From an uncultured Geobacter sp. (GTDB lineage: Bacteria; Desulfobacterota; Desulfuromonadia; Geobacterales; CAIOGM01), in contig CAIUWK010000068.1 in assembly GCA_903902855.1 (NCBI GenBank), positions 3,363-67,362 on the forward strand: a stretch of 64,000 nucleotides of DNA, read 5' to 3'. Positions 1 through 64,000 of this stretch are shown here, piece by piece. A program made the translations under genes and the position numbers. The notes below the pieces were generated by a model. That model ran no database searches, was not told the origin of the DNA, and saw only the letters and a list, made by a program, of their open reading frames with translations. How positions within the stretch are numbered: the first letter of the stretch is position 1; every line of letters starts with the position of its first letter.

Positions 1-10
1 CCGTTAAAAT

Positions 11-54
11 CCGTTCTACGTTCTACGTTTCACCCTTCACTCTTCACCATTCCC
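11..54. repeat. 7-nt-period tandem array (CGTTCTA/CCCTTCA type)
   Basis: ccgttcta cgttcta cgtttca cccttca ctcttca ccattcc. Confidence 0.85.
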
Positions 55-279
55 TGATTCACCTTGATCCACCGGCGTGGGTTTTCTGTCCACACGATAC
101 TTCCGGCCATCGGCGGTAATGATAATGAGCACCGTTCCTTCTTCCCGCCAGTTCAGCACATCGTCAGGCGTCAATTCCCGTTCCAGCGGCGCAAAGCGAT
201 TTCCCTCCTCACCCTTCACCACCTGATTCGTCCGGAACGTCAATCCCGCCAGATATTTCTTATTGATCGGTTTCGCCAT
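37..279 (-). CDS. small phage protein (80 aa), unknown function
   Basis: ATG at 279 is preceded by an AAGGAGAG Shine-Dalgarno (SD) sequence and overlaps the stop of the Mu F-like gene by 20 nt. The 117-aa form in the ORF track has no SD. G/E-rich acidic tail. Confidence 0.5.
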   Translation of the reverse strand: MAKPINKKYLAGLTFRTNQVVKGEEGNRFAPLERELTPDDVLNWREEGTVLIIITADGRKYRVDRKPTPVDQGESGNGEE

Positions 280-1198
280 CTGTCTCTCCTTTACTGATGT
301 ATTTTTTACCCTTCCACAACTTATCCTGCCGGTCATCAAACACATTCGCAAAGTCCTGAGCCGTGCCCCAATCCGGGTGGTGCGGAACATGCGTACAGCC
401 GCACCGAATCACCTCGCTTATGGGGGCGTTGGGGTCCCGGGGGAACTGCACCCCATAATCTCCCGGATAAGTCCGGTAAAAAGGTGCATCTATCTCCCTC
501 ACCTGACCATGCATGAGTAAATGAATCTGTCTCCCTACCTTGGGATGACCCGAATGCAGCCACATCTTCTGTAGCCCCGGCACCGACTCGAACCCCGCCT
601 CAAGACTCTTTTGAGCCGCCATGGAGAACGCCCGCCCCAGCTCCGTCCCGGTGATCACCTCGGCTCGCTCCGCCACCGACTTGAAGACGTTGCGCCCCTT
701 GATCATGGGGAGCGTCTCCGGGAGATCGCCCACAATCGCCTGCGCCACCTCTTGTGACGTCTTCTGCCCCAGCATCCCCAGCGTCAACTCCGCCTTGATC
801 TTCGTCGCCGCCTCGCCCGCCACGCCGTTGATCTTCCCCCAGCTGAACGCCTGGAGCTGGTCAAGCACATCGGTGGAAATACCGAATTGCCCCAGGTACA
901 TCCGCGCCGCTCCCGCCAATTCCGGCAACTGCTCCATCCCGGCGCTCCAGGCATCGTTCAGGCCGGAAGAGATGATTGACCGCGCCCCACCGGCCCAGGT
1001 CGCCAGATGCTGATCAATGGCGGCCAGCGTCTGCTGCAGCCGATATGCGGAAAAAGAATCCGTGGGCGCCGTCAACAACTCCATGGCCACCTGTTGCCGG
1101 ACCTCCTCCAGCGTTTGCACCACCGCCGCCTGTCCGGTGATGATTCGGGCCTCCTGATCGGCGATAATGCGCTTGAGTGTGTCGGACACGGTCGGCAT
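260..1198 (-). CDS. head morphogenesis protein, Mu F / SPP1 gp7 family
   Basis: 312 aa. C-terminal HPKVGRQIHLLMHGQ...PRDPNAP...IRCGCT resembles the Phage_Mu_F domain. Follows the portal gene as in Mu (gp29-gp30). Confidence 0.8.
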   Translation of the reverse strand: MPTVSDTLKRIIADQEARIITGQAAVVQTLEEVRQQVAMELLTAPTDSFSAYRLQQTLAAIDQHLATWAGGARSIISSGLNDAWSAGMEQLPELAGAARMYLGQFGISTDVLDQLQAFSWGKINGVAGEAATKIKAELTLGMLGQKTSQEVAQAIVGDLPETLPMIKGRNVFKSVAERAEVITGTELGRAFSMAAQKSLEAGFESVPGLQKMWLHSGHPKVGRQIHLLMHGQVREIDAPFYRTYPGDYGVQFPRDPNAPISEVIRCGCTHVPHHPDWGTAQDFANVFDDRQDKLWKGKKYISKGETDGETDQ

Positions 1199-1310
1199 GG
1201 CTACGGAGTACCCCTTTAAACTGGTTTACAGCTGTTTATAAACCGGGTATTTCTCAAAACTGATACCGTCATAGCCTCATGAACCTTGCAACGCCTTAGA
1301 ACCCGAAAAA

Positions 1311-1412
1311 CCGGGACCTGGGACCGGGGACCGGTTCAAGCCGTTGCCGGTCCCGAGTCCCCGCTTCTCGTTCTGCTTTTGTCTTTACCGGTCCCCGGTC
1401 CCTGGTCCCCGC
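1311..1412. repeat. inverted pair of 7-nt arrays (GGGACCN x3 ... NGGTCCC x3)
   Basis: ccgggacctgggaccggggaccgg at 1311-1334 and ccggtccccggtccctggtccccgc at 1388-1412, spanning the portal stop. Confidence 0.85.
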
Positions 1413-2799
1413 TTTGCGTATAATCCTTCCACCCCGGCTCTTCCTGCGCGATCATCGTCTCCGGATCAATCTCAAACCCGATGAGGGCGATAACGAACGC
1501 GAACAGTTTCGTCGCCGTGGGAGGATCAATCCATCCCTGACTTGCTCCCACCACGATGGCCGCCGTGATCTGCTGCACCGCCGTGGAGATCTTCGTCAGG
1601 TCTCGATTACTCGTCTCCGGCTTCTGGATAGAGAACGAGAATGCCTCTTCCGCCGGTACGTTCAGGTATCGGGCATCCAGGGCCGATTGAATCACATAGG
1701 TGAAGATCGTCTCCAGCATGTACTTCACCAGATTCTGCCGGCTGTCGATGAGCGCCATGATCGGCTCGTTACTCTCCCCCGCCGTAGCCCGGTTCACATC
1801 CCCGCCGCCGCCGTACCAATGCTCCGGAAAACTCTTGTTCCCCAGAATGTGATTCCGGAACACCCCCGCTGCTTCCTTTAACTCCACCGCCGCCAGATTG
1901 GGCGCCACCGCGTTCCAGGTCGTTTTCTCGTTATGGACCCGTATCTCCCCTTCGCCCTTCACTGCGTAGTCGTTGGCGGACTTCCGGCAGGTGGCCTCAT
2001 CGGCTCCCTCCATCTTCACATCCCAGATAAAGGCATTCTGCCGCCTCGCCTTGTCAGCGAAGTTGAAAACAAACTCTTCATATTCGGCCAGCCAGTCAGC
2101 AATTACGAACAGATCAGACGTTCCGTAGGGGTCATTGCTCACCCGATTGATGGCGAACAGAAAGCACTCCCCATCGGTGAAGGTCTCGCGCATGATCCGC
2201 GCATCCTGAGAGATAACCGTTTCCGTCTCGCCGATGAGGATAATCCGCAAGTGCCGCGTTTCCGCCGTATGCAGGCTCTGAATCTTTACCCCGATGAGCA
2301 CCTCGGCGTTCTGCGGGTCGGCATAGATCGTGGAAATCTGCGCCGGGTCCACCATCCCCAGCCGAACCCGTCCCGTCTGCTCCGCCTTGAATATCGGCCA
2401 GCACTGCACGCCGAACAAAAACAGCTCCCGAACCTTCTGCTCCAGTTTGATATCCATCCGATTAATGGCGTCGAACCAGAAATCATCCAGAACCTGATTC
2501 ACATCCGGATTGGCCACCGAATAGGTAAAACCTTTCCCCGCCACGAAGGTCGTAAGTGTCTCGATAATCCAATTCCCCAGGGGATTGGTTTTCCAGAGCC
2601 AGTAACAGATCTCCACCTGGCGTGACCAGGCGGCGATAGGGAGTTCCCGATTGGAAGCTCCGGAGAGCCGACGCCACTGCATATCTTCTTGCGCGCCGGA
2701 ACCCATGGCCGCCTGCAGCGCCACCGTCTTGCTCGCCTCGATCTGTTTATCGATCTCCGCGCCGAACAGCCGCCGGGTTATGTACGAGGTAATGCTCAA
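1336..2799 (-). CDS. portal protein, DUF935 / Mu gp29-like
   Basis: 487 aa, located between the large terminase and the Mu F-like gene. The C-terminal GDQGPGTG...SGDSGPATA tail is encoded by GGGACC/GGTCCC repeat arrays. Confidence 0.75.
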   Translation of the reverse strand: MSITSYITRRLFGAEIDKQIEASKTVALQAAMGSGAQEDMQWRRLSGASNRELPIAAWSRQVEICYWLWKTNPLGNWIIETLTTFVAGKGFTYSVANPDVNQVLDDFWFDAINRMDIKLEQKVRELFLFGVQCWPIFKAEQTGRVRLGMVDPAQISTIYADPQNAEVLIGVKIQSLHTAETRHLRIILIGETETVISQDARIMRETFTDGECFLFAINRVSNDPYGTSDLFVIADWLAEYEEFVFNFADKARRQNAFIWDVKMEGADEATCRKSANDYAVKGEGEIRVHNEKTTWNAVAPNLAAVELKEAAGVFRNHILGNKSFPEHWYGGGGDVNRATAGESNEPIMALIDSRQNLVKYMLETIFTYVIQSALDARYLNVPAEEAFSFSIQKPETSNRDLTKISTAVQQITAAIVVGASQGWIDPPTATKLFAFVIALIGFEIDPETMIAQEEPGWKDYTQSGDQGPGTGKDKSRTRSGDSGPATA

Positions 2800-2815
2800 G
2801 GTTCGCTCCGCTCAC

Positions 2816-2836
2816 AGGTTCTAGGTTCTAGGTTTG
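2816..2836. repeat. 7-nt tandem array AGGTTCT x3
   Basis: aggttct aggttct aggtttg. Confidence 0.85.
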
Positions 2837-2847
2837 CACCCTCTCCC

Positions 2848-2873
2848 GTAGGGGCAAGGCGTGCCGTGCCCGG
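2848..2873. repeat. REP-like palindrome, degenerate
   Basis: gtaggggcaaggcgtgccgtgcccgg, between the portal start and the terminase stop. Confidence 0.6.
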
Positions 2874-2890
2874 TCGGGGTGAGGGGTGGT

Positions 2891-4594
2891 TTATCTCCGT
2901 TGAAACAGCCTTCCAAACTTCCCCACCCGCCCCAACAACGACGTCGTCCGCCGGGTATCTTCCCCTTCACTATCCGGCTTGGCGCAGACCGCCACGACCA
3001 TTCCCGACTCCAGCAGACTCTTCAGCATCTCCAACCCATCCGGTCCGTCATCATGTCCCCCCTTACCCTTGGGACGATAATGAATCAACTGCTTGATCAA
3101 CTCCCCCATGCCGTACCGGCGAAACCGAATCCAGCCGTTCTTGATCCAGGGCTGCAGGGTGACTATCCGGAGATCCTTATCCGTGTTCGGCTTCACCGAC
3201 TTCACGTTGATGGTCAGCCCCAGGGCATGCGCTTCCTTCTGGAAACTCTGACTAAAGAACTCCTGAAACTGGATCTCTTCCATGGCCAGCTCGTCAAAGG
3301 GGTCCCGCTGGTGATAGGTCAGGATGTCCGTCATGATCCGGTCGGGGTGGCGCTTCTCGATATCCGCCACATCCACGTAGAGGATGCCGTCCTTCAGCCT
3401 CCCTCCCATGATCGCCGAAGGGTCGGCGTTCCGGCTCTTCTTCCCCAGGGACGGGTCACACGCCCCGCCATGCTTCACCCCGGAGAGATCCACCTCGTCT
3501 TCATCGTAATACTGAATCCACTCTTCCAGAAAGACCGCGTCCTCCGGGTTGATCGGTTCATTCTGCTTTTCGCTCTCGAAGTACGCCGGGCCGTCACTCA
3601 CCCGCATCTTCATCAGGTAGTAATACGGCTCCATCTCCGGCCAGAGCACCTCCGTGTGCCGGAGCATCTCTTCCCGGTGCGCCTCGAAGTAGGTATCGGC
3701 GGCGATCTCCGCCGCTTCCTTCCCCACGGTCAAATCAGCGTAGAGCCGTTCCCACTCTTCCCACCGCTTGAAGGCCTGCGACCACTTCATCACCGCCTTG
3801 AACTTCTGCCCCTTCCACCCCGGTTTTAGCAACAGCCGCGACAGCAGCGAGTCATAATGGAGAATCGTCCCCACCACGATAAAGACCGTATCCGGCTGGC
3901 CGATCTTCATCAAAGCCTTGAAGAACCAGTTCTCCAGCTTCTTCCGCTGTTCCGGACTCTCCACCGCCTCATCGTTCTCCAGGTCATCCACGACAACCAG
4001 ATCCGGTCGGCTACTCCCGTGACGCAACCCCCGCAGCTTCTGTCCCGCTCCGGCCCCCTGGATCTTCACCCCGTTGCGGGTAATGATCTGATCCGCCGTC
4101 CACTTGGGACCCTCGCCGCAGAGCTCCGGAAAATCCTGTTGCAGCCGCTCGTTGGTCTCCAGCTCCAGCTTGATGAACGAAAGAAAGCTCTCCGCCTGAC
4201 TCCGAGTCTCTGAGACGATCAGCGCATACTTCCGCTTCCGAAAGGCCGCCACCCAGAGCGGCAAACCGAAGGTCCCCCAGGTGGACTTGGCATTACCCCG
4301 GGGAGCGGCGTTGGCCTCCTTATCTCCCTGTCCGACCTCCACCGCCGTCCGGATCATCTCCAGATACCGCTTGGAGAAGTACTGATGCAGTCGACTTGAC
4401 GGCTTATTGAAGTAGTGCGGAAAATAGGTTGTGCAAAAGAAGTCCAGGCTTTGGGAAGCGCGCGCCTTGCGCGCCTTCTGCTCACCCCGCCCTGAATCAT
4501 CGGCAAAAGGTTTGGCCGCCGCCTGGATCATCTGGCGCAGCGCCTCAACCTCCTTGTCGAACACCTTCTGTTTTGCCTGACTCACCGCCGCCAT
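2891..4594 (-). CDS. terminase large subunit, Mu gp28-like
   Basis: 567 aa. Walker A-like PRGNAKST and Walker B-like LVVVDDLEND. Directly upstream of the portal gene. Confidence 0.8.
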   Translation of the reverse strand: MAAVSQAKQKVFDKEVEALRQMIQAAAKPFADDSGRGEQKARKARASQSLDFFCTTYFPHYFNKPSSRLHQYFSKRYLEMIRTAVEVGQGDKEANAAPRGNAKSTWGTFGLPLWVAAFRKRKYALIVSETRSQAESFLSFIKLELETNERLQQDFPELCGEGPKWTADQIITRNGVKIQGAGAGQKLRGLRHGSSRPDLVVVDDLENDEAVESPEQRKKLENWFFKALMKIGQPDTVFIVVGTILHYDSLLSRLLLKPGWKGQKFKAVMKWSQAFKRWEEWERLYADLTVGKEAAEIAADTYFEAHREEMLRHTEVLWPEMEPYYYLMKMRVSDGPAYFESEKQNEPINPEDAVFLEEWIQYYDEDEVDLSGVKHGGACDPSLGKKSRNADPSAIMGGRLKDGILYVDVADIEKRHPDRIMTDILTYHQRDPFDELAMEEIQFQEFFSQSFQKEAHALGLTINVKSVKPNTDKDLRIVTLQPWIKNGWIRFRRYGMGELIKQLIHYRPKGKGGHDDGPDGLEMLKSLLESGMVVAVCAKPDSEGEDTRRTTSLLGRVGKFGRLFQRR

Positions 4595-4606
4595 AATCGC
4601 CTTATC

Positions 4607-4634
4607 GTAGGGGCACGGCGCGCCGTGCCCCTAC
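4607..4634. repeat. REP-like 28-nt perfect palindrome
   Basis: GTAGGGGCACGGCGCGCCGTGCCCCTAC, between the DUF1804 stop and the terminase start. Confidence 0.9.
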
Positions 4635-4635
4635 A

Positions 4636-5094
4636 TCAATACTTTTCCCGTCCCCACTGGATAATGTCGTCAAAATTATCTTGAATCGCCGCCGTCACCT
4701 CCGGCGCATGCTTGCCGCCGTAATCGATGAGATCCTTGATGAACTGCAAAAACATCTCCCCCCGCTGCCGGGCTATGGCGTCCGTCGCTTCCCGGGCCGC
4801 GCGGGTCCGCTTGTCCAGGATCGCTTCGATCTTGCTGAGAGCATCCAGATAGCTCCCTGCCTGCAACGGCGCCGCCGATACCTGCACCATGATCTCGTCG
4901 CGGACCCTGACCAGGTTAGCCTCGTAATTGTCCTTCGCCGCCTTGGCCTTATCCCAGCCACCCCATTCCCGCCACTCGGAGAGTGTCTGCCGGGAGATAT
5001 CAAGGGTATCGGCAATGGCGGTCAGGGTCTGGCCGTCAACGAACAGCTGCCGCGCCACCGGCTCCAGTCGCGCCCGATCACCTTTCGCTGCCAT
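4636..5094 (-). CDS. DUF1804 / Mu gp27-like protein (candidate small terminase)
   Basis: 152 aa. N-terminal HTH-like LTAIADTLDISRQTLSEW. Immediately upstream of the large terminase. Confidence 0.65.
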   Translation of the reverse strand: MAAKGDRARLEPVARQLFVDGQTLTAIADTLDISRQTLSEWREWGGWDKAKAAKDNYEANLVRVRDEIMVQVSAAPLQAGSYLDALSKIEAILDKRTRAAREATDAIARQRGEMFLQFIKDLIDYGGKHAPEVTAAIQDNFDDIIQWGREKY

Positions 5095-5339
5095 CAGGCC
5101 AGCTCCTTCCGCAGTCGTGCGATATCCGCCCTAACCTTGATCAATTCACCCCAGGAGCTTTTCAGGATATCCCACTGCTCATCAAGCTGAGGAATCTCCA
5201 TGTCCCAGACCTCAATCAGAGAGGTATTGAGCCCCTGCCGAATGGCCTTGGCGCCGGATTCCATCCGCATCATCAGCCTGGTCTCGTCCTGATCCAGCCC
5301 GGCCAGCTTCCCCTTCATCGCCGCTCGTTCCAGATTCAT
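5094..5339 (-). CDS. phage protein (81 aa), unknown function
   Basis: ATG at 5339 forms an ATGA overlap with the stop of the upstream gene (plus-strand tcat at 5336-5339). Coiled-coil-like sequence. Confidence 0.5.
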   Translation of the reverse strand: MNLERAAMKGKLAGLDQDETRLMMRMESGAKAIRQGLNTSLIEVWDMEIPQLDEQWDILKSSWGELIKVRADIARLRKELA

Positions 5340-5683
5340 CCTTGTCTCTCCACTCTCTGATCTTTGCGCATCATGGGACAAAAGAGGTTGCTATCGACAC
5401 GTTCCTTTACCTGGGTCATCGTCTGGGTATTCAGCACCAGGATATCCTGCATCCCCGCGGCAAACTTCTCATAGTTCACCACCAGCTTGACGTTATCCTC
5501 GTACATCTTCACCGCCGCCTCGTGGCGCTTTTCGATGGAGCGGGAGATAAACCCCATGGCCACCCACGGCCCGAAGGTAATGGCGATGGCAATCGAACCC
5601 AGTGGCCAGGTTCCCACATTGGACATAAAAGCTGACATCGCTGTAAGTGCGGCAATCTGATCAGGGGTCACAGCGCTCTCCAA
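5336..5683 (-). CDS. phage membrane protein (DUF2730-like position)
   Basis: 115 aa with hydrophobic stretch WPLGSIAIAITFGPWVAMGFI. Lies in the Mu gp25-like slot before the packaging genes. Confidence 0.5.
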   Translation of the reverse strand: MESAVTPDQIAALTAMSAFMSNVGTWPLGSIAIAITFGPWVAMGFISRSIEKRHEAAVKMYEDNVKLVVNYEKFAAGMQDILVLNTQTMTQVKERVDSNLFCPMMRKDQRVERQG

Positions 5684-5883
5684 TTTTCATGCATGGTTTG
5701 ACAATCGATACATCTGAGGCAACCGGGTGACGCCTTGCGACGGGCCTCTGGTATCACTTCATCGCAATCAAGACAGGTGACGCGTGACGCTTGCCCGGTC
5801 CCTGAGCGAAGTCGAAGGGCCAAGGCCCGTTGTATAAACGCCTCATTGATCTCCTGAGCGCAATCGACATCATCCACGGGCAT
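5668..5883 (-). CDS. TraR/DksA-family C4 zinc-finger protein
   Basis: 71 aa. CLDC-x17-CLRCIDC four-cysteine motif, as in phage TraR-like proteins. Confidence 0.7.
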   Translation of the reverse strand: MPVDDVDCAQEINEAFIQRALALRLRSGTGQASRVTCLDCDEVIPEARRKASPGCLRCIDCQTMHENWRAL

Positions 5884-6274
5884 CTGGTCCAGGCGGTTCG
5901 TGTAAGGGCGGTTCGTGTAAGGGCGGTTCGCGAACCGCCCCTACCTCTGTCGGCATTCCTGCAGCGCCTTCAACAGCGCCTCGTTGTCCGAGTAGAGGTT
6001 GTCCACCGTCTGTTTCTGCACCGTGATCGTCTCCCCGCCGGGAATCACTACCGCCGAGGGCGAGGCGCACCCGGTCATGCTGAGCAGCGACAACAGCATC
6101 AACCCCGTGACCATCATTAACGGCGAGCCGCTCCCGTTCGGCCTGGACATACATCGAGACTTCTTCATCTGCTTGCTCCTCCGCCCGTTGGGGCTTGGCC
6201 TTCACCCACGCTCCCAGGATGATGCTCAAAAGTCCCAACAATGCCGTAATCGCGGCGATGATCCCGGCAGCCAT
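5870..6274 (-). CDS. putative i-spanin (Rz-like)
   Basis: N-terminal transmembrane (TM) helix AAGIIAAITALLGLLSIILGAW, then a charged region. Start overlaps the holin stop (TGATG). Contains the o-spanin ORF in another frame. The tail reads through a REP cluster. Confidence 0.45.
   Translation of the reverse strand: MAAGIIAAITALLGLLSIILGAWVKAKPQRAEEQADEEVSMYVQAERERLAVNDGHGVDAVVAAQHDRVRLALGGSDSRRGDDHGAETDGGQPLLGQRGAVEGAAGMPTEVGAVREPPLHEPPLHEPPGPDARG
5891..5944. repeat. REP cluster (two half-units plus one full palindrome)
   Basis: aggcggttcgtgta, agggcggttcgtgta, agggcggttcgcgaaccgcccctac. Confidence 0.9.
5941..6168 (-). CDS. putative o-spanin lipoprotein (Rz1-like), embedded
   Basis: Lipobox LSMTG-C after a hydrophobic signal. 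Short ~41-aa mature part with a Cys near the C-terminus. Lies entirely inside the i-spanin ORF in a different frame. Confidence 0.6.
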   Translation of the reverse strand: MKKSRCMSRPNGSGSPLMMVTGLMLLSLLSMTGCASPSAVVIPGGETITVQKQTVDNLYSDNEALLKALQECRQR

Positions 6275-6561
6275 CAGGGGGTAGGCTGCTTCTGCAAGAG
6301 AAACTTGAGGCTCTTGGTCACGGAATCAACCAGACCGTTCCCCCTGAACCAGGGGGAGGAACCCATCAGTTCCGACAGCGCCAGCCCGATAGCGAGAATC
6401 GCGGAAAGATTCTCCTTTAGCCAGAGCACCAGCGAAGCCGGCGGGACCGTCAACTTCGGCACGATAGGGACCACCGGCAGAGGCTCAGCGCCCCACGCGC
6501 AAATGACCATAGTGAGACAAACGATGAAGAAAACAGCGTTGATAATACGATAACTTTTCAT
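6274..6561 (-). CDS. putative holin / small lysis membrane protein
   Basis: 95 aa with two hydrophobic segments. ATGA overlap with the endolysin stop, and 1-nt overlap with the i-spanin start. Confidence 0.4.
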   Translation of the reverse strand: MKSYRIINAVFFIVCLTMVICAWGAEPLPVVPIVPKLTVPPASLVLWLKENLSAILAIGLALSELMGSSPWFRGNGLVDSVTKSLKFLLQKQPTP

Positions 6562-7043
6562 ACCGGATTCTCCTTGGGTTGGAACTTCATGATATGGTCG
6601 ACGTACTCCTGATTCAGGAACCTACCGGCGGCATCCTTCCTGGGAGTTCCGGCGTTGTAAGCAGCCGCAACCCCTGCCCACCCCAGCGCATCGTAATGCC
6701 GGTCACGGAACCGGGCCAGGTGACGGCAGCCGTACTCCATCCCCGTGGCCGGGTCGCAGAGCTCCGGCAGAAATTCACCCTTGAACCCGTACTCCCGGGC
6801 CACCTGACCCATGATCTGCATCAATCCCCAGGAGCAGGCCCGGGTCGTCCGTTCCGTCTCGTGACTGGCGCCGAATACCTGGCACTGATCCGGCACGTAA
6901 TGAGCACGGAAAGCCGCCTCGAAGCGGACCGCCCACGGATCACCGCCGCTCTCGGTATTGATGACACCGCAGATAAGCCATTCAGGCAAACAGAACCGCG
7001 CCGCGTATTCGGCAATAAGTTTTTGTATCTCGGGAGTAAGCAC
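6558..7043 (-). CDS. lytic transglycosylase (SLT domain) endolysin
   Basis: GVINTESGGDPWAV catalytic-Glu motif. GTG at 7043 has an AAAGGA SD. The longer start at 7094 would place an intrinsic terminator hairpin inside the ORF. Confidence 0.75.
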   Translation of the reverse strand: MLTPEIQKLIAEYAARFCLPEWLICGVINTESGGDPWAVRFEAAFRAHYVPDQCQVFGASHETERTTRACSWGLMQIMGQVAREYGFKGEFLPELCDPATGMEYGCRHLARFRDRHYDALGWAGVAAAYNAGTPRKDAAGRFLNQEYVDHIMKFQPKENPV

Positions 7044-7061
7044 GACAAATCCTTTGGGGGG

Positions 7062-7100
7062 GTAAAACGAAAATCCCCCCGTGGCGATAGCCACGGGGGG
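7062..7100 (-). terminator. intrinsic terminator between the ORF6N-like gene and the lysis cassette
   Basis: On the minus strand: ccccccgtggc-tatc-gccacgggggg followed by ATTTTCGTTTT. Confidence 0.7.
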
Positions 7101-7146
7101 AAGATAACAAATCTATTTTCTCAAGTCCCTTGCGGGATTCACAAAG

Positions 7147-7878
7147 TCAGGGGGTCATTTCAGCCTTTTCATCCTGCTCATTCATCCTGATAAATATCTG
7201 CTTGACTGCCTCCCTCGTCCGGTTGAGTTTGACGCCGATAGCTGCCAGGGACAGCCCTTCCTCTGCCAGTTGCCTCGCCTTCGTCTTTTCCTCTTCTGTC
7301 CAACGGCTCTTTCTCACCCATCCCGCCAGTTTCATCTCGGCAAGCTCCGCCCGACTCTCCAGAAGATTGATGAGGCGGTCCTTGTCGATGGTGGAGCAAT
7401 TAGCCGGCACCCGCTGGTTGAAATAGTTCATCACCAACAGGCGCTGAATATCCCATGACAGATCATCCTTGAATGACTTCACCAGCATCATGTAGCCGGT
7501 CAGTGTTATCATAAATAAATTGCCCCGATATCCCCCCCGAGAATCGCCATTTTCGGATGTTTGAGGGTACGAATTTCGTACCCTCAAACTCTCCTCGTCA
7601 GATATTTGAACCGGTGAATTTCGTACGATCGAACCGTCTCCATATTCTTCGTTTTCCGTTTCTGAATCATCTGACATAAGGTCCGTCCACTCTTCATAGG
7701 GCAGGCTAAAATAATCAACTCCCTCAATGAAGTGTTCCCGATTCTGGTGGAAATTTCGTTTAGCTGTTTTTTCCACCCGCTGATGCAGTTCGTCTATCTC
7801 TCGAAGCGTCAGCACCGGTTCATTGCGATACAGCCGTTTTTCCAGCATCCGGTCATTAATCTTGACAAGTGTTCCCAT
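7147..7878 (-). CDS. ORF6N/KilA-N-like DNA-binding protein with C-terminal Myb/SANT-like HTH
   Basis: LTLREIDELHQR...NFHQNREHFIEGVDYF and ...GYMMLVKSF resemble an ORF6N domain split by an acidic insert. C-terminal WTEEEKTKARQLAEEGLS. AGGAGG SD. Confidence 0.55.
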   Translation of the reverse strand: MGTLVKINDRMLEKRLYRNEPVLTLREIDELHQRVEKTAKRNFHQNREHFIEGVDYFSLPYEEWTDLMSDDSETENEEYGDGSIVRNSPVQISDEESLRVRNSYPQTSENGDSRGGYRGNLFMITLTGYMMLVKSFKDDLSWDIQRLLVMNYFNQRVPANCSTIDKDRLINLLESRAELAEMKLAGWVRKSRWTEEEKTKARQLAEEGLSLAAIGVKLNRTREAVKQIFIRMNEQDEKAEMTP

Positions 7879-7880
7879 GG

Positions 7881-8096
7881 TTAAACCTCCTGTTGGTAGT
7901 AGTCCAGCGCGGTTTTCACGGCCTCTTCGGCGTCGGAGATAAGCCAGTACAGGCCGGTGAGAGTAACATCGGAAAGGTGACCTTTACGGTCATCGGCAGC
8001 AGTGCAGATCAGGGAGGCCAGCAGGGCGAGTTTGTAGCGGGTTTCGTTGAGGAGATCATACGGGTGCTTGTCGCACCGGGGGCAAGGGGTAATCAT
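7881..8096 (-). CDS. small phage protein (71 aa), CxxC-containing
   Basis: ATG at 8096 with an AAGGAGA SD. The 161-aa form in the track is an unsupported upstream extension. Confidence 0.45.
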   Translation of the reverse strand: MITPCPRCDKHPYDLLNETRYKLALLASLICTAADDRKGHLSDVTLTGLYWLISDAEEAVKTALDYYQQEV

Positions 8097-8341
8097 GGTG
8101 GTTCTCCTTATCTTTTCGAAGTTGGCACTTTCGAAGGTGCCGGGTGGTTCGAAACCGTGATAAGGAACGGCACAGGGCTTTCCCCTTTCGGGTATTGTAT
8201 AGCCCTGTCCACCCGACAGTCCTTTCATACTGTGGGCGCAAAAATACCGCAAATCGGTGCGGGTCCGCCTTATCACTCGTGGTTTCGACGCCACTTGTGC
8301 CGACGGTACCGCAAATTTACCTTGTGCGTCAATAACTTTTC

Positions 8342-8638
8342 TCAAAACATATTCCCCTGCTTCCACTTTTCCCGACTCTCCGCCACCAGGTCATACACAT
8401 ATCGCTCGCTCACCCCCACCTCCAAGGCCAACAACCGATGATTACCCCCGGTGAATTTCTCCAAAATCCATTCGTTCTTCGCCGGGAGAAAGAGCTTGTC
8501 AGGATGCTTCAGATACAGATGGACACTCTTCAACTCATTCGCCATCCGCACCGTCGCCTCCATGCCGATAGTCCGGACCAACAGTTGATAATCTTCCGGT
8601 AACTGCTCAATGTTGATCTTGTCGGTCCACGGCATCAC
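8342..8638 (-). CDS. Mor-family transcriptional activator
   Basis: 98 aa. C-terminal HTH LALEVGVSERYVYDLV. Typical size and position (after GemA, before the lysis/late genes). Confidence 0.7.
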   Translation of the reverse strand: MMPWTDKINIEQLPEDYQLLVRTIGMEATVRMANELKSVHLYLKHPDKLFLPAKNEWILEKFTGGNHRLLALEVGVSERYVYDLVAESREKWKQGNMF

Positions 8639-9129
8639 TTATCCCCCATCTTCTTCAATGATTCGATGACATTCGATTTCTCCGCCACGGAGCACCAGGG
8701 GAGAGCATCAAGCCCGGTTTGACGTTTGACGAAGGCCAGCATCGCCGTTGTTGAAGGATCACGGACGATCCCGCAATCATACAACGAGAGCCACATCGCC
8801 CGAATCTTCAGATCCTGCGGTTCATTGCCCACCCGGGGGGATTCACCCTGTAGGGGCGGTTCGCGTAAGGGCGGTTCGCGAACCGCCCCTACAGGACCCG
8901 CCCCGACGGTTTTCGCCCCGACAAGAACAAACCCCTTACGCTGCAATTCCTCGATCAACGCCCCGGCCTGATTGAAGGTCAACTCCTTGCAGCTCTTCGC
9001 CTTGAATCGCTCCTGGAGCATGGTCCGGTAGTCATCATCCGTAATACCCAATTTCCCCTGAGCCATCTTGATCACGGAGATCTGCCCCTTGGTGATAGTC
9101 GACTTGGCGGCGCTCTTATAGTAACTCAT
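8635..9129 (-). CDS. GemA / Mu gp16-like protein (DUF1018) carrying an in-frame REP insertion
   Basis: ISVIKMAQGKLGITDDDYRTMLQERFKAKSCKELTFNQAGALIEELQRKGF is GemA-like. The central VGAGPVGAVREPPLREPPLQGES is encoded by the REP at 8850-8892. Confidence 0.65.
   Translation of the reverse strand: MSYYKSAAKSTITKGQISVIKMAQGKLGITDDDYRTMLQERFKAKSCKELTFNQAGALIEELQRKGFVLVGAKTVGAGPVGAVREPPLREPPLQGESPRVGNEPQDLKIRAMWLSLYDCGIVRDPSTTAMLAFVKRQTGLDALPWCSVAEKSNVIESLKKMGDK
8850..8892. repeat. REP element inside the GemA-like ORF
   Basis: gtaggggcggttcgcgtaagggcggttcgcgaaccgcccctac. Confidence 0.9.
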
Positions 9130-9902
9130 TCCATGGACCTCACTAACTCTCGTAACCGTTCCCGGTTGGCCGCTCGCTCTTCACTGCTGATCTCATTATC
9201 CAACGCCTTTTGCGGCTTGCGTATGGGCATCAACTCCACCAGTTGCGCTGGACCCGGCCACTTGCGCGACTTGGTGAAGAGTTGCCGGAAGGCCGCGGCG
9301 ATCCGGGGCGCGTCCAGATCTTGCACGCTGGCTTTCGGCCTGATCGCCTGCTCCCAGATATCGGCGGTTTTGGTGATGGTATCCGCCGCCGGAGAGTTCT
9401 CCAGGCGCAACGCCAGCAGACCGGCCAGACCGGAAGCAACGGCGATCCTGACCCAATCCCCGCAATGCCACCCATCCAGGCTGTTAATGGCGGCATCGGT
9501 CTTGGAACTGGAAGCTGTTGAACAGTTGAATTGTTGAGGTGTTGAATTGTTCAATCGATTCAACGATTCAACATTTCCACGATTCAACAGCACTTTCTTC
9601 AGGTAATTATGGTTTTTCAGCGGCGCGCCCCCTTTACCCCGGAGCGCCTCCACCGTCTCGGCCATGGCCTCATTCAACGCGCCGCTCCCTGCTCCCTGCT
9701 CGCCGATCGCCAACACCTCCACCGTCAACCGTGTCATCCGGTCCCACGCCAGGGCGCGTTTCTCCGACCGAAACAGCGACAGATAGGCGAACAGAGACGG
9801 CGGAAACTCCCCTTTCATCCCGATCAACCGCCGGGCTTCCTCATCCTGGATGACCGCCTCTATGGAAAACTGCGCATGACAGCACGGGCAATGGAGCATC
9901 AT
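9126..9902 (-). CDS. phage early protein, N-terminal CPCC zinc-finger-like, unknown function
   Basis: 258 aa. Coding-like composition. Contains the in-frame low-complexity stretch NRGNVESLNRLNNSTPQQFNCST, encoded by the TTCAAC repeat array. Confidence 0.5.
   Translation of the reverse strand: MMLHCPCCHAQFSIEAVIQDEEARRLIGMKGEFPPSLFAYLSLFRSEKRALAWDRMTRLTVEVLAIGEQGAGSGALNEAMAETVEALRGKGGAPLKNHNYLKKVLLNRGNVESLNRLNNSTPQQFNCSTASSSKTDAAINSLDGWHCGDWVRIAVASGLAGLLALRLENSPAADTITKTADIWEQAIRPKASVQDLDAPRIAAAFRQLFTKSRKWPGPAQLVELMPIRKPQKALDNEISSEERAANRERLRELVRSME
9514..9591. repeat. inverted 7-8-nt arrays (GTTGAA... / ...TTCAAC) inside an ORF
   Basis: gttgaacagttgaattgttgaggtgttgaattgttcaatcgattcaacgattcaacatttccacgattcaacagc. 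Confidence 0.85.
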
Positions 9903-10252
9903 CCCTTCATCCCCCGTTCCAACTCATTACGGTATCCGTCCCGCTCGGCCCGTGCCTGAGCCAGGGATGCGGTGAGCACCTCATTATCGGCTCTCATCGT
10001 CTCCGCCCGTTGTGCCGCGATAACGTACAACTCAGCGTGCCGTCCGCACGACACGATGAGGTTTTTGTTATCCCGGGTGAGACGCTCCACCTCGGCGGCG
10101 AGAACATCGTACGAGTTCAGAATTCTCTTCATATCTCCGATAGAACACCATGAATTACTCCCGGAAGGGCTCATCCACCAACTATCCGGTGATTCCGGAT
10201 CAATGCGCACGTACGCTTTTTTTCGTGTTTCCATTGCCTCATCAATCGTCAT
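9899..10252 (-). CDS. phage early protein (117 aa), coiled-coil
   Basis: ATG at 10252 with a GGGAGGGA SD. The longer track form starts inside a REP element. Confidence 0.5.
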   Translation of the reverse strand: MTIDEAMETRKKAYVRIDPESPDSWWMSPSGSNSWCSIGDMKRILNSYDVLAAEVERLTRDNKNLIVSCGRHAELYVIAAQRAETMRADNEVLTASLAQARAERDGYRNELERGMKG

Positions 10253-10287
10253 CTCATCCCTCCCACTCAAAACAGCTCTTGTTGTGT

Positions 10288-10325
10288 CGGTTCGCGTAGG
10301 GGCGGTTCGCGAACCGCCCCTGCAG
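10288..10325. repeat. REP element
   Basis: cggttcgcgtaggggcggttcgcgaaccgcccctgcag. Confidence 0.9.
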
Positions 10326-10405
10326 ATGCCCGTTCTTCCGCTTCCGCCCTGGAGATCTTGCACCGATATTCGAGAATAGCGGCCCGCTCCTCCCAGGTGA
10401 TGCGT

Positions 10406-10657
10406 TCATCGCTGGTCATCATTACCAAGGCGGTATTCCCACGTCGGTTGATCGGCGTCCTTCACCCGGCGACAGGCAATGGCGATGCCGTTATCACGGA
10501 TCTCCTTCACCGTGGCCGACACCGCCTGATTGCGCCACCCCCTGGCCGCCGACTTCTCTGCCAGATCCCATGTCGTGTGCCACTGACCATCGGACAGAAT
10601 CGCCATGATGATCTGCAACCGCGTACTGCTGTAGAGTTTTGCAAAATTCCCCGCCAT
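10406..10657 (-). CDS. small winged-helix-like DNA-binding protein
   Basis: 83 aa. TRLQIIMAILSDGQWHTTWDLAEKS resembles a wHTH. Family not identified. Confidence 0.4.
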   Translation of the reverse strand: MAGNFAKLYSSTRLQIIMAILSDGQWHTTWDLAEKSAARGWRNQAVSATVKEIRDNGIAIACRRVKDADQPTWEYRLGNDDQR

Positions 10658-10700
10658 CTCTCATCTCCTCACACAGTGTTGAAGGTTCAAGAGGACTTCC

Positions 10701-10730
10701 GTAGGGGCGACCGGCCGGTCGCCCCTGCAG
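10701..10730. repeat. REP element, variant core
   Basis: gtaggggcgaccggccggtcgcccctgcag. Confidence 0.9.
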
Positions 10731-10738
10731 AAACCCGA

Positions 10739-10767
10739 TCAACATTCAACAACAATTCAACGATTCA
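10739..10767. repeat. 7-nt array TTCAAC type
   Basis: caacattcaacaacaattcaacgattca. Confidence 0.8.
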
Positions 10768-10768
10768 T

Positions 10769-10796
10769 GTACGGGCGGTTCGCGAACCGCCCCTAC
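10769..10796. repeat. REP element overlapping the HU stop codon
   Basis: gtacgggcggttcgcgaaccgcccctac. Confidence 0.9.
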
Positions 10797-11050
10797 ACCG
10801 CCGCCTTGAACACAAACGCCTGCTTCCCCGGAATGGCAAGGGTTTCACCCGTCTTGGGATTCCTCCACGCCCTGGTCGCCCTGGTGACGACCTTGAACGT
10901 CCCGAACCCCTTCAGCGTCACCGGCTCCGTGTGGGCCACCTCCCGGATCAGATCGAAAGCATGGACCAGAGCCTCATCGATCTCCTTCTTCGTGATCGTC
11001 CCGCTGATCATCTGCAACTGTACTTCCTCAACCAACTGTTTCCTGTTCAT
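10793..11050 (-). CDS. HU/IHF-family DNA-binding protein
   Basis: 85 aa. GFGTFKVVTRATRAWRNPKTGETLAIPGKQAFVFKA is the HU beta-arm signature. Confidence 0.85.
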   Translation of the reverse strand: MNRKQLVEEVQLQMISGTITKKEIDEALVHAFDLIREVAHTEPVTLKGFGTFKVVTRATRAWRNPKTGETLAIPGKQAFVFKAAV

Positions 11051-11062
11051 GCGTTATCTCCT

Positions 11063-11224
11063 TTAGTAGTTATCTTGGACTATTTTAAAATCTGACGATG
11101 TCAGCACCTTCCTGGAGCATACGTCGCAAAACGGACAATACACCGTGACTCTCATACCTTCCGGATGCAAATCAATTAGTACTGTGTCGATATCCACATT
11201 CGCCTGACACACCGGGCATTCCAT
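11063..11224 (-). CDS. 53-aa zinc-ribbon mini-protein (below the ORF-track cutoff)
   Basis: My translation: MECPVCQANVDIDTVLIDLHPEGMRVTVYCPFCDVCSRKVLTSSDFKIVQDNY. Two CxxC pairs. Start overlaps the upstream stop (TAATG). Confidence 0.4.
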   Translation of the reverse strand: MECPVCQANVDIDTVLIDLHPEGMRVTVYCPFCDVCSRKVLTSSDFKIVQDNY

Positions 11225-11415
11225 TAGATAAATACCTCCTCAATAAAGATGACTTTTGCCCAGCAGTTGCAAACAGGACAGACAAGATTTTTTCCCGGCT
11301 CAATGGTCCCTGCGCTTGAAAGATAGATTTTCTGCTTTTTATCCTTGGTAAACTTCATGCCGCAGCAACGCGTGCTGTCGCATTTGGCCGTAACCTTGAA
11401 ATACGGTAGTTTCAT
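11224..11415 (-). CDS. 63-aa Cys-rich small protein
   Basis: Contains C-x4-CC and CPVCNC. Start overlaps the upstream gene by 4 nt (11412-11415). Confidence 0.45.
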   Translation of the reverse strand: MKLPYFKVTAKCDSTRCCGMKFTKDKKQKIYLSSAGTIEPGKNLVCPVCNCWAKVIFIEEVFI

Positions 11416-11654
11416 TCCTTCACCTCGCTATCTTCCCTTGCCGCCAGTGCCTTCCCGATAGAGGTTTCATACCCGTAATCTCCCGGTACCCCGAAAGCCC
11501 GAGGCACCGGAGTCCCCTCCAGAATGCGCGCTAGCCCTTTCAATAATTCAACTGCGTCACCGACGATATCATCCGGGTAAAAGTCAACTGTGCCGATATC
11601 TCGTAACTGCTTAGCAGCTTCCCGGACCGCCATTACCATGAGTCGAGTATTCAT
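11412..11654 (-). CDS. phage early protein (80 aa), unknown
   Basis: ORF-track ORF, tightly packed in the early operon. Confidence 0.4.
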   Translation of the reverse strand: MNTRLMVMAVREAAKQLRDIGTVDFYPDDIVGDAVELLKGLARILEGTPVPRAFGVPGDYGYETSIGKALAAREDSEVKE

Positions 11655-11662
11655 AACTCCCC

Positions 11663-12268
11663 CTACGCCGCGATATTCAGATTCAGCTGCTGATAATCCC
11701 CTTTGGCGTCCCGCCGGTAGAACCGGACGTACGCCTTGGAACTCTCCACCTGGATGCTGTCGCTGATAGCCTGCATCGCCTGCTTCCAGGTCTCGTCCTT
11801 GATATCGATCCGGCGCAACGACAGAATCCGCTTGGTGTTGATCCGCCCCGCCTTGTCCACCTGAAAGGCATCATTGATGAGGGTCCGGATCTCCGACCCG
11901 CTGTCTTCCGACCACCGCCGCAGACAGTCGTCAATCAACGCCTTGGCCGCCTGGAGCCGCTCGTCGAACCTCAGGAAATCATCCATGGAGCGCACCAGCT
12001 TGAACTTGCCGTCATAGCTGGTCAGGGTGACGTTGCCTACCTTTCCCCCCAGATTCGCCCCGTACTTCTCGGCGGAGAGCTCCACAAACGCCTGGATATC
12101 CTCCATCACGTTCTTCTTGAACTCCACCAGCAGCTGGGAAATCGTATCCGCCCGTTTCATCAGCTCGATGACCAGGCCGTTTCTCACCAGATCCACCTCC
12201 TTGATCGACGCCACCGGTACCAGCCGTCCCACCCCATCCGCCATGTAACCTGCCACGATCTGCTCCAT
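11663..12268 (-). CDS. DUF3164-family Mu-like phage protein
   Basis: ATG at 12268 with an AAGGAG SD gives a 201-aa protein, the typical size for DUF3164. The 279-aa track form has an R/H/D-rich extension that does not look coding. Confidence 0.6.
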   Translation of the reverse strand: MEQIVAGYMADGVGRLVPVASIKEVDLVRNGLVIELMKRADTISQLLVEFKKNVMEDIQAFVELSAEKYGANLGGKVGNVTLTSYDGKFKLVRSMDDFLRFDERLQAAKALIDDCLRRWSEDSGSEIRTLINDAFQVDKAGRINTKRILSLRRIDIKDETWKQAMQAISDSIQVESSKAYVRFYRRDAKGDYQQLNLNIAA

Positions 12269-12295
12269 CTGTTGCTCCTTGTCGTTGGTAATATC

Positions 12296-12319
12296 GGGCG
12301 CAGCAAGCCGCGCCCCTAC
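12296..12319. repeat. REP-like element, variant and partial
   Basis: cgggcgcagcaagccgcgcccctac, upstream of the DUF3164 start. Confidence 0.6.
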
Positions 12320-12425
12320 GTTAATACCCAAATACCCCGAACGATTGCCCCCGTCAGGATGATGATGACGGTCCCGATGAAGAACCGCCCCACGATCCGC
12401 TCCGTCCTGGTCATCCTCGGCGGGT

Positions 12426-12557
12426 TCATGCAAACGCCTCCGATACCATGTAGGCCAGCCACCCCAGGGCAAAGCCGATGAACATTGCCATGGAGACCGC
12501 AATCATCATGTACCGGGCCAGATGCTCAACATACTGATCTTCGTCGAAATTCTTCAC
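12426..12557 (-). CDS. 43-aa small membrane protein
   Basis: GTG at 12557 with a GGAGGA SD and a GTGA overlap with the upstream mini-ORF. Hydrophobic MMIAVSMAMFIGFALGWLAYMV. Confidence 0.35.
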   Translation of the reverse strand: MKNFDEDQYVEHLARYMMIAVSMAMFIGFALGWLAYMVSEAFA

Positions 12558-12727
12558 ACCATCCTCCCCGGGTAATTCACCTCGCCTCTCTTCCCCCCCC
12601 GCACCGTGAATGCTCCCATCTGCGCCAGGGCGATGTTCAACCGGCAGTTCGCCTTGTAGGCCATGGCCCGTTTCGTCCGGCCGAAGACCCGCCGCCACTT
12701 CAGATGATCAATAATTGCTTGCAACAT
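12554..12727 (-). CDS. 57-aa basic mini-protein (below the ORF-track cutoff)
   Basis: My translation: MLQAIIDHLKWRRVFGRTKRAMAYKANCRLNIALAQMGAFTVRGGKRGEVNYPGRMV. GAGGAG SD 9 nt upstream. Confidence 0.3.
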   Translation of the reverse strand: MLQAIIDHLKWRRVFGRTKRAMAYKANCRLNIALAQMGAFTVRGGKRGEVNYPGRMV

Positions 12728-13268
12728 GGCTCATACTCCTCTCGGTTAGCAGCGGATTCGGTTCCAGCATCCCTTTCAAAAAAGAATGGGGCACAAAGGG
12801 GGGCGGGTTGGTCTGCGGGCCATTCAGCCACTTGGACTGTTTGCGACCGCACGGGCCGCACATCCGGCTGTGACTGTAATACACATGCTTCCCCGTACAA
12901 CCTTCCACACAGCAATCATTGGTCGGGCGCGGGTTTGTAAGCTGCCTCTTCCCCGTATTCCCGCGGGTTACGGCCACCCCCCGCACACTCTCCAGCGGGA
13001 TATCCCGATACCTGGCAAAGTACGTCTCTGCCTGACGTGCCACCCGCCAGCCGCAGATATCACACTTGATTTCATCCTCCACGGCATACCCGGCCCCGTC
13101 GCTGATCATGGTGACGGTATCCCGCCGCAACGGTCCGGAACACTTGGGGCAAACCGGCTTTTTCAATTGAGAATTGACAGTTGATAATTGACAATTGGGG
13201 GTCAATTGTCCCTTGTCCATTGTCAATTGTGCATTGCCGTTCTTGTCCATTGTCACTTGCTGTGTCAT
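12708..13268 (-). CDS. Cys-rich phage early protein (186 aa), unknown
   Basis: GAGAGGGG SD. Several CxxC pairs (CPKC, CDIC, CGPC). The N-terminal MDKNGNAQLTMDKGQLTPNCQLSTVNSQL is encoded by the AATTGAC repeat array. Confidence 0.45.
   Translation of the reverse strand: MTQQVTMDKNGNAQLTMDKGQLTPNCQLSTVNSQLKKPVCPKCSGPLRRDTVTMISDGAGYAVEDEIKCDICGWRVARQAETYFARYRDIPLESVRGVAVTRGNTGKRQLTNPRPTNDCCVEGCTGKHVYYSHSRMCGPCGRKQSKWLNGPQTNPPPFVPHSFLKGMLEPNPLLTERSMSHVASNY
13164..13256. repeat. inverted 7-nt arrays (AATTGAC / GTCAATT type) inside an ORF
   Basis: caattgagaattgacagttgataattgacaattggggg tcaattgtcccttgtccattgtcaattgtgcattg. Confidence 0.85.
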
Positions 13269-13344
13269 AATCCCCTCTCTTGAATTCTTTCCCGTAGTCC
13301 GGCTCCCCTGGTTGCACCCAGAGGGAGCCGTTTTTTACGGTTTT

Positions 13345-13370
13345 TTCACCATTCACCATTCACCATTCAC
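13345..13370. repeat. 7-nt array TTCACCA x3-4
   Basis: ttcaccattcaccattcaccattcac. Confidence 0.9.
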
Positions 13371-13374
13371 GCCT

Positions 13375-14610
13375 TTAAATTGCCCCTACCACTTCCGCCG
13401 TCACCTTCGCCTCCCCCAATTCGCACGCCAGATTCATCGCCCGGGTAGCGTACAGATTCACCGTCAGCGGATACGCCGTGGAAACACTCCGTCCCCGCTC
13501 CCCGGCCACCGTCAGCCGCCGCTGCAACAACGTCATCGCCTCCTCATCAAAGATTGTTTCCACCTTGCCACCCACCAGCCGGATCTTGTGTTCCAGGTAT
13601 TCCCGACAGTTGGTCATCCCGTCGATCCGCGCCACCTGACAGCGCCGGATCACCTCCCGCATCTCCGGATGGAACCGTTCATCCAGCAGATCCCCCAGCT
13701 CCGTTTGACCGATGAGGATGATGCTGATCAGCTTCCGGTACCCCGTGGTGTCCTCCAGCTCGTAGATCTGTTTCAGCGTCTTGAAGGCCGCCACATTCAG
13801 CCGGTGAGCCTCTTCGATGATCAGGCAGCAGCGCGTCCCCTGTTGACTCCGTTCCAGCAGCAGCCGCTTCACCTGCCGGGCCTTGTGCTCGTGCTTCACC
13901 CGCGGCTTCTCGCTGCTGATATCCATGATGATGGCGTCACACAACGATGCCGACGTGATCTTGTCCTTGTCCAGGATCTCCGGATAGACCACCTGAATAT
14001 CCCCTTCCCGCCGGAGCTGCTCCACCACCAGCTTCCGCATGGTGCTCTTGCCGCTCCCCACTTCCCCCACCACGGACAGAAAGCCGCTGTGCATGGCCGA
14101 ATCCATCATGGCCGCCTCGATATAGCGGTGATCATCATCCTTGTAAATGTCCGACGCCTTCTGCACATCGTTGATAAACGGCGACCGAAACAGCTTAAAA
14201 TGCTTCATTGCCCTGGGGTCCAGCATCTCCACCACCTCCACACTCTCTATTTTTTCCGGATCTCCCGGTTGCATCGCCCGTACCGTAGGCGCCCGATGAT
14301 CATGACACCCCACGGGATGAACCCTGTGCCGTGCTTCATCGGCCTTGTTCCAGATATCGACAATCTTCAGATGACGCTCCGTCAGCCACGCCGTCACCTC
14401 GGCGTTTTCGGCAAGAACACTCTGCAATTTTTCCTTGAAACCGCGAATGCTGGGGGGGATTACCCCCCGGTTAACGCAGAGGTTAATAGTTGCCCGGGAA
14501 ACCCCCATCGCATCGGCGATACTCTTTTGCAGAATGGCGCACTCCAGGATCAGGTGTTTCAGGATGATCGGCGCAATCTCCAGATCATAGACTTTCGTAT
14601 GGTGTGTCAT
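13375..14610 (-). CDS. MuB-like AAA+ transposition helper ATPase (ExeA/TniB-like) with N-terminal HTH
   Basis: Walker A GEVGSGKST and Walker B CCLIIEEAH. N-terminal HTH ADAMGVSRATINLCV. Start overlaps the transposase stop by 4 nt (14607-14610). Confidence 0.8.
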   Translation of the reverse strand: MTHHTKVYDLEIAPIILKHLILECAILQKSIADAMGVSRATINLCVNRGVIPPSIRGFKEKLQSVLAENAEVTAWLTERHLKIVDIWNKADEARHRVHPVGCHDHRAPTVRAMQPGDPEKIESVEVVEMLDPRAMKHFKLFRSPFINDVQKASDIYKDDDHRYIEAAMMDSAMHSGFLSVVGEVGSGKSTMRKLVVEQLRREGDIQVVYPEILDKDKITSASLCDAIIMDISSEKPRVKHEHKARQVKRLLLERSQQGTRCCLIIEEAHRLNVAAFKTLKQIYELEDTTGYRKLISIILIGQTELGDLLDERFHPEMREVIRRCQVARIDGMTNCREYLEHKIRLVGGKVETIFDEEAMTLLQRRLTVAGERGRSVSTAYPLTVNLYATRAMNLACELGEAKVTAEVVGAI

Positions 14611-16358
14611 CGCATCCCCCCCGCCGCCTGTAGGGACGGTTCGCGAATCGCCCTTACATTATCCGCCCCTACGGTCACCGGTTCCGGCAACGCCCTCCCG
14701 GCGGCAATGGCCGCAACCACCTCACCCACCAGCCGATTATCAATAGTCTCTCCGTACTTTGCCCGCAGATCCTTGTTCAAAGCCGGCGTCATGGTCACCC
14801 CATCCGCCAAAAGCGCTTTGAACAGCAACACAATGGGGACTTCCGTGGTCACCACACTGCGGGAAATCTCCGCCACCGTCCCCACCTTGGGAAACGCCAC
14901 CACATTCCCCATCTTATCCTCGAACCCTTCAAAGGCATTGAGCCCGGTGAACGGCGCCACCTTCCCGGTTCGCTGCTGCTTGGAACTGAGCGTAGTCGAA
15001 GCGCCGTAAGCGATATCTTCCAACTTCTTCACCGCCGTCTGCGTCGTCGTATCCTTGTGCGACTTGAACGCCTCGCCGATAACCACCGAATCCGCCCGAA
15101 AGCCCCCCAGTTCCGGCGCCAGCTTGCCGATCTCCTTCACCTCGAACAACCGGTTGTCATACCCCACCACCACGATCCCTTCCTTCCACTTGAACAGGTT
15201 CTTGATCACCTTCACCTTGGTCCCGTGGGGGATATTGGCATGCGCCAGATTGAATTCCTTCCCCTGGAAGCTGATCCGGTGACTGTTCACCGTCCGCTCC
15301 TCCTCCGGCCGGTTCAGCAGGTCGCACAGTTCGGCCCGATCCGGCAGAATCCGGAGCTGCTCCTTATTGATGGTCAGCCAGCAGACCAGCCGGGTCATCT
15401 TGGTCCGGCTATGCTCCCGCGAAGCGTTGAACCAAATGCAAAAGCCCCGCGCCTTCCGGTTCAGATCCTCCATCCCCGTGGCCGGATCGAACCGGAGCCG
15501 CGTCTCGAACCACTTCTCCCAGATGTTATGGGTGACTTCCACGCTCCCCTGTCGCCGGCTGTTCCCCGGATTCCCCGGCAGGATGTTGATCTCCAAGCCA
15601 TCCCAGAACCCCATCCCCATGGCCTTCGCCTTGGCCCGACTCCCGCCGTCCATGAGCATGGTTTTCGGCACTCCCTGGAAGGGGAAGTTTTGTTCCGCTT
15701 TCGCCTCCCAGGCGCAGCAACTGAAGTCGAACAGGTTCTCCGCCGTCTCCCCGGCTGCCAGATAATACTTGACGAAAAAGAAGCCGCTGAAATGGTCGGT
15801 CATGATGTACCGCTGCAACGGCTCCTTGATCTTCTTGAAGTTTTCAATCTTGTTCTTGTAGAACTCATCTTCCCGCATGATCTGCATGCCGCCTTCGTTC
15901 AGGTAATACTGAATGCAGGTGGAGACATCCACCAAGTGGCAGTGATTGGGGTGGAGCGACCGGAGCGAGACATGGGGGGTCGGGTTATTCAGCCGTTTCG
16001 AGTCCATCTCCAACTGCCGCAGCTGCTTCTGCACCGTCTCCACGCTGGCCTCGCCCCGGAGCATGATGTTGTTATCGATGGCGAACTCCATGGCGTTTTC
16101 CACCGGCATAAAAGCCCCCTTATTCTCCCGGCGACTGGCCCAGATCGCCGAAGCGATAAACTCGGCGGTTTCCAGCTTCAGACCGCCATTCCCCTTATCC
16201 GCTCGCTCCTTGCGCTCCAGGGCAAAGCCGTGATCCTTGGCGATGCGGTACAACGTAGAAGAAGAAAGACCTCGTAACCCCTGATACCGGGCGATAATTC
16301 CCGCTCGTTCCCGCGCCGGCGCTTCATTCAATTCCCAGGCTAATTCCCGTTGCCACAT
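14607..16358 (-). CDS. Mu-type DDE transposase (MuA-like)
   Basis: 583 aa. N-terminal HTH (SSSTLYRIAKDHG). Candidate DDE residues in HLVDVS, LMDGGS and GSVEVTHN with DD(35)E-like spacing. Followed by the MuB-like gene. Confidence 0.85.
   Translation of the reverse strand: MWQRELAWELNEAPARERAGIIARYQGLRGLSSSTLYRIAKDHGFALERKERADKGNGGLKLETAEFIASAIWASRRENKGAFMPVENAMEFAIDNNIMLRGEASVETVQKQLRQLEMDSKRLNNPTPHVSLRSLHPNHCHLVDVSTCIQYYLNEGGMQIMREDEFYKNKIENFKKIKEPLQRYIMTDHFSGFFFVKYYLAAGETAENLFDFSCCAWEAKAEQNFPFQGVPKTMLMDGGSRAKAKAMGMGFWDGLEINILPGNPGNSRRQGSVEVTHNIWEKWFETRLRFDPATGMEDLNRKARGFCIWFNASREHSRTKMTRLVCWLTINKEQLRILPDRAELCDLLNRPEEERTVNSHRISFQGKEFNLAHANIPHGTKVKVIKNLFKWKEGIVVVGYDNRLFEVKEIGKLAPELGGFRADSVVIGEAFKSHKDTTTQTAVKKLEDIAYGASTTLSSKQQRTGKVAPFTGLNAFEGFEDKMGNVVAFPKVGTVAEISRSVVTTEVPIVLLFKALLADGVTMTPALNKDLRAKYGETIDNRLVGEVVAAIAAGRALPEPVTVGADNVRAIREPSLQAAGGMR
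14630..14672. repeat. REP element inside the 3' end of the transposase gene
   Basis: gtagggacggttcgcgaatcgcccttac followed by attatccgcccctac. Confidence 0.8.
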
Positions 16359-16381
16359 ACCGCACCCCCTAAAAACAATCC

Positions 16382-16431
16382 ATAAACCTTAAACCTTGAA
16401 CCTTTAGCCTTCAGCCTTCAGCCTTTAACCT
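16382..16431. repeat. 7-nt array TTNANCC x7
   Basis: ataaacc ttaaacc ttgaacc tttagcc ttcagcc ttcagcc tttaacc. Confidence 0.9.
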
Positions 16432-17347
16432 GCATGTGTTCTTTCTCCCACTGCTCAAACTCCTCCATCACCTGGGGATTGAGGCCCGGTCCGCCGATAT
16501 CCATGACGGCGCGATCCTGCCAGGCGTTGGCCGTCATCCGCATGTAATCCAGGGTAGAGATCAGCGCCGCCGCTTCCCGTGGCGTATGGTCCCGGTTGGC
16601 CAGCTCCTCAAAGGCGCTTTCCATCTTGAGCATGTAGCCGTCAAAGCCGACCCGCAGGGTAAAGACCTTGTTCAGATAGCCGTCTTCCTCGCCGGTCATC
16701 CCCTTGACGGCGGCGCGTCCTTCCAGCTTGTCCACCTGCTGCTGGAGCTTCTGCACCTCCTTGTGGGTAGCGGTCTGCACCCGGTCAAAGGCTTTCTTTT
16801 GGGCGACGACTTCCGCCTTCGTTTTGGCCTGCTCCTCGATAATCGTTTCGATGGCCGCCTGCAGATCTTCCCGGTGGTCCGAGTCCAGAGGAATCCGTTC
16901 CCCGCCGATCTCCACCGCCTCGGCGTCGATGATCAGGACGCCGTCATGGGTGAGGAGCCGTAGCTTACGAATATCTTTGTGGCTTAGTGAAAACTGGTGG
17001 CACGTATCCAAAAATTGAGGACCTAACACATCGAGTTGCCGCAGGCGTTCATCAGTCGTATGACGATCTAAACCAATGTAATCACAAAATTTTTCCCAAG
17101 TTCCGATAGTCGGAAGGTCGCGGTATATCTTTGTCTCCTTCAACTTTTGCAACTGCACTAAACTGGCGACAGTCACCACTTTTTCAACGAAAGTGAATGC
17201 CTGAATCCGTCCAGCAAACTCGTGGGCCTCGGCAATGCGTGACTGCTTGCACTTCAGCTCCGCGATCTCCAGATCTGCCTGCTCCCGGGCGATACTGGCG
17301 ATGGAATTGACCGTATCCACCTCTGACTCCATCCCTTTTCTACTCAT
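16418..17347 (-). CDS. phage early protein (309 aa), coiled-coil, unknown
   Basis: ORF-track ORF between the Ner-like gene and the transposase. Its last codons run into a TTNANCC repeat array. Confidence 0.5.
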   Translation of the reverse strand: MSRKGMESEVDTVNSIASIAREQADLEIAELKCKQSRIAEAHEFAGRIQAFTFVEKVVTVASLVQLQKLKETKIYRDLPTIGTWEKFCDYIGLDRHTTDERLRQLDVLGPQFLDTCHQFSLSHKDIRKLRLLTHDGVLIIDAEAVEIGGERIPLDSDHREDLQAAIETIIEEQAKTKAEVVAQKKAFDRVQTATHKEVQKLQQQVDKLEGRAAVKGMTGEEDGYLNKVFTLRVGFDGYMLKMESAFEELANRDHTPREAAALISTLDYMRMTANAWQDRAVMDIGGPGLNPQVMEEFEQWEKEHMQVKG

Positions 17348-17651
17348 GATCCGCTCCGATACTGGTCAAATCGCGGCCAATCCGGTCGCGTTTACCTTCC
17401 AGATTCGCCTTCACCCTGGCCCAAAACAGCGCCACCCCCATGCCGATCTCCCACACATCATTCTCCCGCCGGACGAATCCCGCATCCAACGCCGTCATCA
17501 GCCAGCAAAGCACCGTATTCACCGACTCGCCCATTCCCTGAGCAATCTCCGCCGCCGACATCGGCTGTTTCGCCTGAGACATCAGCTTCAACATCTCATA
17601 CCCCTGCGCCTGCGCCTTAATCCGTCGATAACTATCCCCAGCCATACTCAA
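17340..17651 (-). CDS. winged-helix (IclR/MarR-like HTH) small protein
   Basis: 103 aa. MSAAEIAQGMGESVNTVLCWLMTALDAGFV resembles a wHTH. Confidence 0.45.
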   Translation of the reverse strand: MSMAGDSYRRIKAQAQGYEMLKLMSQAKQPMSAAEIAQGMGESVNTVLCWLMTALDAGFVRRENDVWEIGMGVALFWARVKANLEGKRDRIGRDLTSIGADHE

Positions 17652-17673
17652 AAGCTCCCTTTATCCCTGATTT

Positions 17674-17703
17674 TTCAACCTAGAACCTTGAACCTTGAAC
17701 CTG
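17674..17703. repeat. 7-nt array TTGAACC type
   Basis: ttcaacc tagaacc ttgaacc ttgaacc. Confidence 0.9.
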
Positions 17704-17705
17704 TT

Positions 17706-18140
17706 TCACCTTATTCCAACCTTTCCCCTCAGCCCCGCAATCTCCAGATCCAGCTTCCGCTTCTGCTCTTCCAGCCGCGCCAGCCGGAACAGATCCCGGT
17801 CCTCCGGTCCCACCACCTCGCCGCCCAGGGGGTCAAGCAGATAATGAAACGGCTGCAACGAACCCACCACCCGGCACAGCGCCGGCAGAGCCTCGGCCCG
17901 CAACGCATGCGCCAGATCACTCCCCGTATACTTGTCAAGGGTGTCCTTGCTCAGGTCCCGCCGTTGCAGCCGGCTGATCTCCGCCGCCACCTGATACCGG
18001 TCCTTGCCGCTCTGGCTGATGGAGCGACTCAAACATTGACGAAAGCCCAGGGCGATATCCATGGAACCTTCCGTATCGGTGTCGAACAAAGCCTGTTGAC
18101 TGGACAGCAAACTGTCTTTACTACTGCGGACTTTCGACAT
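17706..18140 (-). CDS. phage early protein (144 aa), unknown
   Basis: ATG at 18140 with an AAGAGG SD. The 210-aa track form would overlap the Ner-like gene. Confidence 0.45.
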   Translation of the reverse strand: MSKVRSSKDSLLSSQQALFDTDTEGSMDIALGFRQCLSRSISQSGKDRYQVAAEISRLQRRDLSKDTLDKYTGSDLAHALRAEALPALCRVVGSLQPFHYLLDPLGGEVVGPEDRDLFRLARLEEQKRKLDLEIAGLRGKVGIR

Positions 18141-18190
18141 TGCGCAAACCTCTTTATCTGTCAAAATCAAAGCAAATTTGATAAGATGCT

Positions 18191-18418
18191 TTAAGCGGCG
18201 TGGCGGTATTCTTCCGGCGTATCGGGAAACAACGCTTCCACCGGAACCTGGCACATCTCGGCGATCGTCCGGCGCACTCGGTACCCCGTCCGCTGGCCGG
18301 AGAGGATGTAATGGATGTAGGTCATACTGATCCCACATGCCTGTGAAATGGCCCGATTGGTGACACCTTTCTTCACCATCTCGGATCGTACATGTCGGAA
18401 CTGTTCCTGTGCGGTCAT
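18191..18418 (-). CDS. Ner-like HTH transcriptional regulator
   Basis: 75 aa. HTH NRAISQACGISMTYIHYIL. Size and position near the divergent repressor as in Mu ner. Confidence 0.6.
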   Translation of the reverse strand: MTAQEQFRHVRSEMVKKGVTNRAISQACGISMTYIHYILSGQRTGYRVRRTIAEMCQVPVEALFPDTPEEYRHAA

Positions 18419-18439
18419 GGCTTCTCCTTTACTTTTGCT

Positions 18440-18733
18440 TCAGTCTTCTTTGTAGATCAACAGGTCAACTTTACCCGGAGCGGGGAAATCTATTGTGTAG
18501 TAGTACAATTTCGTCTCAAGATCAGGGAAGATATCGTAAACACATTGCCAGAGTTCCCATTTAGCAAGGGTCAGATAACGACCTTCGTTGTTTGCCCTGA
18601 TGTTTTGATCACTGAGACGAAGCAGTTCGAGTACCCTGCTGCCCGGTACCGATAACCGTAATACAGGGAGTTCTGGTTCACTTTTGATCTCACACCTATC
18701 TTTCAGGAGGGATCCCAAATGGCTTATTTTCAT
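18440..18733 (-). CDS. first gene of the early operon (97 aa), unknown
   Basis: ATG at 18733 with a perfect AAGGAGA SD. Visibly AT-richer than its neighbours. The 182-aa track form extends into the operator region. Confidence 0.45.
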   Translation of the reverse strand: MKISHLGSLLKDRCEIKSEPELPVLRLSVPGSRVLELLRLSDQNIRANNEGRYLTLAKWELWQCVYDIFPDLETKLYYYTIDFPAPGKVDLLIYKED

Positions 18734-19004
18734 GACTGTCTCCTTTACGGGCAAAGTGTTGTTAGTTTGGTTATCCTGGTACTCGTAGCCTGGAACCGAT
18801 ACGAGAAAGTTATGGCCCTTAGAAAAGCTCGTAAAACAAAGGCGGCCTGTTCCAAGCCGGACAATGAACCACCCATCAAACAGCGGCAGAATGGGCTTCA
18901 TAAACGGTAAATTATCGTTACTCTCTTGAACCGGTGAAAAGTGATAACGTGATAGACGGATATTATCCGAATGGATAAGAACTGTCAACAGGAAAATTAT
19001 ACAA
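18734..19004. promoter_or_regulatory. divergent repressor/early-operon control region with repeated GATAA/TTATC motifs
   Basis: AT-rich 271-bp gap between divergent genes. At least six GATAA/TTATC occurrences in 18910-19015, including GGATATTATCC and GTGATAACGTGATAG. Confidence 0.5.
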
Positions 19005-19388
19005 ATGGATAATTTATTGCTTGGTGATCGAATCCTTTTTGCTATCAGGGCTTATGGACATAGCCAAGACGCCATTGCAGCGTCTTTGGACGTGTCTCCA
19101 GTATCCTTGAATCGGTACATAAAAGGTCACCGAGTACCAGATGCGGATTTTCTTATCCGTTTGGTTGCAATAACTGGTTGTGATGCAGGATGGCTATTAA
19201 CCGGGAAAGAACGAGCTGAAGGAGGGAACGAGAGGATTAACCAGCGGCCCATGGATACCATAACGGAGAAGATTCACCAGCACCTGGAGCAAATGTGTGA
19301 GGATCAAAAGCGGGACGTCCTAAAATACGCTGAAGAGAAGAAACTGCTTTCAGAACTGATGTCGGAGCGGCAAAGAAAGACAGGATGA
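19005..19388 (+). CDS. XRE-family phage repressor (Mu c-like role)
   Basis: 127 aa. HTH SQDAIAASLDVSPVSLNRYIKGH. Divergent from the early lytic operon. Confidence 0.75.
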   Translation: MDNLLLGDRILFAIRAYGHSQDAIAASLDVSPVSLNRYIKGHRVPDADFLIRLVAITGCDAGWLLTGKERAEGGNERINQRPMDTITEKIHQHLEQMCEDQKRDVLKYAEEKKLLSELMSERQRKTG

Positions 19389-19822
19389 ATAAGGGGGATA
19401 TTGTGAGTAGGATTGTTTTTCTGTTATTTGTTATTTGTGTGGGAGGGTGCGGTAATATCGAATGGTTTCCATCTACTTCGCAGGGTAATACCACAACTAC
19501 CACGGTAAGCCACACGGCACTTTGCACTGACGGCACCTATAGTGATTCGGCGACTTGTAGCGGTACCTGCTCATCTCACGGCGGTGTAAGCGTATGGTAT
19601 GTCGCGGACTGCGGCACCGCGACTACTCTGGGGAGCGCGACAGCTACTTGTACTGACGGTTTTCTCAGTTATTCTCAGAATTGTTCAGGAACTTGTTCTT
19701 CACATGGTGGAGTTGCAACTTGGCACACAACCGCGTGCGGTGGAACTGTTGCCAAAGCTCTCGCATTTCCACAATATAGTGGAGCCTCTATTGAACTGAC
19801 GACACTTATTACCTCTCAATAA
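19385..19822 (+). CDS. prophage lipoprotein with two DUF3761-like Cys-rich repeats
   Basis: ATGA overlap with the repressor stop. Signal peptide plus lipobox-like CVGG-C. Repeats CTDGTYSDSATCSGTCSSHGGVSVWY and CTDGFLSYSQNCSGTCSSHGGVATWH. Confidence 0.6.
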   Translation: MNKGDIVSRIVFLLFVICVGGCGNIEWFPSTSQGNTTTTTVSHTALCTDGTYSDSATCSGTCSSHGGVSVWYVADCGTATTLGSATATCTDGFLSYSQNCSGTCSSHGGVATWHTTACGGTVAKALAFPQYSGASIELTTLITSQ

Positions 19823-20045
19823 ATTACCGGGGGAAGAACGAGCTGGAAGTAGCGGGGAGGGGATGACGCCGATGCCAGGGCAAAGCCAGTCCCTGGGCGG
19901 GATGGTGCAGCAGCAGGGAGACGCGATCACGGAACAGATCATCCGTCGCCTGGGACAAATGTCAGAAGATCAACGACGGGACGTGCTAAAATACGCCGAA
20001 GAAAAACAACTCCTCGCTCAACTGATGGCCGAACGGCAACGATGA
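19821..20045 (+). pseudogene. second copy of the repressor C-terminal region (remnant, or a small C-terminal-only protein starting at 19863)
   Basis: 19823-19849 matches 19196-19222, and 19967-20043 matches 19300-19376. Encodes EDQRRDVLKYAEEKQLLAQLMAERQR versus the repressor's EDQKRDVLKYAEEKKLLSELMSERQRK. Confidence 0.55.
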
Positions 20046-20098
20046 CCGGATAATGACGGACCTGGGGAACGAGTCTGTACAAGGGAGGATAGTGATAA

Positions 20099-20460
20099 TG
20101 GATATATTTATCAGGAAAGAACGTACTGGAGCTCAGCGTTACTGCCTGTCATGTCAGTTTTACGGTGAAATGAAAACCTGGATTCGTAACTACAATCTGC
20201 CTCAAGTCGTTATGATTTTTCTGCTATTCAGTTACATCCTCCCCGGTTTACTCTTCATTGCCTACTTCTGGAATAAGTACAAGTGTCCCCAGTGCGGTCA
20301 AGTAGGAAAAAACATAGACAAAAAACCCGGACCTAAACCAATTTACGACTTGGATCAGCCCATTCTAAAGCCACCATCAAAAATATGCCCCTATTGCGCT
20401 GAAACCATCAAGCAACAGGCAATCGTCTGTCGTTATTGCGGGAAAGACCTCCACCACTGA
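20099..20460 (+). CDS. zinc-ribbon membrane protein (120 aa), unknown
   Basis: AGGGAGGA SD before the ATG at 20099. CLSC, one TM helix (VVMIFLLFSYILPGLLFIAYFW), CPQC, then C-terminal CPYC-x12-CRYC. Confidence 0.5.
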
Positions 20461-20587
20461 AGAGGCTGATCCGCCCTTCCCTCCCCTACCCCGTTGAAAA
20501 AGTAATTACGTCAGCAGAAAGCAGATGATCCCGAATGAGCATCGCGGGGTAATGAAGAATTTTGTACTACCATGATATGGAGGGAAT

Positions 20588-21577
20588 ATGAATACTGTTC
20601 AGACTACAGAGTTTATCATCGATAGTGACAATTCCGCCTGGGAGCTGCTGGAAAAGACTCTACGGGAAGGTGCACCAGAAGGTTTGCTCGACATCCGGTT
20701 TGATGGCTGGCCCAAGCTAGTATTTTGCCTAAAAGGCGACAAGTTCGATTCATCCCTGACAATCAAAACGATGAATTACTTCGTCGAATTGCAGCGAAAT
20801 ATCAATTGCTCTTATGCCCAATTGAAGTACAATCGGCCTAACGCGATTGGATTATCCAATTCCGAACGGGATAGCCTAGAGCTCATAGTTAAGGTTGATA
20901 AAGGCTCGTCTATTTTCGAGGTCAACTTTCAACAGGCTTTTGAGGGACTTTTAAAGGGGATCGTTGGCAAAATGACTGGCACGGAGATGTTGTATACTAT
21001 TCTCGGCGTTGGGTTAATCTATGGCACGGTCACGGTGCTAAAGAATTACATCGATCAGCAGGGTAAAAACAAACAGATCGATATGATCCAGGCATTAAGC
21101 GTCCAGGAAACTGAGAAAATGAAGTTAATCGTCGAGGCTGCCAAGCGGCAACCGCAACTGGCACCCATCTACGCCGATGCTGAAGAGACTTACAACGATC
21201 TGCTTCGTAGTACCATTGAAGCTGATTATCTGGAAGTGGGTAAATATCGCCTGCAAAGGGATATTGCCGAACAAATGCTCAGGCAGAAGCGGGAAAAGTC
21301 GGTCGAGGTTCAGTTGAACGGCTATTACCGCATCCTCAGTGTGGACAGCTCTAAAAAAGAAGGCTTCACGGTTGGGCTCAGATCGGCAGATGATCAACGC
21401 GAGTTCCAGGCGGTACTTGATGATAATTTTGTATTCAGAAGGGATGCCAATCTGGAACTTATCAAGAATGCAGAATGGGGTAAGACCGATATTCATTTAC
21501 GCATTAATGGCAAAGAGCTCCGCGGGGCAATTCAACAAGCCACAATCATCGAAGTCATTATTGACAACATCAAGTAA
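20588..21577 (+). CDS. orphan 329-aa protein with one central hydrophobic helix and a coiled-coil
   Basis: GGAGGG SD. MLYTILGVGLIYGTVTVL is the only hydrophobic segment. Visibly AT-richer than the phage core. I recognise no family. Confidence 0.55.
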   Translation: MNTVQTTEFIIDSDNSAWELLEKTLREGAPEGLLDIRFDGWPKLVFCLKGDKFDSSLTIKTMNYFVELQRNINCSYAQLKYNRPNAIGLSNSERDSLELIVKVDKGSSIFEVNFQQAFEGLLKGIVGKMTGTEMLYTILGVGLIYGTVTVLKNYIDQQGKNKQIDMIQALSVQETEKMKLIVEAAKRQPQLAPIYADAEETYNDLLRSTIEADYLEVGKYRLQRDIAEQMLRQKREKSVEVQLNGYYRILSVDSSKKEGFTVGLRSADDQREFQAVLDDNFVFRRDANLELIKNAEWGKTDIHLRINGKELRGAIQQATIIEVIIDNIK

Positions 21578-21584
21578 CACAAAA

Positions 21585-21609
21585 ATGAGGGGCAAACATC
21601 GCCCCTCAT
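21585..21609. terminator. GC hairpin after the cargo genes
   Basis: atgaggggc / gcccctcat 9-bp stem with a 7-nt loop. The A5 run upstream reads as a T-run on the minus strand, so the canonical form is for leftward transcription. Confidence 0.5.
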
Positions 21610-21615
21610 CCAGGT

Positions 21616-21672
21616 TCAAACCAACCGAAATTTTCACGGCGCAAATCCATCAAACCAACCTTGAAAACATTC
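21616..21672. repeat. two direct repeats TCAAACCAACC-(1-2 nt)-GAAA near the prophage end (candidate transposase-binding sites)
   Basis: tcaaaccaaccgaaattttc at 21616-21635 and tcaaaccaaccttgaaaacattc at 21650-21672. Confidence 0.4.
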
Positions 21673-21761
21673 CTTCTCCACCCTCCCGTCAACCATTCGC
21701 CAATCATCGTCGCGGTCATTTATCGCATTTCCCCCTACTTGTTTATCCTCCCCCCCTTTAA

Positions 21762-21992
21762 CAGGACGACGGAACTGTTCTGGGCGGTAACGGTCCTTAC
21801 TACGTCTCCAACAACAAGAACGGCAACGCGGGCTACCCTTGGGCGCTGGACATCCCGCAGGGATGGAAGTGGCCGACGGAGACGATCGATATCGTGACGG
21901 CGTATCCGAACTTTGCGGCATGGGTCCAATCGAGCGGCAAGCTGCAAACCACGTGGTATCTCTCGCCAAACAGTGCGAAGGTTTATCCGTAA
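21762..21992 (+). pseudogene. 3' fragment of an LruC/DUF4842-domain gene, 5'-truncated
   Basis: The frame opens right after a stop at 21759-21761, with no start codon. Encodes QDDGTVLGGNGPYYVSNNKNGNAGYPWALDIPQGWKWPTETIDIVTAYPNFAAWVQSSGKLQTTWYLSPNSAKVYP, which resembles the LruC C-terminal motif as I recall it. Confidence 0.55.
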
Positions 21993-22016
21993 GAAGCGCC
22001 CGACAGGTACGACAAC

Positions 22017-22055
22017 GAGAGTGGGCCGCCCGGATATTCCGGGCGGCCCACTCTC
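22017..22055 (+). terminator. 17-bp perfect hairpin after the LruC-like fragment
   Basis: gagagtgggccgcccgg-atatt-ccgggcggcccactctc. Confidence 0.6.
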
Positions 22056-22098
22056 TATATGGGTCGCCTTTATTGACCTTGCAGAGTTTTTCTAATAG

Positions 22099-22123
22099 TC
22101 TTCAGCCTTCAACCTATCAACCT
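22099..22123. repeat. 7-8-nt array TTCAGCC/TTCAACC type
   Basis: tcttcagccttcaacctatcaacc. Confidence 0.75.
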
Positions 22124-22155
22124 GAGTAGTTACTTCTGCTTGCTCTCCCGGATGC

Positions 22156-23745
22156 TCATGATTTACTCCTCTTTGCAGGTTTCAAGGCAGCGGTTTTGAT
22201 TTTAATTGATGTTTTTTGAGCGCCACTGCGACGCTGGTGAAATTTTCGGGACAACTCGTCCCACTCTATGGTCAGGGAGCCATTGGTCGTTTCATGCTGT
22301 TTTTCCCAGTTTGCCAGCAGGTCAAAACAGGCGTGATCGATGTAATCAAGTTTATCAAGGTGCACGTGAACATCTGTTCCGGAGCGTACCTGTTCCAATG
22401 CCGCGGCAAGCATGGGGAGGCGAATCAGGGTGGCGGAACCGGTCAACCGGAGGTGCACTGAGTTTTTGTCCACATCATCTCTGTATTCGATATCGAGTTG
22501 CGAGAAGACATAGAGCAGTTTGAACAGCGATAGCAGCAGTCCCAAGACCACCCCTTTGAGCAGATCGGTGCCGACTATCACAAAAATAGTCACTGCGTAA
22601 ATAGCCACTTCGCTCTTGCCGAACTCGAGAAGCTTCGGCACAGCCTTCGGATACGCAAGCTTATAACCGGTGAAGACCAGCACGGCGGCAAGGCTGGACA
22701 CCGGGATATAGCGGAGCGTGAACGGCAGCACGGCGGCGAACAGCAGCAGCCATAACCCATGAAAAATTGCCGAAGCGCGGGTTTTTGCGCCGGCTTCGAT
22801 GTTGGCGCTGGAGCGAACGATAACTCCTGTCATCGGCAGGACTCCGAGGAGTCCGCAGATGATGTTGCCTACCCCTTGTGCCGACAATTCCTTATCATAC
22901 TTTGTTCGCTCTCCCTGATGCATCTGATCAACAGCGCTGGCGCAGAGCAGCGTTTCGGCGCTGGCGATGAACGCTACCGAGACCGCAGCAATCAGGATCG
23001 GTGTTTCAAACAGATGAGTGAGGCTATCGAGAGTCGGGTATTGTATCACCGACCAGATATTGTCCGGCACAATAACGTAGTTGATCTTGAGTTTGAAATA
23101 GGCCGCAGCTAGTACCGCAATCACAACGGCGATCAGCGGCGCCGGCAATACCTTGAGTTTTTTTGGCGCGTATGCGCCCCACAGGGCCATAACCGAAATA
23201 CTCAAGATGCCGATGTAGAGTGCGTGGAGCGGAGCACCGCCATTAGATACGGCATTGTTCAGTGCATTGGGAATAGCCAGCAGATTGTCGATTCCCTTGC
23301 CGATGGGCTTGCTGTCAAGCATGACATGAAACTGCCCGGTCAGAATCAATAGCCCGATCCCGGCCAGCATGCCGTGAATAACGGCGGGTGAAACTGCACG
23401 AAACCACTGCCCCAGTTTGAGCAGGCCGGCGGTGAGTTGGAGCACTCCTGCCAACAGAATGATCACACCTAGCATCGGCAGGCCGTGCTGCTGTACCAGC
23501 TGCCACACCAGTACCGTCAGACCCGCGGCGGGGCCGCTCACCTGGAACGGTGAACCTGCCAGGAACCCGACAACGAGTCCTCCAACGACACCGGTAATGA
23601 GCCCCGCTGTCGGCGGCACACCGGAGGCGATGGAGACCCCCATACAGAGCGGCAGAGCCACCAGAAAAACGACAACGGAAGCCATCGCATCCTTGCCGAG
23701 CCACGCTTTAATACCTGATTGCACGGACGATACTGCCTTGGACAT
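22156..23745 (-). CDS. SulP-family anion transporter with C-terminal STAS domain
   Basis: ATG at 23745 (AAGGA SD) gives a 529-aa multi-TM protein plus a soluble C-terminal domain. Typical SulP N-terminus SGIKAWLGKDAMASVVVFLVALPLCMG. Confidence 0.8.
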   Translation of the reverse strand: MSKAVSSVQSGIKAWLGKDAMASVVVFLVALPLCMGVSIASGVPPTAGLITGVVGGLVVGFLAGSPFQVSGPAAGLTVLVWQLVQQHGLPMLGVIILLAGVLQLTAGLLKLGQWFRAVSPAVIHGMLAGIGLLILTGQFHVMLDSKPIGKGIDNLLAIPNALNNAVSNGGAPLHALYIGILSISVMALWGAYAPKKLKVLPAPLIAVVIAVLAAAYFKLKINYVIVPDNIWSVIQYPTLDSLTHLFETPILIAAVSVAFIASAETLLCASAVDQMHQGERTKYDKELSAQGVGNIICGLLGVLPMTGVIVRSSANIEAGAKTRASAIFHGLWLLLFAAVLPFTLRYIPVSSLAAVLVFTGYKLAYPKAVPKLLEFGKSEVAIYAVTIFVIVGTDLLKGVVLGLLLSLFKLLYVFSQLDIEYRDDVDKNSVHLRLTGSATLIRLPMLAAALEQVRSGTDVHVHLDKLDYIDHACFDLLANWEKQHETTNGSLTIEWDELSRKFHQRRSGAQKTSIKIKTAALKPAKRSKS

Positions 23746-23998
23746 GCGGTTTATCCTTATATGAGTAATTGAGTTAGGCTTCAGGAGGTTAGGCTCTGAG
23801 CGGTACGTTTTCCATGACCCAGGTTGCGACAGATTCGGTGGAGGTGCCCGGGGGCATTCCGGTGACACTATACATAACTATCCCGGAATTTGCCAGAGAT
23901 AGAGAGGTCAATTGAATCTATTGACTATCACGAATTTGGGGGGAGGCATTATGCCCCCCTCAGAGAGGCTGAGATCAGAAGGTTTTCAAGCCAGCAAT

Positions 23999-26380
23999 TC
24001 ACGGATTCATCGTCGTCACGGTGAATCCGTGGCCACGGGAGCGAAGAATGATGGTGCCGTCCAGATCGGTACGAAAGAGCGCAATCCGCCGAGCATTAAG
24101 CCGCTCCAGGGTCTGGGGCGCCGGGAGGTGGAAGCTGTTGCCGTACCCTGCGGAGATGAGAGCCACCCGGGGAGCAACCGCCTGCAGAAAAGGTTCCGAG
24201 CTGGAGTAGCGGCTGCCGTGGTGCCCGACTTTGAGAATATCCCCCTTCAGCCGTTGAGAATCTTTCAGGAGCAACGCCTCGGTTCGAGTGCCGATGTCTC
24301 CGGTGAAGAGAATTGAGATATCCCGCCAGAGCAGCCGGAATACCAGGGAATCATCATTTACGTCCCCCTTCTCCGCCTGATCGGATACGGGTGCCAGCGG
24401 TTCGATCCTCCCCTCCCCTACCATCAGCGGCAGCGATGAACTGCTGATCCTGACGATGGGAACCTTCCACTTCAGCAACGCAGCACGGAGTGCTCTATAA
24501 TCATCACTCTCCTCGTTCCGGCCGCTCTCCAGGAACTGCCCCACGGGGAAGTTCTCGATGATGAACGTGAGTCCCCGCAGATGATCCGGGTGGGGGTGTG
24601 TCAGCGCCACGACGTCCAGACGGTCCACCCCCAGGGCCCAGAGCGCCGGTGCCAGCAACCGCTCCCCGGTATCCGCTCCCCCCTCCCGCAGGCTCCCGCC
24701 TCCATCCACCAGCAGGGTCTCACCGGCGGGCAACCTGACCAGGGTCGATTCCGCCTGCCCCAGGCTGAAGAACGCCACCTCCAGCTCTTCCCGGGAGACG
24801 CCCCCCCGGAGGAGATGTTCCCCGATTATGAACAGTATCAGGAGGGAGACGGTTACTCCTCTGCTCCTGCGCCCGGACAAAAACGTCACTGCCGCCAGCA
24901 GCAGAAGAGAACAGAGGAGATCCATGCGGGTCGGCGTCCAGTGGGGGAGGAGCGGCAGCTGCGCTAGAGAAATGATGATCCGGTCGGAGAGAAAGACAAG
25001 AAAACCGGCCATATCCAGAATGACTCTCGCCGTTCCCGGCGCCACAAAGACCAGCGGGAGCGCGGCAAAGCCCACCACCACCGCACCATACCCCATGAGC
25101 GGAACGATGAACAGATTGGCGAGAATCCCGGTGGCGGAGCTCCGATGAAAGTAATAGGCCACCGGCACCAGGGTGGCGACGATGGCAGCAAGAGAGGCAG
25201 CCATGAGGAGGAGAAGCGTCCCCACCATCCCCCGCTCCCACCTCTGAATCGGCTTCATGAAAAGTGGGGCCAAGACGATGAGCCCCCAGATGGCGAGGAA
25301 GGAGAGCTGAAAGGAAAGGTCAAAGAGAAGGGGAGGATTGATTCCCAGGAGAAGCGACGCCGCAACGATGAGAAGGTTGATCGGGTCGGTCTCCCGCTGC
25401 ATCCAGAGGGCCAGCGCTCCCAGGACGATCATGATGACGGAGCGGGCCGTGGCCGGGGCTGCCCCGGAAAGGAAGAGATAGAAGAGCACCACCGGCACTC
25501 CCGCCAGGAGCACCCACCGGCGGAGATTGCATCGAAGCGCGAGGGTCTGGGAACAGCGCCCCAGGAGAAAGAGGAGCTGATAGACGGCCAAGGCCACCAC
25601 CGCCACATGAAAGCCGGAGATGGAGAGGATATGATTGACCCCGGACCGGGTATAGGCGGCCTCGATGGCCGGCGTCACATACCCCCGGTCACCCAGGAGA
25701 AGCGCCCGGAGAATTCCCCCCTCTTCTTCGGGAACGGCAGCCGAGATGAAGGCGCCCAGCCGTCGCGCCAACGCATCGATCCCGTGGCGCAGCGGGAAGG
25801 AGGCTTTCCCCCGGATGAGGATCAGGTCGGCGCTCTCCCGGAGATTGCCGGTGACGAAGATCCCCTTCAGCGCCAGGAAGCGGACATGATCGAATTCACC
25901 CGGAAGACCATAGTTGCGGGGACGCCGGAGTTTCGTGACGAAGCGGACCCGATCTCCGGTTACCCAAGGGGTCCGTCCCTCCCGGACGTACAGGAGGAGT
26001 CGGCCGGCCACCGGGATGACCGTACCGTCCGCCGAGAGCCACTCGGTCCGGACCGTTACCCGGCAGCCGGTTTCGGTGCTCTCCGGCCGCTCATCGATGA
26101 TCCCTTCCACGGTCCGTTCCCGGTCGCAGGCATACCATGCCGGGGTATGAAGAGTTATTTCCGGGGTCAGAACCGGCTGAAGGGCACGAATCCCCCAAAA
26201 AAGGGTAGAAAAGAAGAGGAGGAGAAAGAAGAGGGGACGTGTGGGGGTGAAGATTGCGGCAAAGGTCAGGAGAAGAAGCGCCGTCATCCCCCACAGGGGG
26301 ACCGTTACCGGATAGAGCGCGGCCAGGGAGAGGCCAAGGATCGCACCCAGCAGGGGAATGAAGAGCGGCCGGGAGTTCAT
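23999..26380 (-). CDS. comEC: DNA internalization competence protein ComEC/Rec2
   Basis: 793 aa. Polytopic membrane core plus a C-terminal metallo-beta-lactamase fold (LTHPHPDHLRG ... KVGHHGS). Confidence 0.85.
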   Translation of the reverse strand: MNSRPLFIPLLGAILGLSLAALYPVTVPLWGMTALLLLTFAAIFTPTRPLFFLLLFFSTLFWGIRALQPVLTPEITLHTPAWYACDRERTVEGIIDERPESTETGCRVTVRTEWLSADGTVIPVAGRLLLYVREGRTPWVTGDRVRFVTKLRRPRNYGLPGEFDHVRFLALKGIFVTGNLRESADLILIRGKASFPLRHGIDALARRLGAFISAAVPEEEGGILRALLLGDRGYVTPAIEAAYTRSGVNHILSISGFHVAVVALAVYQLLFLLGRCSQTLALRCNLRRWVLLAGVPVVLFYLFLSGAAPATARSVIMIVLGALALWMQRETDPINLLIVAASLLLGINPPLLFDLSFQLSFLAIWGLIVLAPLFMKPIQRWERGMVGTLLLLMAASLAAIVATLVPVAYYFHRSSATGILANLFIVPLMGYGAVVVGFAALPLVFVAPGTARVILDMAGFLVFLSDRIIISLAQLPLLPHWTPTRMDLLCSLLLLAAVTFLSGRRSRGVTVSLLILFIIGEHLLRGGVSREELEVAFFSLGQAESTLVRLPAGETLLVDGGGSLREGGADTGERLLAPALWALGVDRLDVVALTHPHPDHLRGLTFIIENFPVGQFLESGRNEESDDYRALRAALLKWKVPIVRISSSSLPLMVGEGRIEPLAPVSDQAEKGDVNDDSLVFRLLWRDISILFTGDIGTRTEALLLKDSQRLKGDILKVGHHGSRYSSSEPFLQAVAPRVALISAGYGNSFHLPAPQTLERLNARRIALFRTDLDGTIILRSRGHGFTVTTMNP

Positions 26381-26387
26381 ATCATGT

Positions 26388-26450
26388 ACCCTTCACTTTT
26401 CACCATTCACTTTTCACCATTCACCCTTCACAATTCACAATTTACAATGT
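26388..26450. repeat. 7-nt array (CCCTTCA/CTTTTCA/CCATTCA) x9
   Basis: cccttca cttttca ccattca cttttca ccattca cccttca caattca caattta caatgta. Confidence 0.9.
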
Positions 26451-27313
26451 ACCCCTATTCTGCCGCAGAGGTCATCCACGAACTGGCGGGCCGCACGACC
26501 CGAGCGATGCCCCCGCTGGGTAGCCCACCGGAGCGCGGAGAGGCGCAGGGTCTCCGGTGCCACCTTCACCCCGGCCTGAGCCGCATACCCCGCCACGATG
26601 GCCAGATACGTCTCCTGATCAAAGGGGTAGAAGCTGAGCTGCAGCCCGAAGCGGTCAGCCAGAGAGAGCCGGTCGGAGATCGCCTCTTCCGGGTGAATCT
26701 CTTCCCCCCGGGTATCCGCCGTCTGCTCCGGCATGAGGTGGCGCCGGTTGGAGGTGGCATAAATGAGGGTATTGGCGGGGCGTTCCTCCAGACCACCGTC
26801 CAGGAGGGACTTGAGCTCCTGGTACGAGGCGTCCCCCTGGGCAAAGGAGAGGTCATCGCAGAAGACGATGAAACGCCGGGGGTCATCCCGGAGGAGTTCC
26901 AACAGTTGCGGCAGGGTGGAGAGATCGGAACGCTCCACCTCAACGAGGCGCAACCCCCGTTCAGCGAACCGCTTGAGCAGACCCTTCACGCAGGAGGATT
27001 TGCCGGTCCCCCGCTCACCCCAGAGAAGGACGTTGTTGGCCGGGAATCCCGCCACGAACTGCTCCGTGTTCCGGAGCAGATCATCCAGCGAAGAGTCGAT
27101 CCCCACCAGATCATTCAGCTCCACCAGATGGGGATGGCGCACCGGTGTGAGCACTCCCCCCCTCCCCCGCCGTTCCCAGCGGAAGGCGATCCATTGGGCA
27201 AAACAGGCGGGGTCGAAGTGAGTCGCCGGCTGGAACACCTCCAGCAACCCCTCAGCCCGGGCCAGTAGCGACTCCAGCCGCTCTGCCACGTTCTCCCACG
27301 ATTTTTCGGCCAT
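26435..27313 (-). CDS. DUF815-family AAA ATPase
   Basis: 292 aa. Walker A GERGTGKSS and Walker B FIVFCDDLSF. Confidence 0.7.
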   Translation of the reverse strand: MAEKSWENVAERLESLLARAEGLLEVFQPATHFDPACFAQWIAFRWERRGRGGVLTPVRHPHLVELNDLVGIDSSLDDLLRNTEQFVAGFPANNVLLWGERGTGKSSCVKGLLKRFAERGLRLVEVERSDLSTLPQLLELLRDDPRRFIVFCDDLSFAQGDASYQELKSLLDGGLEERPANTLIYATSNRRHLMPEQTADTRGEEIHPEEAISDRLSLADRFGLQLSFYPFDQETYLAIVAGYAAQAGVKVAPETLRLSALRWATQRGHRSGRAARQFVDDLCGRIGVHCKL

Positions 27314-27317
27314 GACG

Positions 27318-27809
27318 TCAGATCCCCCTCAGCGAACAGCTCCGCTCCCACTCGTAGTAGCCGTCTCCGGAGATCGCCCAGAAGCTGCTGATCCGCTCTT
27401 CGTAGAAGAGGTGGTCGTCGCACTCCGCCTCGATCCGTTTCAGGAGGGAGCCGGAGATCAGCTCATGAAGGTTCAGGAACCGGTAAAAAGAGCGTATCCC
27501 GGCAAGATGCCTGGTCAGCTCCTCTATGGTGGGTTCCAGGGTGTTGACGATATACCAGTTAGCGGCAAAGGGCTTCACCGGCGATCGCACCTCGTCGAAG
27601 AGGTGCCACTGCTTGTACCCCACCACGAAGTCACGGATGAAATAGTCGGCGCTTCGGGCCAGTTCCGTGGCTATCTCCGGGTCCCCCCCCTCCGCCTGAA
27701 GCTCTTCGTAGAAGGTCATGAGCAGGTCCCGGCAGAGGCCGTCCACCCGGATTTCATCTTCGATGGTGGCTATGGCAAAATCGACTGGCTGTACATTCAG
27801 AGCGTTCAT
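27318..27809 (-). CDS. hypothetical protein (163 aa)
   Basis: ORF-track ORF 4 nt upstream of the DUF815 gene. No family recognised. Confidence 0.45.
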   Translation of the reverse strand: MNALNVQPVDFAIATIEDEIRVDGLCRDLLMTFYEELQAEGGDPEIATELARSADYFIRDFVVGYKQWHLFDEVRSPVKPFAANWYIVNTLEPTIEELTRHLAGIRSFYRFLNLHELISGSLLKRIEAECDDHLFYEERISSFWAISGDGYYEWERSCSLRGI

Positions 27810-27899
27810 GAAACCTCACGTTCAATGTTGAGACAAAAACAACGCCCCGCGTCCTGGAGTGGATACGGGGCAAAACGAGACTCAGGGAGGGGGGAAATA

Positions 27900-28145
27900 C
27901 TATGCGGCCAACCGCTGCTCTTCGTTACTTAACATCGCGGCTATGCTCAGATGATAATCCAGGTCAGGCCACTCAATGCCGGTTCCCCTGCAGATAAAAC
28001 GATAATTCGACAGTTGCTTGAGTGAGGAGTTACGCAACTCCGGGTACCACTCCATGGGTGTGGATATGATCCGTTTATCGGCTAATTCCACATGCAGATA
28101 GGATTCATCGAAATGGACCTTTTTACCTTTCAGAGAAGAATTCAT
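27900..28145 (-). CDS. DUF2442-family small protein
   Basis: ATG at 28145 with a GGAGA SD. YLHVELADKRIISTPMEWYPEL...IEWPDLDYHLS is DUF2442-like. Confidence 0.55.
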   Translation of the reverse strand: MNSSLKGKKVHFDESYLHVELADKRIISTPMEWYPELRNSSLKQLSNYRFICRGTGIEWPDLDYHLSIAAMLSNEEQRLAA

Positions 28146-28356
28146 ACCATTTCTCCACAAATAGATCTCGATGTATCTTGACCAGTGCCATAACTTTCTT
28201 CAAATCAGCCGGTTTGAAAAAATTCTCCGTCACCGTAAGGGTAGCCAATTCAATCCGGGCGTAGCCGTTGCCCTTTTCCACATGGATATGCAGAGGAAGA
28301 TGTTCATTGGCATAGAAGAAAAATTTGAACCCAGCGTGAACAAGCAGCGTCGGCAT
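28123..28356 (-). CDS. DUF4160-family small protein
   Basis: 77 aa. FKFFFYANEHLPLHIHVEKG is the DUF4160 signature. Overlaps its DUF2442 partner. Confidence 0.6.
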   Translation of the reverse strand: MPTLLVHAGFKFFFYANEHLPLHIHVEKGNGYARIELATLTVTENFFKPADLKKVMALVKIHRDLFVEKWYEFFSER

Positions 28357-28417
28357 GGAGTGAGAGTACGTAATTTATCCCAACGCGTCAAGAACTATGC
28401 CTGCACAAGGAGAAAAG

Positions 28418-29269
28418 TTACCGATTCAGCCTGGGGTCAAGGGCGTCCCGCAACCCTTCCCCCAGGAGATTATAGGCGAGAACCGTCAGGAGAATGGCAA
28501 GACCGGGGAAGAGGGAGAGCCACCAGGCGAACTCGATGTAATCTTTCCCGGCGGTGAGAATATTGCCCCAACTGGGGGTGGGGGGCTGGACCCCGATCCC
28601 CAGAAAGGAGAGGGCCGACTCGGTGAGGATGGCGCCGGCAACCCCCAGGGTGGCGGTCACCAGCACCGGGGAGAGGGCGTTGGGGAGGATATGATGCACG
28701 ATGATCCGGAGATCCGAGGCCCCAAGACCTCGGGCCGCCAGAACGAACTCCCGCTCCCGGAGGGTGAGGACTTCGGCCCGAACCAGCCGCGCCACCCCCA
28801 TCCAACCGGTGAGGCCGATGATGATCATGATGTACCAGATGGAAGGCTCCAGCATGGCGATGACCGCCAGGATCAGGAAGAAGGTGGGAAAGCAGAGCAT
28901 GATATCCACCAACCGCATGAGGAGGGAATCCAGCCAGCCGCCGTAAAAACCGGCCACAAGACCGACGGAAGTCCCGATGAGGACCGCTATCCCCACCGCC
29001 ACGAAGCCGACCTTGAGAGAAACCCGGGCACCGTAGATAACCCGAGTCAGGACATCCCGCCCCAGTTCGTCGGTGCCGAACCAATGCTGGGACGACGGCG
29101 CCAGCAGCACATGCCAGGCGTCCAGGTGGGACGGGTCATAGGGGGTGATGAACGGCGCCAGAAACGAGAGGAGAAAGAGGAACCCCACGACCACCCCCCC
29201 GGCCAGGGCCGGCCGGTTCCGGCAAAATCGTTTCCAGACGACGGATATGAAGTAGCTGTTACGAAACAT
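28418..29269 (-). CDS. peptide/nickel ABC transporter permease (OppC/DppC-like)
   Basis: ATG at 29269, 2 nt after the OppB-like stop. 283 aa with a binding-protein-dependent permease core. Confidence 0.85.
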   Translation of the reverse strand: MFRNSYFISVVWKRFCRNRPALAGGVVVGFLFLLSFLAPFITPYDPSHLDAWHVLLAPSSQHWFGTDELGRDVLTRVIYGARVSLKVGFVAVGIAVLIGTSVGLVAGFYGGWLDSLLMRLVDIMLCFPTFFLILAVIAMLEPSIWYIMIIIGLTGWMGVARLVRAEVLTLREREFVLAARGLGASDLRIIVHHILPNALSPVLVTATLGVAGAILTESALSFLGIGVQPPTPSWGNILTAGKDYIEFAWWLSLFPGLAILLTVLAYNLLGEGLRDALDPRLNR

Positions 29270-29271
29270 AC

Positions 29272-30252
29272 TTATCCCCCCCCATGCCGGATGCGCGGGT
29301 CGGCCAGGGCATAACAGAGGTCGGCCAGCAGGTTCCCCACCAGGGTCAGTCCGGCGCCGATGACCAGGATTCCCATGACCAGCGGATAGTCCCGGGCCAT
29401 GACCCCCATGAAGAAGAGCTGCCCCATGCCGGGGATGGCAAAGATGGTCTCGAAGATGACGCTCCCGCCGATGAGACCGGGAAGGGAAAAACCGAGGAGG
29501 GTGATGATGGGGAGGAGCGCGTTGCGCAGGGCGTGCTTGAGGATCACGGTCCGCTCGCTCAGCCCCTTGGCCCGGGCCGTGGTGATGTAATCCTGACCGA
29601 TGACCTCCAGCATGGTGGAGCGCATGTAGCGGGAGAGTCCGGCCAGGCTGCCGAAGGAGGCCACCCCCAGGGGAAGGATGAGATGCCGCGCCAGGTCCAG
29701 GAGCCAGGGAAACGGCGCCAGCCGTTCGCTCCCCAGGGAGTGGAGCCCGGAGATGGGGAGCCACTCCAGCTTAACCCCGAAGAGGTACATGAGAAGCAGC
29801 GCCAGCCAGAAGGTGGGCATGGCAAACCCCAGGAAGACGAAGAGGGTGAGCCCCTTGTCCAGCAGGGTACTGCGCCGCACCGCCGCCAGGATGCCGATGG
29901 GGAGCGCCAGACCGAATTCCAGAACCAGGGCGATGAGGTTCAGGGAGAGGGTAACCGGAATCCGTTCCCTGATCTTGTCCATGACCGGCCGGTTGTCCGG
30001 AGCAAAGGAGCGACCGAAATCCAGCCGGGCGATTCGCCCCAACCAGAGGCCATACTGGACATGGAGCGGCTTGTCCAGCCCATAGAACTCCCGAAGCCGC
30101 TGGCGAGTCTCGGCGGTGATCTTGGGACTCATGGCGGTCTGCATCTCCACCGGCTCGCCGGGGGCCAGATGGATCACCGTGAAGGTAATCAGGGTGATCC
30201 CCAGGAGCAGCGGGAAGAGCATGGCGATCCGTTTGAGAAGATAGGCTGCCAT
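29272..30252 (-). CDS. peptide/nickel ABC transporter permease (OppB/DppB-like)
   Basis: 326 aa. [34 protein letters not shown] is the canonical OppB N-terminus. Confidence 0.85.
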
Positions 30253-30274
30253 AAAACAGATTTACCCCTTCATA

Positions 30275-31018
30275 TTACGGACAGACGGGATGTCCCAGTA
30301 TCGTTGAATCGAGGTACGTGGTCAGATTGCCGACCAGGATCGGTTCCGGCCGCTCTGCGGCAACAACTCTCTCAGGTTGCGCCGGATACGTCCGCTTCAC
30401 CGCTACCTTGCGGCGGCGGGCCATGGTTGCGGTCACGGCACGCCGGTGCCGGGGCACGACCCTGCGGCAATTTGCAGGCTGAGACTCTTCAATTTTCCGT
30501 GGCGGCGGGAGGAGGGTCGGTGGAGCCTCTTTGTGCGGGGCTTCTTCCCGCTTGCGGGCCGTCTCTTCTCCCTTTCTCCGGGGTGGATCCATCTGCAGCC
30601 GTTGGGCTTCCACCTCCTTGCGGGCCTCGGCCAACAGCTCCTTGTCGGCCACGATCTTCACGGAGAGCTCGTCCAGGGCCGTTCCCACAACCTTAAAAGA
30701 GTCGTCCTGGTTCTCTCCCGGCTTCAGCGTAATCCGGGCGGTTTTTTCCCTGACTCCGTTTCCGGTTTTCCAGGCAATGGTGTATTCAACGGTCACCTCC
30801 CCCTCATACTTGCTGGAAAAGCGCCAGATATGGTCACAATTCACGGCGCCGGCAGGGGGGCAATTGTCGGCAAAACTGAACTCGATGCCGTTCAAGGCCC
30901 CGTCATCCGGCGTCTGCCAGGGGGACCAGTCACGGGCATGAGAGAGTCCCGACGACCCGCATACCAGCAGTGCCAACAGAGATGGCGTCAGGAAGCATTT
31001 CAGAGGGTTATTGCGCAT
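30275..31018 (-). CDS. secreted protein with a basic Pro/Arg-rich C-terminal half, unknown
   Basis: Signal peptide MRNNPLKCFLTPSLLALLVCGSSGLSHA. Inserted between the binding-protein and permease genes. Confidence 0.45.
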   Translation of the reverse strand: MRNNPLKCFLTPSLLALLVCGSSGLSHARDWSPWQTPDDGALNGIEFSFADNCPPAGAVNCDHIWRFSSKYEGEVTVEYTIAWKTGNGVREKTARITLKPGENQDDSFKVVGTALDELSVKIVADKELLAEARKEVEAQRLQMDPPRRKGEETARKREEAPHKEAPPTLLPPPRKIEESQPANCRRVVPRHRRAVTATMARRRKVAVKRTYPAQPERVVAAERPEPILVGNLTTYLDSTILGHPVCP

Positions 31019-32633
31019 ATCTCTGCTCTTTCTTGGGGACATACCACCTGATGAAATCATAGCTGATCCCGGCCGGGGCCGGCACGATCCCCCGGACCCG
31101 GGCGCTCACGGTGGGGAGGGCGTCGGGGACGTACAGGAAAGTATAGGGTTGCTCTTGGGCCAGGATCTCCTGAATCCGCCAGTAGCAGCGCTGTCGCTCT
31201 TTCTGATCGAAGGTTCCCCGTCCCGCCACGATGAGCCGGTCCACCTCCTCGTTCTTGTAGCCGATGAAATTCAGCTCCTTCTTGCCGCTCTTGCTGGAGT
31301 GCCAGACATCGAAGATATCCGGGTCCTGTCCCAGGGTCCACCCCAGGATCACCGCCTCGAAGTTTCGCGTATCGATGAAGTGGGTAATGAAGGAGGCCCA
31401 CTCGATGACCCGGATCTTCATGTCGATCCCCACGGACCGGAGCCGCTGCTGGATGATCTGTGCGCTCTTCAATCGCTCGGCATTCCCCTGGTTGGTCAGG
31501 ACCGTAAACTGAAACGGTTTCCCCCCCTTGTCCAGAATGCCGTCACCGTCCGTGTCGCGCCACCCGGCCTGGGCCAGGAGTCGGCGCGCCTCGGCCGGAT
31601 CATAGGCCGGGTCGATGATGTGGGGATTCCAGGCCCAAGTTCCCGGTTTGTACGGCCCCTTGGCTGTCTGTCCCATCCCCAGGAGCACCCCCTGGATGAG
31701 CTCCTCCTTGTTGATGGCATGGGTCAGGGCGCGCCGTACCCGGAGGTCACTGAAGAGGGGATTCCGGAGATTGTACCCCATATAGACATAGGATGAGGCG
31801 GGATAGCGGTACTTGTTAAAGTGCTCCAGGAAGCTCGCGCCTACGGTCTGACGCTGGTACTGCACCGGGGTCAGATTCATCATGTCGATGCCGCCGGCCT
31901 TCAACTCCAGGTACATGGTGGAGCTATCCGGGATGAGCCTGTCCACCACCCGGTCCAGGTACGGCCTCCCCTCGAAGTAACCGTCAAAGGACTCCAGGGT
32001 GATCTGCTGCCCCGCCACCCACTCCTTCAGCCGGTACGGCCCGGTACCCACCGGTCGCCGCGCCAGGTCGGTGCGGGTGATATCCTTCCCCTCCAGCAGG
32101 TGGGCAGGAAGGATACTGCTTCCCCAGGAGGCCAGGGCCGGGGCAAAGGGGTGATCATAGGTGACCCGGACGGTGTAGGGGTCCGGACACTCCACCTTCT
32201 TGACCTGCTTGAAATCCTCGGCATAGGAGGTGGGGGTCTTGGGGTCGATGGTGACCCCATAGGTATAGAGGACGTCACGGCCGGTAAATTCGTGACCGTC
32301 CTGCCACTTGACCCCTTGACGGAGGTGAAAGGTGATGACGAGCCCGTCGGGGGAGACCTCCCAGGAGCGAGCCAGATCCCCCACAAGATTCAGCTCCTTG
32401 TCGTACTTGACGAGCCCGTTATAGATGTAGCCGGCAATGGAGTGGGAGGCGGCGTCGGAGGCCAGCAGGGGGATGAGGGTGGACGCCTCGCCGATGGAAC
32501 CGGTGACGAGAGTGTCACCGGTGGCCGGAATACCGGCGCTCCGCTGCCGGGGGATACCAGGGGGATCAGGCTGATTACAGCCGGAGAGGAGCAGCAAAGA
32601 GCAGAGGAGCAGGCGGACCAGCCGCACGCTCAT
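31008..32633 (-). CDS. ABC transporter substrate-binding lipoprotein, family 5 (OppA/DppA-like)
   Basis: 541 aa. Lipobox LLSG-C. Typical SBP_bac_5 length and motifs. Confidence 0.85.
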   Translation of the reverse strand: MSVRLVRLLLCSLLLLSGCNQPDPPGIPRQRSAGIPATGDTLVTGSIGEASTLIPLLASDAASHSIAGYIYNGLVKYDKELNLVGDLARSWEVSPDGLVITFHLRQGVKWQDGHEFTGRDVLYTYGVTIDPKTPTSYAEDFKQVKKVECPDPYTVRVTYDHPFAPALASWGSSILPAHLLEGKDITRTDLARRPVGTGPYRLKEWVAGQQITLESFDGYFEGRPYLDRVVDRLIPDSSTMYLELKAGGIDMMNLTPVQYQRQTVGASFLEHFNKYRYPASSYVYMGYNLRNPLFSDLRVRRALTHAINKEELIQGVLLGMGQTAKGPYKPGTWAWNPHIIDPAYDPAEARRLLAQAGWRDTDGDGILDKGGKPFQFTVLTNQGNAERLKSAQIIQQRLRSVGIDMKIRVIEWASFITHFIDTRNFEAVILGWTLGQDPDIFDVWHSSKSGKKELNFIGYKNEEVDRLIVAGRGTFDQKERQRCYWRIQEILAQEQPYTFLYVPDALPTVSARVRGIVPAPAGISYDFIRWYVPKKEQRYAQ

Positions 32634-34354
32634 CGATCTCCGCTCTCGGAGTGGATCTTTTTCAACCGTTCCAGATACTCCTTCTTCTCCGGCTCCTGTT
32701 TAATGAGTTTGCGGTAGGTTGCGATGGCGTTATCATATTCCCGGCTGGCGTAGTACGCCTCGGCCAAATGCTCCAGGATCGCAGGATCGTCGGCAACCAC
32801 CGTGAGGGCTCGCTGCAGGTTGACGATGGCCAGGTCGTACTTCTTCATCTTGTAATAGACCCACCCCAGGCTATCCAGGATGAAGCCGTCACCGGGAGTC
32901 ACCTCCAGGGCGTGATTGATGTACCCCAGAGCCTCGGTGAGATGAACCCCCATATCGGCATAGGTGTACCCCAGGTAGTTCAGAGCCTGGGCATCGTCGG
33001 GGACCATGGCAATGACCTTTTTCATCATGGCGATGGACTCCTCTCTCTTCCCGGTCTTATCGTAGAGTATCCCGATATTGAAGAAGAGCCGGGGCTCCTT
33101 GGGAAAATCATCCGCCACCCTCAACAGGACCTCCACCCCTTTCTGCTGCTCCCCCAGGGAGTCAAGGTACCGGGAGAGGAGCAGATACGGTTCCACCCCC
33201 CCTGTTTTAGCCTCCGCAGCCCTCGTGAGGAGGGCCAGCCCCGCCTGGGGGTTCCCCTGCTCCTTATAGAGGTAGGCGATATGGCTGAGAGCCTCCAGAT
33301 AGACCGGCGCGGTGGGGGGAATTTTCAGAAACTCCTCCAGAGCCTTGGCATTTAGTTCCTTCCCCTCGTAGGCCGATGCCAGATAGAAGCGGAGTTGCCA
33401 GGAATCGGGCTCCTTTTCCAGAAGCGATGCGAAGAGCGCCACGGCGTCGTCATACCGTTCAAGCTCCAGGTAGAGAAGGCCGATTTTTCGCTGGATGTCG
33501 TTGCTCCCATGCCCGGATACCACCAACTCCTTGAGCATTGTCAAGGCATCCTCGTATCGCTGCTGCTGGATGAAGAGCTGAATGAGATGCTGACGGACAA
33601 CGGCGTTGTCCGGATTGTTTTCCAGAAGGGTCCGGTAGGTGACAACGGCGTCGTCGGTGAGCCCCTGGGATTCCTGGGAAATCCCCAGATCGATGAGCGC
33701 CTGCTCGAAGTCGGGCTTGGAAACCAGTGCCCGCTTGTAATAGACGATGGCCTCCTTGGAGAGCTTCATCTGCTCGTAGCTCTTCCCCAGGTAGTAGTTT
33801 ACCAAGGTGGAATCGGGGTCCCGCTCCAGGTATGATTTCAGGATTTTCACCGCCTTGTCATACTCCAACAGTTTGACGTAGGCGACGGAGAGATGCAGAT
33901 AGGCGTCTTCCTTGGCAGGGTCCAGCTCGATGGCCTTGAGATAGTGAGGCACCGACTCTTCATTGCGCCGGACCATGGTGAAGAGATTTGCCAAGAGGAG
34001 CTGGGCCTGACGACTCTCCGGGTCCAGTACCACCGATTTTTCAGTGGCAACGATGGCCTCCTGAATCCGGCTGCTCTTCATATGGATACCGGCGGCGGCC
34101 AGATAGAGATACGCCGCATCAGGGTCATCTTCCATGGCGGTTCCGATGAGCTGGAGCGCCCCGTCCGGGTCCCCCTCCAGAAGCCGCAGACGCGCCCGGG
34201 AGTACTGATAGAGCGCCCTGCTCTTCAGCTCCCGGGGAGTAACGATCTCATCCTGAGCGGCGGAGAGGGGGATCGTTTCCGTGGTTGCGCACGAGGTCAG
34301 GGTAACGGTAAAACAGAGAGTAAGGAGGAGGTGAAGAATAAGTTGCCTATCCAT
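32630..34354 (-). CDS. TPR-repeat lipoprotein
   Basis: ATG at 34354 and lipobox LTS-C. Many A..Y..AL..DP TPR-like repeats. Confidence 0.7.
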   Translation of the reverse strand: MDRQLILHLLLTLCFTVTLTSCATTETIPLSAAQDEIVTPRELKSRALYQYSRARLRLLEGDPDGALQLIGTAMEDDPDAAYLYLAAAGIHMKSSRIQEAIVATEKSVVLDPESRQAQLLLANLFTMVRRNEESVPHYLKAIELDPAKEDAYLHLSVAYVKLLEYDKAVKILKSYLERDPDSTLVNYYLGKSYEQMKLSKEAIVYYKRALVSKPDFEQALIDLGISQESQGLTDDAVVTYRTLLENNPDNAVVRQHLIQLFIQQQRYEDALTMLKELVVSGHGSNDIQRKIGLLYLELERYDDAVALFASLLEKEPDSWQLRFYLASAYEGKELNAKALEEFLKIPPTAPVYLEALSHIAYLYKEQGNPQAGLALLTRAAEAKTGGVEPYLLLSRYLDSLGEQQKGVEVLLRVADDFPKEPRLFFNIGILYDKTGKREESIAMMKKVIAMVPDDAQALNYLGYTYADMGVHLTEALGYINHALEVTPGDGFILDSLGWVYYKMKKYDLAIVNLQRALTVVADDPAILEHLAEAYYASREYDNAIATYRKLIKQEPEKKEYLERLKKIHSESGDR

Positions 34355-34524
34355 GGGAAATCCGTTAATAAAATAGCACCCCTTGAGATGAAGGGGCGCA
34401 GGAGAAAAGGTGCCGGTCAAACGACCAGATGCAAGCGGTAAGGTCCGGAGGGCTCTTTGCCGTCACGTTAGGCAACGTAGCACAAAAAAGCGGAACCGGT
34501 CAAATAAAGAAACAGGAAAGTTCA

Positions 34525-36102
34525 ATGATCGAAAACGTGATCGACTCTCTGCTGAAACCGGCCGCCTACCCCGATCCGACGCCGGACGTCCGACTGATCC
34601 AGACCCACGTCTCCTTCATCTTTGTCACCAAGCAGTTCGTCTACAAGGTCAAGAAGCCGGTGGAGCTGGGTTTCCTAAACTTCACGACCCTGGAACGCCG
34701 ACAGTTTTACTGTCACGAAGAGCTCCGCCTGAACCGCCGCCTGGCCCCGGAGATCTACCTGGAGGTGGTTCCTGTTCGGCTGACACCCCGCGGCGCCTCG
34801 TTGTGCGGTGACGGCGAGGTCATCGACTATGCCGTCAAGATGCTCCGTCTTCCCGAAGAGCTGATGATGAGCCGGCTCCTGGCAGAGGGGGGAGTTACCG
34901 CCACTCAGGTCAGATGCTTGGCAAGGATCGTGGCCCGCTTCCACCTGGCTGCGGCCACCGGGCCGGAGATTGCCCGTTATGGCGAACCAGAAGCGATCCT
35001 CGCCAACTGGGAGGAAAATTTCACCATCGTAGCGCCGTTTGTGGGGCGGACCATAAGCCGGGAAGATTTCCGTCTCATCCGCGGGTGGGTCCGGGAGTTC
35101 CTTGACGGAAACATGCTCCTCTTCCAGCGCCGGGTTACCGATGGGTTCATCCGCGAAGGGGACGGAGATCTTCATGGCGGGAACATCTGCCTCACCGACC
35201 CGCCGGTGATCTTCGACTGCATCGAGTTCAACGAGCGATTTCGCTGCCTGGACACGGCGGCGGACATCGCCTTCCTCCTCATGGATCTGGAGTATTACGG
35301 CGCGGGGCGCCTGGTTAAGGAGTTCGTGGCAGAGTACTGCGCCATCACCAAAGATCCCGGCGCCGGGGAACTCCTCCCCTTCTATGAGCTCTACCGGACC
35401 GTTATCCGGGGAGAGGTGGAGAGCATCAAGTCGGGGCAACAAGAGCTCTCACCGGAAGAGCGGGAAGAGGCAGGGGAGAGTGCCCGGCGGCACTTCCGTC
35501 TGGCCCGTGGCCTGATCATCCGAGAAAACCTTTCCCCGACCCTCTTCATCACCTGCGGTCTCAGCGGCAGCGGCAAGAGTGCCCTGGCCTCTGAGCTCTC
35601 CCTGCAACTGGGGCTGGATCATTTTTCTTCGGACCGGCTGCGCAAGCAGCTTGCCGGCCTCACACCCACGGAGCGCTGCAGCGATGACCAGCGTGACGCT
35701 CTCTACGGTCACTCCTTCACCCGCAAGACCTACGACCGACTCCTGGAGGCGGCCCAAGAGGCCCTGCGTGAAGGGAGGAATGTCATCGTGGACGCCACCT
35801 TCCGGGAACGACGGGAGCGGATGGCGTTTCACCATCTGGCTGCCACCCATGGGGTCCGCTTCGTGATCCTCCGGCTCCGCGCTCCTGAAACAGTGATTCT
35901 GGAGCGTCTCCAGGCCCGGGAACAGCAGCGGGACGTGATCTCCGATGCCCGTGAGTCGGTCTATTTCAGTCAGAAAAACGAATTCGAGCCCCCCGAAACC
36001 TTCGAGGGAGAACTAATGGTTGTCGACACGACGCAAACTTTATTGCATACTGTGGATGCGCTACTGACCTCACTGGGAGTTCTGCCATGTGGCCACAACT
36101 GA
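34525..36102 (+). CDS. fusion of an APH-like phosphotransferase domain and a P-loop (AAA_33-like) kinase domain
   Basis: ATG at 34525. N-terminal part has DLHGGN and the FDCIEFN kinase-like motif. C-terminal part has Walker A GLSGSGKS. Confidence 0.65.
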   Translation: MIENVIDSLLKPAAYPDPTPDVRLIQTHVSFIFVTKQFVYKVKKPVELGFLNFTTLERRQFYCHEELRLNRRLAPEIYLEVVPVRLTPRGASLCGDGEVIDYAVKMLRLPEELMMSRLLAEGGVTATQVRCLARIVARFHLAAATGPEIARYGEPEAILANWEENFTIVAPFVGRTISREDFRLIRGWVREFLDGNMLLFQRRVTDGFIREGDGDLHGGNICLTDPPVIFDCIEFNERFRCLDTAADIAFLLMDLEYYGAGRLVKEFVAEYCAITKDPGAGELLPFYELYRTVIRGEVESIKSGQQELSPEEREEAGESARRHFRLARGLIIRENLSPTLFITCGLSGSGKSALASELSLQLGLDHFSSDRLRKQLAGLTPTERCSDDQRDALYGHSFTRKTYDRLLEAAQEALREGRNVIVDATFRERRERMAFHHLAATHGVRFVILRLRAPETVILERLQAREQQRDVISDARESVYFSQKNEFEPPETFEGELMVVDTTQTLLHTVDALLTSLGVLPCGHN

Positions 36103-36344
36103 AACAACTCCTCCTGACACGTCTCCGATTCCGTGAATCGTGGATTTTGTTCTTCGTGTTCGGTCTGATCATGATGAATTACCCCTTCATCAGCATCTTC
36201 AACAAGCCGACGCAACTCTTCCAGATCCCGATCCTCTATCTCTACCTCCAGGTCGGCTGGGCTGTCTCCATTTTCGTCATCTGGCTCTTCAACAAGGCCA
36301 ATAATGAAGACGACCGCGACGGCGCCCCGAAAGAAGGACCTTGA
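36087..36344 (+). CDS. small two-TM membrane protein (DUF4212-like solute-symporter small subunit?)
   Basis: 85 aa with two hydrophobic helices. Overlaps both neighbours (16 nt upstream, ATGA downstream). Confidence 0.45.
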   Translation: MWPQLKQLLLTRLRFRESWILFFVFGLIMMNYPFISIFNKPTQLFQIPILYLYLQVGWAVSIFVIWLFNKANNEDDRDGAPKEGP

Positions 36345-39300
36345 TGCTCCAGCCGGAACTGGTTATCGGAGTATCCCTCCTCTATATTCTGCTGTTGTTC
36401 ATCATCGCCGCCTGGGCCGACAAGCGCCAGGCGTCCGGGCGAAGCGTTGTCGCCAATCCCCATATCTACTCCCTTTCCATCGCCGTGTTCGCCACCGCCT
36501 GGACCTACTACGGCAGCGTGGGGAAGGCCGCCACCACCGGACTCGACTATCTCCTCATCTATCTGGGCCCCTCCCTCACCGCCTTTTCCTGGTGGTTCAT
36601 GCTGCGCAAGACGGTGCGGATCTGCCGCGAGAACAATATAACCTCCATCGCCGACTTCATCGGCTCCCGCTACGGCAAGTCCCAGCGCCTGGGGGGGCTG
36701 GTGACTCTCATCGCCGTGCTGGGGATCATGCCGTACATCGCCCTCCAGTTGAAAGCGGTCTCCACCTCCTTCGAGATTCTCTGCGGCCAACCTCATGTCT
36801 CCATCCCGCTCCCCGGGGGAGGTGACGTCCCCGTGGGGAGCAGCGCCCTGGCGGCGGGGATACTGGCGCTCTTTGCCGTCCTCTTCGGCGCTCGGCGACT
36901 CTCTTCCACCGAGCGGCACGAAGGGCTGGTGGCGGCCATCGCCCTGGAGTCGGTGGTCAAGCTCTGCGCCTTCCTGGTGGTGGGGATTTATGTCACCTTC
37001 TTCCTCTTCGACGGCTTTCACGACATCTTCGGCCGAATGGCCGCCGCATATCCGGAACGACTGGACCACCTGACTACCCTGGGAGATCCCGGTGAGGTCT
37101 CCTACGCCTCCATCTTTTCCATGCTGGCCATCTCCATGGGGGCGATCATGCTCCTCCCCCGCCAGTTTCATATCATGGTCATCGAAAACGCCGACGAACG
37201 CCATATCAGGAAGGCCATGTGGCTCTTCCCCGCCTACCTCTTTCTCATCAATCTCTTTGTCATGCCCATAGCCTTGGCCGGTATCCTCTTCACCGACTCC
37301 GGCGCCGGCGCCGACTTCTACCTCCTCTCCCTCCCCCTGAAGGCGGGACACCCCTGGCTGGCGCTCCTGGCCTTCCTGGGAGGGTTCTCCGCCGCCGCCG
37401 GAATGGTGATGGTGGAATCCATCGCCGTCAGCACCATGCTGCTGGATCACCTCCTCATGCCGCTTTTGGTCCGGATCGCCCCCAACGGCTGGTTTCCCGG
37501 ACTGTTCCTGAACCTGAAGCGGTGCGGCATCGTCCTTGTGGTCTTTTTGGGGTATCTCTACCTCAACGTGGTGGCTGATAAGTACATGCTCGTGAACATG
37601 GGGATCATCTCCTTCGTGGCCGCGGCCCAGTTCGCCCCCGCCTTCATCGGCGGACTCTACTGGCGTCGCGGGAACAAGTCCGGCGCCCTGGTGGGGATGT
37701 CCCTGGGGTTCATCCTCTGGTTCTACACCCTGCTCCTCCCCTCTCTCATCCAGAGCGGGTGGTGGAAGAGCCGTCTCCTGGAGGAAGGGCTCTTCGGCAT
37801 CCCCCTCCTCCGCCCCACCGCCCTCTTCGGCCTTGAGGAGTTCGACCTGAATACCCATGCCGTCTTCTGGACTCTCCTCTTCAATCTGGGGGGGTATCTG
37901 ATTTTCTCCATCCTCATGCCCCAGGGGGAGCGGGAGCAGGAACCGGCAGAGAAATTCGTGAATGTGTTCAAGCCCCGGGAAGAAGAGTCCTGGGAGCGAA
38001 AACGTTTTTCCAAGCCGGTCACCATCATCCAGTTCGCCGACCTCATGGCCAAATTTGTGGGGGACGAGCAGGCCAACAGCGCCATTGCCGCCTATCTGGG
38101 AAACCGGGAGATCGACAAGAACGGCCGGGTCTCCGAGTTCGAACTCCCGACGCTCAAACGGTTCATCGAAAAGACCCTGGCCGGGGCGGTGGGGGCCGCG
38201 GCGGCGGGAGCCATCGTGGAGAGTTACCTCTCCGACATCGGTTCCCGGATGGAGTCCTTTTACGATGTCTTCCGCACGGTCCGGACTTCTCTGGAGGAGA
38301 GCCGCGAATCACTCTATTTCCGACTGCGCGCCTCGGAGATCATGAGCCGGACGCTCGATCTCCAGATCATCATCGACGACCTCCTGGAGCTGATCCGGAC
38401 CGATTTCGGCTTCAACCTGGTGCTGGTCAGACTCGCCACCGCAGGGGGGGTCCTGAAGGTCAGAGGGTTCCGTGGGATCGATATCCGGAAGATTACCCGC
38501 ACCGACTGGGTGGCTGCGGTGGACACCTACGTGGGGGAAGCCTTTCTCACCAACAAGATCCAGTTCGAGAACGACGTGAACCACGCCACCAAGCAGGTGA
38601 GCCGCGACCTCATGGAAACGGCGGGGGTCCGCTCCTTCGCTCATATCCCCATCGCCCGCCAGGGTGAATCCCCCATCGGCATCCTGTCGGTCTTTTCCCA
38701 GGATATCGTCGGTCTCTTCACCGAGGATTTTCTCAAGCTGCTGGCCAGCCTGGCGGGGCAACTAGCCCAGGCCGTCACCATCGTCTTCGAGATGGAGGCC
38801 CGGGAGCGGGAGCGCAAGGCCAAGGAACAGGCCCTTCTGGAGAATGCCCGGGTCCTGCGTGACATGGAGATCGCCAAGCAGATTCAGCGCTCCCTCCTCC
38901 CCACCACCCCGCCGAACCTGCCTGGATTGCAGATCGCCGGGAGCTGTCTTCCCGCAGCCCATGTGGGGGGAGACTACTTCGACTACTTCCTCAGGGAAGA
39001 CGACACTCTGGATGTGGTCATAGCCGATGTCTCCGGACACAATGTGGGGGCCGCCCTCATCATGACCGAGACCCGCAGCGTGCTCCGTGCCCATGTGCAG
39101 CAGGCGGTCTACCCCGGCGAGCTGATGCGGCGTCTCAACGAAGTCCTGTACGAGGATCTGAGCCGCTCCGAACTCTTCATCAGCATGTTCTATGTGAGCT
39201 ACACTTTCGAGAGCAGCCTGCTCCGCTACGCCAACGCCGGACACAACCGGCCGCTCCTGCTGAAACGGGAGGAGACGGAGTGCAGCGATCTGGACGCGGA

Positions 39301-39586
39301 GGGGCTGATTCTGGGAGTACTGCCGGACGTCACCTTCGAGGAGAAAACTGTACAGCTGGGGCCGGGGGACCTCCTTCTGCTCTACACCGACGGGATCATC
39401 GAATCCCAGAACAGCAGCGGGGAATTTTTCGGCATCCAGCGACTCAGCCGGACCCTGAAACTCCGCCGCGACGACACACCCGACGCCATTATCTCTGCGT
39501 TGTTCGAGGACCTCGACGAGTTTCTCGGAGACGCTCCGCCCGACGACGATATCACCCTGGTCGCACTGAAACTGGCAAAAAACTGA
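36341..39586 (+). CDS. SLC5/SSS transporter-like domain fused to GAF and PP2C (SpoIIE/RsbU-type) phosphatase
   Basis: 1081 aa. About 500-aa polytopic N-terminus, a linker, a GAF-like region, then PP2C motifs GGDYFDY, DVSGHNVGAAL, NAGH, LYTDGIIE and DDDITLV. Confidence 0.8.
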   Translation: MMLQPELVIGVSLLYILLLFIIAAWADKRQASGRSVVANPHIYSLSIAVFATAWTYYGSVGKAATTGLDYLLIYLGPSLTAFSWWFMLRKTVRICRENNITSIADFIGSRYGKSQRLGGLVTLIAVLGIMPYIALQLKAVSTSFEILCGQPHVSIPLPGGGDVPVGSSALAAGILALFAVLFGARRLSSTERHEGLVAAIALESVVKLCAFLVVGIYVTFFLFDGFHDIFGRMAAAYPERLDHLTTLGDPGEVSYASIFSMLAISMGAIMLLPRQFHIMVIENADERHIRKAMWLFPAYLFLINLFVMPIALAGILFTDSGAGADFYLLSLPLKAGHPWLALLAFLGGFSAAAGMVMVESIAVSTMLLDHLLMPLLVRIAPNGWFPGLFLNLKRCGIVLVVFLGYLYLNVVADKYMLVNMGIISFVAAAQFAPAFIGGLYWRRGNKSGALVGMSLGFILWFYTLLLPSLIQSGWWKSRLLEEGLFGIPLLRPTALFGLEEFDLNTHAVFWTLLFNLGGYLIFSILMPQGEREQEPAEKFVNVFKPREEESWERKRFSKPVTIIQFADLMAKFVGDEQANSAIAAYLGNREIDKNGRVSEFELPTLKRFIEKTLAGAVGAAAAGAIVESYLSDIGSRMESFYDVFRTVRTSLEESRESLYFRLRASEIMSRTLDLQIIIDDLLELIRTDFGFNLVLVRLATAGGVLKVRGFRGIDIRKITRTDWVAAVDTYVGEAFLTNKIQFENDVNHATKQVSRDLMETAGVRSFAHIPIARQGESPIGILSVFSQDIVGLFTEDFLKLLASLAGQLAQAVTIVFEMEARERERKAKEQALLENARVLRDMEIAKQIQRSLLPTTPPNLPGLQIAGSCLPAAHVGGDYFDYFLREDDTLDVVIADVSGHNVGAALIMTETRSVLRAHVQQAVYPGELMRRLNEVLYEDLSRSELFISMFYVSYTFESSLLRYANAGHNRPLLLKREETECSDLDAEGLILGVLPDVTFEEKTVQLGPGDLLLLYTDGIIESQNSSGEFFGIQRLSRTLKLRRDDTPDAIISALFEDLDEFLGDAPPDDDITLVALKLAKN

Positions 39587-39619
39587 CCCTGCGACCATTA
39601 CCAATCCCAGGAGGAAACC

Positions 39620-39955
39620 ATGAATCTGGACATCGCCGAACCAAAAAAGCTGGTGGTCATAACCATCAAGGAAGAGCGTCTCGACGCCCACAACGCCGCT
39701 GACCTGAAGGCCGAACTCCTGGCGCTCTTCGAACAGGGAAAGAAGAACATCCTCATCAACCTCCAGGACGTCCGGTTCATCGACAGCTCCGGTCTCGGCG
39801 CCCTGGTTTCAGGCTTCAAAAACGCCATTACCAACCAGGGGAGCCTGAAACTGGCGGGGCTGCAACCCCAGGTCAAATCCATGTTCGAACTGACCCGGCT
39901 GCACCGGGTGTTCGATATCTATCCCACCACTGCGGACGTCCCGGAACTCCCCTGA
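39620..39955 (+). CDS. STAS-domain anti-sigma-factor antagonist (RsbV/SpoIIAA-like)
   Basis: 111 aa. DLQDVRFIDSSGLGALV contains the phosphorylatable Ser motif. Confidence 0.8.
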   Translation: MNLDIAEPKKLVVITIKEERLDAHNAADLKAELLALFEQGKKNILINLQDVRFIDSSGLGALVSGFKNAITNQGSLKLAGLQPQVKSMFELTRLHRVFDIYPTTADVPELP

Positions 39956-39966
39956 GCGAGGACCCC

Positions 39967-40404
39967 ATGGAGAAGAACCGGATCGAAATCGATATCAAGA
40001 TTCCGAATCAGACCCGGTATCTGCGCCTCATCGGCAAGATCGGAGAAGAGTTGGCCATCGGGCTGGACGAGTACGCGGGGAATCGGAATACCCTGGCGTA
40101 CTACATCAACCTGGTGCTCACCGAATCGGTGATCAATACCATAACCCATGCCAATGCCTGCGACCCGAACAAGATCGTGCACCTCAGCATCGGTATCGAA
40201 CAGGATGATCTCGTAATCAGGGTTTTTGACGAGGGAAAGGGGTTCGATATCAACGAGGTGCCCCCTCCGGATTTTGAAGACCTGGCGGAGGGAGGACGGG
40301 GGGTCTTCCTCATCCGCTCCATCATGGATTCGGTGAACTACCGAAAAAAAGGGTCCGAAAACGTGCTGGAGATGAGGAAGAGTCTGGTAAAAGGTGAGAA
40401 GTGA
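39967..40404 (+). CDS. RsbW/SpoIIAB-like anti-sigma Ser kinase (HATPase_c)
   Basis: 145 aa. N-box ESVINTITHA and G-box DEGKGF...GGRGVFLI. Confidence 0.75.
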   Translation: MEKNRIEIDIKIPNQTRYLRLIGKIGEELAIGLDEYAGNRNTLAYYINLVLTESVINTITHANACDPNKIVHLSIGIEQDDLVIRVFDEGKGFDINEVPPPDFEDLAEGGRGVFLIRSIMDSVNYRKKGSENVLEMRKSLVKGEK

Positions 40405-40590
40405 AAGGCTGACTGAAGGTGAATGGTGAATAGCAGGAAGTGAATGGTGAATAGTGAATGGTGAAAAGTGCAACGGCACGAGAGGCTCTTTTCACCATTC
40501 ACGTTTCACCATTCACGTTTTAGACGTTTCACCATTCACCATTCACCATTCACCATTCACATGTTAGACGTTTCACCGTTGACGTTTCTC
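40395..40590. repeat. large inverted pair of TTCACCA-type arrays forming a long imperfect hairpin between convergent genes
   Basis: gtgaatggtgaatag...gtgaatggtgaaaagtg, a ~20-nt loop, then ttttcaccattcacgtttcaccattcacg...ttcaccattcaccattcaccattcac. Confidence 0.9.
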
Positions 40591-41349
40591 AGTAATAAGC
40601 ACCATCGTTACCCCGAGGATGAACATGGGGAGGCTCAGGAGTTGCCCCATGGAGAGGGAGCCGAAGAGGAGGCCGATCTGGGCGTCCGGCTCCCGGAACA
40701 GCTCCACGAAGGAGCGGAACAGACCGTACCCGGCGATAAAGCTCCAGAAGACGACACCGTCGGGAGGATTCCTTCGCGAGGTGAGCCAGAGAATGAGGAG
40801 CAGGAGCGGTCCCTCCAGGAGCGCCTCGTAGAGTTGCGAAGGATGCCGGGGAGAAGGACCGCCGCCGGGGAAGATCATCCCCCAGCGGACCGTGGTGGTT
40901 CTGCCGTAGAGCTCCCCGTTGATGAAGTTGCCGATCCTACCGAAGAAGAGCCCCACCGGTCCCGCCATGAAGCCGATATCCGCCATCCGGAAGAAGGGGA
41001 TTTTTTTCTTCCGGGCATACAGCACCCCCCCGATGATGGCTCCGGTTACCCCGCCGTGAAACGACATCCCCCCTTCCCAGATGGCAATGGCCTTCAGGGG
41101 ATGCTCCAGATAAAATGAAAAGTTATAAAAAAGGACATACCCCAGCCGTCCCCCCAGGATAATCCCCAGGGCCACGGTGAAGATCAGATCGGCCACGTCA
41201 TCCCGGGTGAGGGGGAGGTTGCGCCGCTTTACCCCGGCGGAGATGATGAAATACGCTGAGACGAAACCTAGAATGTACATGAGCCCATACCAACGGAACG
41301 CCAGGGGACCGATCTGGAGGAATATGGGGTCGATTTCAGGGAACTGCAT
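40573..41349 (-). CDS. lgt: prolipoprotein diacylglyceryl transferase
   Basis: 258 aa. IGPLAFRWYGLMYILGF ... GRIGNFINGELYGR are typical Lgt motifs. Confidence 0.85.
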   Translation of the reverse strand: MQFPEIDPIFLQIGPLAFRWYGLMYILGFVSAYFIISAGVKRRNLPLTRDDVADLIFTVALGIILGGRLGYVLFYNFSFYLEHPLKAIAIWEGGMSFHGGVTGAIIGGVLYARKKKIPFFRMADIGFMAGPVGLFFGRIGNFINGELYGRTTTVRWGMIFPGGGPSPRHPSQLYEALLEGPLLLLILWLTSRRNPPDGVVFWSFIAGYGLFRSFVELFREPDAQIGLLFGSLSMGQLLSLPMFILGVTMVLITEKRQR

Positions 41350-41456
41350 GGAAGCTACCTCGGGAGTGATTTTTCGCTAACCTACCAGTAAAGCTCAGGG
41401 GAGTCAACGGCAGTTGAACCACGGAGACACGGAGAAAAATCGGGTTGTACCTTCGT

Positions 41457-42038
41457 CTATTCCACAAAGACCACTGAAAGATCAATCTCCAGATCCGGGA
41501 AAATCCCTACACGCAATCGATCCGTATCCGGATATTCCGATGGTGGACCATACAAGCCGACGGCTTCAAGGGAAAAGACCGTCACGGTCCGTGCTGACGG
41601 ATCAACGAGCCAGTATTCCCGAACCCCTGCCCTCTCATATCGAACAAATTTGATCTTCTGATCCTTCTGATAGGTCCCCGGGGAAAGAATCTCGATCACC
41701 AAATCCGGAGCCCCACGATATCCGCTGTTATCCAGCTTGCTTCGATCACAAATCACCGACAGGTCGGGTTGCACTACCGTCGCCACCTGATCATCATCTT
41801 CATCGGCTTCCGGCAGGCGAACATCGAACGGAGCCGGAATGGCAAGGCATGGCTTCCCATCCAGATAGTTGGTGAACCGGCGCACCAGTTGCGCAAGAAT
41901 GAGTTGATGCCGTGGCGAAGGCGCCGGAGACATGTCATAGGGAATACCATCTATCAACTCCCACCGGTCGACATCCGTCCAGGTGCGATAGTCGCCATAG
42001 GTAAAGAGCTCTTGCTGCTTGTACGCCAAAGGTCCCAT
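41457..42038 (-). CDS. Uma2-family (DUF820) restriction-endonuclease-like protein
   Basis: ATG at 42038 with a GGGGAG SD. ELIDGIPYDMSPAPSPRHQ ... PDLVIEILSP is Uma2-like. Confidence 0.7.
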   Translation of the reverse strand: MGPLAYKQQELFTYGDYRTWTDVDRWELIDGIPYDMSPAPSPRHQLILAQLVRRFTNYLDGKPCLAIPAPFDVRLPEADEDDDQVATVVQPDLSVICDRSKLDNSGYRGAPDLVIEILSPGTYQKDQKIKFVRYERAGVREYWLVDPSARTVTVFSLEAVGLYGPPSEYPDTDRLRVGIFPDLEIDLSVVFVE

Positions 42039-42225
42039 GAGAGTCTCCCCGCCCGCATTCACTACCACTCATCAGCCGTGTGAATCTAGCACGCACTCAA
42101 GGAAATAACAAGATTTCCGCCGCAGAGATTCACTCCTTCAGGACACACCGCGTACAGTTCCGTCTATTGGCTGGCCGCTTCTTGCCCCGGGCTGCTCCCG
42201 CGGATTCACGTTTTCAAGGTTTCCA

Positions 42226-42255
42226 TTGACCTGAAGGGCGAACATCGTCTATTAT
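42226..42255 (+). promoter_or_regulatory. near-consensus sigma70-type promoter upstream of the ParA-like gene
   Basis: TTGACC (42226-42231), 18-nt spacer, TATTAT (42250-42255). Implies a ~100-nt leader. Confidence 0.5.
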
Positions 42256-42363
42256 CCGGTGCGGTAAGCGAAGGTCAATCCTCGCCGCTACTGCTCCCAC
42301 CGCGAACAACTCCGCTTCACGTCACTGCCGCTCAGGCAGCATTTTTTCAGGATCAGGACACTC

Positions 42364-43755
42364 ATGAACCAGTATCCCTATGTCATCACCGTCTCCTCGG
42401 AAAAGGGAGGGGTCGGCAAGACTACCCTCGCCACCAACCTGGCCGTCTATCTCAAAGCCCTGGGGGAGGACCTGCCGGTCTCCATCTTCTCCTTCGACAA
42501 CCACTTCACCGTGGACAAGATGTTCGGCTTTGCCGGACAGCCGCTCAGCGGAAACGTCGAGGATCTCCTGGCCGGCGCCCCCATCAAGGAGCTCCTCCAT
42601 ACGGGGCAGTTCGGGGTGGAATACATCCCCTCGTCGGGGCAGCTCTCCCTGCTCAAGAGCGGCATCCGCGGCGCCATGCTCCTGGCCAAGATCTTCGCCC
42701 AATCGGATCTCCCCGGCATCCTGATCATCGATACCCGACCGGAACTGGATATCCTCACCCAGAACGCCCTCTACGCCGCGGATCGGGTCATCATCCCGGT
42801 GAAGGACACCCCCAGTCTGGAAAACTGCAAGAACATCTTCGACCTCTTCGAACAGAAGGGGATGAACCGAAAAAGCCTCAGCCTGATCCCCTGCCTCATA
42901 GATTCCCGGGTCAAGTTCGAAGGGATCTTCAAGGACCAGAAGTCCCTCCTCAAGGGGTACGCCGTGAACCGCGGTTTCCGCTGTTTCGACAGTTTCATCC
43001 CCAAGAGTCCCAAGGTGGACAGCCTCAATACCAACCCCGACGGCCGGGTCTATCCGATCCTCACCAACGCCCGGGGAACCGAGGTCCACAACCAGTTTTC
43101 CCAATTTGCCCGGACCATCCTGGCTGAATATCGCGAAACCGCCGAACCCCGCTCACTCCTCTACCACCAGTGGCTCATGGAAGAAGATGAGCGGAAGCGG
43201 GCTGAGTACGAAACACGGCTCACCGGTCTCCAGAGCCATTGCCTCCTCTGCGGTGAGTCGTTCAGCCGGGATGGGGCCGACTCCCGGGGCTTCTATTTCG
43301 AGGCATCCGACGGCGGCTCCTGCGGACATCTGGATGAGCGCTGTTTTGTGAAATTTCTCCTGGCCACCGTTCACAATCTGGATCAGGAGTTCACGGAAGA
43401 CGACCCCACTTGGATCATGTTTAAAAATGCCAACCGCGAATCAGCCTTCGCCTTCCGCCCCCATGAAAACGGCGCCGGTAAGGTTGTCGAATTCAGCAGA
43501 TTCACTCTCCAGGGTGAACTCCTGAGTAAAAAGAGTTATCCTCTGAAGGAAAAGAGTGGAGGGATTTTCTCCCGGGAAAAGAACCCGCTCCATTCCCTCA
43601 TGATCGACACCCTGGAAGAGCAGGACGGCAGGTTTCGTGACGCCTTCCTCTTCATTCAACCGGTCAATCCGGAGCGACCAGAGGCGATACTCGCCGAAGA
43701 GAACTACCGCCGCTTCAGCCGGCTCAAACAACAGGTATCCGAACAGCTTTCCTGA
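42364..43755 (+). CDS. ParA/MinD-family ATPase with a ~200-aa Cys-containing C-terminal extension
   Basis: Deviant Walker A SSEKGGVGKTT. The C-terminal half (HCLLCGESF...SCGHLDERCF) is outside the ParA fold. Confidence 0.7.
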   Translation: MNQYPYVITVSSEKGGVGKTTLATNLAVYLKALGEDLPVSIFSFDNHFTVDKMFGFAGQPLSGNVEDLLAGAPIKELLHTGQFGVEYIPSSGQLSLLKSGIRGAMLLAKIFAQSDLPGILIIDTRPELDILTQNALYAADRVIIPVKDTPSLENCKNIFDLFEQKGMNRKSLSLIPCLIDSRVKFEGIFKDQKSLLKGYAVNRGFRCFDSFIPKSPKVDSLNTNPDGRVYPILTNARGTEVHNQFSQFARTILAEYRETAEPRSLLYHQWLMEEDERKRAEYETRLTGLQSHCLLCGESFSRDGADSRGFYFEASDGGSCGHLDERCFVKFLLATVHNLDQEFTEDDPTWIMFKNANRESAFAFRPHENGAGKVVEFSRFTLQGELLSKKSYPLKEKSGGIFSREKNPLHSLMIDTLEEQDGRFRDAFLFIQPVNPERPEAILAEENYRRFSRLKQQVSEQLS

Positions 43756-43790
43756 CTGTCATTTCGACCAACAAGAGAAATCTTGTAACT

Positions 43791-43815
43791 GTTAGCCTTC
43801 AGCCTTCAGTCTTAA
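43791..43815. repeat. 7-nt array TTCAGCC type
   Basis: gttagcc ttcagcc ttcagtc ttaatac. Confidence 0.8.
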
Positions 43816-43821
43816 TACGAG

Positions 43822-43864
43822 AAACGGCCTCCCCTGAATAGTGGGGGAGGCCGTTTTGCTTTTC
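43822..43864. terminator. bidirectional intrinsic terminator between the ParA-like gene and glgC
   Basis: acggcctcccc / ggggaggccgt 11-bp stem, with an A-run upstream and a T-run downstream. Confidence 0.8.
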
Positions 43865-43890
43865 ATACCGGATTATTTTTGTCGTCAGGA

Positions 43891-45123
43891 TCAGATGGAT
43901 ACCACGACGATCCCCGATTCAGTAATGGTGTACCCTCTGGCCAAGTCTTCGGCCCGATCATACCCGATTTTCGTCTCGTCCGGAATGATGATGTTCTTGT
44001 CGATGATCGCCTTTCTGATCTTCACATTCCGGCCGACGGCGACGTTTTCGAAGAGGATGGAATCCTCGATGAGGCTGTAGCTGTTGATCTTGCACAAGGG
44101 GCCGACGATGGAACGACGGACGGTGGCCCCGCTGGTGATGCAGCCGGCGCAGACATAGGAATCGATATTCTGGCCCCGCCGCTCCTTGTCGTCGAACACG
44201 GTCTTGGCCGGCGGATAGTTCCCCTGATTGGTGAGAATGGGCCATTTGTAGTTGTAGAGATTCAACTGAGGGGAGACATGGATGAGATCCATGTTGGCCT
44301 CGTAGTAGGAATCGATGGTCCCCACATCCTTCCAGTACCCCTTTTCCTCGGGTTTCATCCCGGGGATCAGGTTGTCGTTGAAGTTGTAGGCAAAGACCCG
44401 GTCATTCTTCTCCAGCATCATGGGAATCACATGCTTGCCGAAATCCAGGTCTTCATAAAGCTTCTTCCCCTCCTGCAGGATCTCGATGAGCTTTTTGGTG
44501 GAAAAGATGTAATTCCCCATGGAGGCAAAACAGGTTTCCCTTCCCGGGATAGTCTCCGGGGTGTCCGGTTTCTCGGCAAAGGCGGTGACCCGGTTGTCAT
44601 CGTTTACGGAGAAGACCCCGAACCGCCGGGCCTCGTCCACCGGCACTTCCAGAGCAGCCAGGGTGATATCCGCATTGTTGGCCCGGTGATAGTCAACCAA
44701 CTGGCTGATATCCATCCGGTAGATATGGTCCCCGCCGAAAATCGCCACGTAATCGGCATCGGTGGCTTCGATGAACCTCAGGTAGTGATAGATGGCGTCG
44801 GCAGTACCCTTGAACCACTCCTCCCGGTCACTGCTGGTCTCCGGGGTAATGGCCACAAAAAACTCCCCCAGACCGGTCCATTTACCCCACGATTCTCTGA
44901 TATGTTTCATGAGTGAGTATGACCGATACTGGGTCAGGATATAAACCTTCTTGATGCCGGAGTTGAAGAGGTTGCTCAGGACGAAATCGATAATCTTATA
45001 TTTTCCGCCGAAGGCGACGCCGGGCTTGGGCCTCTTCAGGGTCAGGGGACTGAGCCGCTCTCCCTTACCTCCAGCCAACACCATTGCAATGGTACTTCTT
45101 CCGATATTTCCCGGCGTATACAT
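43891..45123 (-). CDS. glgC: glucose-1-phosphate adenylyltransferase
   Basis: 410 aa. MVLAGGKGERLSPLT...PKPGVAFGGKYKIIDF is the GlgC signature. Confidence 0.9.
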   Translation of the reverse strand: MYTPGNIGRSTIAMVLAGGKGERLSPLTLKRPKPGVAFGGKYKIIDFVLSNLFNSGIKKVYILTQYRSYSLMKHIRESWGKWTGLGEFFVAITPETSSDREEWFKGTADAIYHYLRFIEATDADYVAIFGGDHIYRMDISQLVDYHRANNADITLAALEVPVDEARRFGVFSVNDDNRVTAFAEKPDTPETIPGRETCFASMGNYIFSTKKLIEILQEGKKLYEDLDFGKHVIPMMLEKNDRVFAYNFNDNLIPGMKPEEKGYWKDVGTIDSYYEANMDLIHVSPQLNLYNYKWPILTNQGNYPPAKTVFDDKERRGQNIDSYVCAGCITSGATVRRSIVGPLCKINSYSLIEDSILFENVAVGRNVKIRKAIIDKNIIIPDETKIGYDRAEDLARGYTITESGIVVVSI

Positions 45124-45232
45124 TTATGCTCTCCTCAATCGTTTAGTGAATTGTCTCTACTCACTTACCACATTATGAAATACACGACAAAGGGTTAATT
45201 TAGTTTTCCGTAAAATAGTTATCCCATCACGG

Positions 45233-45808
45233 CTATCTGAAGGAGGCTTCCGTGCAGGGTCCGGTGATTCCGGCATCCTTGCATGCCGCGTTCATCCGCT
45301 TTTGAATCTCATCCAGGGAGATCCCCAGGCTCTGCAGCACCTTGGCATCGGCCTTCTTCTCCCACGAATCCTGGAGCTCACCCAAGGCTGCCCGGTTGTA
45401 CTTGTGCCCCCAGACGGTGGTGTATTCATCAAAGAGCCTGCTCAATTCATCTTCACGGATCTGAACAGCTTTCTTATGGCTTTCCGCCAACTCAGCTCCT
45501 CGACGTTTTACCGGATCGGCAGGGAGCGGCGCCTTGACGACAGCACTTCCCGGGGCAACGGGAAGAGGCTTGACCAGGAGCAGGAGCCGGTCATTGGCCT
45601 TGACGGCAAATTCTGTGGCGGGATAGTTCTCGATGATAGCGTCATAGAGTTCCTTTGCCTGGACGATCTCCCCCTGCCGTTCCAGCTTTCCTGCCTTGAG
45701 ATAGAGAGCCTGGACCGATTCGCCGGGAGCCGGGGAGGCGGCCCAGAGGGGAGATGTCATGGTGCAGAGAAGAAGCGCGGCCGCAACGGGGAGAGAGCTT
45801 TTTTTCAT
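45233..45808 (-). CDS. secreted protein (191 aa), unknown
   Basis: ATG at 45808 (AAGGA SD). Signal peptide MKKSSLPVAAALLLCTMTSPLWA. Confidence 0.5.
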   Translation of the reverse strand: MKKSSLPVAAALLLCTMTSPLWAASPAPGESVQALYLKAGKLERQGEIVQAKELYDAIIENYPATEFAVKANDRLLLLVKPLPVAPGSAVVKAPLPADPVKRRGAELAESHKKAVQIREDELSRLFDEYTTVWGHKYNRAALGELQDSWEKKADAKVLQSLGISLDEIQKRMNAACKDAGITGPCTEASFR

Positions 45809-45860
45809 AATCTGATTCCTTTCCATACATGATGTCGGTTAATGAAGTGAAGGGCAAAAG

Positions 45861-46778
45861 TCAGAGTTCTCCGATATGTTCATCCACGAAAGCGGCTGCG
45901 GTGGGGACCATAGCAGAATTCTGTTGTTTTGGGAACAGTTCAGAGACGAGCATCCCCGCCATGATCAGCGCCGCGCCGGAGAAGCCGATGACCCCCAACC
46001 GTTCACCGGCGGCGTACCAGGCATAGATGGCGGCAAAGACCGGTTCGGTGCAGAAGATGAGGGCCGTGTTGGCCGGAGAGATGAACCGCTGCATGGAAGT
46101 CTGCACCAGGAAGGCAAAGACCGTGGCGCAGAGGGCACAGATGAGGAGCGCCCAGGTAATCTCCGGATGGTACTGCAACACCGCCTCCCCTCTGGCCAGG
46201 GAGAAGATGGTACTCAACAGCGCCACGGTGCCGATCTGGATGGTGGTCAGCCAGTAGATGTCGCTCCCCTCCTTCCGGGCGTAGAAGCTGGTGAGGAGCA
46301 GATGCAGCGCCACGCTGACGGCGCAGATGAGAGCCAGGATGTCGCCGCGATTGAACTGCCACGTCCCGTTGGTGCAAAGGAGGAAGAGACCGATCACGGC
46401 GCAGGTCACGGCCACCAACAGGTTCAGCGGGATCGTCTGACGGAACCAGATCAGGCCGATCAACGGGACAAAGACCACATTCATCCCGGTGAGAAAGCCG
46501 GTATTGGAGGCGGAGGTATACTGGAGCGCCACGGTCTGAAAGGCGTAGGCGGAAAAAAGGAATACCCCCATGGCCGTGCCGTGGCGGAGCGTGGCGCTTT
46601 TGAGTCTGCCACCCCGCAGCAGGGAGATGACCACCAGCAGGAGAAACGCAATCACGAACCGCTGGGCAAGAAAAACAAAGACGTCAACCCGGGCCACGGC
46701 ATCCTTGACAATGGTGAAGGTGAGTCCCCAGAAAAAAGTGGTCAAGAGAAGCATGACAAAGGCTGCAAATTTTTTCAT
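45861..46778 (-). CDS. EamA/DMT-family transporter
   Basis: ATG at 46778 gives a 305-aa protein with about 10 TM helices and a WGLTF motif. Confidence 0.75.
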   Translation of the reverse strand: MKKFAAFVMLLLTTFFWGLTFTIVKDAVARVDVFVFLAQRFVIAFLLLVVISLLRGGRLKSATLRHGTAMGVFLFSAYAFQTVALQYTSASNTGFLTGMNVVFVPLIGLIWFRQTIPLNLLVAVTCAVIGLFLLCTNGTWQFNRGDILALICAVSVALHLLLTSFYARKEGSDIYWLTTIQIGTVALLSTIFSLARGEAVLQYHPEITWALLICALCATVFAFLVQTSMQRFISPANTALIFCTEPVFAAIYAWYAAGERLGVIGFSGAALIMAGMLVSELFPKQQNSAMVPTAAAFVDEHIGEL

Positions 46779-46854
46779 ACGACTAAAGTGCCTCTTTTGA
46801 TTACAAGATCCAGCATGGTGACATGGTTTAAAGTTTATTTCAAATAAATTTGCA

Positions 46855-46867
46855 AATGGTTTAACCA
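46855..46867. promoter_or_regulatory. AATGGTTTAACCA motif upstream of the polar amino-acid ABC operon (same 13-mer as in the putA operator)
   Basis: Exact 13-nt match to 60308-60320. Lies just upstream of a TTGACA hexamer at 46872-46877. Confidence 0.45.
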
Positions 46868-46950
46868 ACAGTTGACATCTATACGTATACATACTAAAAC
46901 GCGTATCGCGTCACATGGACAGTAGTAATCACTACCAAAGGAGAAACAAC

Positions 46951-47694
46951 ATGAAGATGAAACAGGTCATTTCCTCCCTTACCCTGCTGCTGACAATGGC
47001 CGTTGCCGGCCAAGCCCTCGCCGCCCCCAAGGTCGTCAAGGTAGCCACTGACGCCACCTGGCCCCCCATGGAGATGGTGGATGCCAACAAAAACATCGTT
47101 GGTTTCGACATCGATTTCATGAAAGCGGTCGCCAAAGAGGGCGGATTTGCGGTGGAGTTCAAAAACAGCGCCTGGGACGGCATCTTCGCCGGCGTTGAGT
47201 CCGGCCAGTACGACGCCATCATCTCTTCCGTGACCATCACCGAAGAGCGGCAGAAGAAGTATGATTTCTCCCTTCCCTACCTGGATGCCGGTCAGATCCT
47301 GGTGGTTCCCAAGGGTGAAAAAGCAGGCAAGCTGGCCGAATTGGTCGGCAAGAAAGTCGGCGCTCAGATCGGCACCACCGGCGCCTTTGAAGTCAAGAAA
47401 AACAAAGGGGTCGAGTTGAAGACCTATGACGAAGTCGGGCTGGCCTTTGAGGACATGGTTGCCGGTCGTATCGGCGGCGTAGTCTGCGACGAGCCCACCG
47501 CCATCATCTACGCCCTGAAGAAGAAAGAGTATGCCGACAAGTTCAAGATCGTCGGTAAAGCCTTTACCAAAGAGGCCTACGGCATCGTGGTGAAGAAAGG
47601 GGACAAGGAACTTCTGGCCCTGATCAACAAGGGAATCAAGGCGGTCAAGGCAAAAAAACAGGACGGCGCCATGAAGGCCCAGTGGCTCAAGTAG
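46951..47694 (+). CDS. polar amino-acid ABC transporter substrate-binding protein (family 3)
   Basis: AAGGAG SD, signal peptide, and ATDATWPPMEM...GFDIDFMKAV is SBP_bac_3-like. Confidence 0.85.
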   Translation: MKMKQVISSLTLLLTMAVAGQALAAPKVVKVATDATWPPMEMVDANKNIVGFDIDFMKAVAKEGGFAVEFKNSAWDGIFAGVESGQYDAIISSVTITEERQKKYDFSLPYLDAGQILVVPKGEKAGKLAELVGKKVGAQIGTTGAFEVKKNKGVELKTYDEVGLAFEDMVAGRIGGVVCDEPTAIIYALKKKEYADKFKIVGKAFTKEAYGIVVKKGDKELLALINKGIKAVKAKKQDGAMKAQWLK

Positions 47695-47701
47695 TATCAT
47701 C

Positions 47702-48481
47702 ATGACGCAGAAACCCCATACCATTGAAGTCGGAGACGGCGCCGCCATTCCGCTGAAGAGTGACAAAGGACTCTTCACCGCCTGGCGGCTCGCCTTTGTG
47801 GGAGCCCTGGCGACCCTCACCTGGCTGGCGTTCACCCGGCCTGATCCCTACATGAAGATCATCACGTTCGTTCCCGACGGGATACTGGTGACCTTCAAGG
47901 TGACGGTGGGGGCCATCCTGCTGGCACTGATCATCGGGCTCATCACCGGTCTGGGGAGGATCTCCAGCAACCGCTTCATCAACGGCCTGGCCTCGCTCTA
48001 TGTGGAAGTCATCAGGGGTATCCCGCTCCTGGTGCAGATCTTCTACATCTATTACGCCCTGGGGAGAATTATCAAAGTCCCGGACATCCTCAGCGCCATC
48101 ATCGCCATGGCGGTCTGCTACGGCGCGTATATGGGAGAGGTCTTCCGGGCCGGCATCCAGTCCATCCCCAAGGGGCAGGCCGAGGCGGCGCTCTCTCTGG
48201 GGATGACCCGCAGTCAGACCATGTGGCACGTCATCCTCCCCCAGGCGTTCCGGGTGGTACTCCCCCCCGTGGGGAACGAGTTCATCGCCCTGCTCAAGGA
48301 CTCTTCCCTGGTCTCCATCCTGGCAGTGGCCGACCTGCTCCGGCGGGGGAGGGAGTTCGCATCGGAATCCTTTACCTACTTCGAGACCTACACGGTGATT
48401 GCCCTGATCTACCTGATCCTGACCCTGTTCTTCTCGAAAATTATCGGCATCATGGAGGAGCGGATCAATGTCGACCGGTGA
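47702..48481 (+). CDS. polar amino-acid ABC transporter permease
   Basis: 259 aa. [10 protein letters not shown]....VILPQA is the HisM/GlnP-type EAA loop. Confidence 0.85.
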
Positions 48482-49214
48482 GCGTCGCACCATGGTGCAG
48501 GCCCGTGACGTGGTCAAATTTTACGGCCAGTTCAAGGCCCTTGATCGGGTCTCCCTGACGGTCTACGAAGGGGAAAAGGTCGTCATCATCGGCCCGTCGG
48601 GCTCGGGCAAGAGCACCCTCCTCCGCTCCATCAACCGGCTGGAGAATATCGACGGCGGCTCCATGGTAGTGAACGGCATGGACCTCTACGATCCGAAAAC
48701 CGACCTAACCAAGGTCCGGGAAGAGGTGGGAATGGTCTTCCAATCCTTCAACCTCTTCCCCCACCGCACCGTACTGGAAAATCTCACCATGGCGCAGACC
48801 GTGGTCAGGCGGCGACCAAAGAAAGAGGCGACGGAAAAGGCCCGGTATCTGCTGGAGAAGGTGGGACTCTCGGAAAAAGCCGACGCCTACCCCGGCAAGC
48901 TCTCCGGCGGTCAGCAGCAGCGGGTGGCCATCGCCCGCTCCCTGGCCATGGACCCCAAGCTGATGCTCTTCGACGAGCCGACCTCGGCCCTGGACCCGGA
49001 GATGATCGGCGAAGTTTTGGATGTCATGAAGGATTTGGCCCATGAAGGGATGACCATGGTGGTGGTTACCCACGAGATGGGATTTGCCCGGGAAGTGGCG
49101 GACAAGGTCATCTTCATGGATCACGGCGCCGTGGTGGAAGATGGGACCCCCGAGCATTTCTTCACCAACCCGACCCACGAGCGGGCCAAGCTGTTTTTGA
49201 GTCAGATTCTGTAA
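48468..49214 (+). CDS. polar amino-acid ABC transporter ATP-binding protein
   Basis: [34 protein letters not shown]. Confidence 0.9.
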
Positions 49215-49291
49215 GGGGAACGACTCCTGGACGGTTTTTTGTTATTTTCACGCGGAGTTGCTCCGCACTACATCAATGAAGGAGGTTTCAG

Positions 49292-50782
49292 ATGCAACGA
49301 GGAAAGAAACTGAAGTCGCTTATCGCAGCAGGGCTCCTCATGGCCGCCACGGCAGCCACGGCGGCGCCGGCAATGGCCGTGGAGTACAGTTTCAGCGGGA
49401 TGTTCCGCAACTACTACGACGTCTCCAACGTCAATGTGGTCCGTAACGAGGATGTTTACGGGTATATGTACCTGGACAACGGCGCCCCCACCGCCAACGT
49501 CTTCGAGACCAGGCTTCGAACCAACTTCACCATGAAATTCAGTGAAGATCTCAAACTGGTCACCCGGGAAGAGATCAACTACGGCTTCTGGGGTAACAGT
49601 TCCTACACGGCTGGTCGCTCCTCAGGTGGCGCCATCGGATCAAGGGGGGTCAACATCGAAACCAAACGTCTCTATATCGACGCCAACTTCCCTACCTATA
49701 ACCTCAACACAAAACTGGGGATGCAGCCCTTTGATGATGCCTACAAGGGGATCTTCGTCTCCGATGATATGCCCGGTTTTTCTATCAGTAACACCACAAA
49801 GAATCTGACGACCACCATCGGTGCTTACCGCTGGAATGACGGCACACTCTCTACAAAACCAAACACAGCCTACGGGAAGATGACCAAGGATCTCATCTCC
49901 CTGGATGGTAAATACGAAATCAACAAAGATGTCAAGGTCGGTGCTGCCTACTACTTTATGAGCAGCGACAACATCACTGGAACGTTACCGGATGGCACTG
50001 CGACACTTCCGAACTGGAACAATATTTACGGACTCTATAACGGTAATGAAAACATTACACTGCATATGTTCGGGATCAATGGCGAAGCGACTATGGGCCC
50101 ACTTACCCTGGACGGTTTTTTTGTCTATCAGTGCGGCAGTAACTACCTGAACAAACAGCATGTGAGCGCCTTCGCCACCAACGTAGGGGGACGGATGAAA
50201 ATCGGCCCAGGAACACTCCGTTCCGAATTCCTCTTCGTCTCCGGCGGCGGAAATCCTAATACCCCTTCCAGCAGCAACGACAACGGCTTCATCGACACCG
50301 GTATCTACAACGGTTTCTACAACAATGAAATGGTCATCCTTGGCCGCGACAAGTATGCCCAGATCAATGACAATGCCATCGTCTACAACGTGAACAACTT
50401 CAACCAAGGGGTCATCTTCGGCTCCTTCGGCTACGATCTCCCCATCACCGAAAAGTTCAAGGGGAGCGCGAACATGGGCTTTGCCGCCGTTGCCAAGGAT
50501 TGGGGCGCACCGCTTATCGGTAATTCAACGACTAATGACCCCACGAACGGTTCCTATGGTTATAAAGTTAACGGTCCCCTTGCCGGCGGAAAACATCACA
50601 GCAATTACCTTGGCACCGAGATCAATGCCGAGGTCGACTACCTGCTCTTCCCGCAGCTCGAAATTGGGCTTCGCGGCGGCTATGTCTTCCTGGGCGACTA
50701 CTTCAAAGGGACTGCCAGCAACAATACGGCTGACCCTGACAACCCCTTCGCCATGAAAGTCATCGCAACCCTGACGTTCTGA
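49292..50782 (+). CDS. outer-membrane porin-like beta-barrel protein
   Basis: Signal peptide ending AMA. Alternating aromatic/Gly-rich strands. C-terminal ...IATLTF ends in Phe. Confidence 0.55.
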   Translation: MQRGKKLKSLIAAGLLMAATAATAAPAMAVEYSFSGMFRNYYDVSNVNVVRNEDVYGYMYLDNGAPTANVFETRLRTNFTMKFSEDLKLVTREEINYGFWGNSSYTAGRSSGGAIGSRGVNIETKRLYIDANFPTYNLNTKLGMQPFDDAYKGIFVSDDMPGFSISNTTKNLTTTIGAYRWNDGTLSTKPNTAYGKMTKDLISLDGKYEINKDVKVGAAYYFMSSDNITGTLPDGTATLPNWNNIYGLYNGNENITLHMFGINGEATMGPLTLDGFFVYQCGSNYLNKQHVSAFATNVGGRMKIGPGTLRSEFLFVSGGGNPNTPSSSNDNGFIDTGIYNGFYNNEMVILGRDKYAQINDNAIVYNVNNFNQGVIFGSFGYDLPITEKFKGSANMGFAAVAKDWGAPLIGNSTTNDPTNGSYGYKVNGPLAGGKHHSNYLGTEINAEVDYLLFPQLEIGLRGGYVFLGDYFKGTASNNTADPDNPFAMKVIATLTF

Positions 50783-50792
50783 TCCAAACATC

Positions 50793-50826
50793 GTAGAGAC
50801 GCAAGATTTTGCGTCTCTACTTTTTT
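50793..50826 (+). terminator. intrinsic terminator after the porin gene
   Basis: gtagagacgca / tgcgtctctac 11-bp stem, 6-nt loop, then TTTTTT. Confidence 0.85.
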
Positions 50827-50865
50827 ATCACCCACAGAGAAAAACAACCAACAAGGAGACAACGG

Positions 50866-52053
50866 ATGAATTTCAAGAAAACGACGACGCTGCTGCTGAC
50901 CGGCATGCTGGCCCTCTCCATGACCGCCGGCTGCAAGAAGAAGGAAGAAGGGGCTCCGGCTGAAGCACCCAAGGCCGCCGCCGATACCATCAAGATCGGC
51001 TTTCTGGGAGCACTCACCGGTGACGTGGCCATGTTCGGCAAGCCGACCCTGGAAGGGATGAAGATGGCCGCCGAAGAGCTCAACGCCGCCGGCGGTCTGT
51101 TGGGCAAGAAGATCGAAATCATCGAGGCTGACGATCGTGGCGACAAGCAGGAAGGGGCCTCGGTAACCCAGAAGCTCATCAGCCGCGACAACGTCATCGC
51201 CATCGTCGGTGACCCCACCACCGGCATCACCAAAGTGGCGGCTCCCATCGCCCAGAAGGCACAGGTGGTCCTTCTCTCCGCCGGCGCCACCGGCCCCGGC
51301 GTCGTGGAAAACGGCGACTTCATCTTCCGCGATACCCTCCTTGACAGCGTGGCCATCCCGGCCTGCATCGACTTTTTCGCCAAGGATATGGGCTACAAGA
51401 AGGTTGCGGTCATCACCTCCGACAACAACGATTACAGCGTCGGCCTCTCCCAGACCTTCCTGGCCGCCGCCAAGACCAAGGGGATTCAGATCGTAGCCGA
51501 CGAAAAAGTAAAAGACGGCGACAAGGACTTCAGCGCCCAGCTCACCAACATCAAGGCCAAGAAACCTGATGTTATCTTCTTCTCCGGTTACTACACCGAA
51601 GCCGCCCTGATCATGAAGGAAGCCCGCAAGCAGGGGCTCAAGGCCAACATGTTCGGCGGAGACGGACTCTACTCTCCCAAACTCATCGAACTGGGTGGCA
51701 CCGCCGTGGAAGGGGCCATGTCCGCTCTCGGCTTCTCCCCCGAGCAGGCTACCCCGGTAACCGCCAAGTTCGTGGAAGCGTTCAAGAAAAAGTTCAGCGG
51801 CGCAGAGCCGGGACTCTTCGATGCCCAGGGGTATGACGCCATCATGTTGCTGGCCGATGCCATGAAACGCGCCAACAGCGCCGACCCCAAGGTTTTCAAG
51901 ACTGCCCTGGCCCAGACCAAGAAATTTGAAGGGGTTTCCGGGACCATCAGCATGCAGGCGAACCGCGAGCCGATCAAATCCCCCCTGGCCCTGCTGGAAG
52001 TCAAAGGTGGCAAGTTCACCCTGAAGGCCAAGGTTCCGGTAAAGATCGACTAA
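50866..52053 (+). CDS. branched-chain amino-acid ABC substrate-binding lipoprotein (LivK-like)
   Basis: ATG at 50866, lipobox MTAG-C. IKIGFLGALTGDVAMFG...GDPTTG is Peripla_BP_6-like. Confidence 0.85.
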   Translation: MNFKKTTTLLLTGMLALSMTAGCKKKEEGAPAEAPKAAADTIKIGFLGALTGDVAMFGKPTLEGMKMAAEELNAAGGLLGKKIEIIEADDRGDKQEGASVTQKLISRDNVIAIVGDPTTGITKVAAPIAQKAQVVLLSAGATGPGVVENGDFIFRDTLLDSVAIPACIDFFAKDMGYKKVAVITSDNNDYSVGLSQTFLAAAKTKGIQIVADEKVKDGDKDFSAQLTNIKAKKPDVIFFSGYYTEAALIMKEARKQGLKANMFGGDGLYSPKLIELGGTAVEGAMSALGFSPEQATPVTAKFVEAFKKKFSGAEPGLFDAQGYDAIMLLADAMKRANSADPKVFKTALAQTKKFEGVSGTISMQANREPIKSPLALLEVKGGKFTLKAKVPVKID

Positions 52054-52080
52054 TCGAACAGCTGCCCCCCCTCACCCTAA

Positions 52081-52103
52081 CCCTCCCCCACCAAGGGGGA
52101 GGG
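52081..52103 (+). terminator. hairpin after the LivK-like gene
   Basis: ccctccccc-accaa-gggggaggg 9-bp stem. Weak T-tract. Confidence 0.45.
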
Positions 52104-52121
52104 AACTTTGTAACGTAACTA

Positions 52122-52330
52122 TTCAGCTCAATGCAGATGCGCGACTATCGTAACCGCTCTTGTCCTCCCCCCTTCGGCTCCCTTCGACTTCGCTCAGGGC
52201 AGGTCGCTCAGGGCAGGCTTAGCCCAAGGGGAGGGAGTTTATACGAATTCCGTTGGTAGAACGTTCCCCCTCTTGAGACAAGAGGGGGACAGGGGGAGTT
52301 ATGATGACAAGGTTGCAGGTTAGCTGAAGT
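52122..52330 (+). repeat. structured intergenic repeat, copy A (with a ~50-nt internal insert)
   Basis: Aligns with 57866-58027: shared ttcagctcaatgcagatg...cccaaggggaggga...ccccctcttgagacaagaggggg...gggggagttatgatgac. Mini-ORF at 52301-52327. Confidence 0.85.
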
Positions 52331-52347
52331 AACACAGATACAAACGC

Positions 52348-52396
52348 TTCAACAGTTCAACGTTTCAACAGTTCAACGATTCAACGTTTCAACAGC
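52348..52396. repeat. 8-nt array TTCAACNN x6
   Basis: ttcaacag ttcaacgt ttcaacag ttcaacga ttcaacgt ttcaacag. Overlaps the EamA stop. Confidence 0.9.
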
Positions 52397-53277
52397 CTCC
52401 CCGGCAGCGAAACCAGGAGCACGCCACCCAGCACCAGGCTTCCTCCCACAAAGAACGAGAGACGTAACTGCTCCCCCAGGACGAGCCACCCCAGCAGGGA
52501 ACCGACCAGCGGCTGCAGAAAAAAGAAGACAGATCCGACCCCGGCCTCCACCAGCTGCATCCCCTTGTTCCAGAGGAAGAAGGCCCCGGCGGTGGAGATG
52601 ACCCCGATATAAAAGAGCGCCAGCCAGACCTCCGGCCGCTCCAGACCGCTCACCGGAAGATACTGCAGTTCGATGAGCATGGCCGGGGTGGTGAAGAGCC
52701 ACCCCCAGAAGATGGCGTAGGTGGTTATGACCAGCGGCGGATAGGTGGCGGCGGCCTTGCGAGCCAGAACGGAGAGGAGCGCCCAGGTGACTGCGGCCCC
52801 CACCAGGAAGAGATTGCCGGTCATGACCTCCCCTCCCCTGCTCCCCCCCTGGTCCCACCCCACGATGATCAGTACCCCCAGGGTGGCCAGGATAATGGAA
52901 AGGAGCTTGCGCGTGGTGATCCGCTCACCCAGCATGCTCCTGGCAAAGATGACGATAAAGGCCGGACTGGCGGCGGTGAGCACCGATCCCATATGAGCCG
53001 ATGAGAGCTTGGTGCCGATGAACTGACAGCCGATGGAGAGGAAGTACCCCACCACCCCGATGGTCATGAAGGTTTTCCAGTCACGGGAAAAGGGCTGTCT
53101 GAGACCGGTCCGGAGCAGCAGGAGCCAGAGGACGCTGAAGGCGATGAGGTAACGGAGCCAGACCAGGGTGAAGGGAGGGATGTAGTCAAGGAGAACCTTG
53201 CTGACCACGTAGAGCCCCCCCCAGATGGCGGCGGCTCCACTGAGGGCAAGGCAACCCGCCCAGTGCCGATTTTTCAT
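52381..53277 (-). CDS. EamA/DMT-family transporter
   Basis: ATG at 53277 (GAGGAG SD 10 nt upstream) gives a 298-aa polytopic protein. Confidence 0.75.
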   Translation of the reverse strand: MKNRHWAGCLALSGAAAIWGGLYVVSKVLLDYIPPFTLVWLRYLIAFSVLWLLLLRTGLRQPFSRDWKTFMTIGVVGYFLSIGCQFIGTKLSSAHMGSVLTAASPAFIVIFARSMLGERITTRKLLSIILATLGVLIIVGWDQGGSRGGEVMTGNLFLVGAAVTWALLSVLARKAAATYPPLVITTYAIFWGWLFTTPAMLIELQYLPVSGLERPEVWLALFYIGVISTAGAFFLWNKGMQLVEAGVGSVFFFLQPLVGSLLGWLVLGEQLRLSFFVGGSLVLGGVLLVSLPGRLLKR

Positions 53278-53437
53278 AATGCGCATGCTCCTCGGAAAAA
53301 TGAACTGCGCGCACTGTAGACGCCCCCCCCCGGTTTCACAAGTTGTAATTTTCTTAGACGAATCAGTTTGCACCCGATGTTTAAATCATGCTAAGTTCCC
53401 AGAACCTTACCGGTTACGTCACTCAAGAGGGGCCATC

Positions 53438-54313
53438 ATGCTCTTACAGCAGCTCATCAACGGCATCGCCCTTGGCTCCACCTACGCACTCATCGCCCTG
53501 GGCTACACCATGGTCTACGGGATCATCACCCTGATCAACTTCGCCCATGGCGAGATCTTCATGGCCGGGGCGTTCGTGGGGCTCCTGATGGTGGCCAAGT
53601 TCAAGATGAACTTCTTTCTGGCCATGCTCGTCGCCATGATCACCTGCATGGTGCTGGGGGTGGTGATCGAGCGGATCGCCTATCGCCCCTTGAGGAAATC
53701 GTCGCGACTGTCGGCGCTCATCTCGGCCATCGGCGTCTCCATCTTCCTCTCCTCCCTGGCCCAGATGATCTTCGGCGCCGACGCCAAGGGGTTCCCGGAA
53801 ACCGCCTTTCCCGTGCAGCAGATCCACATCGGTGAGGCCGACATCTCCACCTTGCAGCTCCTCATCATCGGTGTCTCCGCCTGCCTCATGCTCGCCCTGG
53901 AGTTCATCGTCAAGAAGACCAAGATCGGCAAGGCCATGCGGGCCACCTCCGAGGATTACAACACCGCGGCCCTGATGGGGATCAACGTCAACATGATCAT
54001 CTCCTTCACCTTCGCCCTGGGGTCGGCCCTGGCCGCCGCAGGGGGGGTACTGGTGGGGCTCCTCTTCAACGCGGTCTCCTTCAACATGGGGCTCATGGCC
54101 GGTCTGAAAGCCTTTGCCGCCGCCGTGCTGGGGGGGATCGGCTCCATACCGGGGGCCATGCTGGGGGGGCTGCTCCTGGGAGTTACCGAGGTCTTCGGCG
54201 TCGCCGCCGGATATTCCTCCTACCGCGACGCCATCGCCTTTGCCATCCTGGTCTTTGTGCTGATGGTAAAACCCACCGGTCTTCTGGGAAAGAAGATTCA
54301 GAAGAAAGTCTGA
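53438..54313 (+). CDS. livH: branched-chain amino-acid ABC permease
   Basis: ATG at 53438 (AAGAGGGG SD). MLLQQLINGIALGSTYALIALGYTMVYG is the canonical LivH N-terminus. Confidence 0.85.
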   Translation: MLLQQLINGIALGSTYALIALGYTMVYGIITLINFAHGEIFMAGAFVGLLMVAKFKMNFFLAMLVAMITCMVLGVVIERIAYRPLRKSSRLSALISAIGVSIFLSSLAQMIFGADAKGFPETAFPVQQIHIGEADISTLQLLIIGVSACLMLALEFIVKKTKIGKAMRATSEDYNTAALMGINVNMIISFTFALGSALAAAGGVLVGLLFNAVSFNMGLMAGLKAFAAAVLGGIGSIPGAMLGGLLLGVTEVFGVAAGYSSYRDAIAFAILVFVLMVKPTGLLGKKIQKKV

Positions 54314-54327
54314 AGGGAACGTGCCTT

Positions 54328-55254
54328 ATGGGTGACACATTGCAATCTCTGCTGGGGCATATCAACCCCTATCTGCTGCAGATCATCGTGAACATCGGCA
54401 TCGGCATCGTTTTGGCCCTGGGTCTGAACGTGATCACCGGCCTCACCGGTCAGCTCTCCCTGGGGCATGCCGCCTTCATGAGCATTGGCGCCTTTACCAG
54501 CGCCCTGCTCACCATCAAGCTGGGGCTCCCCTTCAGCGTCAATCTCCTCATTACCGGCGTGGTCTCCGCCGGGGTGGGGGCGCTCATCGGCTACCCGATC
54601 CTCCGCCTCACCGGGGATTATCTGGCCATCTGCACCCTGGGTTTCGCCGAGATCGTCAAGGTCATCTTTCTCAACCTGGAGATCACCAACAAGGCCTTCG
54701 GGCTGTCGGTCCCCCCTCCCAAAAGCAGCATCCCCCTCCCCATCATGGTCTGGGTGGTGGTTATTCTCGCCGTGGTTGTCGTCTCCTTCATCCACAACTC
54801 ACGCTTCGGCCGGGCACTCAAGGCGATCCGCGGCGACGAGATCGCCGCCGAGGCCATGGGAATCAACGTGGCCCGCTACAAGGTCCAATCCTTCGCCATC
54901 GGCACTTTTCTGGCCGGGGTGGGTGGCGGACTCTATGCCCATTTCATCAGCTTCATCAACCCTTCCGATTTCGGCTTTCTCAAATCCATCGACATCCTCA
55001 GCATGATCGTCCTGGGGGGGTTGGGGAGCATCCCGGGGAGCATCATCGGCGCGGCGGTCCTGTCGGCGGCGCCGGAGTTCCTCCGGTTCATGGCCAACTA
55101 CCGGATGCTGGTCTACGGCGGCTTGCTGGTCTTCATGATGATTTTCCGCCCCAACGGCCTCATGGGGGGGATCAACTTCACGGAAGTTTTCCTCAAGGCC
55201 CTGGGACGCAAGCCCCACATGAAGGAGCTCAAGGGAAAAGAGGAACTCCCCTGA
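54328..55254 (+). CDS. livM: branched-chain amino-acid ABC permease
   Basis: 308 aa. GQLSLGHAAFMSIGAF is a LivM motif. Confidence 0.85.
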   Translation: MGDTLQSLLGHINPYLLQIIVNIGIGIVLALGLNVITGLTGQLSLGHAAFMSIGAFTSALLTIKLGLPFSVNLLITGVVSAGVGALIGYPILRLTGDYLAICTLGFAEIVKVIFLNLEITNKAFGLSVPPPKSSIPLPIMVWVVVILAVVVVSFIHNSRFGRALKAIRGDEIAAEAMGINVARYKVQSFAIGTFLAGVGGGLYAHFISFINPSDFGFLKSIDILSMIVLGGLGSIPGSIIGAAVLSAAPEFLRFMANYRMLVYGGLLVFMMIFRPNGLMGGINFTEVFLKALGRKPHMKELKGKEELP

Positions 55255-55312
55255 CCTTGCCCCACCGCGCGAACTCTCTTTTTATATCTGCACTTTCAGC
55301 GAGAATAGAGCC

Positions 55313-56077
55313 ATGTCCCTGCTAAAACTTGAGAATGTGACGATCCGGTTCGGCGGCCTGGTGGCGGTGAACAACGTCAACCTGAGCGTGGAAAAGGGGA
55401 GCATCCATGCCCTGATCGGCCCCAACGGCGCCGGCAAGAGCACGATCTTCAATCTGATCACCGGCATCTACACCCCCACCGCCGGCAAGATCTCCTTCCT
55501 TGACCGCCCCATCCAGGGGATGCCGACCTACCAGATCGCCGGGAGAGGGATCGGCAGAACTTTTCAGAACATCCGGCTCTTCGCCGACCTCCCGGTGGTG
55601 GATAACGTCCTCATCGGCGCCCATACCCAGGGGAAATGGGATCTCGCCGGTTCCATCATGAAGTTCACCCCTTGGGTAAAACGGGAAGAGGGTGAGCTGC
55701 TGGATCTGGCCACCAGCTGCCTGCATATGGTGGATCTGGCCTATCGGGCCTTCGAGCTGGCGGGAAATCTCCCCTATGGCGAGCAGCGCCGTCTGGAGAT
55801 CGCCCGGGCCCTGGCGCTGAAACCGGAACTCCTTCTGCTGGATGAGCCTGCTGCCGGCATGAACCCCCAGGAGAAGGGGGCGCTCATGGAGATGGTCCAG
55901 CGGATTCGCGCCACCGGCATTACCGTTTTTCTGGTGGAGCATGACATGAAGTTCGTCATGGGGCTCTCCGACCGGATCGCCGTGCTGGACTACGGCGAGA
56001 AGATCGCCGAGGGGATTCCCCATGAGGTCCGGAATAATCCCAAGGTGATCGAGGCCTATCTGGGAAAAACCAAGTAG
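55313..56077 (+). CDS. livG: branched-chain amino-acid ABC ATP-binding protein
   Basis: GPNGAGKST, YGEQRRLEIARAL, LLLLDEPAAGM. Confidence 0.9.
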   Translation: MSLLKLENVTIRFGGLVAVNNVNLSVEKGSIHALIGPNGAGKSTIFNLITGIYTPTAGKISFLDRPIQGMPTYQIAGRGIGRTFQNIRLFADLPVVDNVLIGAHTQGKWDLAGSIMKFTPWVKREEGELLDLATSCLHMVDLAYRAFELAGNLPYGEQRRLEIARALALKPELLLLDEPAAGMNPQEKGALMEMVQRIRATGITVFLVEHDMKFVMGLSDRIAVLDYGEKIAEGIPHEVRNNPKVIEAYLGKTK

Positions 56078-56108
56078 CAAAGAGTTCGTGATTCGAGGTG
56101 TATCCCCC

Positions 56109-56813
56109 ATGCTTGTCGTCGCTAATCTGTTTGTAAACTACAATGTCATCAAGGCGTTGAAGGATATCTCCTGTCGGGTGGAGCAGGGGGAGATCGTGGC
56201 GCTCATCGGCGCCAACGGGGCGGGGAAGACCACCATCCTCAATGCCATCTCGGGCATCGTCCCCTCGCTCTCCGGCAAGATCTCCTTCCTGGGCAAGGAA
56301 ATTACCGGCGTCGCTCCGCATCTCATCGTCAGACAGGGGATCTCCCAGGTTCCCGAGGGACGCCGCGTTTTCGCCAACATGTCCGTTCTGGAAAATCTGG
56401 AGATGGGGGCCTACATCCGGAGTGACGGCAGGGCGATCAAGGATGAGATCGAGCAGGTCTTTGAGCGTTTCCCCCGCCTGCGGGAGCGGATCAAGCAGCC
56501 GGCCAAGACCCTCTCCGGCGGCGAACAGCAGATGCTGGCCATGGGGCGGGCTCTCATGTCCCGTCCCAAACTCCTCCTCCTGGACGAACCTTCCATGGGG
56601 CTGGCCCCCATGCTGGTGGAACAGATCTTCTCCATCATCCAGGAGATCAACAAGAGCGGCACCACCATCATGCTGGTGGAGCAGAACGCCAACATGGCCC
56701 TTTCCATCGCCCATCGCGCCTATGTGCTGGAAACCGGCGAGGTGGTCCTCTCCGGTGAGGCGAAGCAGCTGGCTGAAAATCCGGAAGTCCGGAAAGCTTA
56801 TCTGGGAGAATAA
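56109..56813 (+). CDS. livF: branched-chain amino-acid ABC ATP-binding protein
   Basis: GANGAGKTT, LSGGEQQMLAMGRAL, LLLLDEPSMGL. Confidence 0.9.
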   Translation: MLVVANLFVNYNVIKALKDISCRVEQGEIVALIGANGAGKTTILNAISGIVPSLSGKISFLGKEITGVAPHLIVRQGISQVPEGRRVFANMSVLENLEMGAYIRSDGRAIKDEIEQVFERFPRLRERIKQPAKTLSGGEQQMLAMGRALMSRPKLLLLDEPSMGLAPMLVEQIFSIIQEINKSGTTIMLVEQNANMALSIAHRAYVLETGEVVLSGEAKQLAENPEVRKAYLGE

Positions 56814-56827
56814 CTGCAGGAGAAGTC

Positions 56828-56880
56828 AACTTCACAACCTATGAACCGCAAAGACGCAAAGTACGCAAAGAAAAGCAAGG
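56828..56880. repeat. short-period array (TTCACAACC, then CGCAAAG x3)
   Basis: ttcacaacctatgaaccgcaaagacgcaaagtacgcaaagaaaagcaagg. Confidence 0.7.
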
Positions 56881-56889
56881 ATTAAGTCC

Positions 56890-57771
56890 GTGAACAACAG
56901 ACCATTTGTGAACCCCTACCTGGCGGTGCTGGTAGGGGTTTTTGCCGTTTCCTTCTCCGCCCTCTTCGTCCGGCTCTCATCGGCTCCGGCCATGATCATC
57001 GCCACCTACCGGCTCCTCTTCACTTTTCTCCTGCTGGCCCCCTTCACCCTGATCCGTCATGGGGGGGAGCTTCGCACGGTTTCTCCACGGCAGCGGGGGC
57101 TGGCCGCGGCCAGCGGGGGATGCCTGGCGCTCCACCTGGTAACCTGGTTCATCTCGCTCCGTTATACCAGCGTGGCCAGCTCGGTGGTGCTGGTCACCAC
57201 GCAACCGCTCTTTGTGGTCATCGGCTCCTGGCTCTTCTTCCGGGAGCGGGTCAGCCGCCTGGCCCTGATGGGGGGAGCCTTGGCGCTCTGCGGGAGCTTC
57301 ATCATCGGGGCCAGCGATTTTCAGCTGGATCTGCGCGCCTTCTGGGGAGACCTGCTGGCCCTGGCCGCGGCACTCTTCGTCTCCGGCTACCTCCTTCTGG
57401 GACGGCGTCTGCGAGGGGGGATGAGCCTCCCCTCCTACACCTTCTTCACCTACGGCAGCAGCGCCCTGCTCCTGATTCTGGCCAGCCTCGCCACCGGGGT
57501 CCCCTTCGCCCCCTATGCGCCCCGGGAATGGCTCCTCTTTCTGGCCCTGGCCGTGGTCTGTACCATCGTGGGGCATACCCTCTTCAACTGGGTGCTGGGG
57601 TATGTGCAGGCGTCGGTGGTATCGGTAAGTGTTTTGGGGGAACCGCTGGGCGCCATCGTCTGGGCCTCCATCTTTCTGAAAGAGTATCCCACCGGGCGGC
57701 AGATGCTGGGGGGCGGCTTCATCTTTGCCGGACTCTTCCTCTTTACCCGCGCTTCCATGCGAAAGGGATAA
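56890..57771 (+). CDS. EamA/DMT-family transporter
   Basis: GTG start. 293 aa with about 10 TM helices. Confidence 0.7.
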   Translation: MNNRPFVNPYLAVLVGVFAVSFSALFVRLSSAPAMIIATYRLLFTFLLLAPFTLIRHGGELRTVSPRQRGLAAASGGCLALHLVTWFISLRYTSVASSVVLVTTQPLFVVIGSWLFFRERVSRLALMGGALALCGSFIIGASDFQLDLRAFWGDLLALAAALFVSGYLLLGRRLRGGMSLPSYTFFTYGSSALLLILASLATGVPFAPYAPREWLLFLALAVVCTIVGHTLFNWVLGYVQASVVSVSVLGEPLGAIVWASIFLKEYPTGRQMLGGGFIFAGLFLFTRASMRKG

Positions 57772-57865
57772 ACCTGAAAAAAATCAGTTAACCGCCGATA
57801 GACGCCGAAAAGTCAAAGAGTTGAGACTTATTTGAATCAGCCTGAAATATATGAATACGGATAAC

Positions 57866-58027
57866 TTCAGCTCAATGCAGATGTGCAACTATCGTAACCC
57901 CTCCTGTCCTCCCCTTAACCCAAGGGGAGGGACGTTTATGCGAATTCCGTTGGCAGAACGTTCCCCCTCTTGAGACAAGAGGGGGACAGGGGGAGTTATG
58001 ATGACCGGGTCGCAGAAGAGCTGAATT
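57866..58027 (+). repeat. structured intergenic repeat, copy B
   Basis: Same orientation as copy A. Two stable hairpins (gtcctcccctt/aaggggagggac and ccccctcttg/caagaggggg), then a GGGGGAG SD and mini-ORF at 57998-58024. Confidence 0.85.
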
Positions 58028-58060
58028 GTTTCCAGATTTTGAATGCGGAAAGGATCTATC

Positions 58061-58549
58061 ATGTCGAAGAAGACGAGCGGGAGTGTGCAGCGGGTGCGGG
58101 ATGCCCTGACAACGGCAGGGCTGGACAACGAGGTGCAGGAGCTTGCGGTGAGCACCCGCAGCGCCCTTGAGGCGGCCGACGCCGTGGGGTGCCGGGTGGA
58201 GCAGATAGTAAAATCCCTGGCCATCAAGGGGGTCGGCAGCGGTGAGCTGTTCATGGTGCTGGTCAACGGCAGGAACCGGCTCTCCCTGGAACGGATGGCG
58301 GAACTGGTCGGGGAGGAGGTTGCCATGGCCGATGCGGCTTTGGTGCGGCAACGGACCGGCTTCGCCATCGGCGGGGTCCCCCCCCTGGGGCATCTGGAGC
58401 CGCTGAAAATTTTCATCGATGAAAAGCTCATGGCCCATAACGTCATATGGGCCGCGGCCGGCTCACCCAATGCCCTGTTTCATCTGGCCCCGGACGACCT
58501 GCTCCGGATCACCAACGGCATGGTGGCCTTCGTTGTCCAGGGTGAGTAA
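58061..58549 (+). CDS. YbaK/EbsC-family aminoacyl-tRNA deacylase domain protein
   Basis: 162 aa from the ATG at 58061. ...VKSLA.K......LVLV.G..R..L...A and GFAIGGVPP are YbaK-like. Confidence 0.7.
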   Translation: MSKKTSGSVQRVRDALTTAGLDNEVQELAVSTRSALEAADAVGCRVEQIVKSLAIKGVGSGELFMVLVNGRNRLSLERMAELVGEEVAMADAALVRQRTGFAIGGVPPLGHLEPLKIFIDEKLMAHNVIWAAAGSPNALFHLAPDDLLRITNGMVAFVVQGE

Positions 58550-59468
58550 CCTGCCCGAAGGGGAAAAACAGCACCCCGAAGCTGGAACCGGCCTCTGTTT
58601 CGGTATCATCGCCTATCTGGTCTGGGGTTTCTTCCCCGTCTATTTCAAGGCGATCGCCTCGGTGCCGCCGCTTCAGGTGGTCTCCCACCGGATCGTCTGG
58701 TCGGTGCTCTTCCTCTGCCTGCTCATCACCCTGCGCCGGAGCTGGAGCGATATCCGCGTCGTCATGGCAGACCGGAAATCGCTGCTCATCCTCATCGCCA
58801 CGGCACTCCTCATCGCCACCAACTGGCTGGTCTTCATCATCGCCGTGGAGCATGGGGAGGTGCTTCAGTCCAGCCTGGGGTATTTCATTACCCCCTTTGT
58901 CAGCGTCCTGTTGGGGTTCCTCTTTCTTAAGGAGCGTCTGCGACGGCTGCAACTGGCAGGACTCTTTTGTGCCGCTGCCGGGGTCATCATCCTCACCCTG
59001 CGCAACGGAAGTTTCCCCTGGACCGCCCTGATCCTCGCCCTGACCTTCGGCTCCTATGGACTTCTGCGCAAGGTGGTGGCTGCGGATTCCCTCAGCGGCC
59101 TCTTCGTGGAGACGCTTCTTTTGGCGCCGCTAGCCTTTGGCTATCTTCTCTTTGTGGGGATCAAGGGGGTAGGGGCTTTTCCCGCGGCAGGGATGCGTCT
59201 GGATCTCCTTCTGGCAGCGGCCGGATTCGTTACCGCCATACCGCTCCTTCTCTTCTCCGCCGCGGCCCGGCGGCTCCGGCTGGCCACCATCGGCTTTCTC
59301 CAGTACCTCACCCCCACCCTCCACTTCCTGCTGGCGGTGCTCCTCTATTGCGAGCCGTTCAACAGCACGCATCTGGCAGGTTTTCTGCTCATCTGGACGG
59401 GGCTGGTGGCCTATTCGTGGGATGCGTACCGGGCAGTGACCGGCGCCCGGCGGTACCAGATGGAATAA
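58542..59468 (+). CDS. rarD: RarD-like EamA-family transporter
   Basis: GTG at 58542 overlaps the YbaK stop. GIIAYLVWGFFPVYFK is the RarD N-terminal signature. Confidence 0.7.
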   Translation: MSNLPEGEKQHPEAGTGLCFGIIAYLVWGFFPVYFKAIASVPPLQVVSHRIVWSVLFLCLLITLRRSWSDIRVVMADRKSLLILIATALLIATNWLVFIIAVEHGEVLQSSLGYFITPFVSVLLGFLFLKERLRRLQLAGLFCAAAGVIILTLRNGSFPWTALILALTFGSYGLLRKVVAADSLSGLFVETLLLAPLAFGYLLFVGIKGVGAFPAAGMRLDLLLAAAGFVTAIPLLLFSAAARRLRLATIGFLQYLTPTLHFLLAVLLYCEPFNSTHLAGFLLIWTGLVAYSWDAYRAVTGARRYQME

Positions 59469-59477
59469 TCGTAAAAT

Positions 59478-60194
59478 TCAGGAGCTGCTTTTCTTCTCCA
59501 TGTAGGCGTTGAACCGCCCCACATGCCCCTGGGCCAGTTCCCGGGCGGAGACGCCGTCTCCGATGACAACGGCGCCGACAATATTCTTCAGATCGTCATA
59601 GTTCTCCTGCATGATCTCCTCCCCCTGGGGGAGAAATTTTTCATAATACGTATGAATATTGAGGTAGACGCTCTCCAGTACGGCAATGAAGAGCTGATTG
59701 GCGCTGATCCGCGCTAGGGCCAGATGCAGCTTCTCGTCGGTGCGAATAAAGGGGTCCCACCCCGCTATCCCCTCTTCCAGATGGAGCCGCGCCTCACCCA
59801 ACAACCCCTGCAGCAGCTCCCGATCCCGGTCACCGGCTCTCCGGGCCGCCAGGGCCGCCACCGCCCCCTCGATCCCCTCGCGAAAATCCGCCAGATCCCC
59901 CAGTGAAACGGTACGGTTGCGGAGCAGGAGCCCCAGGTTCTCACTGAGCTGCTCGCTGTTGGCCTCCCTGATGATGGAACCGCCGGCCACGCCGGTGCGG
60001 ATTTCAATCAACCCCTTCTGCTCCAGGACCCGTAACGCCTCACGCAGCGTTCCCCGGCTGATGCCGAACTGTTCCTTCAGCTCCCGCTCGGCGGGCAACT
60101 GACTCCCCGGCTTGAGGCTCCCCTCCATGATGGCTTCCTGGATCTGCTCCACCACGTCCTGATACACCTTGTTCTGTTTAACTTGTTTGAACAT
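59478..60194 (-). CDS. GntR-family (FadR subfamily) transcriptional regulator
   Basis: ATG at 60194. wHTH LPAERELKEQFGISRGTLREALRVLEQKGLI plus an all-helical FCD-like C-terminal domain. Confidence 0.8.
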   Translation of the reverse strand: MFKQVKQNKVYQDVVEQIQEAIMEGSLKPGSQLPAERELKEQFGISRGTLREALRVLEQKGLIEIRTGVAGGSIIREANSEQLSENLGLLLRNRTVSLGDLADFREGIEGAVAALAARRAGDRDRELLQGLLGEARLHLEEGIAGWDPFIRTDEKLHLALARISANQLFIAVLESVYLNIHTYYEKFLPQGEEIMQENYDDLKNIVGAVVIGDGVSARELAQGHVGRFNAYMEKKSSS

Positions 60195-60307
60195 CTGTCG
60201 TCCTTTCCAATGGTTGGGCGAATATACCATCTCGCTTCTCCGGTGACAAGGTTGCAGGAAACTTCCGGCTCAAGAATATCTTGACACTCCTGAAAAACTA
60301 TACTACC

Positions 60308-60322
60308 AATGGTTTAACCATT
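60308..60322. promoter_or_regulatory. FadR-type operator palindrome AATGGT-TTA-ACCATT between the GntR gene and putA
   Basis: Perfect 6-3-6 inverted repeat. Fits the GntR/FadR tGGT-N-ACCa operator pattern. Confidence 0.6.
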
Positions 60323-60358
60323 CACAAAAACCCGTAGACCATTCAACAAGGAGACGCC

Positions 60359-63343
60359 ATGGAGAGAGCAGTGAACAACAAGATCATCGCTCGGGGGAAA
60401 GAATTTTTTTCCACCATTTCCGGAGAAAAGCCCTCCATTTTCAACAAGGGGGCCTGGATGGGCAAGGCCATGGAATGGAGCATGCAAAACGAGCAGTTCA
60501 AGATCCAGATGTTTCGCTTCGTGGATGTCTTCCCGGCCCTCACCAGCAGCAAGCTCCTCACCGAACATATCAGGGAGTATTTCGGTGATGAAAAGGAGAT
60601 GCCCCCCTTCCTTGCCACCGGGGCCAGGGTGGCGGGGATGTTCGGCTCCCTGGGAGGAGCGCTGCTGAACAAGGCTATCTCCACCAACATCAGGGAAATG
60701 GCCCGTCAGTTTATCGTGGGGGAGAACAGCAAAGAGGCGGTAAAAAACCTGGAACGACTCCGGAAGGACGGCTTCGCCGCCGTGGTGGACGTGCTGGGGG
60801 AGGCGACCCTTTCGGAAGAAGAAGCGGAGAGCTATGTGGCGACCTACCTGGAACTGCTGGAGGCGCTAAAGAGTGAACAAAAGAACTGGGGCGGACTCCC
60901 CGGCAAAGGTGGTGACGGTCAGCTGGATTGGGGGCATTCCCCCAAGGTAAACATCGCCGTGAAGCCCACTGCCCTCTACTGCCTGGCCAACCCCCAGGAT
61001 TTCGAGGGATCGGTTCTGGCCATCATGGCCCGGCTGGAGCGAATCCTGCTCAAGACCATGGAGCTCAACGGCTATCTCTGCATCGACATGGAATCCTACC
61101 GTCACAAGGAGATCATCCTGGAGGTGTACCGCCGGTTGCGCCTGCGCCACCGTGACTACCCGCACCTGGGAATCGTGCTCCAGTCCTACCTGCGCGACAC
61201 CGACCAGGACCTGGCAGAGCTGCTGGCCTGGGGACGTGACCACCAGCTGCAGCTCTCCATCCGTCTGGTTAAGGGGGCCTACTGGGATTACGAGACGGTG
61301 AAGGCCCGGCAGAACGATTGGGAGATTCCGGTCTGGACCATCAAGGCCGAATCCGACGCAGCCTTCGAACGCCATGCGCGGCTGATCCTGGAAAACCAGG
61401 AGATCTGTCACTTTGCCTGCGCCTCCCATAACATCCGGAGCATCTCGGCAGTGCTGGAGATGGCCAAGGAGCTGAATGTTCCGGAAGAGCGTTACGAATT
61501 TCAACTTCTCTACGGTATGGCAGAACCGGTGCGCAAGGGGATTCTCAAGATCGCCGGCCGGGTCCGCCTCTACTCCCCTTACGGCGACATGGTTCCCGGC
61601 ATGGGATATCTGGTCCGCCGCCTGCTGGAAAACACCGCTAACGAGTCGTTCCTCCGGCAGAGTTTCGCCCAGGACGCGGAGATCGAGCGGCTGCTGGAAG
61701 ATCCGGAGGATACCGCAAAGCGCCAGCGGGACGCACTCAAACCCCAGGGGGAAAAGGACGTCCTGGAAACTCTCCCCCGCTTCGAGAACATGGCCATGGT
61801 GGACTTCACCAGGGGGGACCATCGCGCCGCCTTTCCCGCCGCCATCGCCCGGGTCCGGACGGAGTTGGGCAAAACCTATCCGCTCTTCATCAACGGTCAG
61901 GAGATCGTCACCGGCGACACCATCCCCACGGTGAATCCTGCCAAGCCATCGGAACTGCTGGGGAACATCTGTCAGGCAGGCATCCCCCAGGTGGAGCAGG
62001 CCATTGCCGCGGCCAAGCGGGCCTTTCCGGCATGGCGGGATACCCTACCGGAAGAACGGGCCGCGTACCTGCTCAAGGCCGCCGCCATTGCCCGGAAACG
62101 GATCTTCCAACTCTGCGCCTGGCAGGTCCTTGAGATCGGCAAACAGTGGGACCAGGCCTATGGCGATGTGGCCGAAGCTATCGATTTCCTGGAATATTAC
62201 GCCAGGGAGATGAACCGGCTGGGGAAACCCCGGCGCATGGGACATGCTCCGGGTGAATTGAACCACTATTTTTACGAGCCCAAGGGGGTGGCGGCAATCA
62301 TCGCCCCCTGGAACTTCCCCCTGGCCATCAGCATGGGGATGGCGTCGGCGGCCATGGTCACCGGCAACCCGGTCATCTTCAAACCGTCGGCCCTCACCGG
62401 GATCATCGGTCACCACCTGGTGGAAATCTTCCGCGAGGCAGGTCTCCCCGCCGGAGTCTTCAACTTCACCCCGGGGCGCGGCGCCGTCATGGGAGATTTC
62501 CTGGTGGATCACCCGGACATCTCCCTCATCGCCTTCACCGGCTCCATGGAGGTCGGCCTCCGGATTGTTGAGCGGGCCGCCAGGGTCCATCCTGGCCAGC
62601 CCAACGTGAAGAAGATCATCGCGGAGATGGGGGGGAAGAACGCCGTCATTATTGACGACGATGCCGACCTGGACGAAGCGGTCCCCCACCTCCTCTACTC
62701 CGCCTTCGGTTTTCAGGGGCAGAAATGCTCGGCCTGCTCCCGGGTCATCGTGCTGGACGCGGTCTATGACCGTTTCATGGCGCGCCTCCTGGCCATGGCC
62801 AAGGCCACCAGCGTGGGTCCGTCGGAGAATCCCGGCCACTACATGGGGGCGGTGGCCGATGACAAGGCCATGAAGAGTATACTGGAGTATATCGAGATCG
62901 GCAGGAAGGAAGGGGAGGTTCTCTACATGAGTCCGGTTCCCCAGGGGGAAGGGTACTGGGTCCCCATGACCATCATCGGCGGCATTCGCCCGGAACATCG
63001 GCTGGCCCAGGAAGAGATCTTCGGTCCGGTGCTGGCGGTGATGCGGGCCAGGGATTTCAGTCAGGCCCTGGAGTGGGCCAACTCTACCCGCTTCGCCCTT
63101 ACCGGCGGCATCTTCAGCCGGTCACCGGAACATCTGGCCCGGGCGCGGCGCGAATTCCGGGTGGGAAATCTCTACATCAACCGTAACAACACCGGCGCCC
63201 TGGTGGAGCGTCAACCCTTCGGCGGCGCGCGCATGTCCGGGGTCGGCACCAAGGCCGGCGGACCGGATTATCTCCTGCACTTCATGGACCCGCGCGTGGT
63301 GACTGAAAACACCATGCGCCGGGGATTTGCGCCAACAGAGTAA
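60359..63343 (+). CDS. putA: bifunctional proline dehydrogenase / L-glutamate-gamma-semialdehyde dehydrogenase
   Basis: 994 aa. N-terminal PRODH barrel region and C-terminal ALDH domain (FTGS, EMGGKNA, FGFQGQKCSA catalytic Cys). No N-terminal DNA-binding domain. Confidence 0.85.
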   Translation: MERAVNNKIIARGKEFFSTISGEKPSIFNKGAWMGKAMEWSMQNEQFKIQMFRFVDVFPALTSSKLLTEHIREYFGDEKEMPPFLATGARVAGMFGSLGGALLNKAISTNIREMARQFIVGENSKEAVKNLERLRKDGFAAVVDVLGEATLSEEEAESYVATYLELLEALKSEQKNWGGLPGKGGDGQLDWGHSPKVNIAVKPTALYCLANPQDFEGSVLAIMARLERILLKTMELNGYLCIDMESYRHKEIILEVYRRLRLRHRDYPHLGIVLQSYLRDTDQDLAELLAWGRDHQLQLSIRLVKGAYWDYETVKARQNDWEIPVWTIKAESDAAFERHARLILENQEICHFACASHNIRSISAVLEMAKELNVPEERYEFQLLYGMAEPVRKGILKIAGRVRLYSPYGDMVPGMGYLVRRLLENTANESFLRQSFAQDAEIERLLEDPEDTAKRQRDALKPQGEKDVLETLPRFENMAMVDFTRGDHRAAFPAAIARVRTELGKTYPLFINGQEIVTGDTIPTVNPAKPSELLGNICQAGIPQVEQAIAAAKRAFPAWRDTLPEERAAYLLKAAAIARKRIFQLCAWQVLEIGKQWDQAYGDVAEAIDFLEYYAREMNRLGKPRRMGHAPGELNHYFYEPKGVAAIIAPWNFPLAISMGMASAAMVTGNPVIFKPSALTGIIGHHLVEIFREAGLPAGVFNFTPGRGAVMGDFLVDHPDISLIAFTGSMEVGLRIVERAARVHPGQPNVKKIIAEMGGKNAVIIDDDADLDEAVPHLLYSAFGFQGQKCSACSRVIVLDAVYDRFMARLLAMAKATSVGPSENPGHYMGAVADDKAMKSILEYIEIGRKEGEVLYMSPVPQGEGYWVPMTIIGGIRPEHRLAQEEIFGPVLAVMRARDFSQALEWANSTRFALTGGIFSRSPEHLARARREFRVGNLYINRNNTGALVERQPFGGARMSGVGTKAGGPDYLLHFMDPRVVTENTMRRGFAPTE

Positions 63344-63372
63344 CGGCTGAAGGCTGAAGACTGAAGGGTGAG
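63344..63372. repeat. 7-nt array GGCTGAA x3-4 (complement of the TTCAGCC type)
   Basis: ggctgaa ggctgaa gactgaa gggtgag, between convergent putA and DUF2917. Confidence 0.85.
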
Positions 63373-63375
63373 TCT

Positions 63376-63639
63376 CTAACAGGGAACCACGCGAATGATC
63401 GGCCTCTGTACGGCGTTGCAGGCGGGGAGCGGTTTCATGACAGCGCATTCCGCCGCCTGCAGCGCCTCAACCACGGCAAGAATGCCGGCGGGGAGCGACA
63501 GGCTCTTTCCGGCGGAGAGGAGATAATCCCGTCCGTCACCAGTGGTAACCCAGATCCTGCCGCTCACACAGCGCAGGTTGATACCATCCTTCGTGCAGTC
63601 CAACCGCACCACTTCTCCCCGTTCAAGACAACAGTCCAT
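63376..63639 (-). CDS. DUF2917-like small protein
   Basis: 87 aa. LRCVSGRIWVTTGDGRDYLLSAGKSL is DUF2917-like. Divergent from a MocR-type regulator. Confidence 0.5.
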   Translation of the reverse strand: MDCCLERGEVVRLDCTKDGINLRCVSGRIWVTTGDGRDYLLSAGKSLSLPAGILAVVEALQAAECAVMKPLPACNAVQRPIIRVVPC

Positions 63640-63794
63640 GAGTGATTCCTCCCGTCAGTGATGGTGACAGAGTACACCCTCTCTGCCGCAAAAAACAGAT
63701 ACAGAGAATCTGTTTTGTAACCATAACAGTTCCATGCTATACAGACTGTACCCATCAAAAAAGGGGACAACTGTACTGCATCAGGGGGTGCGGC

Positions 63795-64000
63795 ATGATC
63801 GGCATAACCTCGGAGATGAGCAAGGGGGGTTCTCTCCTCTACGAACGGGTGGCCGGGGAGATAACCGGATTGGTGGAGCAGGGGACCTTCAGGGCGGGGG
63901 ACAAGCTCCCCTCCCTGCGGCAACTGAGCCGACGCTTTGATGTGAGCATCAACACGGTGATGCAGGCGTATGCCCTGCTGGAAGACAAACGCCTTATCCA
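63795..64000 (+). CDS. MocR/GabR-type GntR regulator, N-terminal part (runs off the window)
   Basis: My translation from the ATG at 63795: MIGITSEMSKGGSLLYERVAGEITGLVEQGTFRAGDKLPSLRQLSRRFDVSINTVMQAYALLEDKRLI. Not in the ORF track because there is no stop. Confidence 0.65.
   Translation, partial: MIGITSEMSKGGSLLYERVAGEITGLVEQGTFRAGDKLPSLRQLSRRFDVSINTVMQAYALLEDKRLI

Follow-up and report, generated by a model that had tools for sequence, protein, structure and literature searches.

A conserved Geobacter operon joining a CbrA-type SLC5-STAC sensor to a predicted PP2C/STAS/kinase switch

Organization of the Operon

Five co-directional and tightly packed genes occupy positions 34525-40404 on the plus strand of the window, i.e., the whole stretch of 64,000 nucleotides of uncultured Geobacter DNA that was analyzed (GCA_903902855.1, CAIUWK010000068.1:3363-67362). 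ORF calling on the window recovered all five where an earlier note, made from the DNA alone, had placed them, and the 16-nt overlap of g1 with g2 and the downstream gaps of 33 and 11 nt are exact in the window sequence. The features are:

34525..36102, plus strand, g1: 525 aa from ATG, with GGAAAG upstream
36087..36344, plus strand, g2: 85 aa, membrane protein with two hydrophobic helices
36341/36344-39586, plus strand, g3: 1081 or 1080 aa, depending on the start
39620..39955, plus strand, g4: 111 aa, single-domain STAS protein
39967..40404, plus strand, g5: 145 aa, RsbW/SpoIIAB-like GHKL serine kinase
40419..40560, no strand assigned: inverted arrays of the heptamer repeat GTGAATG/TTCACCA, between convergent g5 and lgt

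The longest ORF for g1 starts at 34429, and g4 is preceded by AGGAGG. The junction of g2 and g3 had been described as an ATGA overlap but actually reads ccTTGATGctc, leaving two possible starts for g3: a TTG at 36341 (TTGA, a 4-nt overlap), where relatives read TTGATC, or an ATG at 36344 (TGATG, a 1-nt overlap). The ATG was the choice of the gene caller on the identical public contig and the corresponding protein is on record, whereas an exact-sequence look-up returned no database record for the TTG-start protein.

Scans for regulatory signals were uninformative for promoters (one promoter-like site against 1.9 expected) and for terminators (terminator-like sites mostly intragenic, none after g5), and Rfam and tRNA scans found RNA elements absent in and beside the operon. 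The inverted repeats at 40419..40560 (30-36 nt, 89-93% complementary) may form a long hairpin or a bidirectional terminator. The heptamer-array repeat is also dispersed over the window, a 12-mer occurring 20 times against 0.33 expected.

Domain Architecture of g3

The central protein g3 is composed of a transporter-like sensor half and a signaling output half, with the following parts:

36344..37933, plus strand, residues 1-530: SLC5/SSS-type polytopic domain of the CbrA type, about 13 helices
38006..38239, plus strand, residues 555-632: STAC domain of two alpha-hairpins, placed by alignment with the CbrA STAC
38318..38788, plus strand, residues 659-815: GAF domain (GAF_2, E 4e-10)
38723..38896, plus strand, residues 794-851: long helix from GAF to phosphatase (AF2 pLDDT mostly 73-85)
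38900..39577, plus strand, residues 853-1078: SpoIIE/RsbU-type PP2C (PPM) phosphatase (SpoIIE, E 8.5e-54)

The N-terminal part, first read as SLC5-like, is specifically of the CbrA type. Indeed, residues 8-629 of g3 align with residues 11-592 of Pseudomonas putida CbrA (PDB 10ed_A) with an E-value of 3e-68 and 32% identity over 582 aligned residues, and the Pfam SSF profile scores 25.8 bits against a cut-off of 22.8; the NCBIfam models MctP (E 1.6e-11) and TIGR03648 (E 1.1e-8) both stay below their cut-offs. Lys206 of g3, invariant in the ortholog alignment A1, aligns with the Na2-site lysine K196 of CbrA. Among eight CbrA residues listed for the pocket or just above it, five are identical or conservatively replaced in g3, the differences including A56 to T54 and F248 to S264; T51, W53, Y73, and K206 count among the pocket residues of g3. 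About 13 long helices lie within residues 1-524 in an AF2 model that is of low confidence (mean pLDDT 64, pTM 0.38) and unreliable in its membrane part.

The linker following this domain had been guessed to be STAC-like, and the guess proved sound: its residues can be matched one for one to the STAC of 10ed_A (19 of 66 positions identical), and the AF2 model places four helices at 561-572, 574-585, 601-616, and 618-632. Residues G573/Q576/A577 and G617/A619-A621 are invariant in alignment A1, and the published LGPx(x)A motif is partly kept as FVGDEQA and AVGAAAA. Searched in isolation, the linker retrieved nothing from Pfam and only chance matches from the PDB with phmmer; the STAC assignment rests on the full-length CbrA alignment. 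Across 14 orthologs at 59-86% identity, little or no variation is seen in the pocket-region residues of the SLC5 domain, in K206, or in the STAC domain.

The output half agrees with the earlier reading of a GAF-like region and a PP2C. The GAF region of the Geobacter sulfurreducens ortholog has been crystallized (PDB 2qyb_A) and matches g3 at E 1e-63. The phosphatase displays GGDYFD, DVSGH, TDG, and DDD motifs in the translation; D877, D880, D895, G898, H899, and D1016 are invariant in alignment A1 and D1068/D1069 at least 90% conserved, so that the metal-binding motifs are both present and maintained. Its PDB matches are RssB (3eq2/3f7a), Rv1364c (3ke6), and SpoIIE (3t91). Between both domains, helix 794-851 is strongly conserved in alignment A1 and is a candidate dimeric coiled-coil linker on the basis of the model; such a long GAF-PP2C helix would fit the control mechanism through a coiled-coil linker published for PPM phosphatases.

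No HisKA or HATPase_c domain was matched in g3 by Pfam, and its C-terminus is the SpoIIE/PP2C domain. Outside the clade, g3 is closest to SLC5-STAC-GAF-HisKA-HATPase_c proteins, which share 42-46% identity with it over approximately residues 1-830, thus presenting the same sensor wired to different outputs. The pattern suggests an exchange of output domains in a family dominated by kinases. Of 43 sampled relatives, 35 carry HATPase_c and four SpoIIE. Architectures combining SSS, GAF, and PP2C_SIG are already listed in the domain census of a review on SSS proteins. The literature search turned up no work on the function of the Geobacter operon or of any protein with SLC5-STAC-PP2C architecture, although the original STAC paper may list it. 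The modules are known ones, combined in an uncharacterised way.

The STAS Protein, the Serine Kinase, and the Sigma Factor Question

Pfam and NCBIfam searches bore out the domain calls made beforehand for g1 (P-loop), g3 (SLC5-like, GAF, and PP2C), g4 (STAS), and g5 (RsbW-like). g4 is a STAS protein of the anti-sigma-antagonist type as judged by its profiles (STAS, E 1e-20; TIGR00377, 80.3 bits against a cut-off of 53.45) and by its phospho-site motif FIDSSGLG, which includes Ser56/Ser57 and whose DSSGLG core is invariant in 65 orthologs. For g5, HATPase_c_2 matches at E 8e-22 (78 bits against a cut-off of 27.4), and the N, G1, and G2 boxes of an RsbW-like kinase are present, with N-box residues E53/N57 and the DEGKGF and GGRG motifs conserved in 65 orthologs.

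Trios of a PP2C, a STAS protein, and an RsbW-like kinase normally release a sigma factor, and the earlier note had stressed that none is adjacent here. This observation stands and extends well beyond the operon: tblastn with RpoD, SigB, and RpoE, queries validated against PDB sigma factors, detected no sigma-70-family gene in the 64-kb window nor within about 8 kb around 82 related loci. The situation is, however, less unusual than was implied, since Rhodobacter, Bordetella, and Streptomyces coelicolor all provide documented partner switches for which no sigma factor has been identified.

The operon might nevertheless encode an ordinary anti-sigma switch in which g5 is the anti-sigma factor of a sigma encoded elsewhere, e.g., of the RpoS or FliA type. 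g4 passes the NCBIfam cut-off for the anti-sigma-antagonist superfamily, RsbW and SpoIIAB are the best named matches for g5, rsbV/rsbW homologues separate from their sigma gene are known at other loci, and an RsbW-like switch controlling RpoS in Pseudomonas is described in a paper abstract. However, g5 falls far below the equivalog cut-offs, scoring 37-49 bits against RsbW/SpoIIAB models that require 135-155 (for RsbW alone, 47-49 against 145-155), and both the lack of a sigma gene around so many loci and the existence of switches without an identified sigma factor speak against this reading. We regard it as a serious contender, with a probability somewhat below one half.

The Small Membrane Protein g2

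g2 was announced as a two-TM protein of 85 aa, and the sequence has this length and two hydrophobic helices. Its proposed kinship with the DUF4212 small subunit of solute symporters did not hold. The window copy matches no Pfam family at E<=10 and no NCBIfam model at E<=0.1, DUF4212 and TIGR03647 included. Within the wider g2 family, one of 31 members reaches E 0.0017 with DUF4212, and DUF3311 is matched by 10 of 31, with E 0.0018 at best; for a kinase-associated member, the scores are 13.4 bits with DUF4212 and 13.8 bits with DUF3311, against 30-bit cut-offs. DUF4212 membership was therefore rejected on the null result for the window copy and on the sub-threshold scores (13-14 bits against 30) of its relatives. 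One UniRef entry calls a member of the family 'DUF4212 domain-containing protein'.

The family is unannotated and stands directly upstream of these sensors whether their output is a PP2C or a histidine kinase. Thus, g2 adjoins g3 in 71 of 79 loci, mostly with a stop/start overlap (GTGA/ATGA/TGATG), and a family member precedes 47 of 60 histidine-kinase-type and eight of nine PP2C-type metagenome relatives. W19, F23, G26, P33, F34, I37, F38, P48, Y53, G57, W58, S61, I62, and F68 are invariant in the family alignment A2. By position, two-helix topology, and stop/start overlap, the best counterpart of g2 is CbrX, the small partner of CbrA. Neither phmmer nor the A2 profile found a PDB match between g2 and CbrX, and a broader profile of the family, A6, matches the CbrX chain 10ed_X at E=2 (shuffle p of about 0.002-0.005), so that homology between both sequences is suggestive only. 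Considering its presence upstream of 47/60 histidine-kinase-type relatives, such a partner is not a Pseudomonas oddity; sensors of this clade seem to be widely accompanied by a CbrX-like small membrane protein.

The retention of g2 bears on another reading, in which the GAF domain would read a cytoplasmic signal, and the SLC5-STAC part together with g2 would serve mainly as a membrane anchor, a dimerization scaffold, or an independent transporter without controlling the phosphatase. Published CbrA and CrbS variants without their transmembrane part still activate their targets, the authors suggest that the family senses its stimuli in the cytoplasm, and the GAF domain of g3 shows high conservation and an independent fold (PDB 2QYB). 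On the other hand, the near-invariance of the pocket-region residues, K206, and STAC in the 14 orthologs, the g2 genes kept in overlap with g3 across 71/79 loci, and the rigid docking of the STAC bundle to the transporter in CbrA all oppose it; a conserved pocket, STAC, and g2 would be costly for a mere anchor. This alternative is considered unlikely.

Conservation of the Core and the Optional Gene g1

Profiling of the gene arrangement, as the earlier note had suggested, was carried out over 81 related genome loci. Of the 70 that were testable, 61 retain the order at 47-84% identity, and the conserved core in these 61 is g2-g3-g4-g5. The order of the operon is also found in all nine PP2C-type metagenome loci. 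The arrangement recurs far beyond chance. Both g4 and g5 are found in 63 of 72 loci, and in the metagenome set they are seen only with PP2C-type sensors. Six paralogous loci lack g2, g4, and g5, and three Desulfohalobiaceae-type loci, two of them labelled Desulfovermiculus, keep g2-g3 with no STAS or kinase gene nearby. The phosphatase can thus operate with partners encoded elsewhere.

g1 stands outside this core. It is a predicted kinase fusion whose C-terminal domain is a P-loop kinase of the AAA_33 family (Pfam, E 2.5e-34, 119 bits). The N-terminal domain of the window copy is APH/protein-kinase-like, with a visible DLHGGN...FD motif and an APH match of E 0.018 (15.2 bits against a Pfam cut-off of 23.2); orthologs are named 'bifunctional aminoglycoside phosphotransferase/ATP-binding protein', several with a precomputed PF01636. 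PDB matches are weak and limited to polynucleotide, adenylate, and gluconate kinases.

The five packed genes are real in the window, but the notion of a five-gene unit has to be restricted, as g1 is present in 45 of the 70 testable loci and missing from 25 in which g2-g3-g4-g5 hold together. On this phylogenetic distribution, g1 was rejected as a core component and is taken as an accessory, optional neighbor. If the five genes formed one system, g1 could phosphorylate the transported solute or a signaling protein and so tie uptake to the switch. In line with this, the 16-nt overlap of g1 with g2 in the window has counterparts of 10-16 nt in G. pickeringii and G. sulfurreducens, and the 45 loci where it lies directly upstream include Desulfuromonas-like ones. 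Against it, besides the intact core of the 25 loci, a TPR gene takes its upstream place in at least eight of them, neither the g2-g3 loci of the Desulfohalobiaceae type nor any of the histidine-kinase-type relatives has g1, and its family annotation is generic. We hold this last possibility to be distinctly improbable.

The operon also occurs in G. sulfurreducens, a genetically tractable species, which makes the system testable. In SRR9118051 and similar assemblies of this species, the STAS gene has a 25-nt deletion, whereas CP010430 carries an intact copy.

Proposed Mechanism and Implications

Set beside the observed gene order and its conservation, the domain homologies, the catalytic and phospho-site motifs, and the absence of a nearby sigma-70-family gene, the interpretation that we consider likely is that g2-g3-g4-g5 constitute a four-gene signaling unit, in which a CbrA-type sensor and its small partner drive a PP2C/STAS/kinase switch. 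The direction of the signal, the class of ligand, the substrates of phosphatase and kinase, and the output would be as follows. g3 would act as an SLC5-STAC membrane sensor, possibly as a 'transceptor' that also transports, and g2 would be its partner, its synthesis translationally coupled to that of g3 in the manner of CbrX and CbrA. On binding or transporting a small solute, probably a carboxylate-bearing one (e.g., an amino acid or an organic acid), the SLC5 domain would change its conformation, and this change would pass through the docked STAC bundle and then the GAF domain to the long helical linker, which would set the activity of the C-terminal PP2C, probably via the geometry of a dimer. 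g5 would phosphorylate g4 at Ser56/57 and the phosphatase of g3 would remove the phosphate; unphosphorylated g4 would then bind g5 and free whatever g5 holds. The output is presumably encoded elsewhere, as a sigma factor from outside the operon or as a target of another kind, unless g4 itself is the effector. Since a CbrA variant stripped of its transmembrane domains is reported to signal still, and CbrX to be dispensable on histidine, the SLC5 domain may modulate the signal rather than provide it. Also weighing against the proposal are the low confidence of the modeled membrane part, the homology of g2 and CbrX being suggestive only, and the loci without g4 and g5 nearby.

A broader and rather doubtful extension of this proposal is that the g2 family represents a general, CbrX-homologous second subunit of SLC5-STAC sensors across bacteria, and that the Desulfuromonadia transceptor reports nutrient flux through a partner switch based on serine phosphorylation, with an enzyme, a transporter, or the STAS protein itself as output instead of a sigma factor. 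If so, this would be a transport-coupled, sigma-independent signaling route parallel to CbrAB, responding to a flux of, e.g., organic or amino acids.

Carbon use is under the global control of sensors of the SLC5-STAC type, CbrA and CrbS among them, and the present locus bears on how they couple transport to signaling. Here, the same sensor and small subunit are set on an output of different chemistry, a PP2C that would act on a STAS protein, so STAS phosphorylation could offer an independent read-out of how SLC5-STAC conformations are transmitted. The operon adds a defined case to the partner switches without known sigma output and may link nutrient sensing to physiology in metal-reducing bacteria; for the G. 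sulfurreducens system, the GAF crystal structure is already solved (2QYB).

Comparison with Known Systems

The closest described system is CbrX-CbrA of P. putida (PDB 10ed, preprint PMC13022988), in which the SLC5 and STAC domains are homologous to those of g3, including the conserved Na2-site lysine, and the gene just upstream, whose stop overlaps the next start as in g2-g3, encodes a small membrane peptide of two helices. Cryo-EM located CbrX, which is translationally coupled, at TM3/TM8 of CbrA and showed the STAC rigidly docked under the SLC5 domain (PMC13022988); in published work, signaling persists in a CbrA variant that lacks the transmembrane domains, and growth on histidine does not require CbrX. 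Both systems differ in their outputs, PAS and a DHp-CA histidine kinase in CbrA but GAF and a PP2C phosphatase in g3, and in their partners, a response regulator for CbrA but a STAS protein and a serine kinase for g3. CbrX has 58 aa, whereas g2 has 85, and their sequences do not match significantly (E=2).

The acetate sensor CrbS/MxtR and the pyruvate sensor RpuS, likened here by description, belong to the sensor family of g3, in which STAC joins a 13-TM SLC5 domain to signaling domains according to the literature. As hybrid histidine kinases, they exert their effects via regulators of the LuxR type, whereas g3 has a PP2C; indeed, all characterized SLC5/STAC signaling proteins have a two-component output (HisKA and HATPase_c) that g3 lacks. 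The small subunits of SSS transporters (DUF4212/TIGR03647 with VC_2705-type proteins, DUF3311 with MctP) resemble g2 as two-helix membrane proteins beside an SSS-type domain, but the profile similarity of the g2 family to them is weak and sub-threshold, no member reaching a Pfam cut-off.

On the output side, the RsbU-RsbV-RsbW and SpoIIE-SpoIIAA-SpoIIAB modules of Bacillus subtilis likewise unite a SpoIIE-family PPM phosphatase, a DSSG STAS antagonist, and a GHKL kinase in one operon, whereas no sigma gene lies in or near the present one. RsbU carries an RsbT-binding N-domain instead of the polytopic transporter-like sensor of g3, and SpoIIE is also a membrane protein. The Synechocystis IcfG cluster has a phosphatase/STAS/kinase trio without an adjacent sigma output, as does the Geobacter operon. 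One Geobacter ortholog is named 'protein IcfG' in NCBI. RbaV/W/Y of Rhodobacter capsulatus, BtrV/W of Bordetella, and SiaABC of P. aeruginosa likewise share this arrangement. The phosphatases of these sigma-less switches are fitted with receiver, HAMP, or periplasmic sensors, and none is described with the SLC5-STAC sensor that g3 carries.

Organization of the operon

All five ORFs lie where the earlier note had placed them:

34525-36102, plus strand, ORF of g1, the kinase fusion
36087-36344, plus strand, ORF of g2, the 85-aa two-helix membrane protein
36341/36344-39586, plus strand, ORF of g3, the SLC5-STAC-GAF-PP2C protein, with two possible starts
39620-39955, plus strand, ORF of g4, the 111-aa STAS protein
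39967-40404, plus strand, ORF of g5, the 145-aa RsbW-like kinase

The 16-nt g1/g2 overlap and the gaps of 33 and 11 nt match exactly those claimed, and Shine-Dalgarno-like sequences precede g2, g4, and g5. The ATGA overlap claimed for g2/g3 is actually ccTTGATGctc, in which g3 may start at TTG (36341) or ATG (36344). In relatives with TTGATC or GTGATC at this junction, the first codon is the sole possible start, and in others with CTGATG it is the ATG; under either type, the stop codon of g2 overlaps the start codon of g3.

Most domain assignments of the earlier note were borne out by Pfam and NCBIfam searches, the exceptions being g2, which is not a DUF4212 member by Pfam standards and has no match to any family in either database, and the APH domain of g1, whose match is sub-threshold (E 0.018). 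A strong AAA_33 P-loop kinase domain (Pfam) is present in g1, the family of which is named 'bifunctional aminoglycoside phosphotransferase/ATP-binding protein' by NCBI. In Pfam, g3 matches SSF just over the cut-off (25.8 vs. 22.8 bits), GAF_2, and SpoIIE (E 8.5e-54), and over residues 86-485 the NCBIfam models for MctP and for the VC_2705 symporter family match below threshold. The STAS protein g4 exceeds the NCBIfam anti-sigma-antagonist superfamily cut-off, and g5 carries HATPase_c_2 and, among named models, scores best with RsbW and SpoIIAB, though well under the equivalog cut-offs. The PP2C motifs of g3 (GGDYFD, DVSGH, TDG, DDD) and the kinase N, G1, and G2 boxes of g5 are present and conserved, and the STAS phospho-site motif FIDSSGLG of g4 is invariant in 65 orthologs.

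The sensor and its outputs

When solved structures were searched by sequence, g3 residues 8-629 aligned along their entire length with PDB 10ed chain A (E 3e-68; 32% identity over 582 aligned positions), a 606-residue chain deposited as 'histidine kinase'. This chain is taken to be the SLC5-STAC construct of the Pseudomonas putida histidine kinase CbrA from a 2026 preprint (PMC13022988) because K196 and the pocket numbering fit and because chain X has 58 residues, the reported length of the small peptide CbrX. The alignment pairs the g3 linker with the CbrA STAC domain, as the earlier note had guessed. In an AF2 model of low overall quality, usable for secondary structure only, linker helices lie at 561-572, 574-585, 601-616, and 618-632, which is the two-hairpin layout published for STAC. 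Residues 659-836 match PDB 2QYB (E 1e-63), a structure of the GAF region from the g3 ortholog of Geobacter sulfurreducens.

The Na2-site lysine K196 of CbrA maps to K206 in g3, where it is invariant. Among the residues named in the preprint as lying in the pocket or just above, W55/W53, Y75/Y73, and F406/F424 (CbrA/g3) are identical, whereas Y51/F49, S53/T51, A56/T54, F71/Y69, and F248/S264 are replaced. Thus, by alignment, the pockets of g3 and CbrA are related, not identical, and a small solute bearing a carboxylate is a reasonable guess for its ligand.

When 1.84 billion representative proteins were searched, 13,793 matched g3 at E<=1e-30, and most of the best 150 of these match just g3 residues 1 to ~630-660 (SLC5-STAC), with roughly 40-50% identity. 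Among 43 relatives sampled with deliberate enrichment for full-length matches, HATPase_c was found in 35, HisKA in 30, SpoIIE in 4, and GGDEF-EAL in 1. A same-sensor relative, P0144 (1066 aa), has an SLC5-STAC-GGDEF-EAL architecture and thus represents a third kind of output for this sensor. Outside the PP2C type, g3 is closest to SLC5-STAC-GAF-HisKA-HATPase_c proteins (42-46% identity through GAF), and two other PP2C-type representatives are more distant (37%). Since these kinases are closer than the two PP2C-type representatives, outputs appear to have been exchanged on a common SLC5-STAC-GAF sensor, perhaps on more than one occasion. The PP2C clade recovered here occurs only in Geobacterales, Desulfuromonadales, and a small number of Desulfohalobiaceae.

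The small membrane protein

According to the CbrA preprint (PMC13022988), CbrX is a peptide of 58 aa with two helices; its gene overlaps cbrA and is translationally coupled to it, and the peptide sits bound at TM3/TM8 of the CbrA SLC5 domain in the cryo-EM map. The position of g2 relative to g3 is exactly that of CbrX relative to CbrA. In 71/79 testable cases among the 81 related genome loci, g3 has a g2 homolog immediately 5' of it, and in most of these the stop and start codons overlap (GTGA, ATGA, TGATG, or TAATG). Fourteen positions are invariant in the family alignment. DUF3311 membership was ruled out by Pfam standards.

A metagenome scan seeded with the nearest histidine-kinase-type relatives, in which upstream small ORFs were sought with a g2-family profile, placed such an ORF directly upstream in 47 of 60 kinase-type and 8 of 9 PP2C-type loci. 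The pattern common to these small proteins is G-x4-N-Y-P ... F-N ... G-I-P-x2-Y-x-Y-x-F-x2-W. The small protein is therefore part of the sensor module, irrespective of output. With a broader profile, CbrX (10ed_X) was among three PDB matches (E=2), its score being exceeded by just 12-23 of 5000 composition-matched shuffles; homology of g2 to CbrX is only suggestive.

Conserved core and genomic context

Among the 70 loci testable on both sides of g3, 61 carry g2, g4, and g5 together, and g1 is present in only 45, at least eight others having a TPR gene in its place upstream. Thus, the functional core is g2-g3-g4-g5 with g1 as an accessory neighbour, rather than the five-gene unit first proposed. 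Three loci, labelled Desulfovermiculus (two) and Desulfohalobiaceae (one), have the g2-g3 pair but no STAS or kinase gene close by, and six have g3 paralogs without any partner (L011, L014, L016, L056, L060, L075). Neither g4 nor g5 was found beside any of the kinase-type relatives. In the three pair-only loci (L065, L068, L073), the g2-g3 overlap is kept, and in the two inspected (L065, L073), a 271-273-aa ORF without assigned family replaces the STAS and kinase genes. The orphan paralogs (47-61% identity) lack nearby g2, STAS, and kinase genes, as do L074 and L081, testable on one side; some share a genome with a complete operon, e.g., Geobacter sp. UBA698 (L014, L032, L081). Three genomes hold two or more of these loci, which indicates g3 paralogy within genomes.

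A divergent TPR/SBP_bac_5/permease cluster lies upstream in 42/54 testable loci, and lgt lies downstream in 29/58, an association that may stem from function or from preserved gene order. In the window, the former is:

26435-34420, minus strand, divergent cluster of a 596-aa TPR protein, SBP_bac_5, ABC permease and, further on, a DUF815 ATPase

The absence of an adjacent sigma factor gene held, as tblastn with RpoD, SigB, and RpoE matched nothing in the 64-kb window and found no such gene in any of 82 loci. The queries are valid because they recover their own PDB counterparts at 320-490 bits. Partner switches located apart from a sigma gene, or without an identified sigma factor, are well documented.

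G. sulfurreducens CP010430.1 (L165) has the operon, its 111-aa STAS gene being intact. In this locus, an IS element with a DDE_Tnp_1 transposase (4665-5834) separates the TPR gene from g1, at the site where the operon promoter is presumed to lie. In the Logan assembly SRR9118051, itself inspected and standing for ~19 further similar places collapsed into it, the STAS gene has a 25-nt deletion between GAACGAAG direct repeats (11170-11505 in L163/L164 vs. 11170-11530 in L165, G. sulfurreducens-type loci). The frameshift falls just upstream of the DSSG phospho-site and may amount to an antagonist knock-out of natural or laboratory origin.

Other features were observed in the window:

29-54, 13345-13370, 26399-26438, 40419-40560, 60314-60325, dispersed heptamer tandem repeat TTCACCA/GTGAATG
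8131-8217, minus strand, sRNA-Xcc1 (RF02221; Rfam, 69.6 bits vs. gathering score 53)

The heptamer forms inverted arrays of 30-36 nt in the g5-lgt interval, and the 12-mer TTCACCATTCAC occurs in 20 copies vs. 0.33 expected. Positions 18001-22000 have a G+C of 0.47-0.49 vs. ~0.55-0.62 elsewhere in the window and may be a horizontally acquired island.

Proposed mechanism and comparison with known systems

The gene anatomy and the homologies above are demonstrated, and the flow of the signal, the class of ligand, and the output of the module are inferred. Solute occupancy or transport in the g2-g3 membrane unit would be passed on by STAC and GAF to a helix of 58 residues (794-851), which would control the PP2C activity of g3. 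This last step follows a published mechanism in which a coiled-coil linker controls RsbU, and which the same study extends as a proposal to other sensor-PPM fusions, including GAF-type ones. A cytoplasmic signal entering via the GAF domain is kept as an unlikely rival, since published data indicate that the transmembrane part of CbrA may modulate rather than originate the signal and that cells can grow on histidine without CbrX. Downstream of the favoured solute-sensing membrane unit, the g3 phosphatase and the g5 kinase would act in opposition on Ser56/57 of g4, and g4 without phosphate would bind g5, thereby freeing the partner of g5.

No published functional study was found of an SLC5-STAC-PP2C system, in a literature search that left aside the original STAC paper, or of the g2-type family beyond Pseudomonas CbrX. 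The operon is conserved, testable in G. sulfurreducens, and relevant to signalling by transceptors. Databases name these Geobacter g3 proteins SpoIIE family phosphatase or sodium:solute symporter family transporter, and SSS+GAF+PP2C_SIG proteins of Actinobacteria already figure in the domain census of one review. Every module of the system is already known. According to reviews, STAC connects an SLC5 domain to either a histidine kinase or a GGDEF domain, and the SLC5-STAC-PP2C arrangement is an expected kind of domain shuffling.

Follow-up and report, generated by a model that had tools for sequence, protein, structure and literature searches.

Tandem arrays of intergenic heptanucleotides have been known from cyanobacteria since 1990; reports from Xanthomonas, Geobacter and Beggiatoa followed. 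To our knowledge they have no accepted function, and we know of no explanation of their 7-nt period. The STRR heptamers of Calothrix PCC 7601 have the unit CCCCAGT, which (as CCCCAGT/ACTGGGG) also forms 14 arrays in the genome described here. As cited in PMC4692102, these cyanobacterial repeats are dispersed, intergenic and tandem, with few unit types. The TAACTGA repeats of Beggiatoaceae, described by MacGregor 2015 (PMC4679880), are direct only and lie just upstream of start codons, unlike the arrays considered below; the hosts of both belong to phyla unrelated to the source organism, an uncultured Geobacter sp.

From the same bacterial order as the source organism, Aklujkar et al. 2009 (PMC2700814) described "multicopy nucleotide sequences" of G. 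metallireducens, including Gmet_H4 (GGGACCG x4, 49 copies) and three classes of paired tandem octa-/heptanucleotide sites (among them class 2, TCTCCGTS x3), termed "global regulator binding sites" and proposed in that paper to bind IHF/HU. The shared unit GGGACCG (ACCGGGG family) forms 38 arrays here, some of them intragenic, and the shared TCTCCGTG x3, which represents class 2 (TCTCCGTS), forms 20, always of three copies, 15 of which have partners 100-170 nt apart. As in G. metallireducens, arrays are paired on opposite strands at variable distance and are intergenic, occasionally intragenic, and the pyrimidine-rich consensus, drawn there 3' on each strand, matches the polarity found here. 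Unlike in G. metallireducens, there are many more unit types (114), and class 1 (GTTGCTYN) is not among the frequent units; strain-level length variation and a general polarity are shown here and are not reported in PMC2700814.

Rehm et al. 2015 (PMC4692102) described the heptamers GGGAATC in Xanthomonas and GGGGA(C/T)T in Nostoc/Anabaena. Like the arrays here, these are mostly intergenic (~90%), with some overlapping stop codons, and vary in length and sequence among close relatives; inverted pairs occur in Xanthomonas, as they do here. In these repeats an ORF is found near the 5' side of the G-rich strand, in whichever direction that ORF runs (PMC4692102), and the same polarity is found here. 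Xanthomonas and Nostoc each have one G-quadruplex-prone unit per genome, whereas most units here (GGTGAAT, AGGCTGA, CAATTGA) are quadruplex-incapable. The survey of Mrazek, Guo and Shah 2007, as cited in PMC4679880 and PMC4692102, found heptanucleotides to be the commonest long repeats in many bacteria and proposed polymerase slippage rather than a physiological role, in free-living bacteria. The arrays have the features of such long simple sequence repeats (5-11-nt units above chance, whole-unit polymorphism); inverted pairing, MITE association and polarity, all found here, are not described in those parts of the survey that the two papers relate.

The arrays also resemble REP/BIME elements and MITEs in being small, non-coding, hairpin-forming and strain-variable spacer repeats, and one family, AGGCTGA, is MITE-like, with terminal inverted repeats and a conserved 60-nt core. 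REP/BIME elements have a ~35-nt conserved imperfect palindrome with a GTAG-type head and a RAYT transposase, whereas the arrays have neither a GTAG head nor a fixed palindrome; compared with both REP/BIME elements and MITEs, the repeat unit recurs here and not the element. A sequence-only reading of this DNA had set the arrays apart from GTAG-type REPs and from CRISPR, and both distinctions hold: the arms consist of tandem units of 114 kinds, with 84% of arrays lacking conserved flanks, and the units follow one another head to tail without spacers, as opposed to the 24-48-nt repeats and unique spacers of CRISPR. The arrays belong to the known class of intergenic heptanucleotide repeats, to which this genome adds a dense, well-quantified case, and it shows directly, by comparison of strains, that units are gained and lost.

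Arrays in the window

The window, which is the whole stretch of 64,000 nt at positions 3363-67362 of contig CAIUWK010000068.1, contains 19 arrays with three or more copies. Ten of these lie in its first 18.4 kb, a Mu-like prophage with terminase, portal, MuA-like and MuB-like genes, in agreement with the earlier statement that both prophage and host DNA carry arrays. Fourteen of the 16 loci that had been listed as period-7/8 arrays are confirmed by Tandem Repeats Finder, and the other two, at 10739 and 22099, are weaker. The features are as follows (arrays are given without strand).

40395-40590, no strand: main locus, paired arms with a 24-nt spacer, between two stop codons
40414-40465, left arm of the main locus: ~7.6 GGTGAAT-type units
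40490-40588, right arm of the main locus: ~10 TTCACCA-type units
39967-40404, + strand: neighbour of the main locus, RsbW-like anti-sigma kinase gene (HATPase_c_2, 145 aa, TGA stop)
40573-41349, - strand: neighbour of the main locus, lgt, whose stop is reached by the right arm
12-52, no strand: array of CGTTCTA x2.6, then TTCACCC x3.4 (Tandem Repeats Finder)
1313-1411, no strand: inverted pair beside the prophage portal gene, GGGACCG x3.1, 53-nt spacer, CCGGTCC x3.4
2816-2834, no strand: array of AGGTTCT x2.7 (Tandem Repeats Finder)
9516-9588, no strand: inverted octamer pair, TGTTGAAT x5 and TTCAACGA x4.8
10740-10765, no strand: weak case, ~3 loose TTCAAC units at 8-11-nt spacing
13164-13259, no strand: imperfect pair 3' of the MuB-like gene, CAATTGA x4.9 facing GTCCATT x5.1
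13345-13370, no strand: array of TTCACCA x3.7, 100% matches
16383-16431, no strand: array of TAAACCT-type units x7, overrunning the stop of the gene at 16418-17347 (- strand)
17677-17702, no strand: array of AACCTTG x3.7, 3 nt from the stop of the gene at 17706-18140 (- strand)
22060-22134, no strand: truncated copy of the AGGCTGA MITE, with the right core part, 2-3 heptamers and the terminal repeat CAACCTGAGTAGTTAC
26388-26452, no strand: array of ACCATTC-type units x7.9
43794-43813, no strand: array of AGCCTTC x2.9, beside a separate classical terminator (GC hairpin and T run)
52348-52395, no strand: array of TTCAACAG-type octamers x6
56847-56871 (listed as 56828), no strand: array of CGCAAAGA x3
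63345-63371, no strand: array of GGCTGAA x3.9

Tandem Repeats Finder spans the main locus as 40414-40588, and calls the arms of the portal-gene pair as 1313-1334 and 1388-1411. Several arrays run into coding sequence: the KGEK tail of the RsbW-like protein is encoded by the array, and an EamA gene (52381-53277, - strand) takes its final codons, including those of its RLLKR tail, and its stop from the octamers at 52348-52395. Four nucleotides separate the array at 13345-13370 from the stop codon of the MuB-like gene (13375-14610, - strand). A DUF815 ATPase gene and comEC (both - strand) lie 54 nt apart, and the array at 26388-26452 occupies the whole of this spacer; that at 63345-63371 fills the 32-nt spacer of convergent putA-like and DUF2917 genes. 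The listed locus 22099 corresponds to the 2-3 units inside the truncated MITE copy, and CGCAAAGA x3 is a fixed three-copy module that is present at eight further loci. The octamer pair at 9516-9588 lies within an open frame that joins two phage gene families.

Abundance in the genome

The assembly (3.56 Mb in 113 contigs, 57.8% G+C) contains 2973 genes and is 85% coding, as called with a codon-usage model made for the analysis. It carries 449 merged arrays (360 with period 7, 89 with period 8), which represent 114 unit types and have a median of 3.9 copies (maximum 20.9). Among the Tandem Repeats Finder rows with at least 2.9 copies, 369 have period 7 (86% intergenic) and 91 have period 8 (89% intergenic), intergenic DNA being 15% of the genome; other non-triplet periods are rare. 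The density is about one array per 8 kb, higher in the Mu-like prophage, and about 10% of spacers of every kind carry an array (9.6% of co-directional, 11% of convergent and 7.7% of divergent spacers).

Excess over chance was assessed by comparing exact duplications in 519 kb of intergenic DNA with Markov simulations. Period-7 duplications number 401 against 25 simulated (16-fold), and 77 have at least three exact copies against none simulated; the corresponding figures for period 8 are 90 against 5.4 and 12 against none. In the same 519 kb, period 6 is 1.9-fold and period 5 1.3-fold in excess, and period 4 shows no excess over the simulation. The 449 arrays and this excess confirm the earlier view of a pervasive and real family. 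Identical alleles recur in independent assemblies and arrays are present in complete genomes of relatives, so the arrays are not assembly artefacts, a possibility that the sequence-only reading had raised against itself.

The ten commonest of the 114 unit families make up 51% of arrays, and TTC/GAA occurs in 54% of units against 27% expected. A network of unit similarity was dropped, because the single-mutation neighbours of 114 units cover all heptamer space by chance.

Arrays that share non-array flanks with at least three other loci number 71 of 449 (~16%) and are of two kinds, the AGGCTGA MITE and fixed three-copy octamer modules. The MITE consists of a terminal repeat (GTAACTACTCAGG), (AGGCTGA)n, a 60-nt core, (TCAGCCT)n and a second terminal repeat; the AGGCTGA/AGACTGA family, with shared flanks in 44 of its 67 arrays, is the only one with such an organization. 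The modules are CACGGAGA x3 and CGCAAAGA x3, which look like the ends of small mobile elements. The remaining 84% are bare arrays without conserved flanks or core. Arrays of differing units are often neighbours and grade into each other (e.g. AGGTTCA to GGGTTCG), and such graded composites point to mutation of a unit followed by its expansion in place.

Position relative to genes

Placement at gene boundaries was compared with random placement for co-directional spacers in which the array has room to move. Sixty-eight of these 291 arrays begin within 5 nt of the upstream stop, against 18.6 +/- 4.0 expected, and only four end within 5 nt of the next start; the described boundary placement is therefore real, as a 3.7-fold excess directly behind the upstream stop. 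A further form of contact is seen in 47 arrays that overrun the upstream stop codon and so encode the last residues of the protein. Spacers with an array have a median length of 140 nt, against 36 nt for those without. The arrays look like material added to originally tight junctions, as judged from orthologous spacers that are short when array-less and longer when array-bearing, and insertion into tight junctions by itself places arrays at boundaries.

Variation between strains and species

Strain alleles were collected at six loci from contigs of other metagenomes that encode the identical flanking protein; a scan of metagenome contigs for exact patterns with the main-locus flank gave no matches. 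Between strains the DNA flanking the main locus is 97.4-99.97% identical. The alleles are as follows.

Main spacer, 40395-40590: 131 nt (four assemblies), 168 nt (two assemblies and the window), 219 nt (two), 366 nt (one, with a scaffold gap)
DUF815-comEC spacer: 54 or 40 nt, a difference of exactly two heptamers, GTGAATGGTGAAAA
EamA 3' spacer: 327 or 304 nt, a difference of ~three octamers
CGCAAAGA x3 at 56847: invariant in the four other assemblies with this DNA
GGCTGAA array at 63345: invariant in three other assemblies
Prophage array at 16383: invariant in two other assemblies

Whole-unit differences between strains are thus seen at three of the six loci. Alleles of the main spacer differ by single heptamers and by higher-order units of 22 and 35 nt, and the two arms vary independently between strains. 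The arrays had been described as possible slippage-prone contingency tracts; this comparison of copy number upholds slippage and gives no support to contingency, which is discussed below.

Congeners with a coding identity of ~80-87% have orthologous spacers in several states. The main locus is built of other units (GTTCAAT/GTTCTAG) in congener G001, and the DUF815-comEC junction holds 88 nt of TTCACCG units in congener G002. Array-less states are found at the 56814 spacer (9 nt in congener G003 against 76 nt here) and at the 43756 spacer (77 nt in G002 against 135 nt here). The density of period-7 arrays is 8-12.7 per 100 kb in three genomes of the same genus, 2-7 in three genomes of a second family and 0 in one genome of a third family. 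Distant Mu-like phage contigs also have arrays, which are built of other units and number 15 in 64 kb.

Inverted pairs and their folding

An inverted partner, defined as at least two reverse-complement units within 200 nt, is present for 183 of the 449 arrays (41%), and 59% are unpaired. The figures to compare are 7-13 (2-3%) in composition-matched controls and 29 with extra direct copies. Complementary arrays had been reported to face each other between convergent genes. The pairing stands and its specificity for convergent genes does not, the paired share being 46% in convergent, 41% in divergent and 37-54% in co-directional spacers, that is, in every gene arrangement. Within pairs, the copy numbers of the two arms are barely correlated genome-wide (r = 0.2).

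RNA folding agrees with the proposed long imperfect hairpins for many pairs, with a median of -46 kcal/mol over 54 pairs. As RNA, the main locus (40395-40600) forms a single hairpin, with -92.6 kcal/mol (z -10.1) for the + strand and -85.4 kcal/mol for the - strand. Values for the other named pairs are -60.3 kcal/mol (z -6.2) for 1305-1418, -38.2 kcal/mol (z -7.1) for 9510-9595 and, weakest, only -28 kcal/mol (z -2.5) for 13160-13262. TTCACCA hairpins frequently share the short loop ..AAAAGCCTTTGATCTTTT...

The suggestion that the arrays are terminators is not supported for terminators of the canonical kind. Only 4 of the 108 hairpin ends have a T-rich tail behind them (background 1.8%), and hairpins without U-tails are not canonical (Rho-independent) terminators. 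The array at 43794 adjoins a separate classical terminator, which is conserved in G002, where the array is absent. No Rfam family matches any array, the only match in the window being sRNA-Xcc1.

Orientation of the arrays

Whichever strand is read, the 5' arm of an inverted pair is nearly always the purine-rich one: 116 of the 121 informative pairs (96%) have this order. G exceeds C in the 5' arm of 110 pairs and the reverse holds in three. Counted by unit family the ratio is 30 vs 4 (p = 6e-6), and a version of the rule based on stop codons is weaker (72 of 80 pairs; 14 vs 4 families). Solo arrays follow the same polarity. Of 188 such arrays, 140 have a purine-rich strand that points, 5' to 3', away from the gene closest to them (p = 1e-11); the share reaches 80% for arrays no more than 30 nt from that gene, and is 77% beside starts and 73% beside stops. 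Arrays inside ORF ends also obey it (16 of 18 at 3' ends, 7 of 8 at 5' ends), and the relatives sampled show the same trend (14 vs 4). In the purine orientation 54% of units contain stops and 49% Shine-Dalgarno-like motifs, against 15% and 0% in the pyrimidine orientation.

Several candidate causes of the polarity were rejected. Solo arrays have no bias towards the direction of transcription (83 of 151, and none per family either), which argues against sequence-specific RNA roles such as Rho loading or Shine-Dalgarno arrays as a general explanation. Replication direction fails likewise, with 116 of 231 arrays following GC skew and 92 of 172 following gene-strand bias. Stop codons are not the sole cause, since units that are stop-free in either orientation are equally polar (24 of 32 beside stops, 18 of 23 beside starts). 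The background composition of array-free spacer DNA is skewed in the same direction by 1-3% only, which is too weak, and polar growth is not indicated by array ends, which are equally degenerate (201 vs 167, p = 0.29). Units unable to form quadruplexes show this polarity too, so G-quadruplexes are not the cause; the published polarity of a 5' side next to an ORF thereby extends to quadruplex-incapable units, and its possible causes are narrowed.

We regard it as quite doubtful that the polarity marks a dedicated conserved process, which might involve a polar enzyme or a binding protein, building or reading the repeats outward from the ends of genes, or selection for two-way insulators. Arrays of the last kind could end translation in all frames, be invisible to Rho, fold and so uncouple adjacent genes. 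If there were such a process, the heptamer repeats of several phyla would share one mechanism.

Origin and possible roles

The best explanation of the arrays is that they are hypermutable hepta-/octanucleotide microsatellites of the class "long simple sequence repeat, 5-11 nt unit". They are probably slippage-driven, partly MITE-borne repeat DNA that is kept where, and in the orientation in which, it is harmless to the translation and transcription of its neighbours. Gain and loss of units between strains, turnover between species and the MITE share are observed directly, and whole-unit gain and loss is the expected product of slipped-strand mispairing. Because 7- and 8-nt units break reading frames, arrays would persist only in the narrow gaps that separate a stop codon from the ribosome-binding site that follows, and by lengthening originally tiny spacers they would come to lie "exactly at" gene boundaries.

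The purine-first polarity may reflect a filter for the harmless orientation. Behind the end of a gene, the purine-rich orientation would often bring stops in all frames and expose no C-rich RNA to Rho, and before a start the pyrimidine-rich orientation would offer no Shine-Dalgarno-like motif and few start codons. The stop-codon part of this filter is insufficient, as stop-free units beside stops are just as polar. No dedicated cellular function would be needed; the long hairpins probably affect mRNA ends as a side effect, and arrays that overrun a stop codon would rewrite the last few residues of the protein. The unit families GGGACCG and TCTCCGTG are shared with G. metallireducens although single loci turn over fast. 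Pure local slippage does not explain the spread of flank-less arrays. Also at odds with slippage are the few dominant unit families and the strain invariance of three of the six loci.

The high stability of the folds (median -46 kcal/mol for 54 pairs, -92.6 kcal/mol at the main locus), the pairing of 41% of arrays against 2-3% in controls and the placement directly behind stop codons would suit a different origin, in which inverted arrays are selected, REP-like RNA hairpins that block 3' exonucleases, serve as RNase III sites or uncouple cistrons. Purine-first orientation would fit as well, since it puts frame-independent stops before the stem in both directions, as needed for ribosome-free folding. 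Solo arrays would then be decayed halves of pairs, yet 59% of arrays have no partner. Selection on hairpins is also hard to reconcile with arms whose lengths are uncorrelated (r = 0.2) and vary independently between strains, with pairs that are about equally frequent in divergent (promoter) spacers, with loci that are not conserved between congeners, and with the lack of U-tails and of an Rfam family, and we judge it unlikely. A role as contingency loci, in which unit changes switch neighbouring genes on and off, would draw on the strain-variable unit number and on arrays overlapping ORF ends. The variable loci, however, follow stop codons or are situated in operon junctions that keep the distance from ribosome-binding site to start, and with frames and ribosome-binding sites unaffected there such a role is highly improbable; 86-89% of arrays are intergenic, the neighbours are ordinary housekeeping genes (lgt, comEC, ABC transporters), and Rehm et al. 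take the same view for Xanthomonas (PMC4692102).

A protein that reads steps of 7-8 nt on DNA or RNA would give the arrays a role as binding lattices. Ribbon-helix-helix proteins such as omega of pSM19035 and MetJ bind arrays of heptad or 8-bp boxes, and by analogy a protein of this type could be the DNA-binding candidate, as could the nucleoid protein IHF/HU proposed by Aklujkar et al.; on RNA, the S1, cold-shock or CsrA-type proteins named by MacGregor could serve. Such a lattice is consistent with the CACGGAGA x3 and CGCAAAGA x3 modules, which are fixed, constant and strain-invariant, with unit families that are kept across genera while loci turn over, with TTC/GAA in twice the expected share of units (54% vs 27%), and with a polarity that ignores the directions of both transcription and replication. 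However, 114 units in 3-21 copies are a misfit for one specific binder, variable arrays freely change length, and the fixed modules resemble terminal repeats of small mobile elements, so that a lattice seems a distinctly improbable account of the arrays. For annotation, the arrays account for C-terminal tails that vary, for stretched spacers and for breaks between contigs in assemblies of this kind, and Lgt has 258 or 261 aa depending on the allele of the main spacer.

Main array and the lgt tail

The right arm of the main heptamer array, an inverted pair at 40395-40590, overlaps the 3' end of lgt (40573-41349, minus strand), and the C-terminal tail of Lgt is therefore rewritten by repeat changes. 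The called protein has 258 or 261 aa, depending on the strain. In the congener G003, the assembly breaks exactly at the orthologous spacer, with the orthologs of window positions 40404 and 40573 located at the end of contig G003:C164 and the start of G003:C183 respectively. This break points to long arrays as a cause of fragmentation in short-read assemblies. In the genome studied here, nine arrays are located at contig ends.

Spacer lengths in congeners

Compared with its relatives, this genome appears to have inflated spacers in general. Spacer 57772-58060 measures 289 nt, compared with 10 nt in G003, and spacer 55255-55312 measures 58 nt, compared with a 4-nt gene overlap in both G003 and a second congener, G002. 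A second repeat family, consisting of GC-rich palindromes (containing CCCCCTCTTGAGACAAGAGGGGG) with conserved surroundings, occupies spacers 57772-58060 and 52054-52380. G003 also carries a 4.4-kb insertion (L020, on G003:C108) at the spacer orthologous to 43756-43890, which in the window holds the AGCCTTC array and a terminator.

Repeats, an sRNA match and a two-family open frame in the Mu-like prophage

An open frame in the prophage (9126-9902, minus strand) encodes 258 aa and matches two distinct phage families:

Residues 1-135, minus strand: match to phage family phrog_2161
Residues 149-257, minus strand: match to phage family phrog_8159

The octamer inverted pair at 9516-9588, corresponding to approximately residues 105-129, lies between the two matches and overlaps the end of the phrog_2161 match. 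From this arrangement, either two phage genes seem to have been fused in frame over the octamer repeat, or the boundary between two genes was missed.

In IMG/VR, the Mu-like phage contigs L095-L101 (MuB ∼50% identical) are distantly related to the prophage. They contain 15 period-7/8 arrays in 64 kb, built from units unlike those of this host (AATGCGG, AGTTCGG and GGAAGATG, among others). The prophage also contains longer repeats, which are GTAG-type REP palindromes separate from the 7-8-nt arrays:

5892-5930 and 8850-8880: tandem repeats of GGCGGTTCGTGTAAG and GTAAGGGCGGTTCGC, with a unit length of 15 nt

A full-length match to the Rfam family sRNA-Xcc1 (RF02221) is present within the prophage at 8131-8217 (minus strand); its score of 69.6 bits exceeds the family's gathering score of 53.

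Follow-up and report, generated by a model that had tools for sequence, protein, structure and literature searches.

What are the two similar stretches that lie on the same strand of an uncultured Geobacter sp., within the 64,000-nt piece of DNA analysed here (the window)? The original prediction described them as structured repeats and offered a MITE, an sRNA gene or a leader/attenuator element as explanations. The repeat pair was confirmed: copies A and B share a 49-nt block with 92% identity (52122-52170 and 57866-57914) and a second block of 106 nt with 87% identity (52223-52328 and 57920-58025). Each copy contains two GC-rich hairpins, GTCCTCCCCTT..AAGGGGAGGGAC and CCCCCTCTTG-AGA-CAAGAGGGGG, and has GGGGGAG four nucleotides ahead of ATGATG, which opens an 8-codon ORF ending in AGC TGA. 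The extra segment of copy A, estimated earlier at about 50 nt, measured 52 nt and carries TCGCTCAGGGCAGG twice (52190-52203 and 52204-52217). The boundaries had to be moved, the element extending 6–7 nt further to the left and 3–5 nt further to the right, to degenerate terminal inverted repeats (TIRs). The positions of all parts are given in Table 1. The RNA fold of copy B had an energy of -90.2 kcal/mol (z = -8.5 versus shuffles), which, together with some 30 loci in the genome, places the repeat pair far beyond chance.

Table 1 Parts of the two window copies, with positions counted from the first nucleotide of the window.
Feature	Position	Strand	Basis or remark
Copy A, whole element, 219 nt: shell, core and nested 52-nt insert	52115-52333	+	End-to-end alignment with full-length copies C106, C37, C8, C18 and C77
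Copy A, left TIR GTAACTATTCAGC, intact	52115-52127	+	Same 12-13 nt as the ends of IS66-family insertion sequences (G051:C321, G002:C220) and ISDge4
Copy A, conserved core: CGTAACC..TGTCC, hairpin 1, variable centre, hairpin 2, CAGGGGGAGTTATG	52149-52303	+	Columns of the core >90% conserved among 82 copies (23 own, 59 from relatives)
Copy A, hairpin 1, arms GTCCTCCCC / AAGGGGAGGGA, loop split by insert	52162-52236	+	
Copy A, nested 52-nt insert with TCGCTCAGGGCAGG twice; marks a subfamily	52171-52222	+	
Copy A, hairpin 2, CCCCCTCTTG-AGA-CAAGAGGGGG	52266-52288	+	
Copy A, 8-codon ORF MMTRLQVS, judged incidental	52301-52327	+	Start in right inverted-repeat arm of the core, stop in outer terminal repeat
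Copy A, right TIR GCTGAA--GTAAC	52323-52333	+	Differs from consensus GCTGAATAGTTAC by a 2-nt deletion and a single change
Copy B, whole element, 173 nt, without insert	57860-58032	+	Without counterpart at the orthologous site in G003:C282
Copy B, left TIR, degenerate, ATAAC--TTCAGC	57861-57871	+	
Copy B, conserved core	57893-58000	+	
Copy B, hairpin 1	57906-57932	+	
Copy B, hairpin 2	57963-57985	+	
Copy B, 8-codon ORF MMTGSQKS, judged incidental	57998-58024	+	
Copy B, right TIR, degenerate, GCTGAATTGTTTC	58020-58032	+	

The genome to which the window belongs (G000) is a 3.56-Mb draft of 113 contigs and 92.5% completeness. In it, blastn returned 33 matching pieces and three rounds of nhmmer returned 31 hit loci on 25 contigs; these 31 include the end of C37 and the start of C78, one locus assembled twice, and the family numbers about 30 copies. 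The copy-number check of the core against the whole genome thus gave about 30 copies, not two. Every locus matched the profile on both strands, which shows that the element is a large imperfect palindrome matching its own reverse complement, a property absent from the earlier description. The copies are 125-230 bp long, dispersed and intergenic, and have no conserved ORF; according to crude ORF and GC3 gene calls, they occupy tandem, convergent and divergent gene contexts in both orientations. Several are located at contig ends (C8, C23 with three tandem copies, C33, and C37/C78), indicating that the repeat breaks the assembly and that the copy count is a lower bound; the element accounts for several assembly breaks in the draft. 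The cluster at C23:12252-13141 comprises three copies of alternating orientation and the start of a fourth at the contig end, and may be a hot spot or an assembly collapse. Enlarged cassettes with cargo between the hairpins were not found in G000. Among related genomes, the core was present in 20 of 41, representing 11 of the 16 genera of the order, and was not found in the three genomes of genus g2.

The insert of copy A is shared with the copies on C18, C26 and C30, at C68:147887 and in G003:C64, and a shorter version occurs in two C77 copies. A 20-nt motif within it, CCCTTCGACTTCGCTCAGGG (window 52180-52199), also stands alone, outside the element, at a dozen or more dispersed sites (in G000, C107:3401, C97:1933, C74:40237, C62:9938, C77:4400, C65:11422, C45:42889/42928 and C37:6503), and represents a third small repeat, nested within the loop of hairpin 1.

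Alignment of full-length copies gave an element of about 174 bp made up of a shell and a core. The shell reads GTAACTATTCAGCTCAATGCAGATGCGCGACTATCG ... TGATGACCGGGTTGCAGGAGAGCTGAATAGTTAC, and the palindromic core consists, in order, of TAACCCCTCCTGTCC, hairpin 1 (CCTCCCCTT-loop-AAGGGGAGG), a variable centre, hairpin 2 (CCCCCTCTTG-AGA-CAAGAGGGGG) and CAGGGGGAGTTA. Full-length copies are bounded by 12-13-bp terminal inverted repeats, GTAACTAYTCAGC. The 12-mer GTAACTAYTCAG occurs exactly 30 times in G000, compared with 0 times for the reversed control, and the same ends bound a second G000 family with an interior of GCTGAAG heptamer arrays. For inverted end pairs 30-450 nt apart, the 8-bp flanks were at least 7/8 identical in 14 of 28 pairs versus 0 of 135 shifted controls. 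Core-type copies with such target duplications include C106 (AAAAACTC, 8/8) and C37/C78 (A[A/G]TTGCGG, 7/8); by eye, duplications were also seen at C18 (7/8) and at L066 of the same-genus genome G003 (CTTTATTT, 8/8). Copies A and B have damaged ends and no recognisable 8-bp target duplication; they are assigned to the family by aligning end to end with intact copies. An end motif within 75 nt (two mismatches or fewer) was lacking at 40 of 55 cores in relatives, suggesting that the core may also spread or persist alone. The smallest superfamily member among those observed was a 59-bp mini-element in another genome (G038:C1:796532-796590, L118), which is barely more than two GTAACTATTCAGC ends and has a 7/8 target duplication, [A/C]ATTGAT.

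A scan of 121 genomes of the order for the end motif yielded one long inverted pair, G051:C321:349-2050, in a genome of another family. It contains a 476-aa ORF whose stop lies inside the right end, and the protein is an IS66-family transposase (PF03050, E = 1.4e-44; NF033517, 280 bits with a cut-off of 180). A 480-aa homologue, 40% identical to this protein (NF033517, 301 bits), is encoded at C220:370-2281 in the same-genus genome G002, where the element lies between GTAACTACTCAC and CTGAGTAGTTAC with AATAATT on both flanks. These partner insertion sequences are 1.7-1.9 kb long, each with one transposase ORF, and share their ends with the element. ISDge4 of Deinococcus geothermalis, a single-ORF member of the ISBst12 group of the IS66 family that was observed to transpose, has ends GTGACTACTCAGCA / GTAACTGCTCAGCA and an 8-bp direct repeat (PMC12898284). 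The ends common to the G051 and G002 transposase elements and ISDge4 identify the shell as an ISBst12-type MITE shell.

No ISBst12-type transposase was found by tblastn in the G000 assembly (92.5% complete, 113 contigs), in which the only match was a 27%-identical classical IS66 fragment on C97. This classical IS66 was ruled out as the partner by its end, GTAAGCG. The fragment (C97:1-907), which lies at a contig end beside an integrase-like reading frame, encodes a truncated transposase of the classical IS66 family and has the typical GTAAGCG terminal repeat. Insertion sequences are often missing from draft assemblies. The complete genome G038 (5,136,364 bp) carries 20 exact end motifs, paired 47-175 nt apart, and no IS66-family transposase was found in it.

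The sites of both window copies are empty in relatives. In G003, the EamA stop codon, 11 nt and the ybaK ribosome-binding site follow one another at the site of copy B, where G000 has 290 nt including the copy. At the site of copy A, livK and livH are separated by 27 or 16 nt in G003 and G002, compared with 1373 nt including copy A in G000. Both G000 inserts exceed the size of the element, so that neither is a clean excision or insertion footprint. The intervening liv genes show synteny with those of G003 and G002, the differences being confined to the two spacers, indicating that A and B do not bracket a mobile block. The 1373-nt insert, as measured against these two same-genus genomes, corresponds to window positions 52054-53425, inside the liv operon. 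Its contents are a terminator-like hairpin (CCCTCCCCCACCAAGGGGGAGGG, ~52080-52103), then copy A, then a tandem array of 8-nt units TTCAACRK (52343-52395), and an EamA-family transporter gene on the minus strand (52381-53373; PF00892, E = 5.7e-49). Arrays resembling TTCAACRK were seen at many loci (C18, C47, C22, C35, C17 and C3), often adjoining the element or its heptamer-armed sibling.

The dispersed multicopy distribution, the TIRs common to IS66-family insertion sequences, the 8-bp duplications of intact copies and the empty orthologous sites bear out the first of the three options. The family consists of ISBst12-type MITEs, a kind already known, and both window repeats are very likely old, end-decayed copies of such a non-autonomous transposon (MITE) with IS66-family (ISBst12-group) ends. 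An ISBst12-type DDE transposase acting in trans would bind both ends and insert the element into intergenic DNA with an 8-bp target duplication; the ends and the duplication would then decay, as in copies A and B. The GGGGGAG-N4-ATGATG and AGCTGA segments are the right arms of two inverted repeats, the inner and the outer one. An intergenic palindrome widespread among Geobacterales is now tied to a transposase family (IS66, ISBst12 group). The element's one unusual feature is the slow evolution of its core, which is kept far better than the ends; simple neutral MITE decay does not predict this.

Glocal alignment of 82 copies from about 15 genomes (23 own, 59 from relatives) gave core columns that are 90-99% conserved and loops, centre and shell that are far less so, a contrast exaggerated by the ascertainment of copies through core similarity and by misalignment of the shell. 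Two orthologous copies, which allow a cleaner comparison, gave a similar result. In the pair G000:C30 / G003:C64, the element is 93.7% identical (148/158), exceeding the flanking coding DNA (87% and 81%; third codon positions alone, 80% and 72%) as well as the spacer next to it (74%). In the pair G000:C23 / G001:C124, the hairpin arms are ~100% identical and the centre differs by a 28-nt indel, compared with 78% for coding DNA and 51% for the spacer. At these two orthologous sites, evolution of the core is several times slower than that of adjacent third codon positions or neutral proxies, pointing to selection on the hairpins or homogenisation among copies. In both species of the first pair, a 71-aa minus-strand gene starts 46 nt downstream of the copy (G000 C30:24041-24217 and G003:C64), and the element is better conserved than the third codon positions of this adjoining gene.

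The double-hairpin core could accordingly be a selected DNA or RNA module riding in the MITE shell, either a REP-like structure that protects or terminates 3' ends or a protein-binding site, a tentative reading that may be additional to the MITE reading. It is favoured by the columns above 90% conservation in the 82 copies and by the orthologous copies that exceed their flanks in identity, but the search by core similarity inflates apparent conservation, and gene conversion among ~30 copies could yield the same pattern. The stems are invariant and consequently give no covariation. The + strand RNA is 16 kcal/mol more stable than that of the - strand, with conserved G:U positions, but about three inherited G:U positions account for this excess. 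In tandem gene contexts, nine copies are co-oriented and three opposite, a bias that is not significant (p ~0.07), with orientation calls for short forms resting on 1-5 bits; strand inference from 240-nt flanks in relatives was discarded as unreliable in GC-rich DNA, the flanks of copy B itself being miscalled. No sigma-70-like promoter or T-tract terminator signal beyond chance was found at the copies, and a terminating role would lack its T tract. Insertion of the core into the loops of older hairpins, or compensatory flanks, was rejected, as flank complementarity within copies was no higher than between copies (6.84 versus 6.71 of 12, p = 0.15).

The broader claim that ~75 core positions, comprising the two polypyrimidine/polypurine hairpins and the outer stem with outward-facing SD-like/ATG ends, form a module under purifying selection across Geobacter-like genera appears rather doubtful. 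If the core is selected, the IS66-type MITE shell spreads a useful structured cassette, for example an RNA 3'-end stabiliser, an insulator or a protein-binding site; and should its slow evolution be true selection, the elements would be domesticated parts of operon architecture and not merely selfish DNA.

With its two resembling GC-rich hairpins, inverted relative to each other on either side of a variable spacer, its sharply bounded conservation (TAAC...GTTA) and its many cores without IS66-type ends, the family also recalls a REP/REPIN-type element, in which two inverted REP hairpins are moved by a RAYT (Y1) tyrosine transposase. We consider this origin very unlikely, because Y1 transposases do not generate 8-bp duplications of the DDE type such as those of intact copies, the head is GTAAC/TAAC instead of GTAG, and the sole Y1_Tnp gene of G000 (PF01797; C82:1010-1968) is flanked by another inverted repeat, CTGGGGTCAGGCTT. 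The product of that gene is a 319-aa Y1 (IS200-like/RAYT-like) transposase.

The two remaining options of the original prediction, an sRNA gene and a leader/attenuator, fared poorly, and we regard a cis-regulatory leader (attenuator) or sRNA gene with a translated SD-ATGATG mini-ORF as an extremely improbable explanation of the element. That the element was not recognised as a known RNA family held up: a permissive-threshold Rfam scan gave chance-level matches only (21 bits for mir-532, whose threshold is 75, and a snoR113 hit at another place). An sRNA gene as such, which may still be present, gained no positive evidence, with neither an Rfam match nor covariation in the stems. For the leader speak the strong SD-like GGGGGAG 4 nt before ATG and the constant 8-codon length among long forms. 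Against it, the eight peptides of the long forms (MMTRLQVS, MMTGSQKS, MMTGVQER, MMIGLQRS, MMTVLQGS, MMTGLQGG, MMTELQEC and MITELTRT) differ by replacement changes, short forms lack the ORF, and the downstream genes are unrelated and stand in tandem, convergent and divergent contexts in both orientations. The ATGATG sits in the arm that pairs with ACTATCGTAAC, and the AGCTGA stop sits in the outer repeat and pairs with TTCAGCT. At 75 ATG-carrying ends from the own genome and relatives, at least 60 codons were open in the ATG frame in 19 cases versus 16 in frame +2, indicating that use of the ATG as a start codon is not systematic. The 8-codon ORF is a by-product of the inverted repeats and not a gene; with this false lead removed, annotation of the SD and ORF as a leader peptide or an sRNA gene should be avoided.

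One convincing case of start-codon donation was observed and counts in favour of the leader: the half-copy at C1:14135 gives both SD and ATG to a TlpA-like lipoprotein gene. This half-copy (C1:14092-14149) consists of hairpin 2 and GGGGGTTGTTATG, preceded by a GCTGAAG/GTTGAAG heptamer array, and the recipient gene encodes a 165-aa thioredoxin-like (TlpA-type) protein with a signal peptide. ATG donation as a general role was rejected: C7, C83 and C26 offer in-frame ATGs, but their genes probably have start codons further downstream, and no enrichment of the ATG frame was seen.

A simple local duplication bracketing the EamA-livHMGF-EamA block, suggested by two direct copies 5.7 kb apart, is refuted by the ~30 copies genome-wide and their occurrence in other genera, and synteny with G003 and G002 is kept across the intervening liv genes.

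We compared the ISBst12-type MITEs with known small repeats. Correia/NEMIS elements of Neisseria and REP/BIME elements of enterobacteria are likewise small intergenic palindromes that fold as RNA, and end-decayed copies look REP-like. However, Correia elements duplicate TA and REPs are moved by RAYT, and neither has IS66-type ends or 8-bp duplications. [quoted passage not shown] 2008, Genetics 179:2291). It belongs to the same order and is alike in its size of 178-235 bp, its very stable predicted folds of ~-98 to -130 kcal/mol and its many partial copies, whereas the element has 12-13-bp ends, an 8-bp duplication and a GC-rich core; going by its published description, Chunjie may be a different element. 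The published Chunjie direct repeat gave chance matches only in the genome contigs.

The multicopy sequences given with the genome papers on G. metallireducens, G. bemidjiensis and P. carbinolicus do not include that of the element. The G. bemidjiensis 'Palindromic sequences', an intergenic multicopy palindrome (Aklujkar et al. 2010, PMC2996986, Table S6 / Fig. S2), resemble the element in having two inverted polypyrimidine/polypurine hairpins (CCCCCTCCCCTTGACGGGAGGGGG) around a centre, but differ from it in sequence and have no reported IS66-type ends; they are nearer to relatives on C74 of G000 than to the element. These relatives (C74:61571-61668, 62060-62110 and 63574-63682) form a related palindrome family, CCCATCCCC..CCCTCCCCTTGAAGGGGAGGG..GGGGGATGGG, lie inside long ORFs by crude ORF calls and resemble the 'Palindromic sequences' consensus (PMC2996986, Table S6).

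The heptamer-armed MITEs of G000 (ends GTAACTACTCAGG, GCTGAAG arrays) have identical terminal repeats and 8-bp duplications (C10 CTTCCTTT, C26 AATTCAAC and C45 GACAACTG), but their interior consists of tandem 7-nt arrays and not of two GC hairpins. With respect to the MITEs and insertion sequences of the IS66-family ISBst12 group (ISDge4, PMC12898284; ISBst12, Egelseer et al. 2000), the element differs in that it has no transposase, its double-hairpin interior is unrelated to their interiors, and the partner insertion sequence is absent from the G000 assembly. It shares with this group the 12-13-bp ends (GTAACTAYTCAGC versus GTAACTGCTCAGCA in ISDge4), the 8-bp target duplication and partner insertion sequences that each carry one transposase ORF (449-480 aa).
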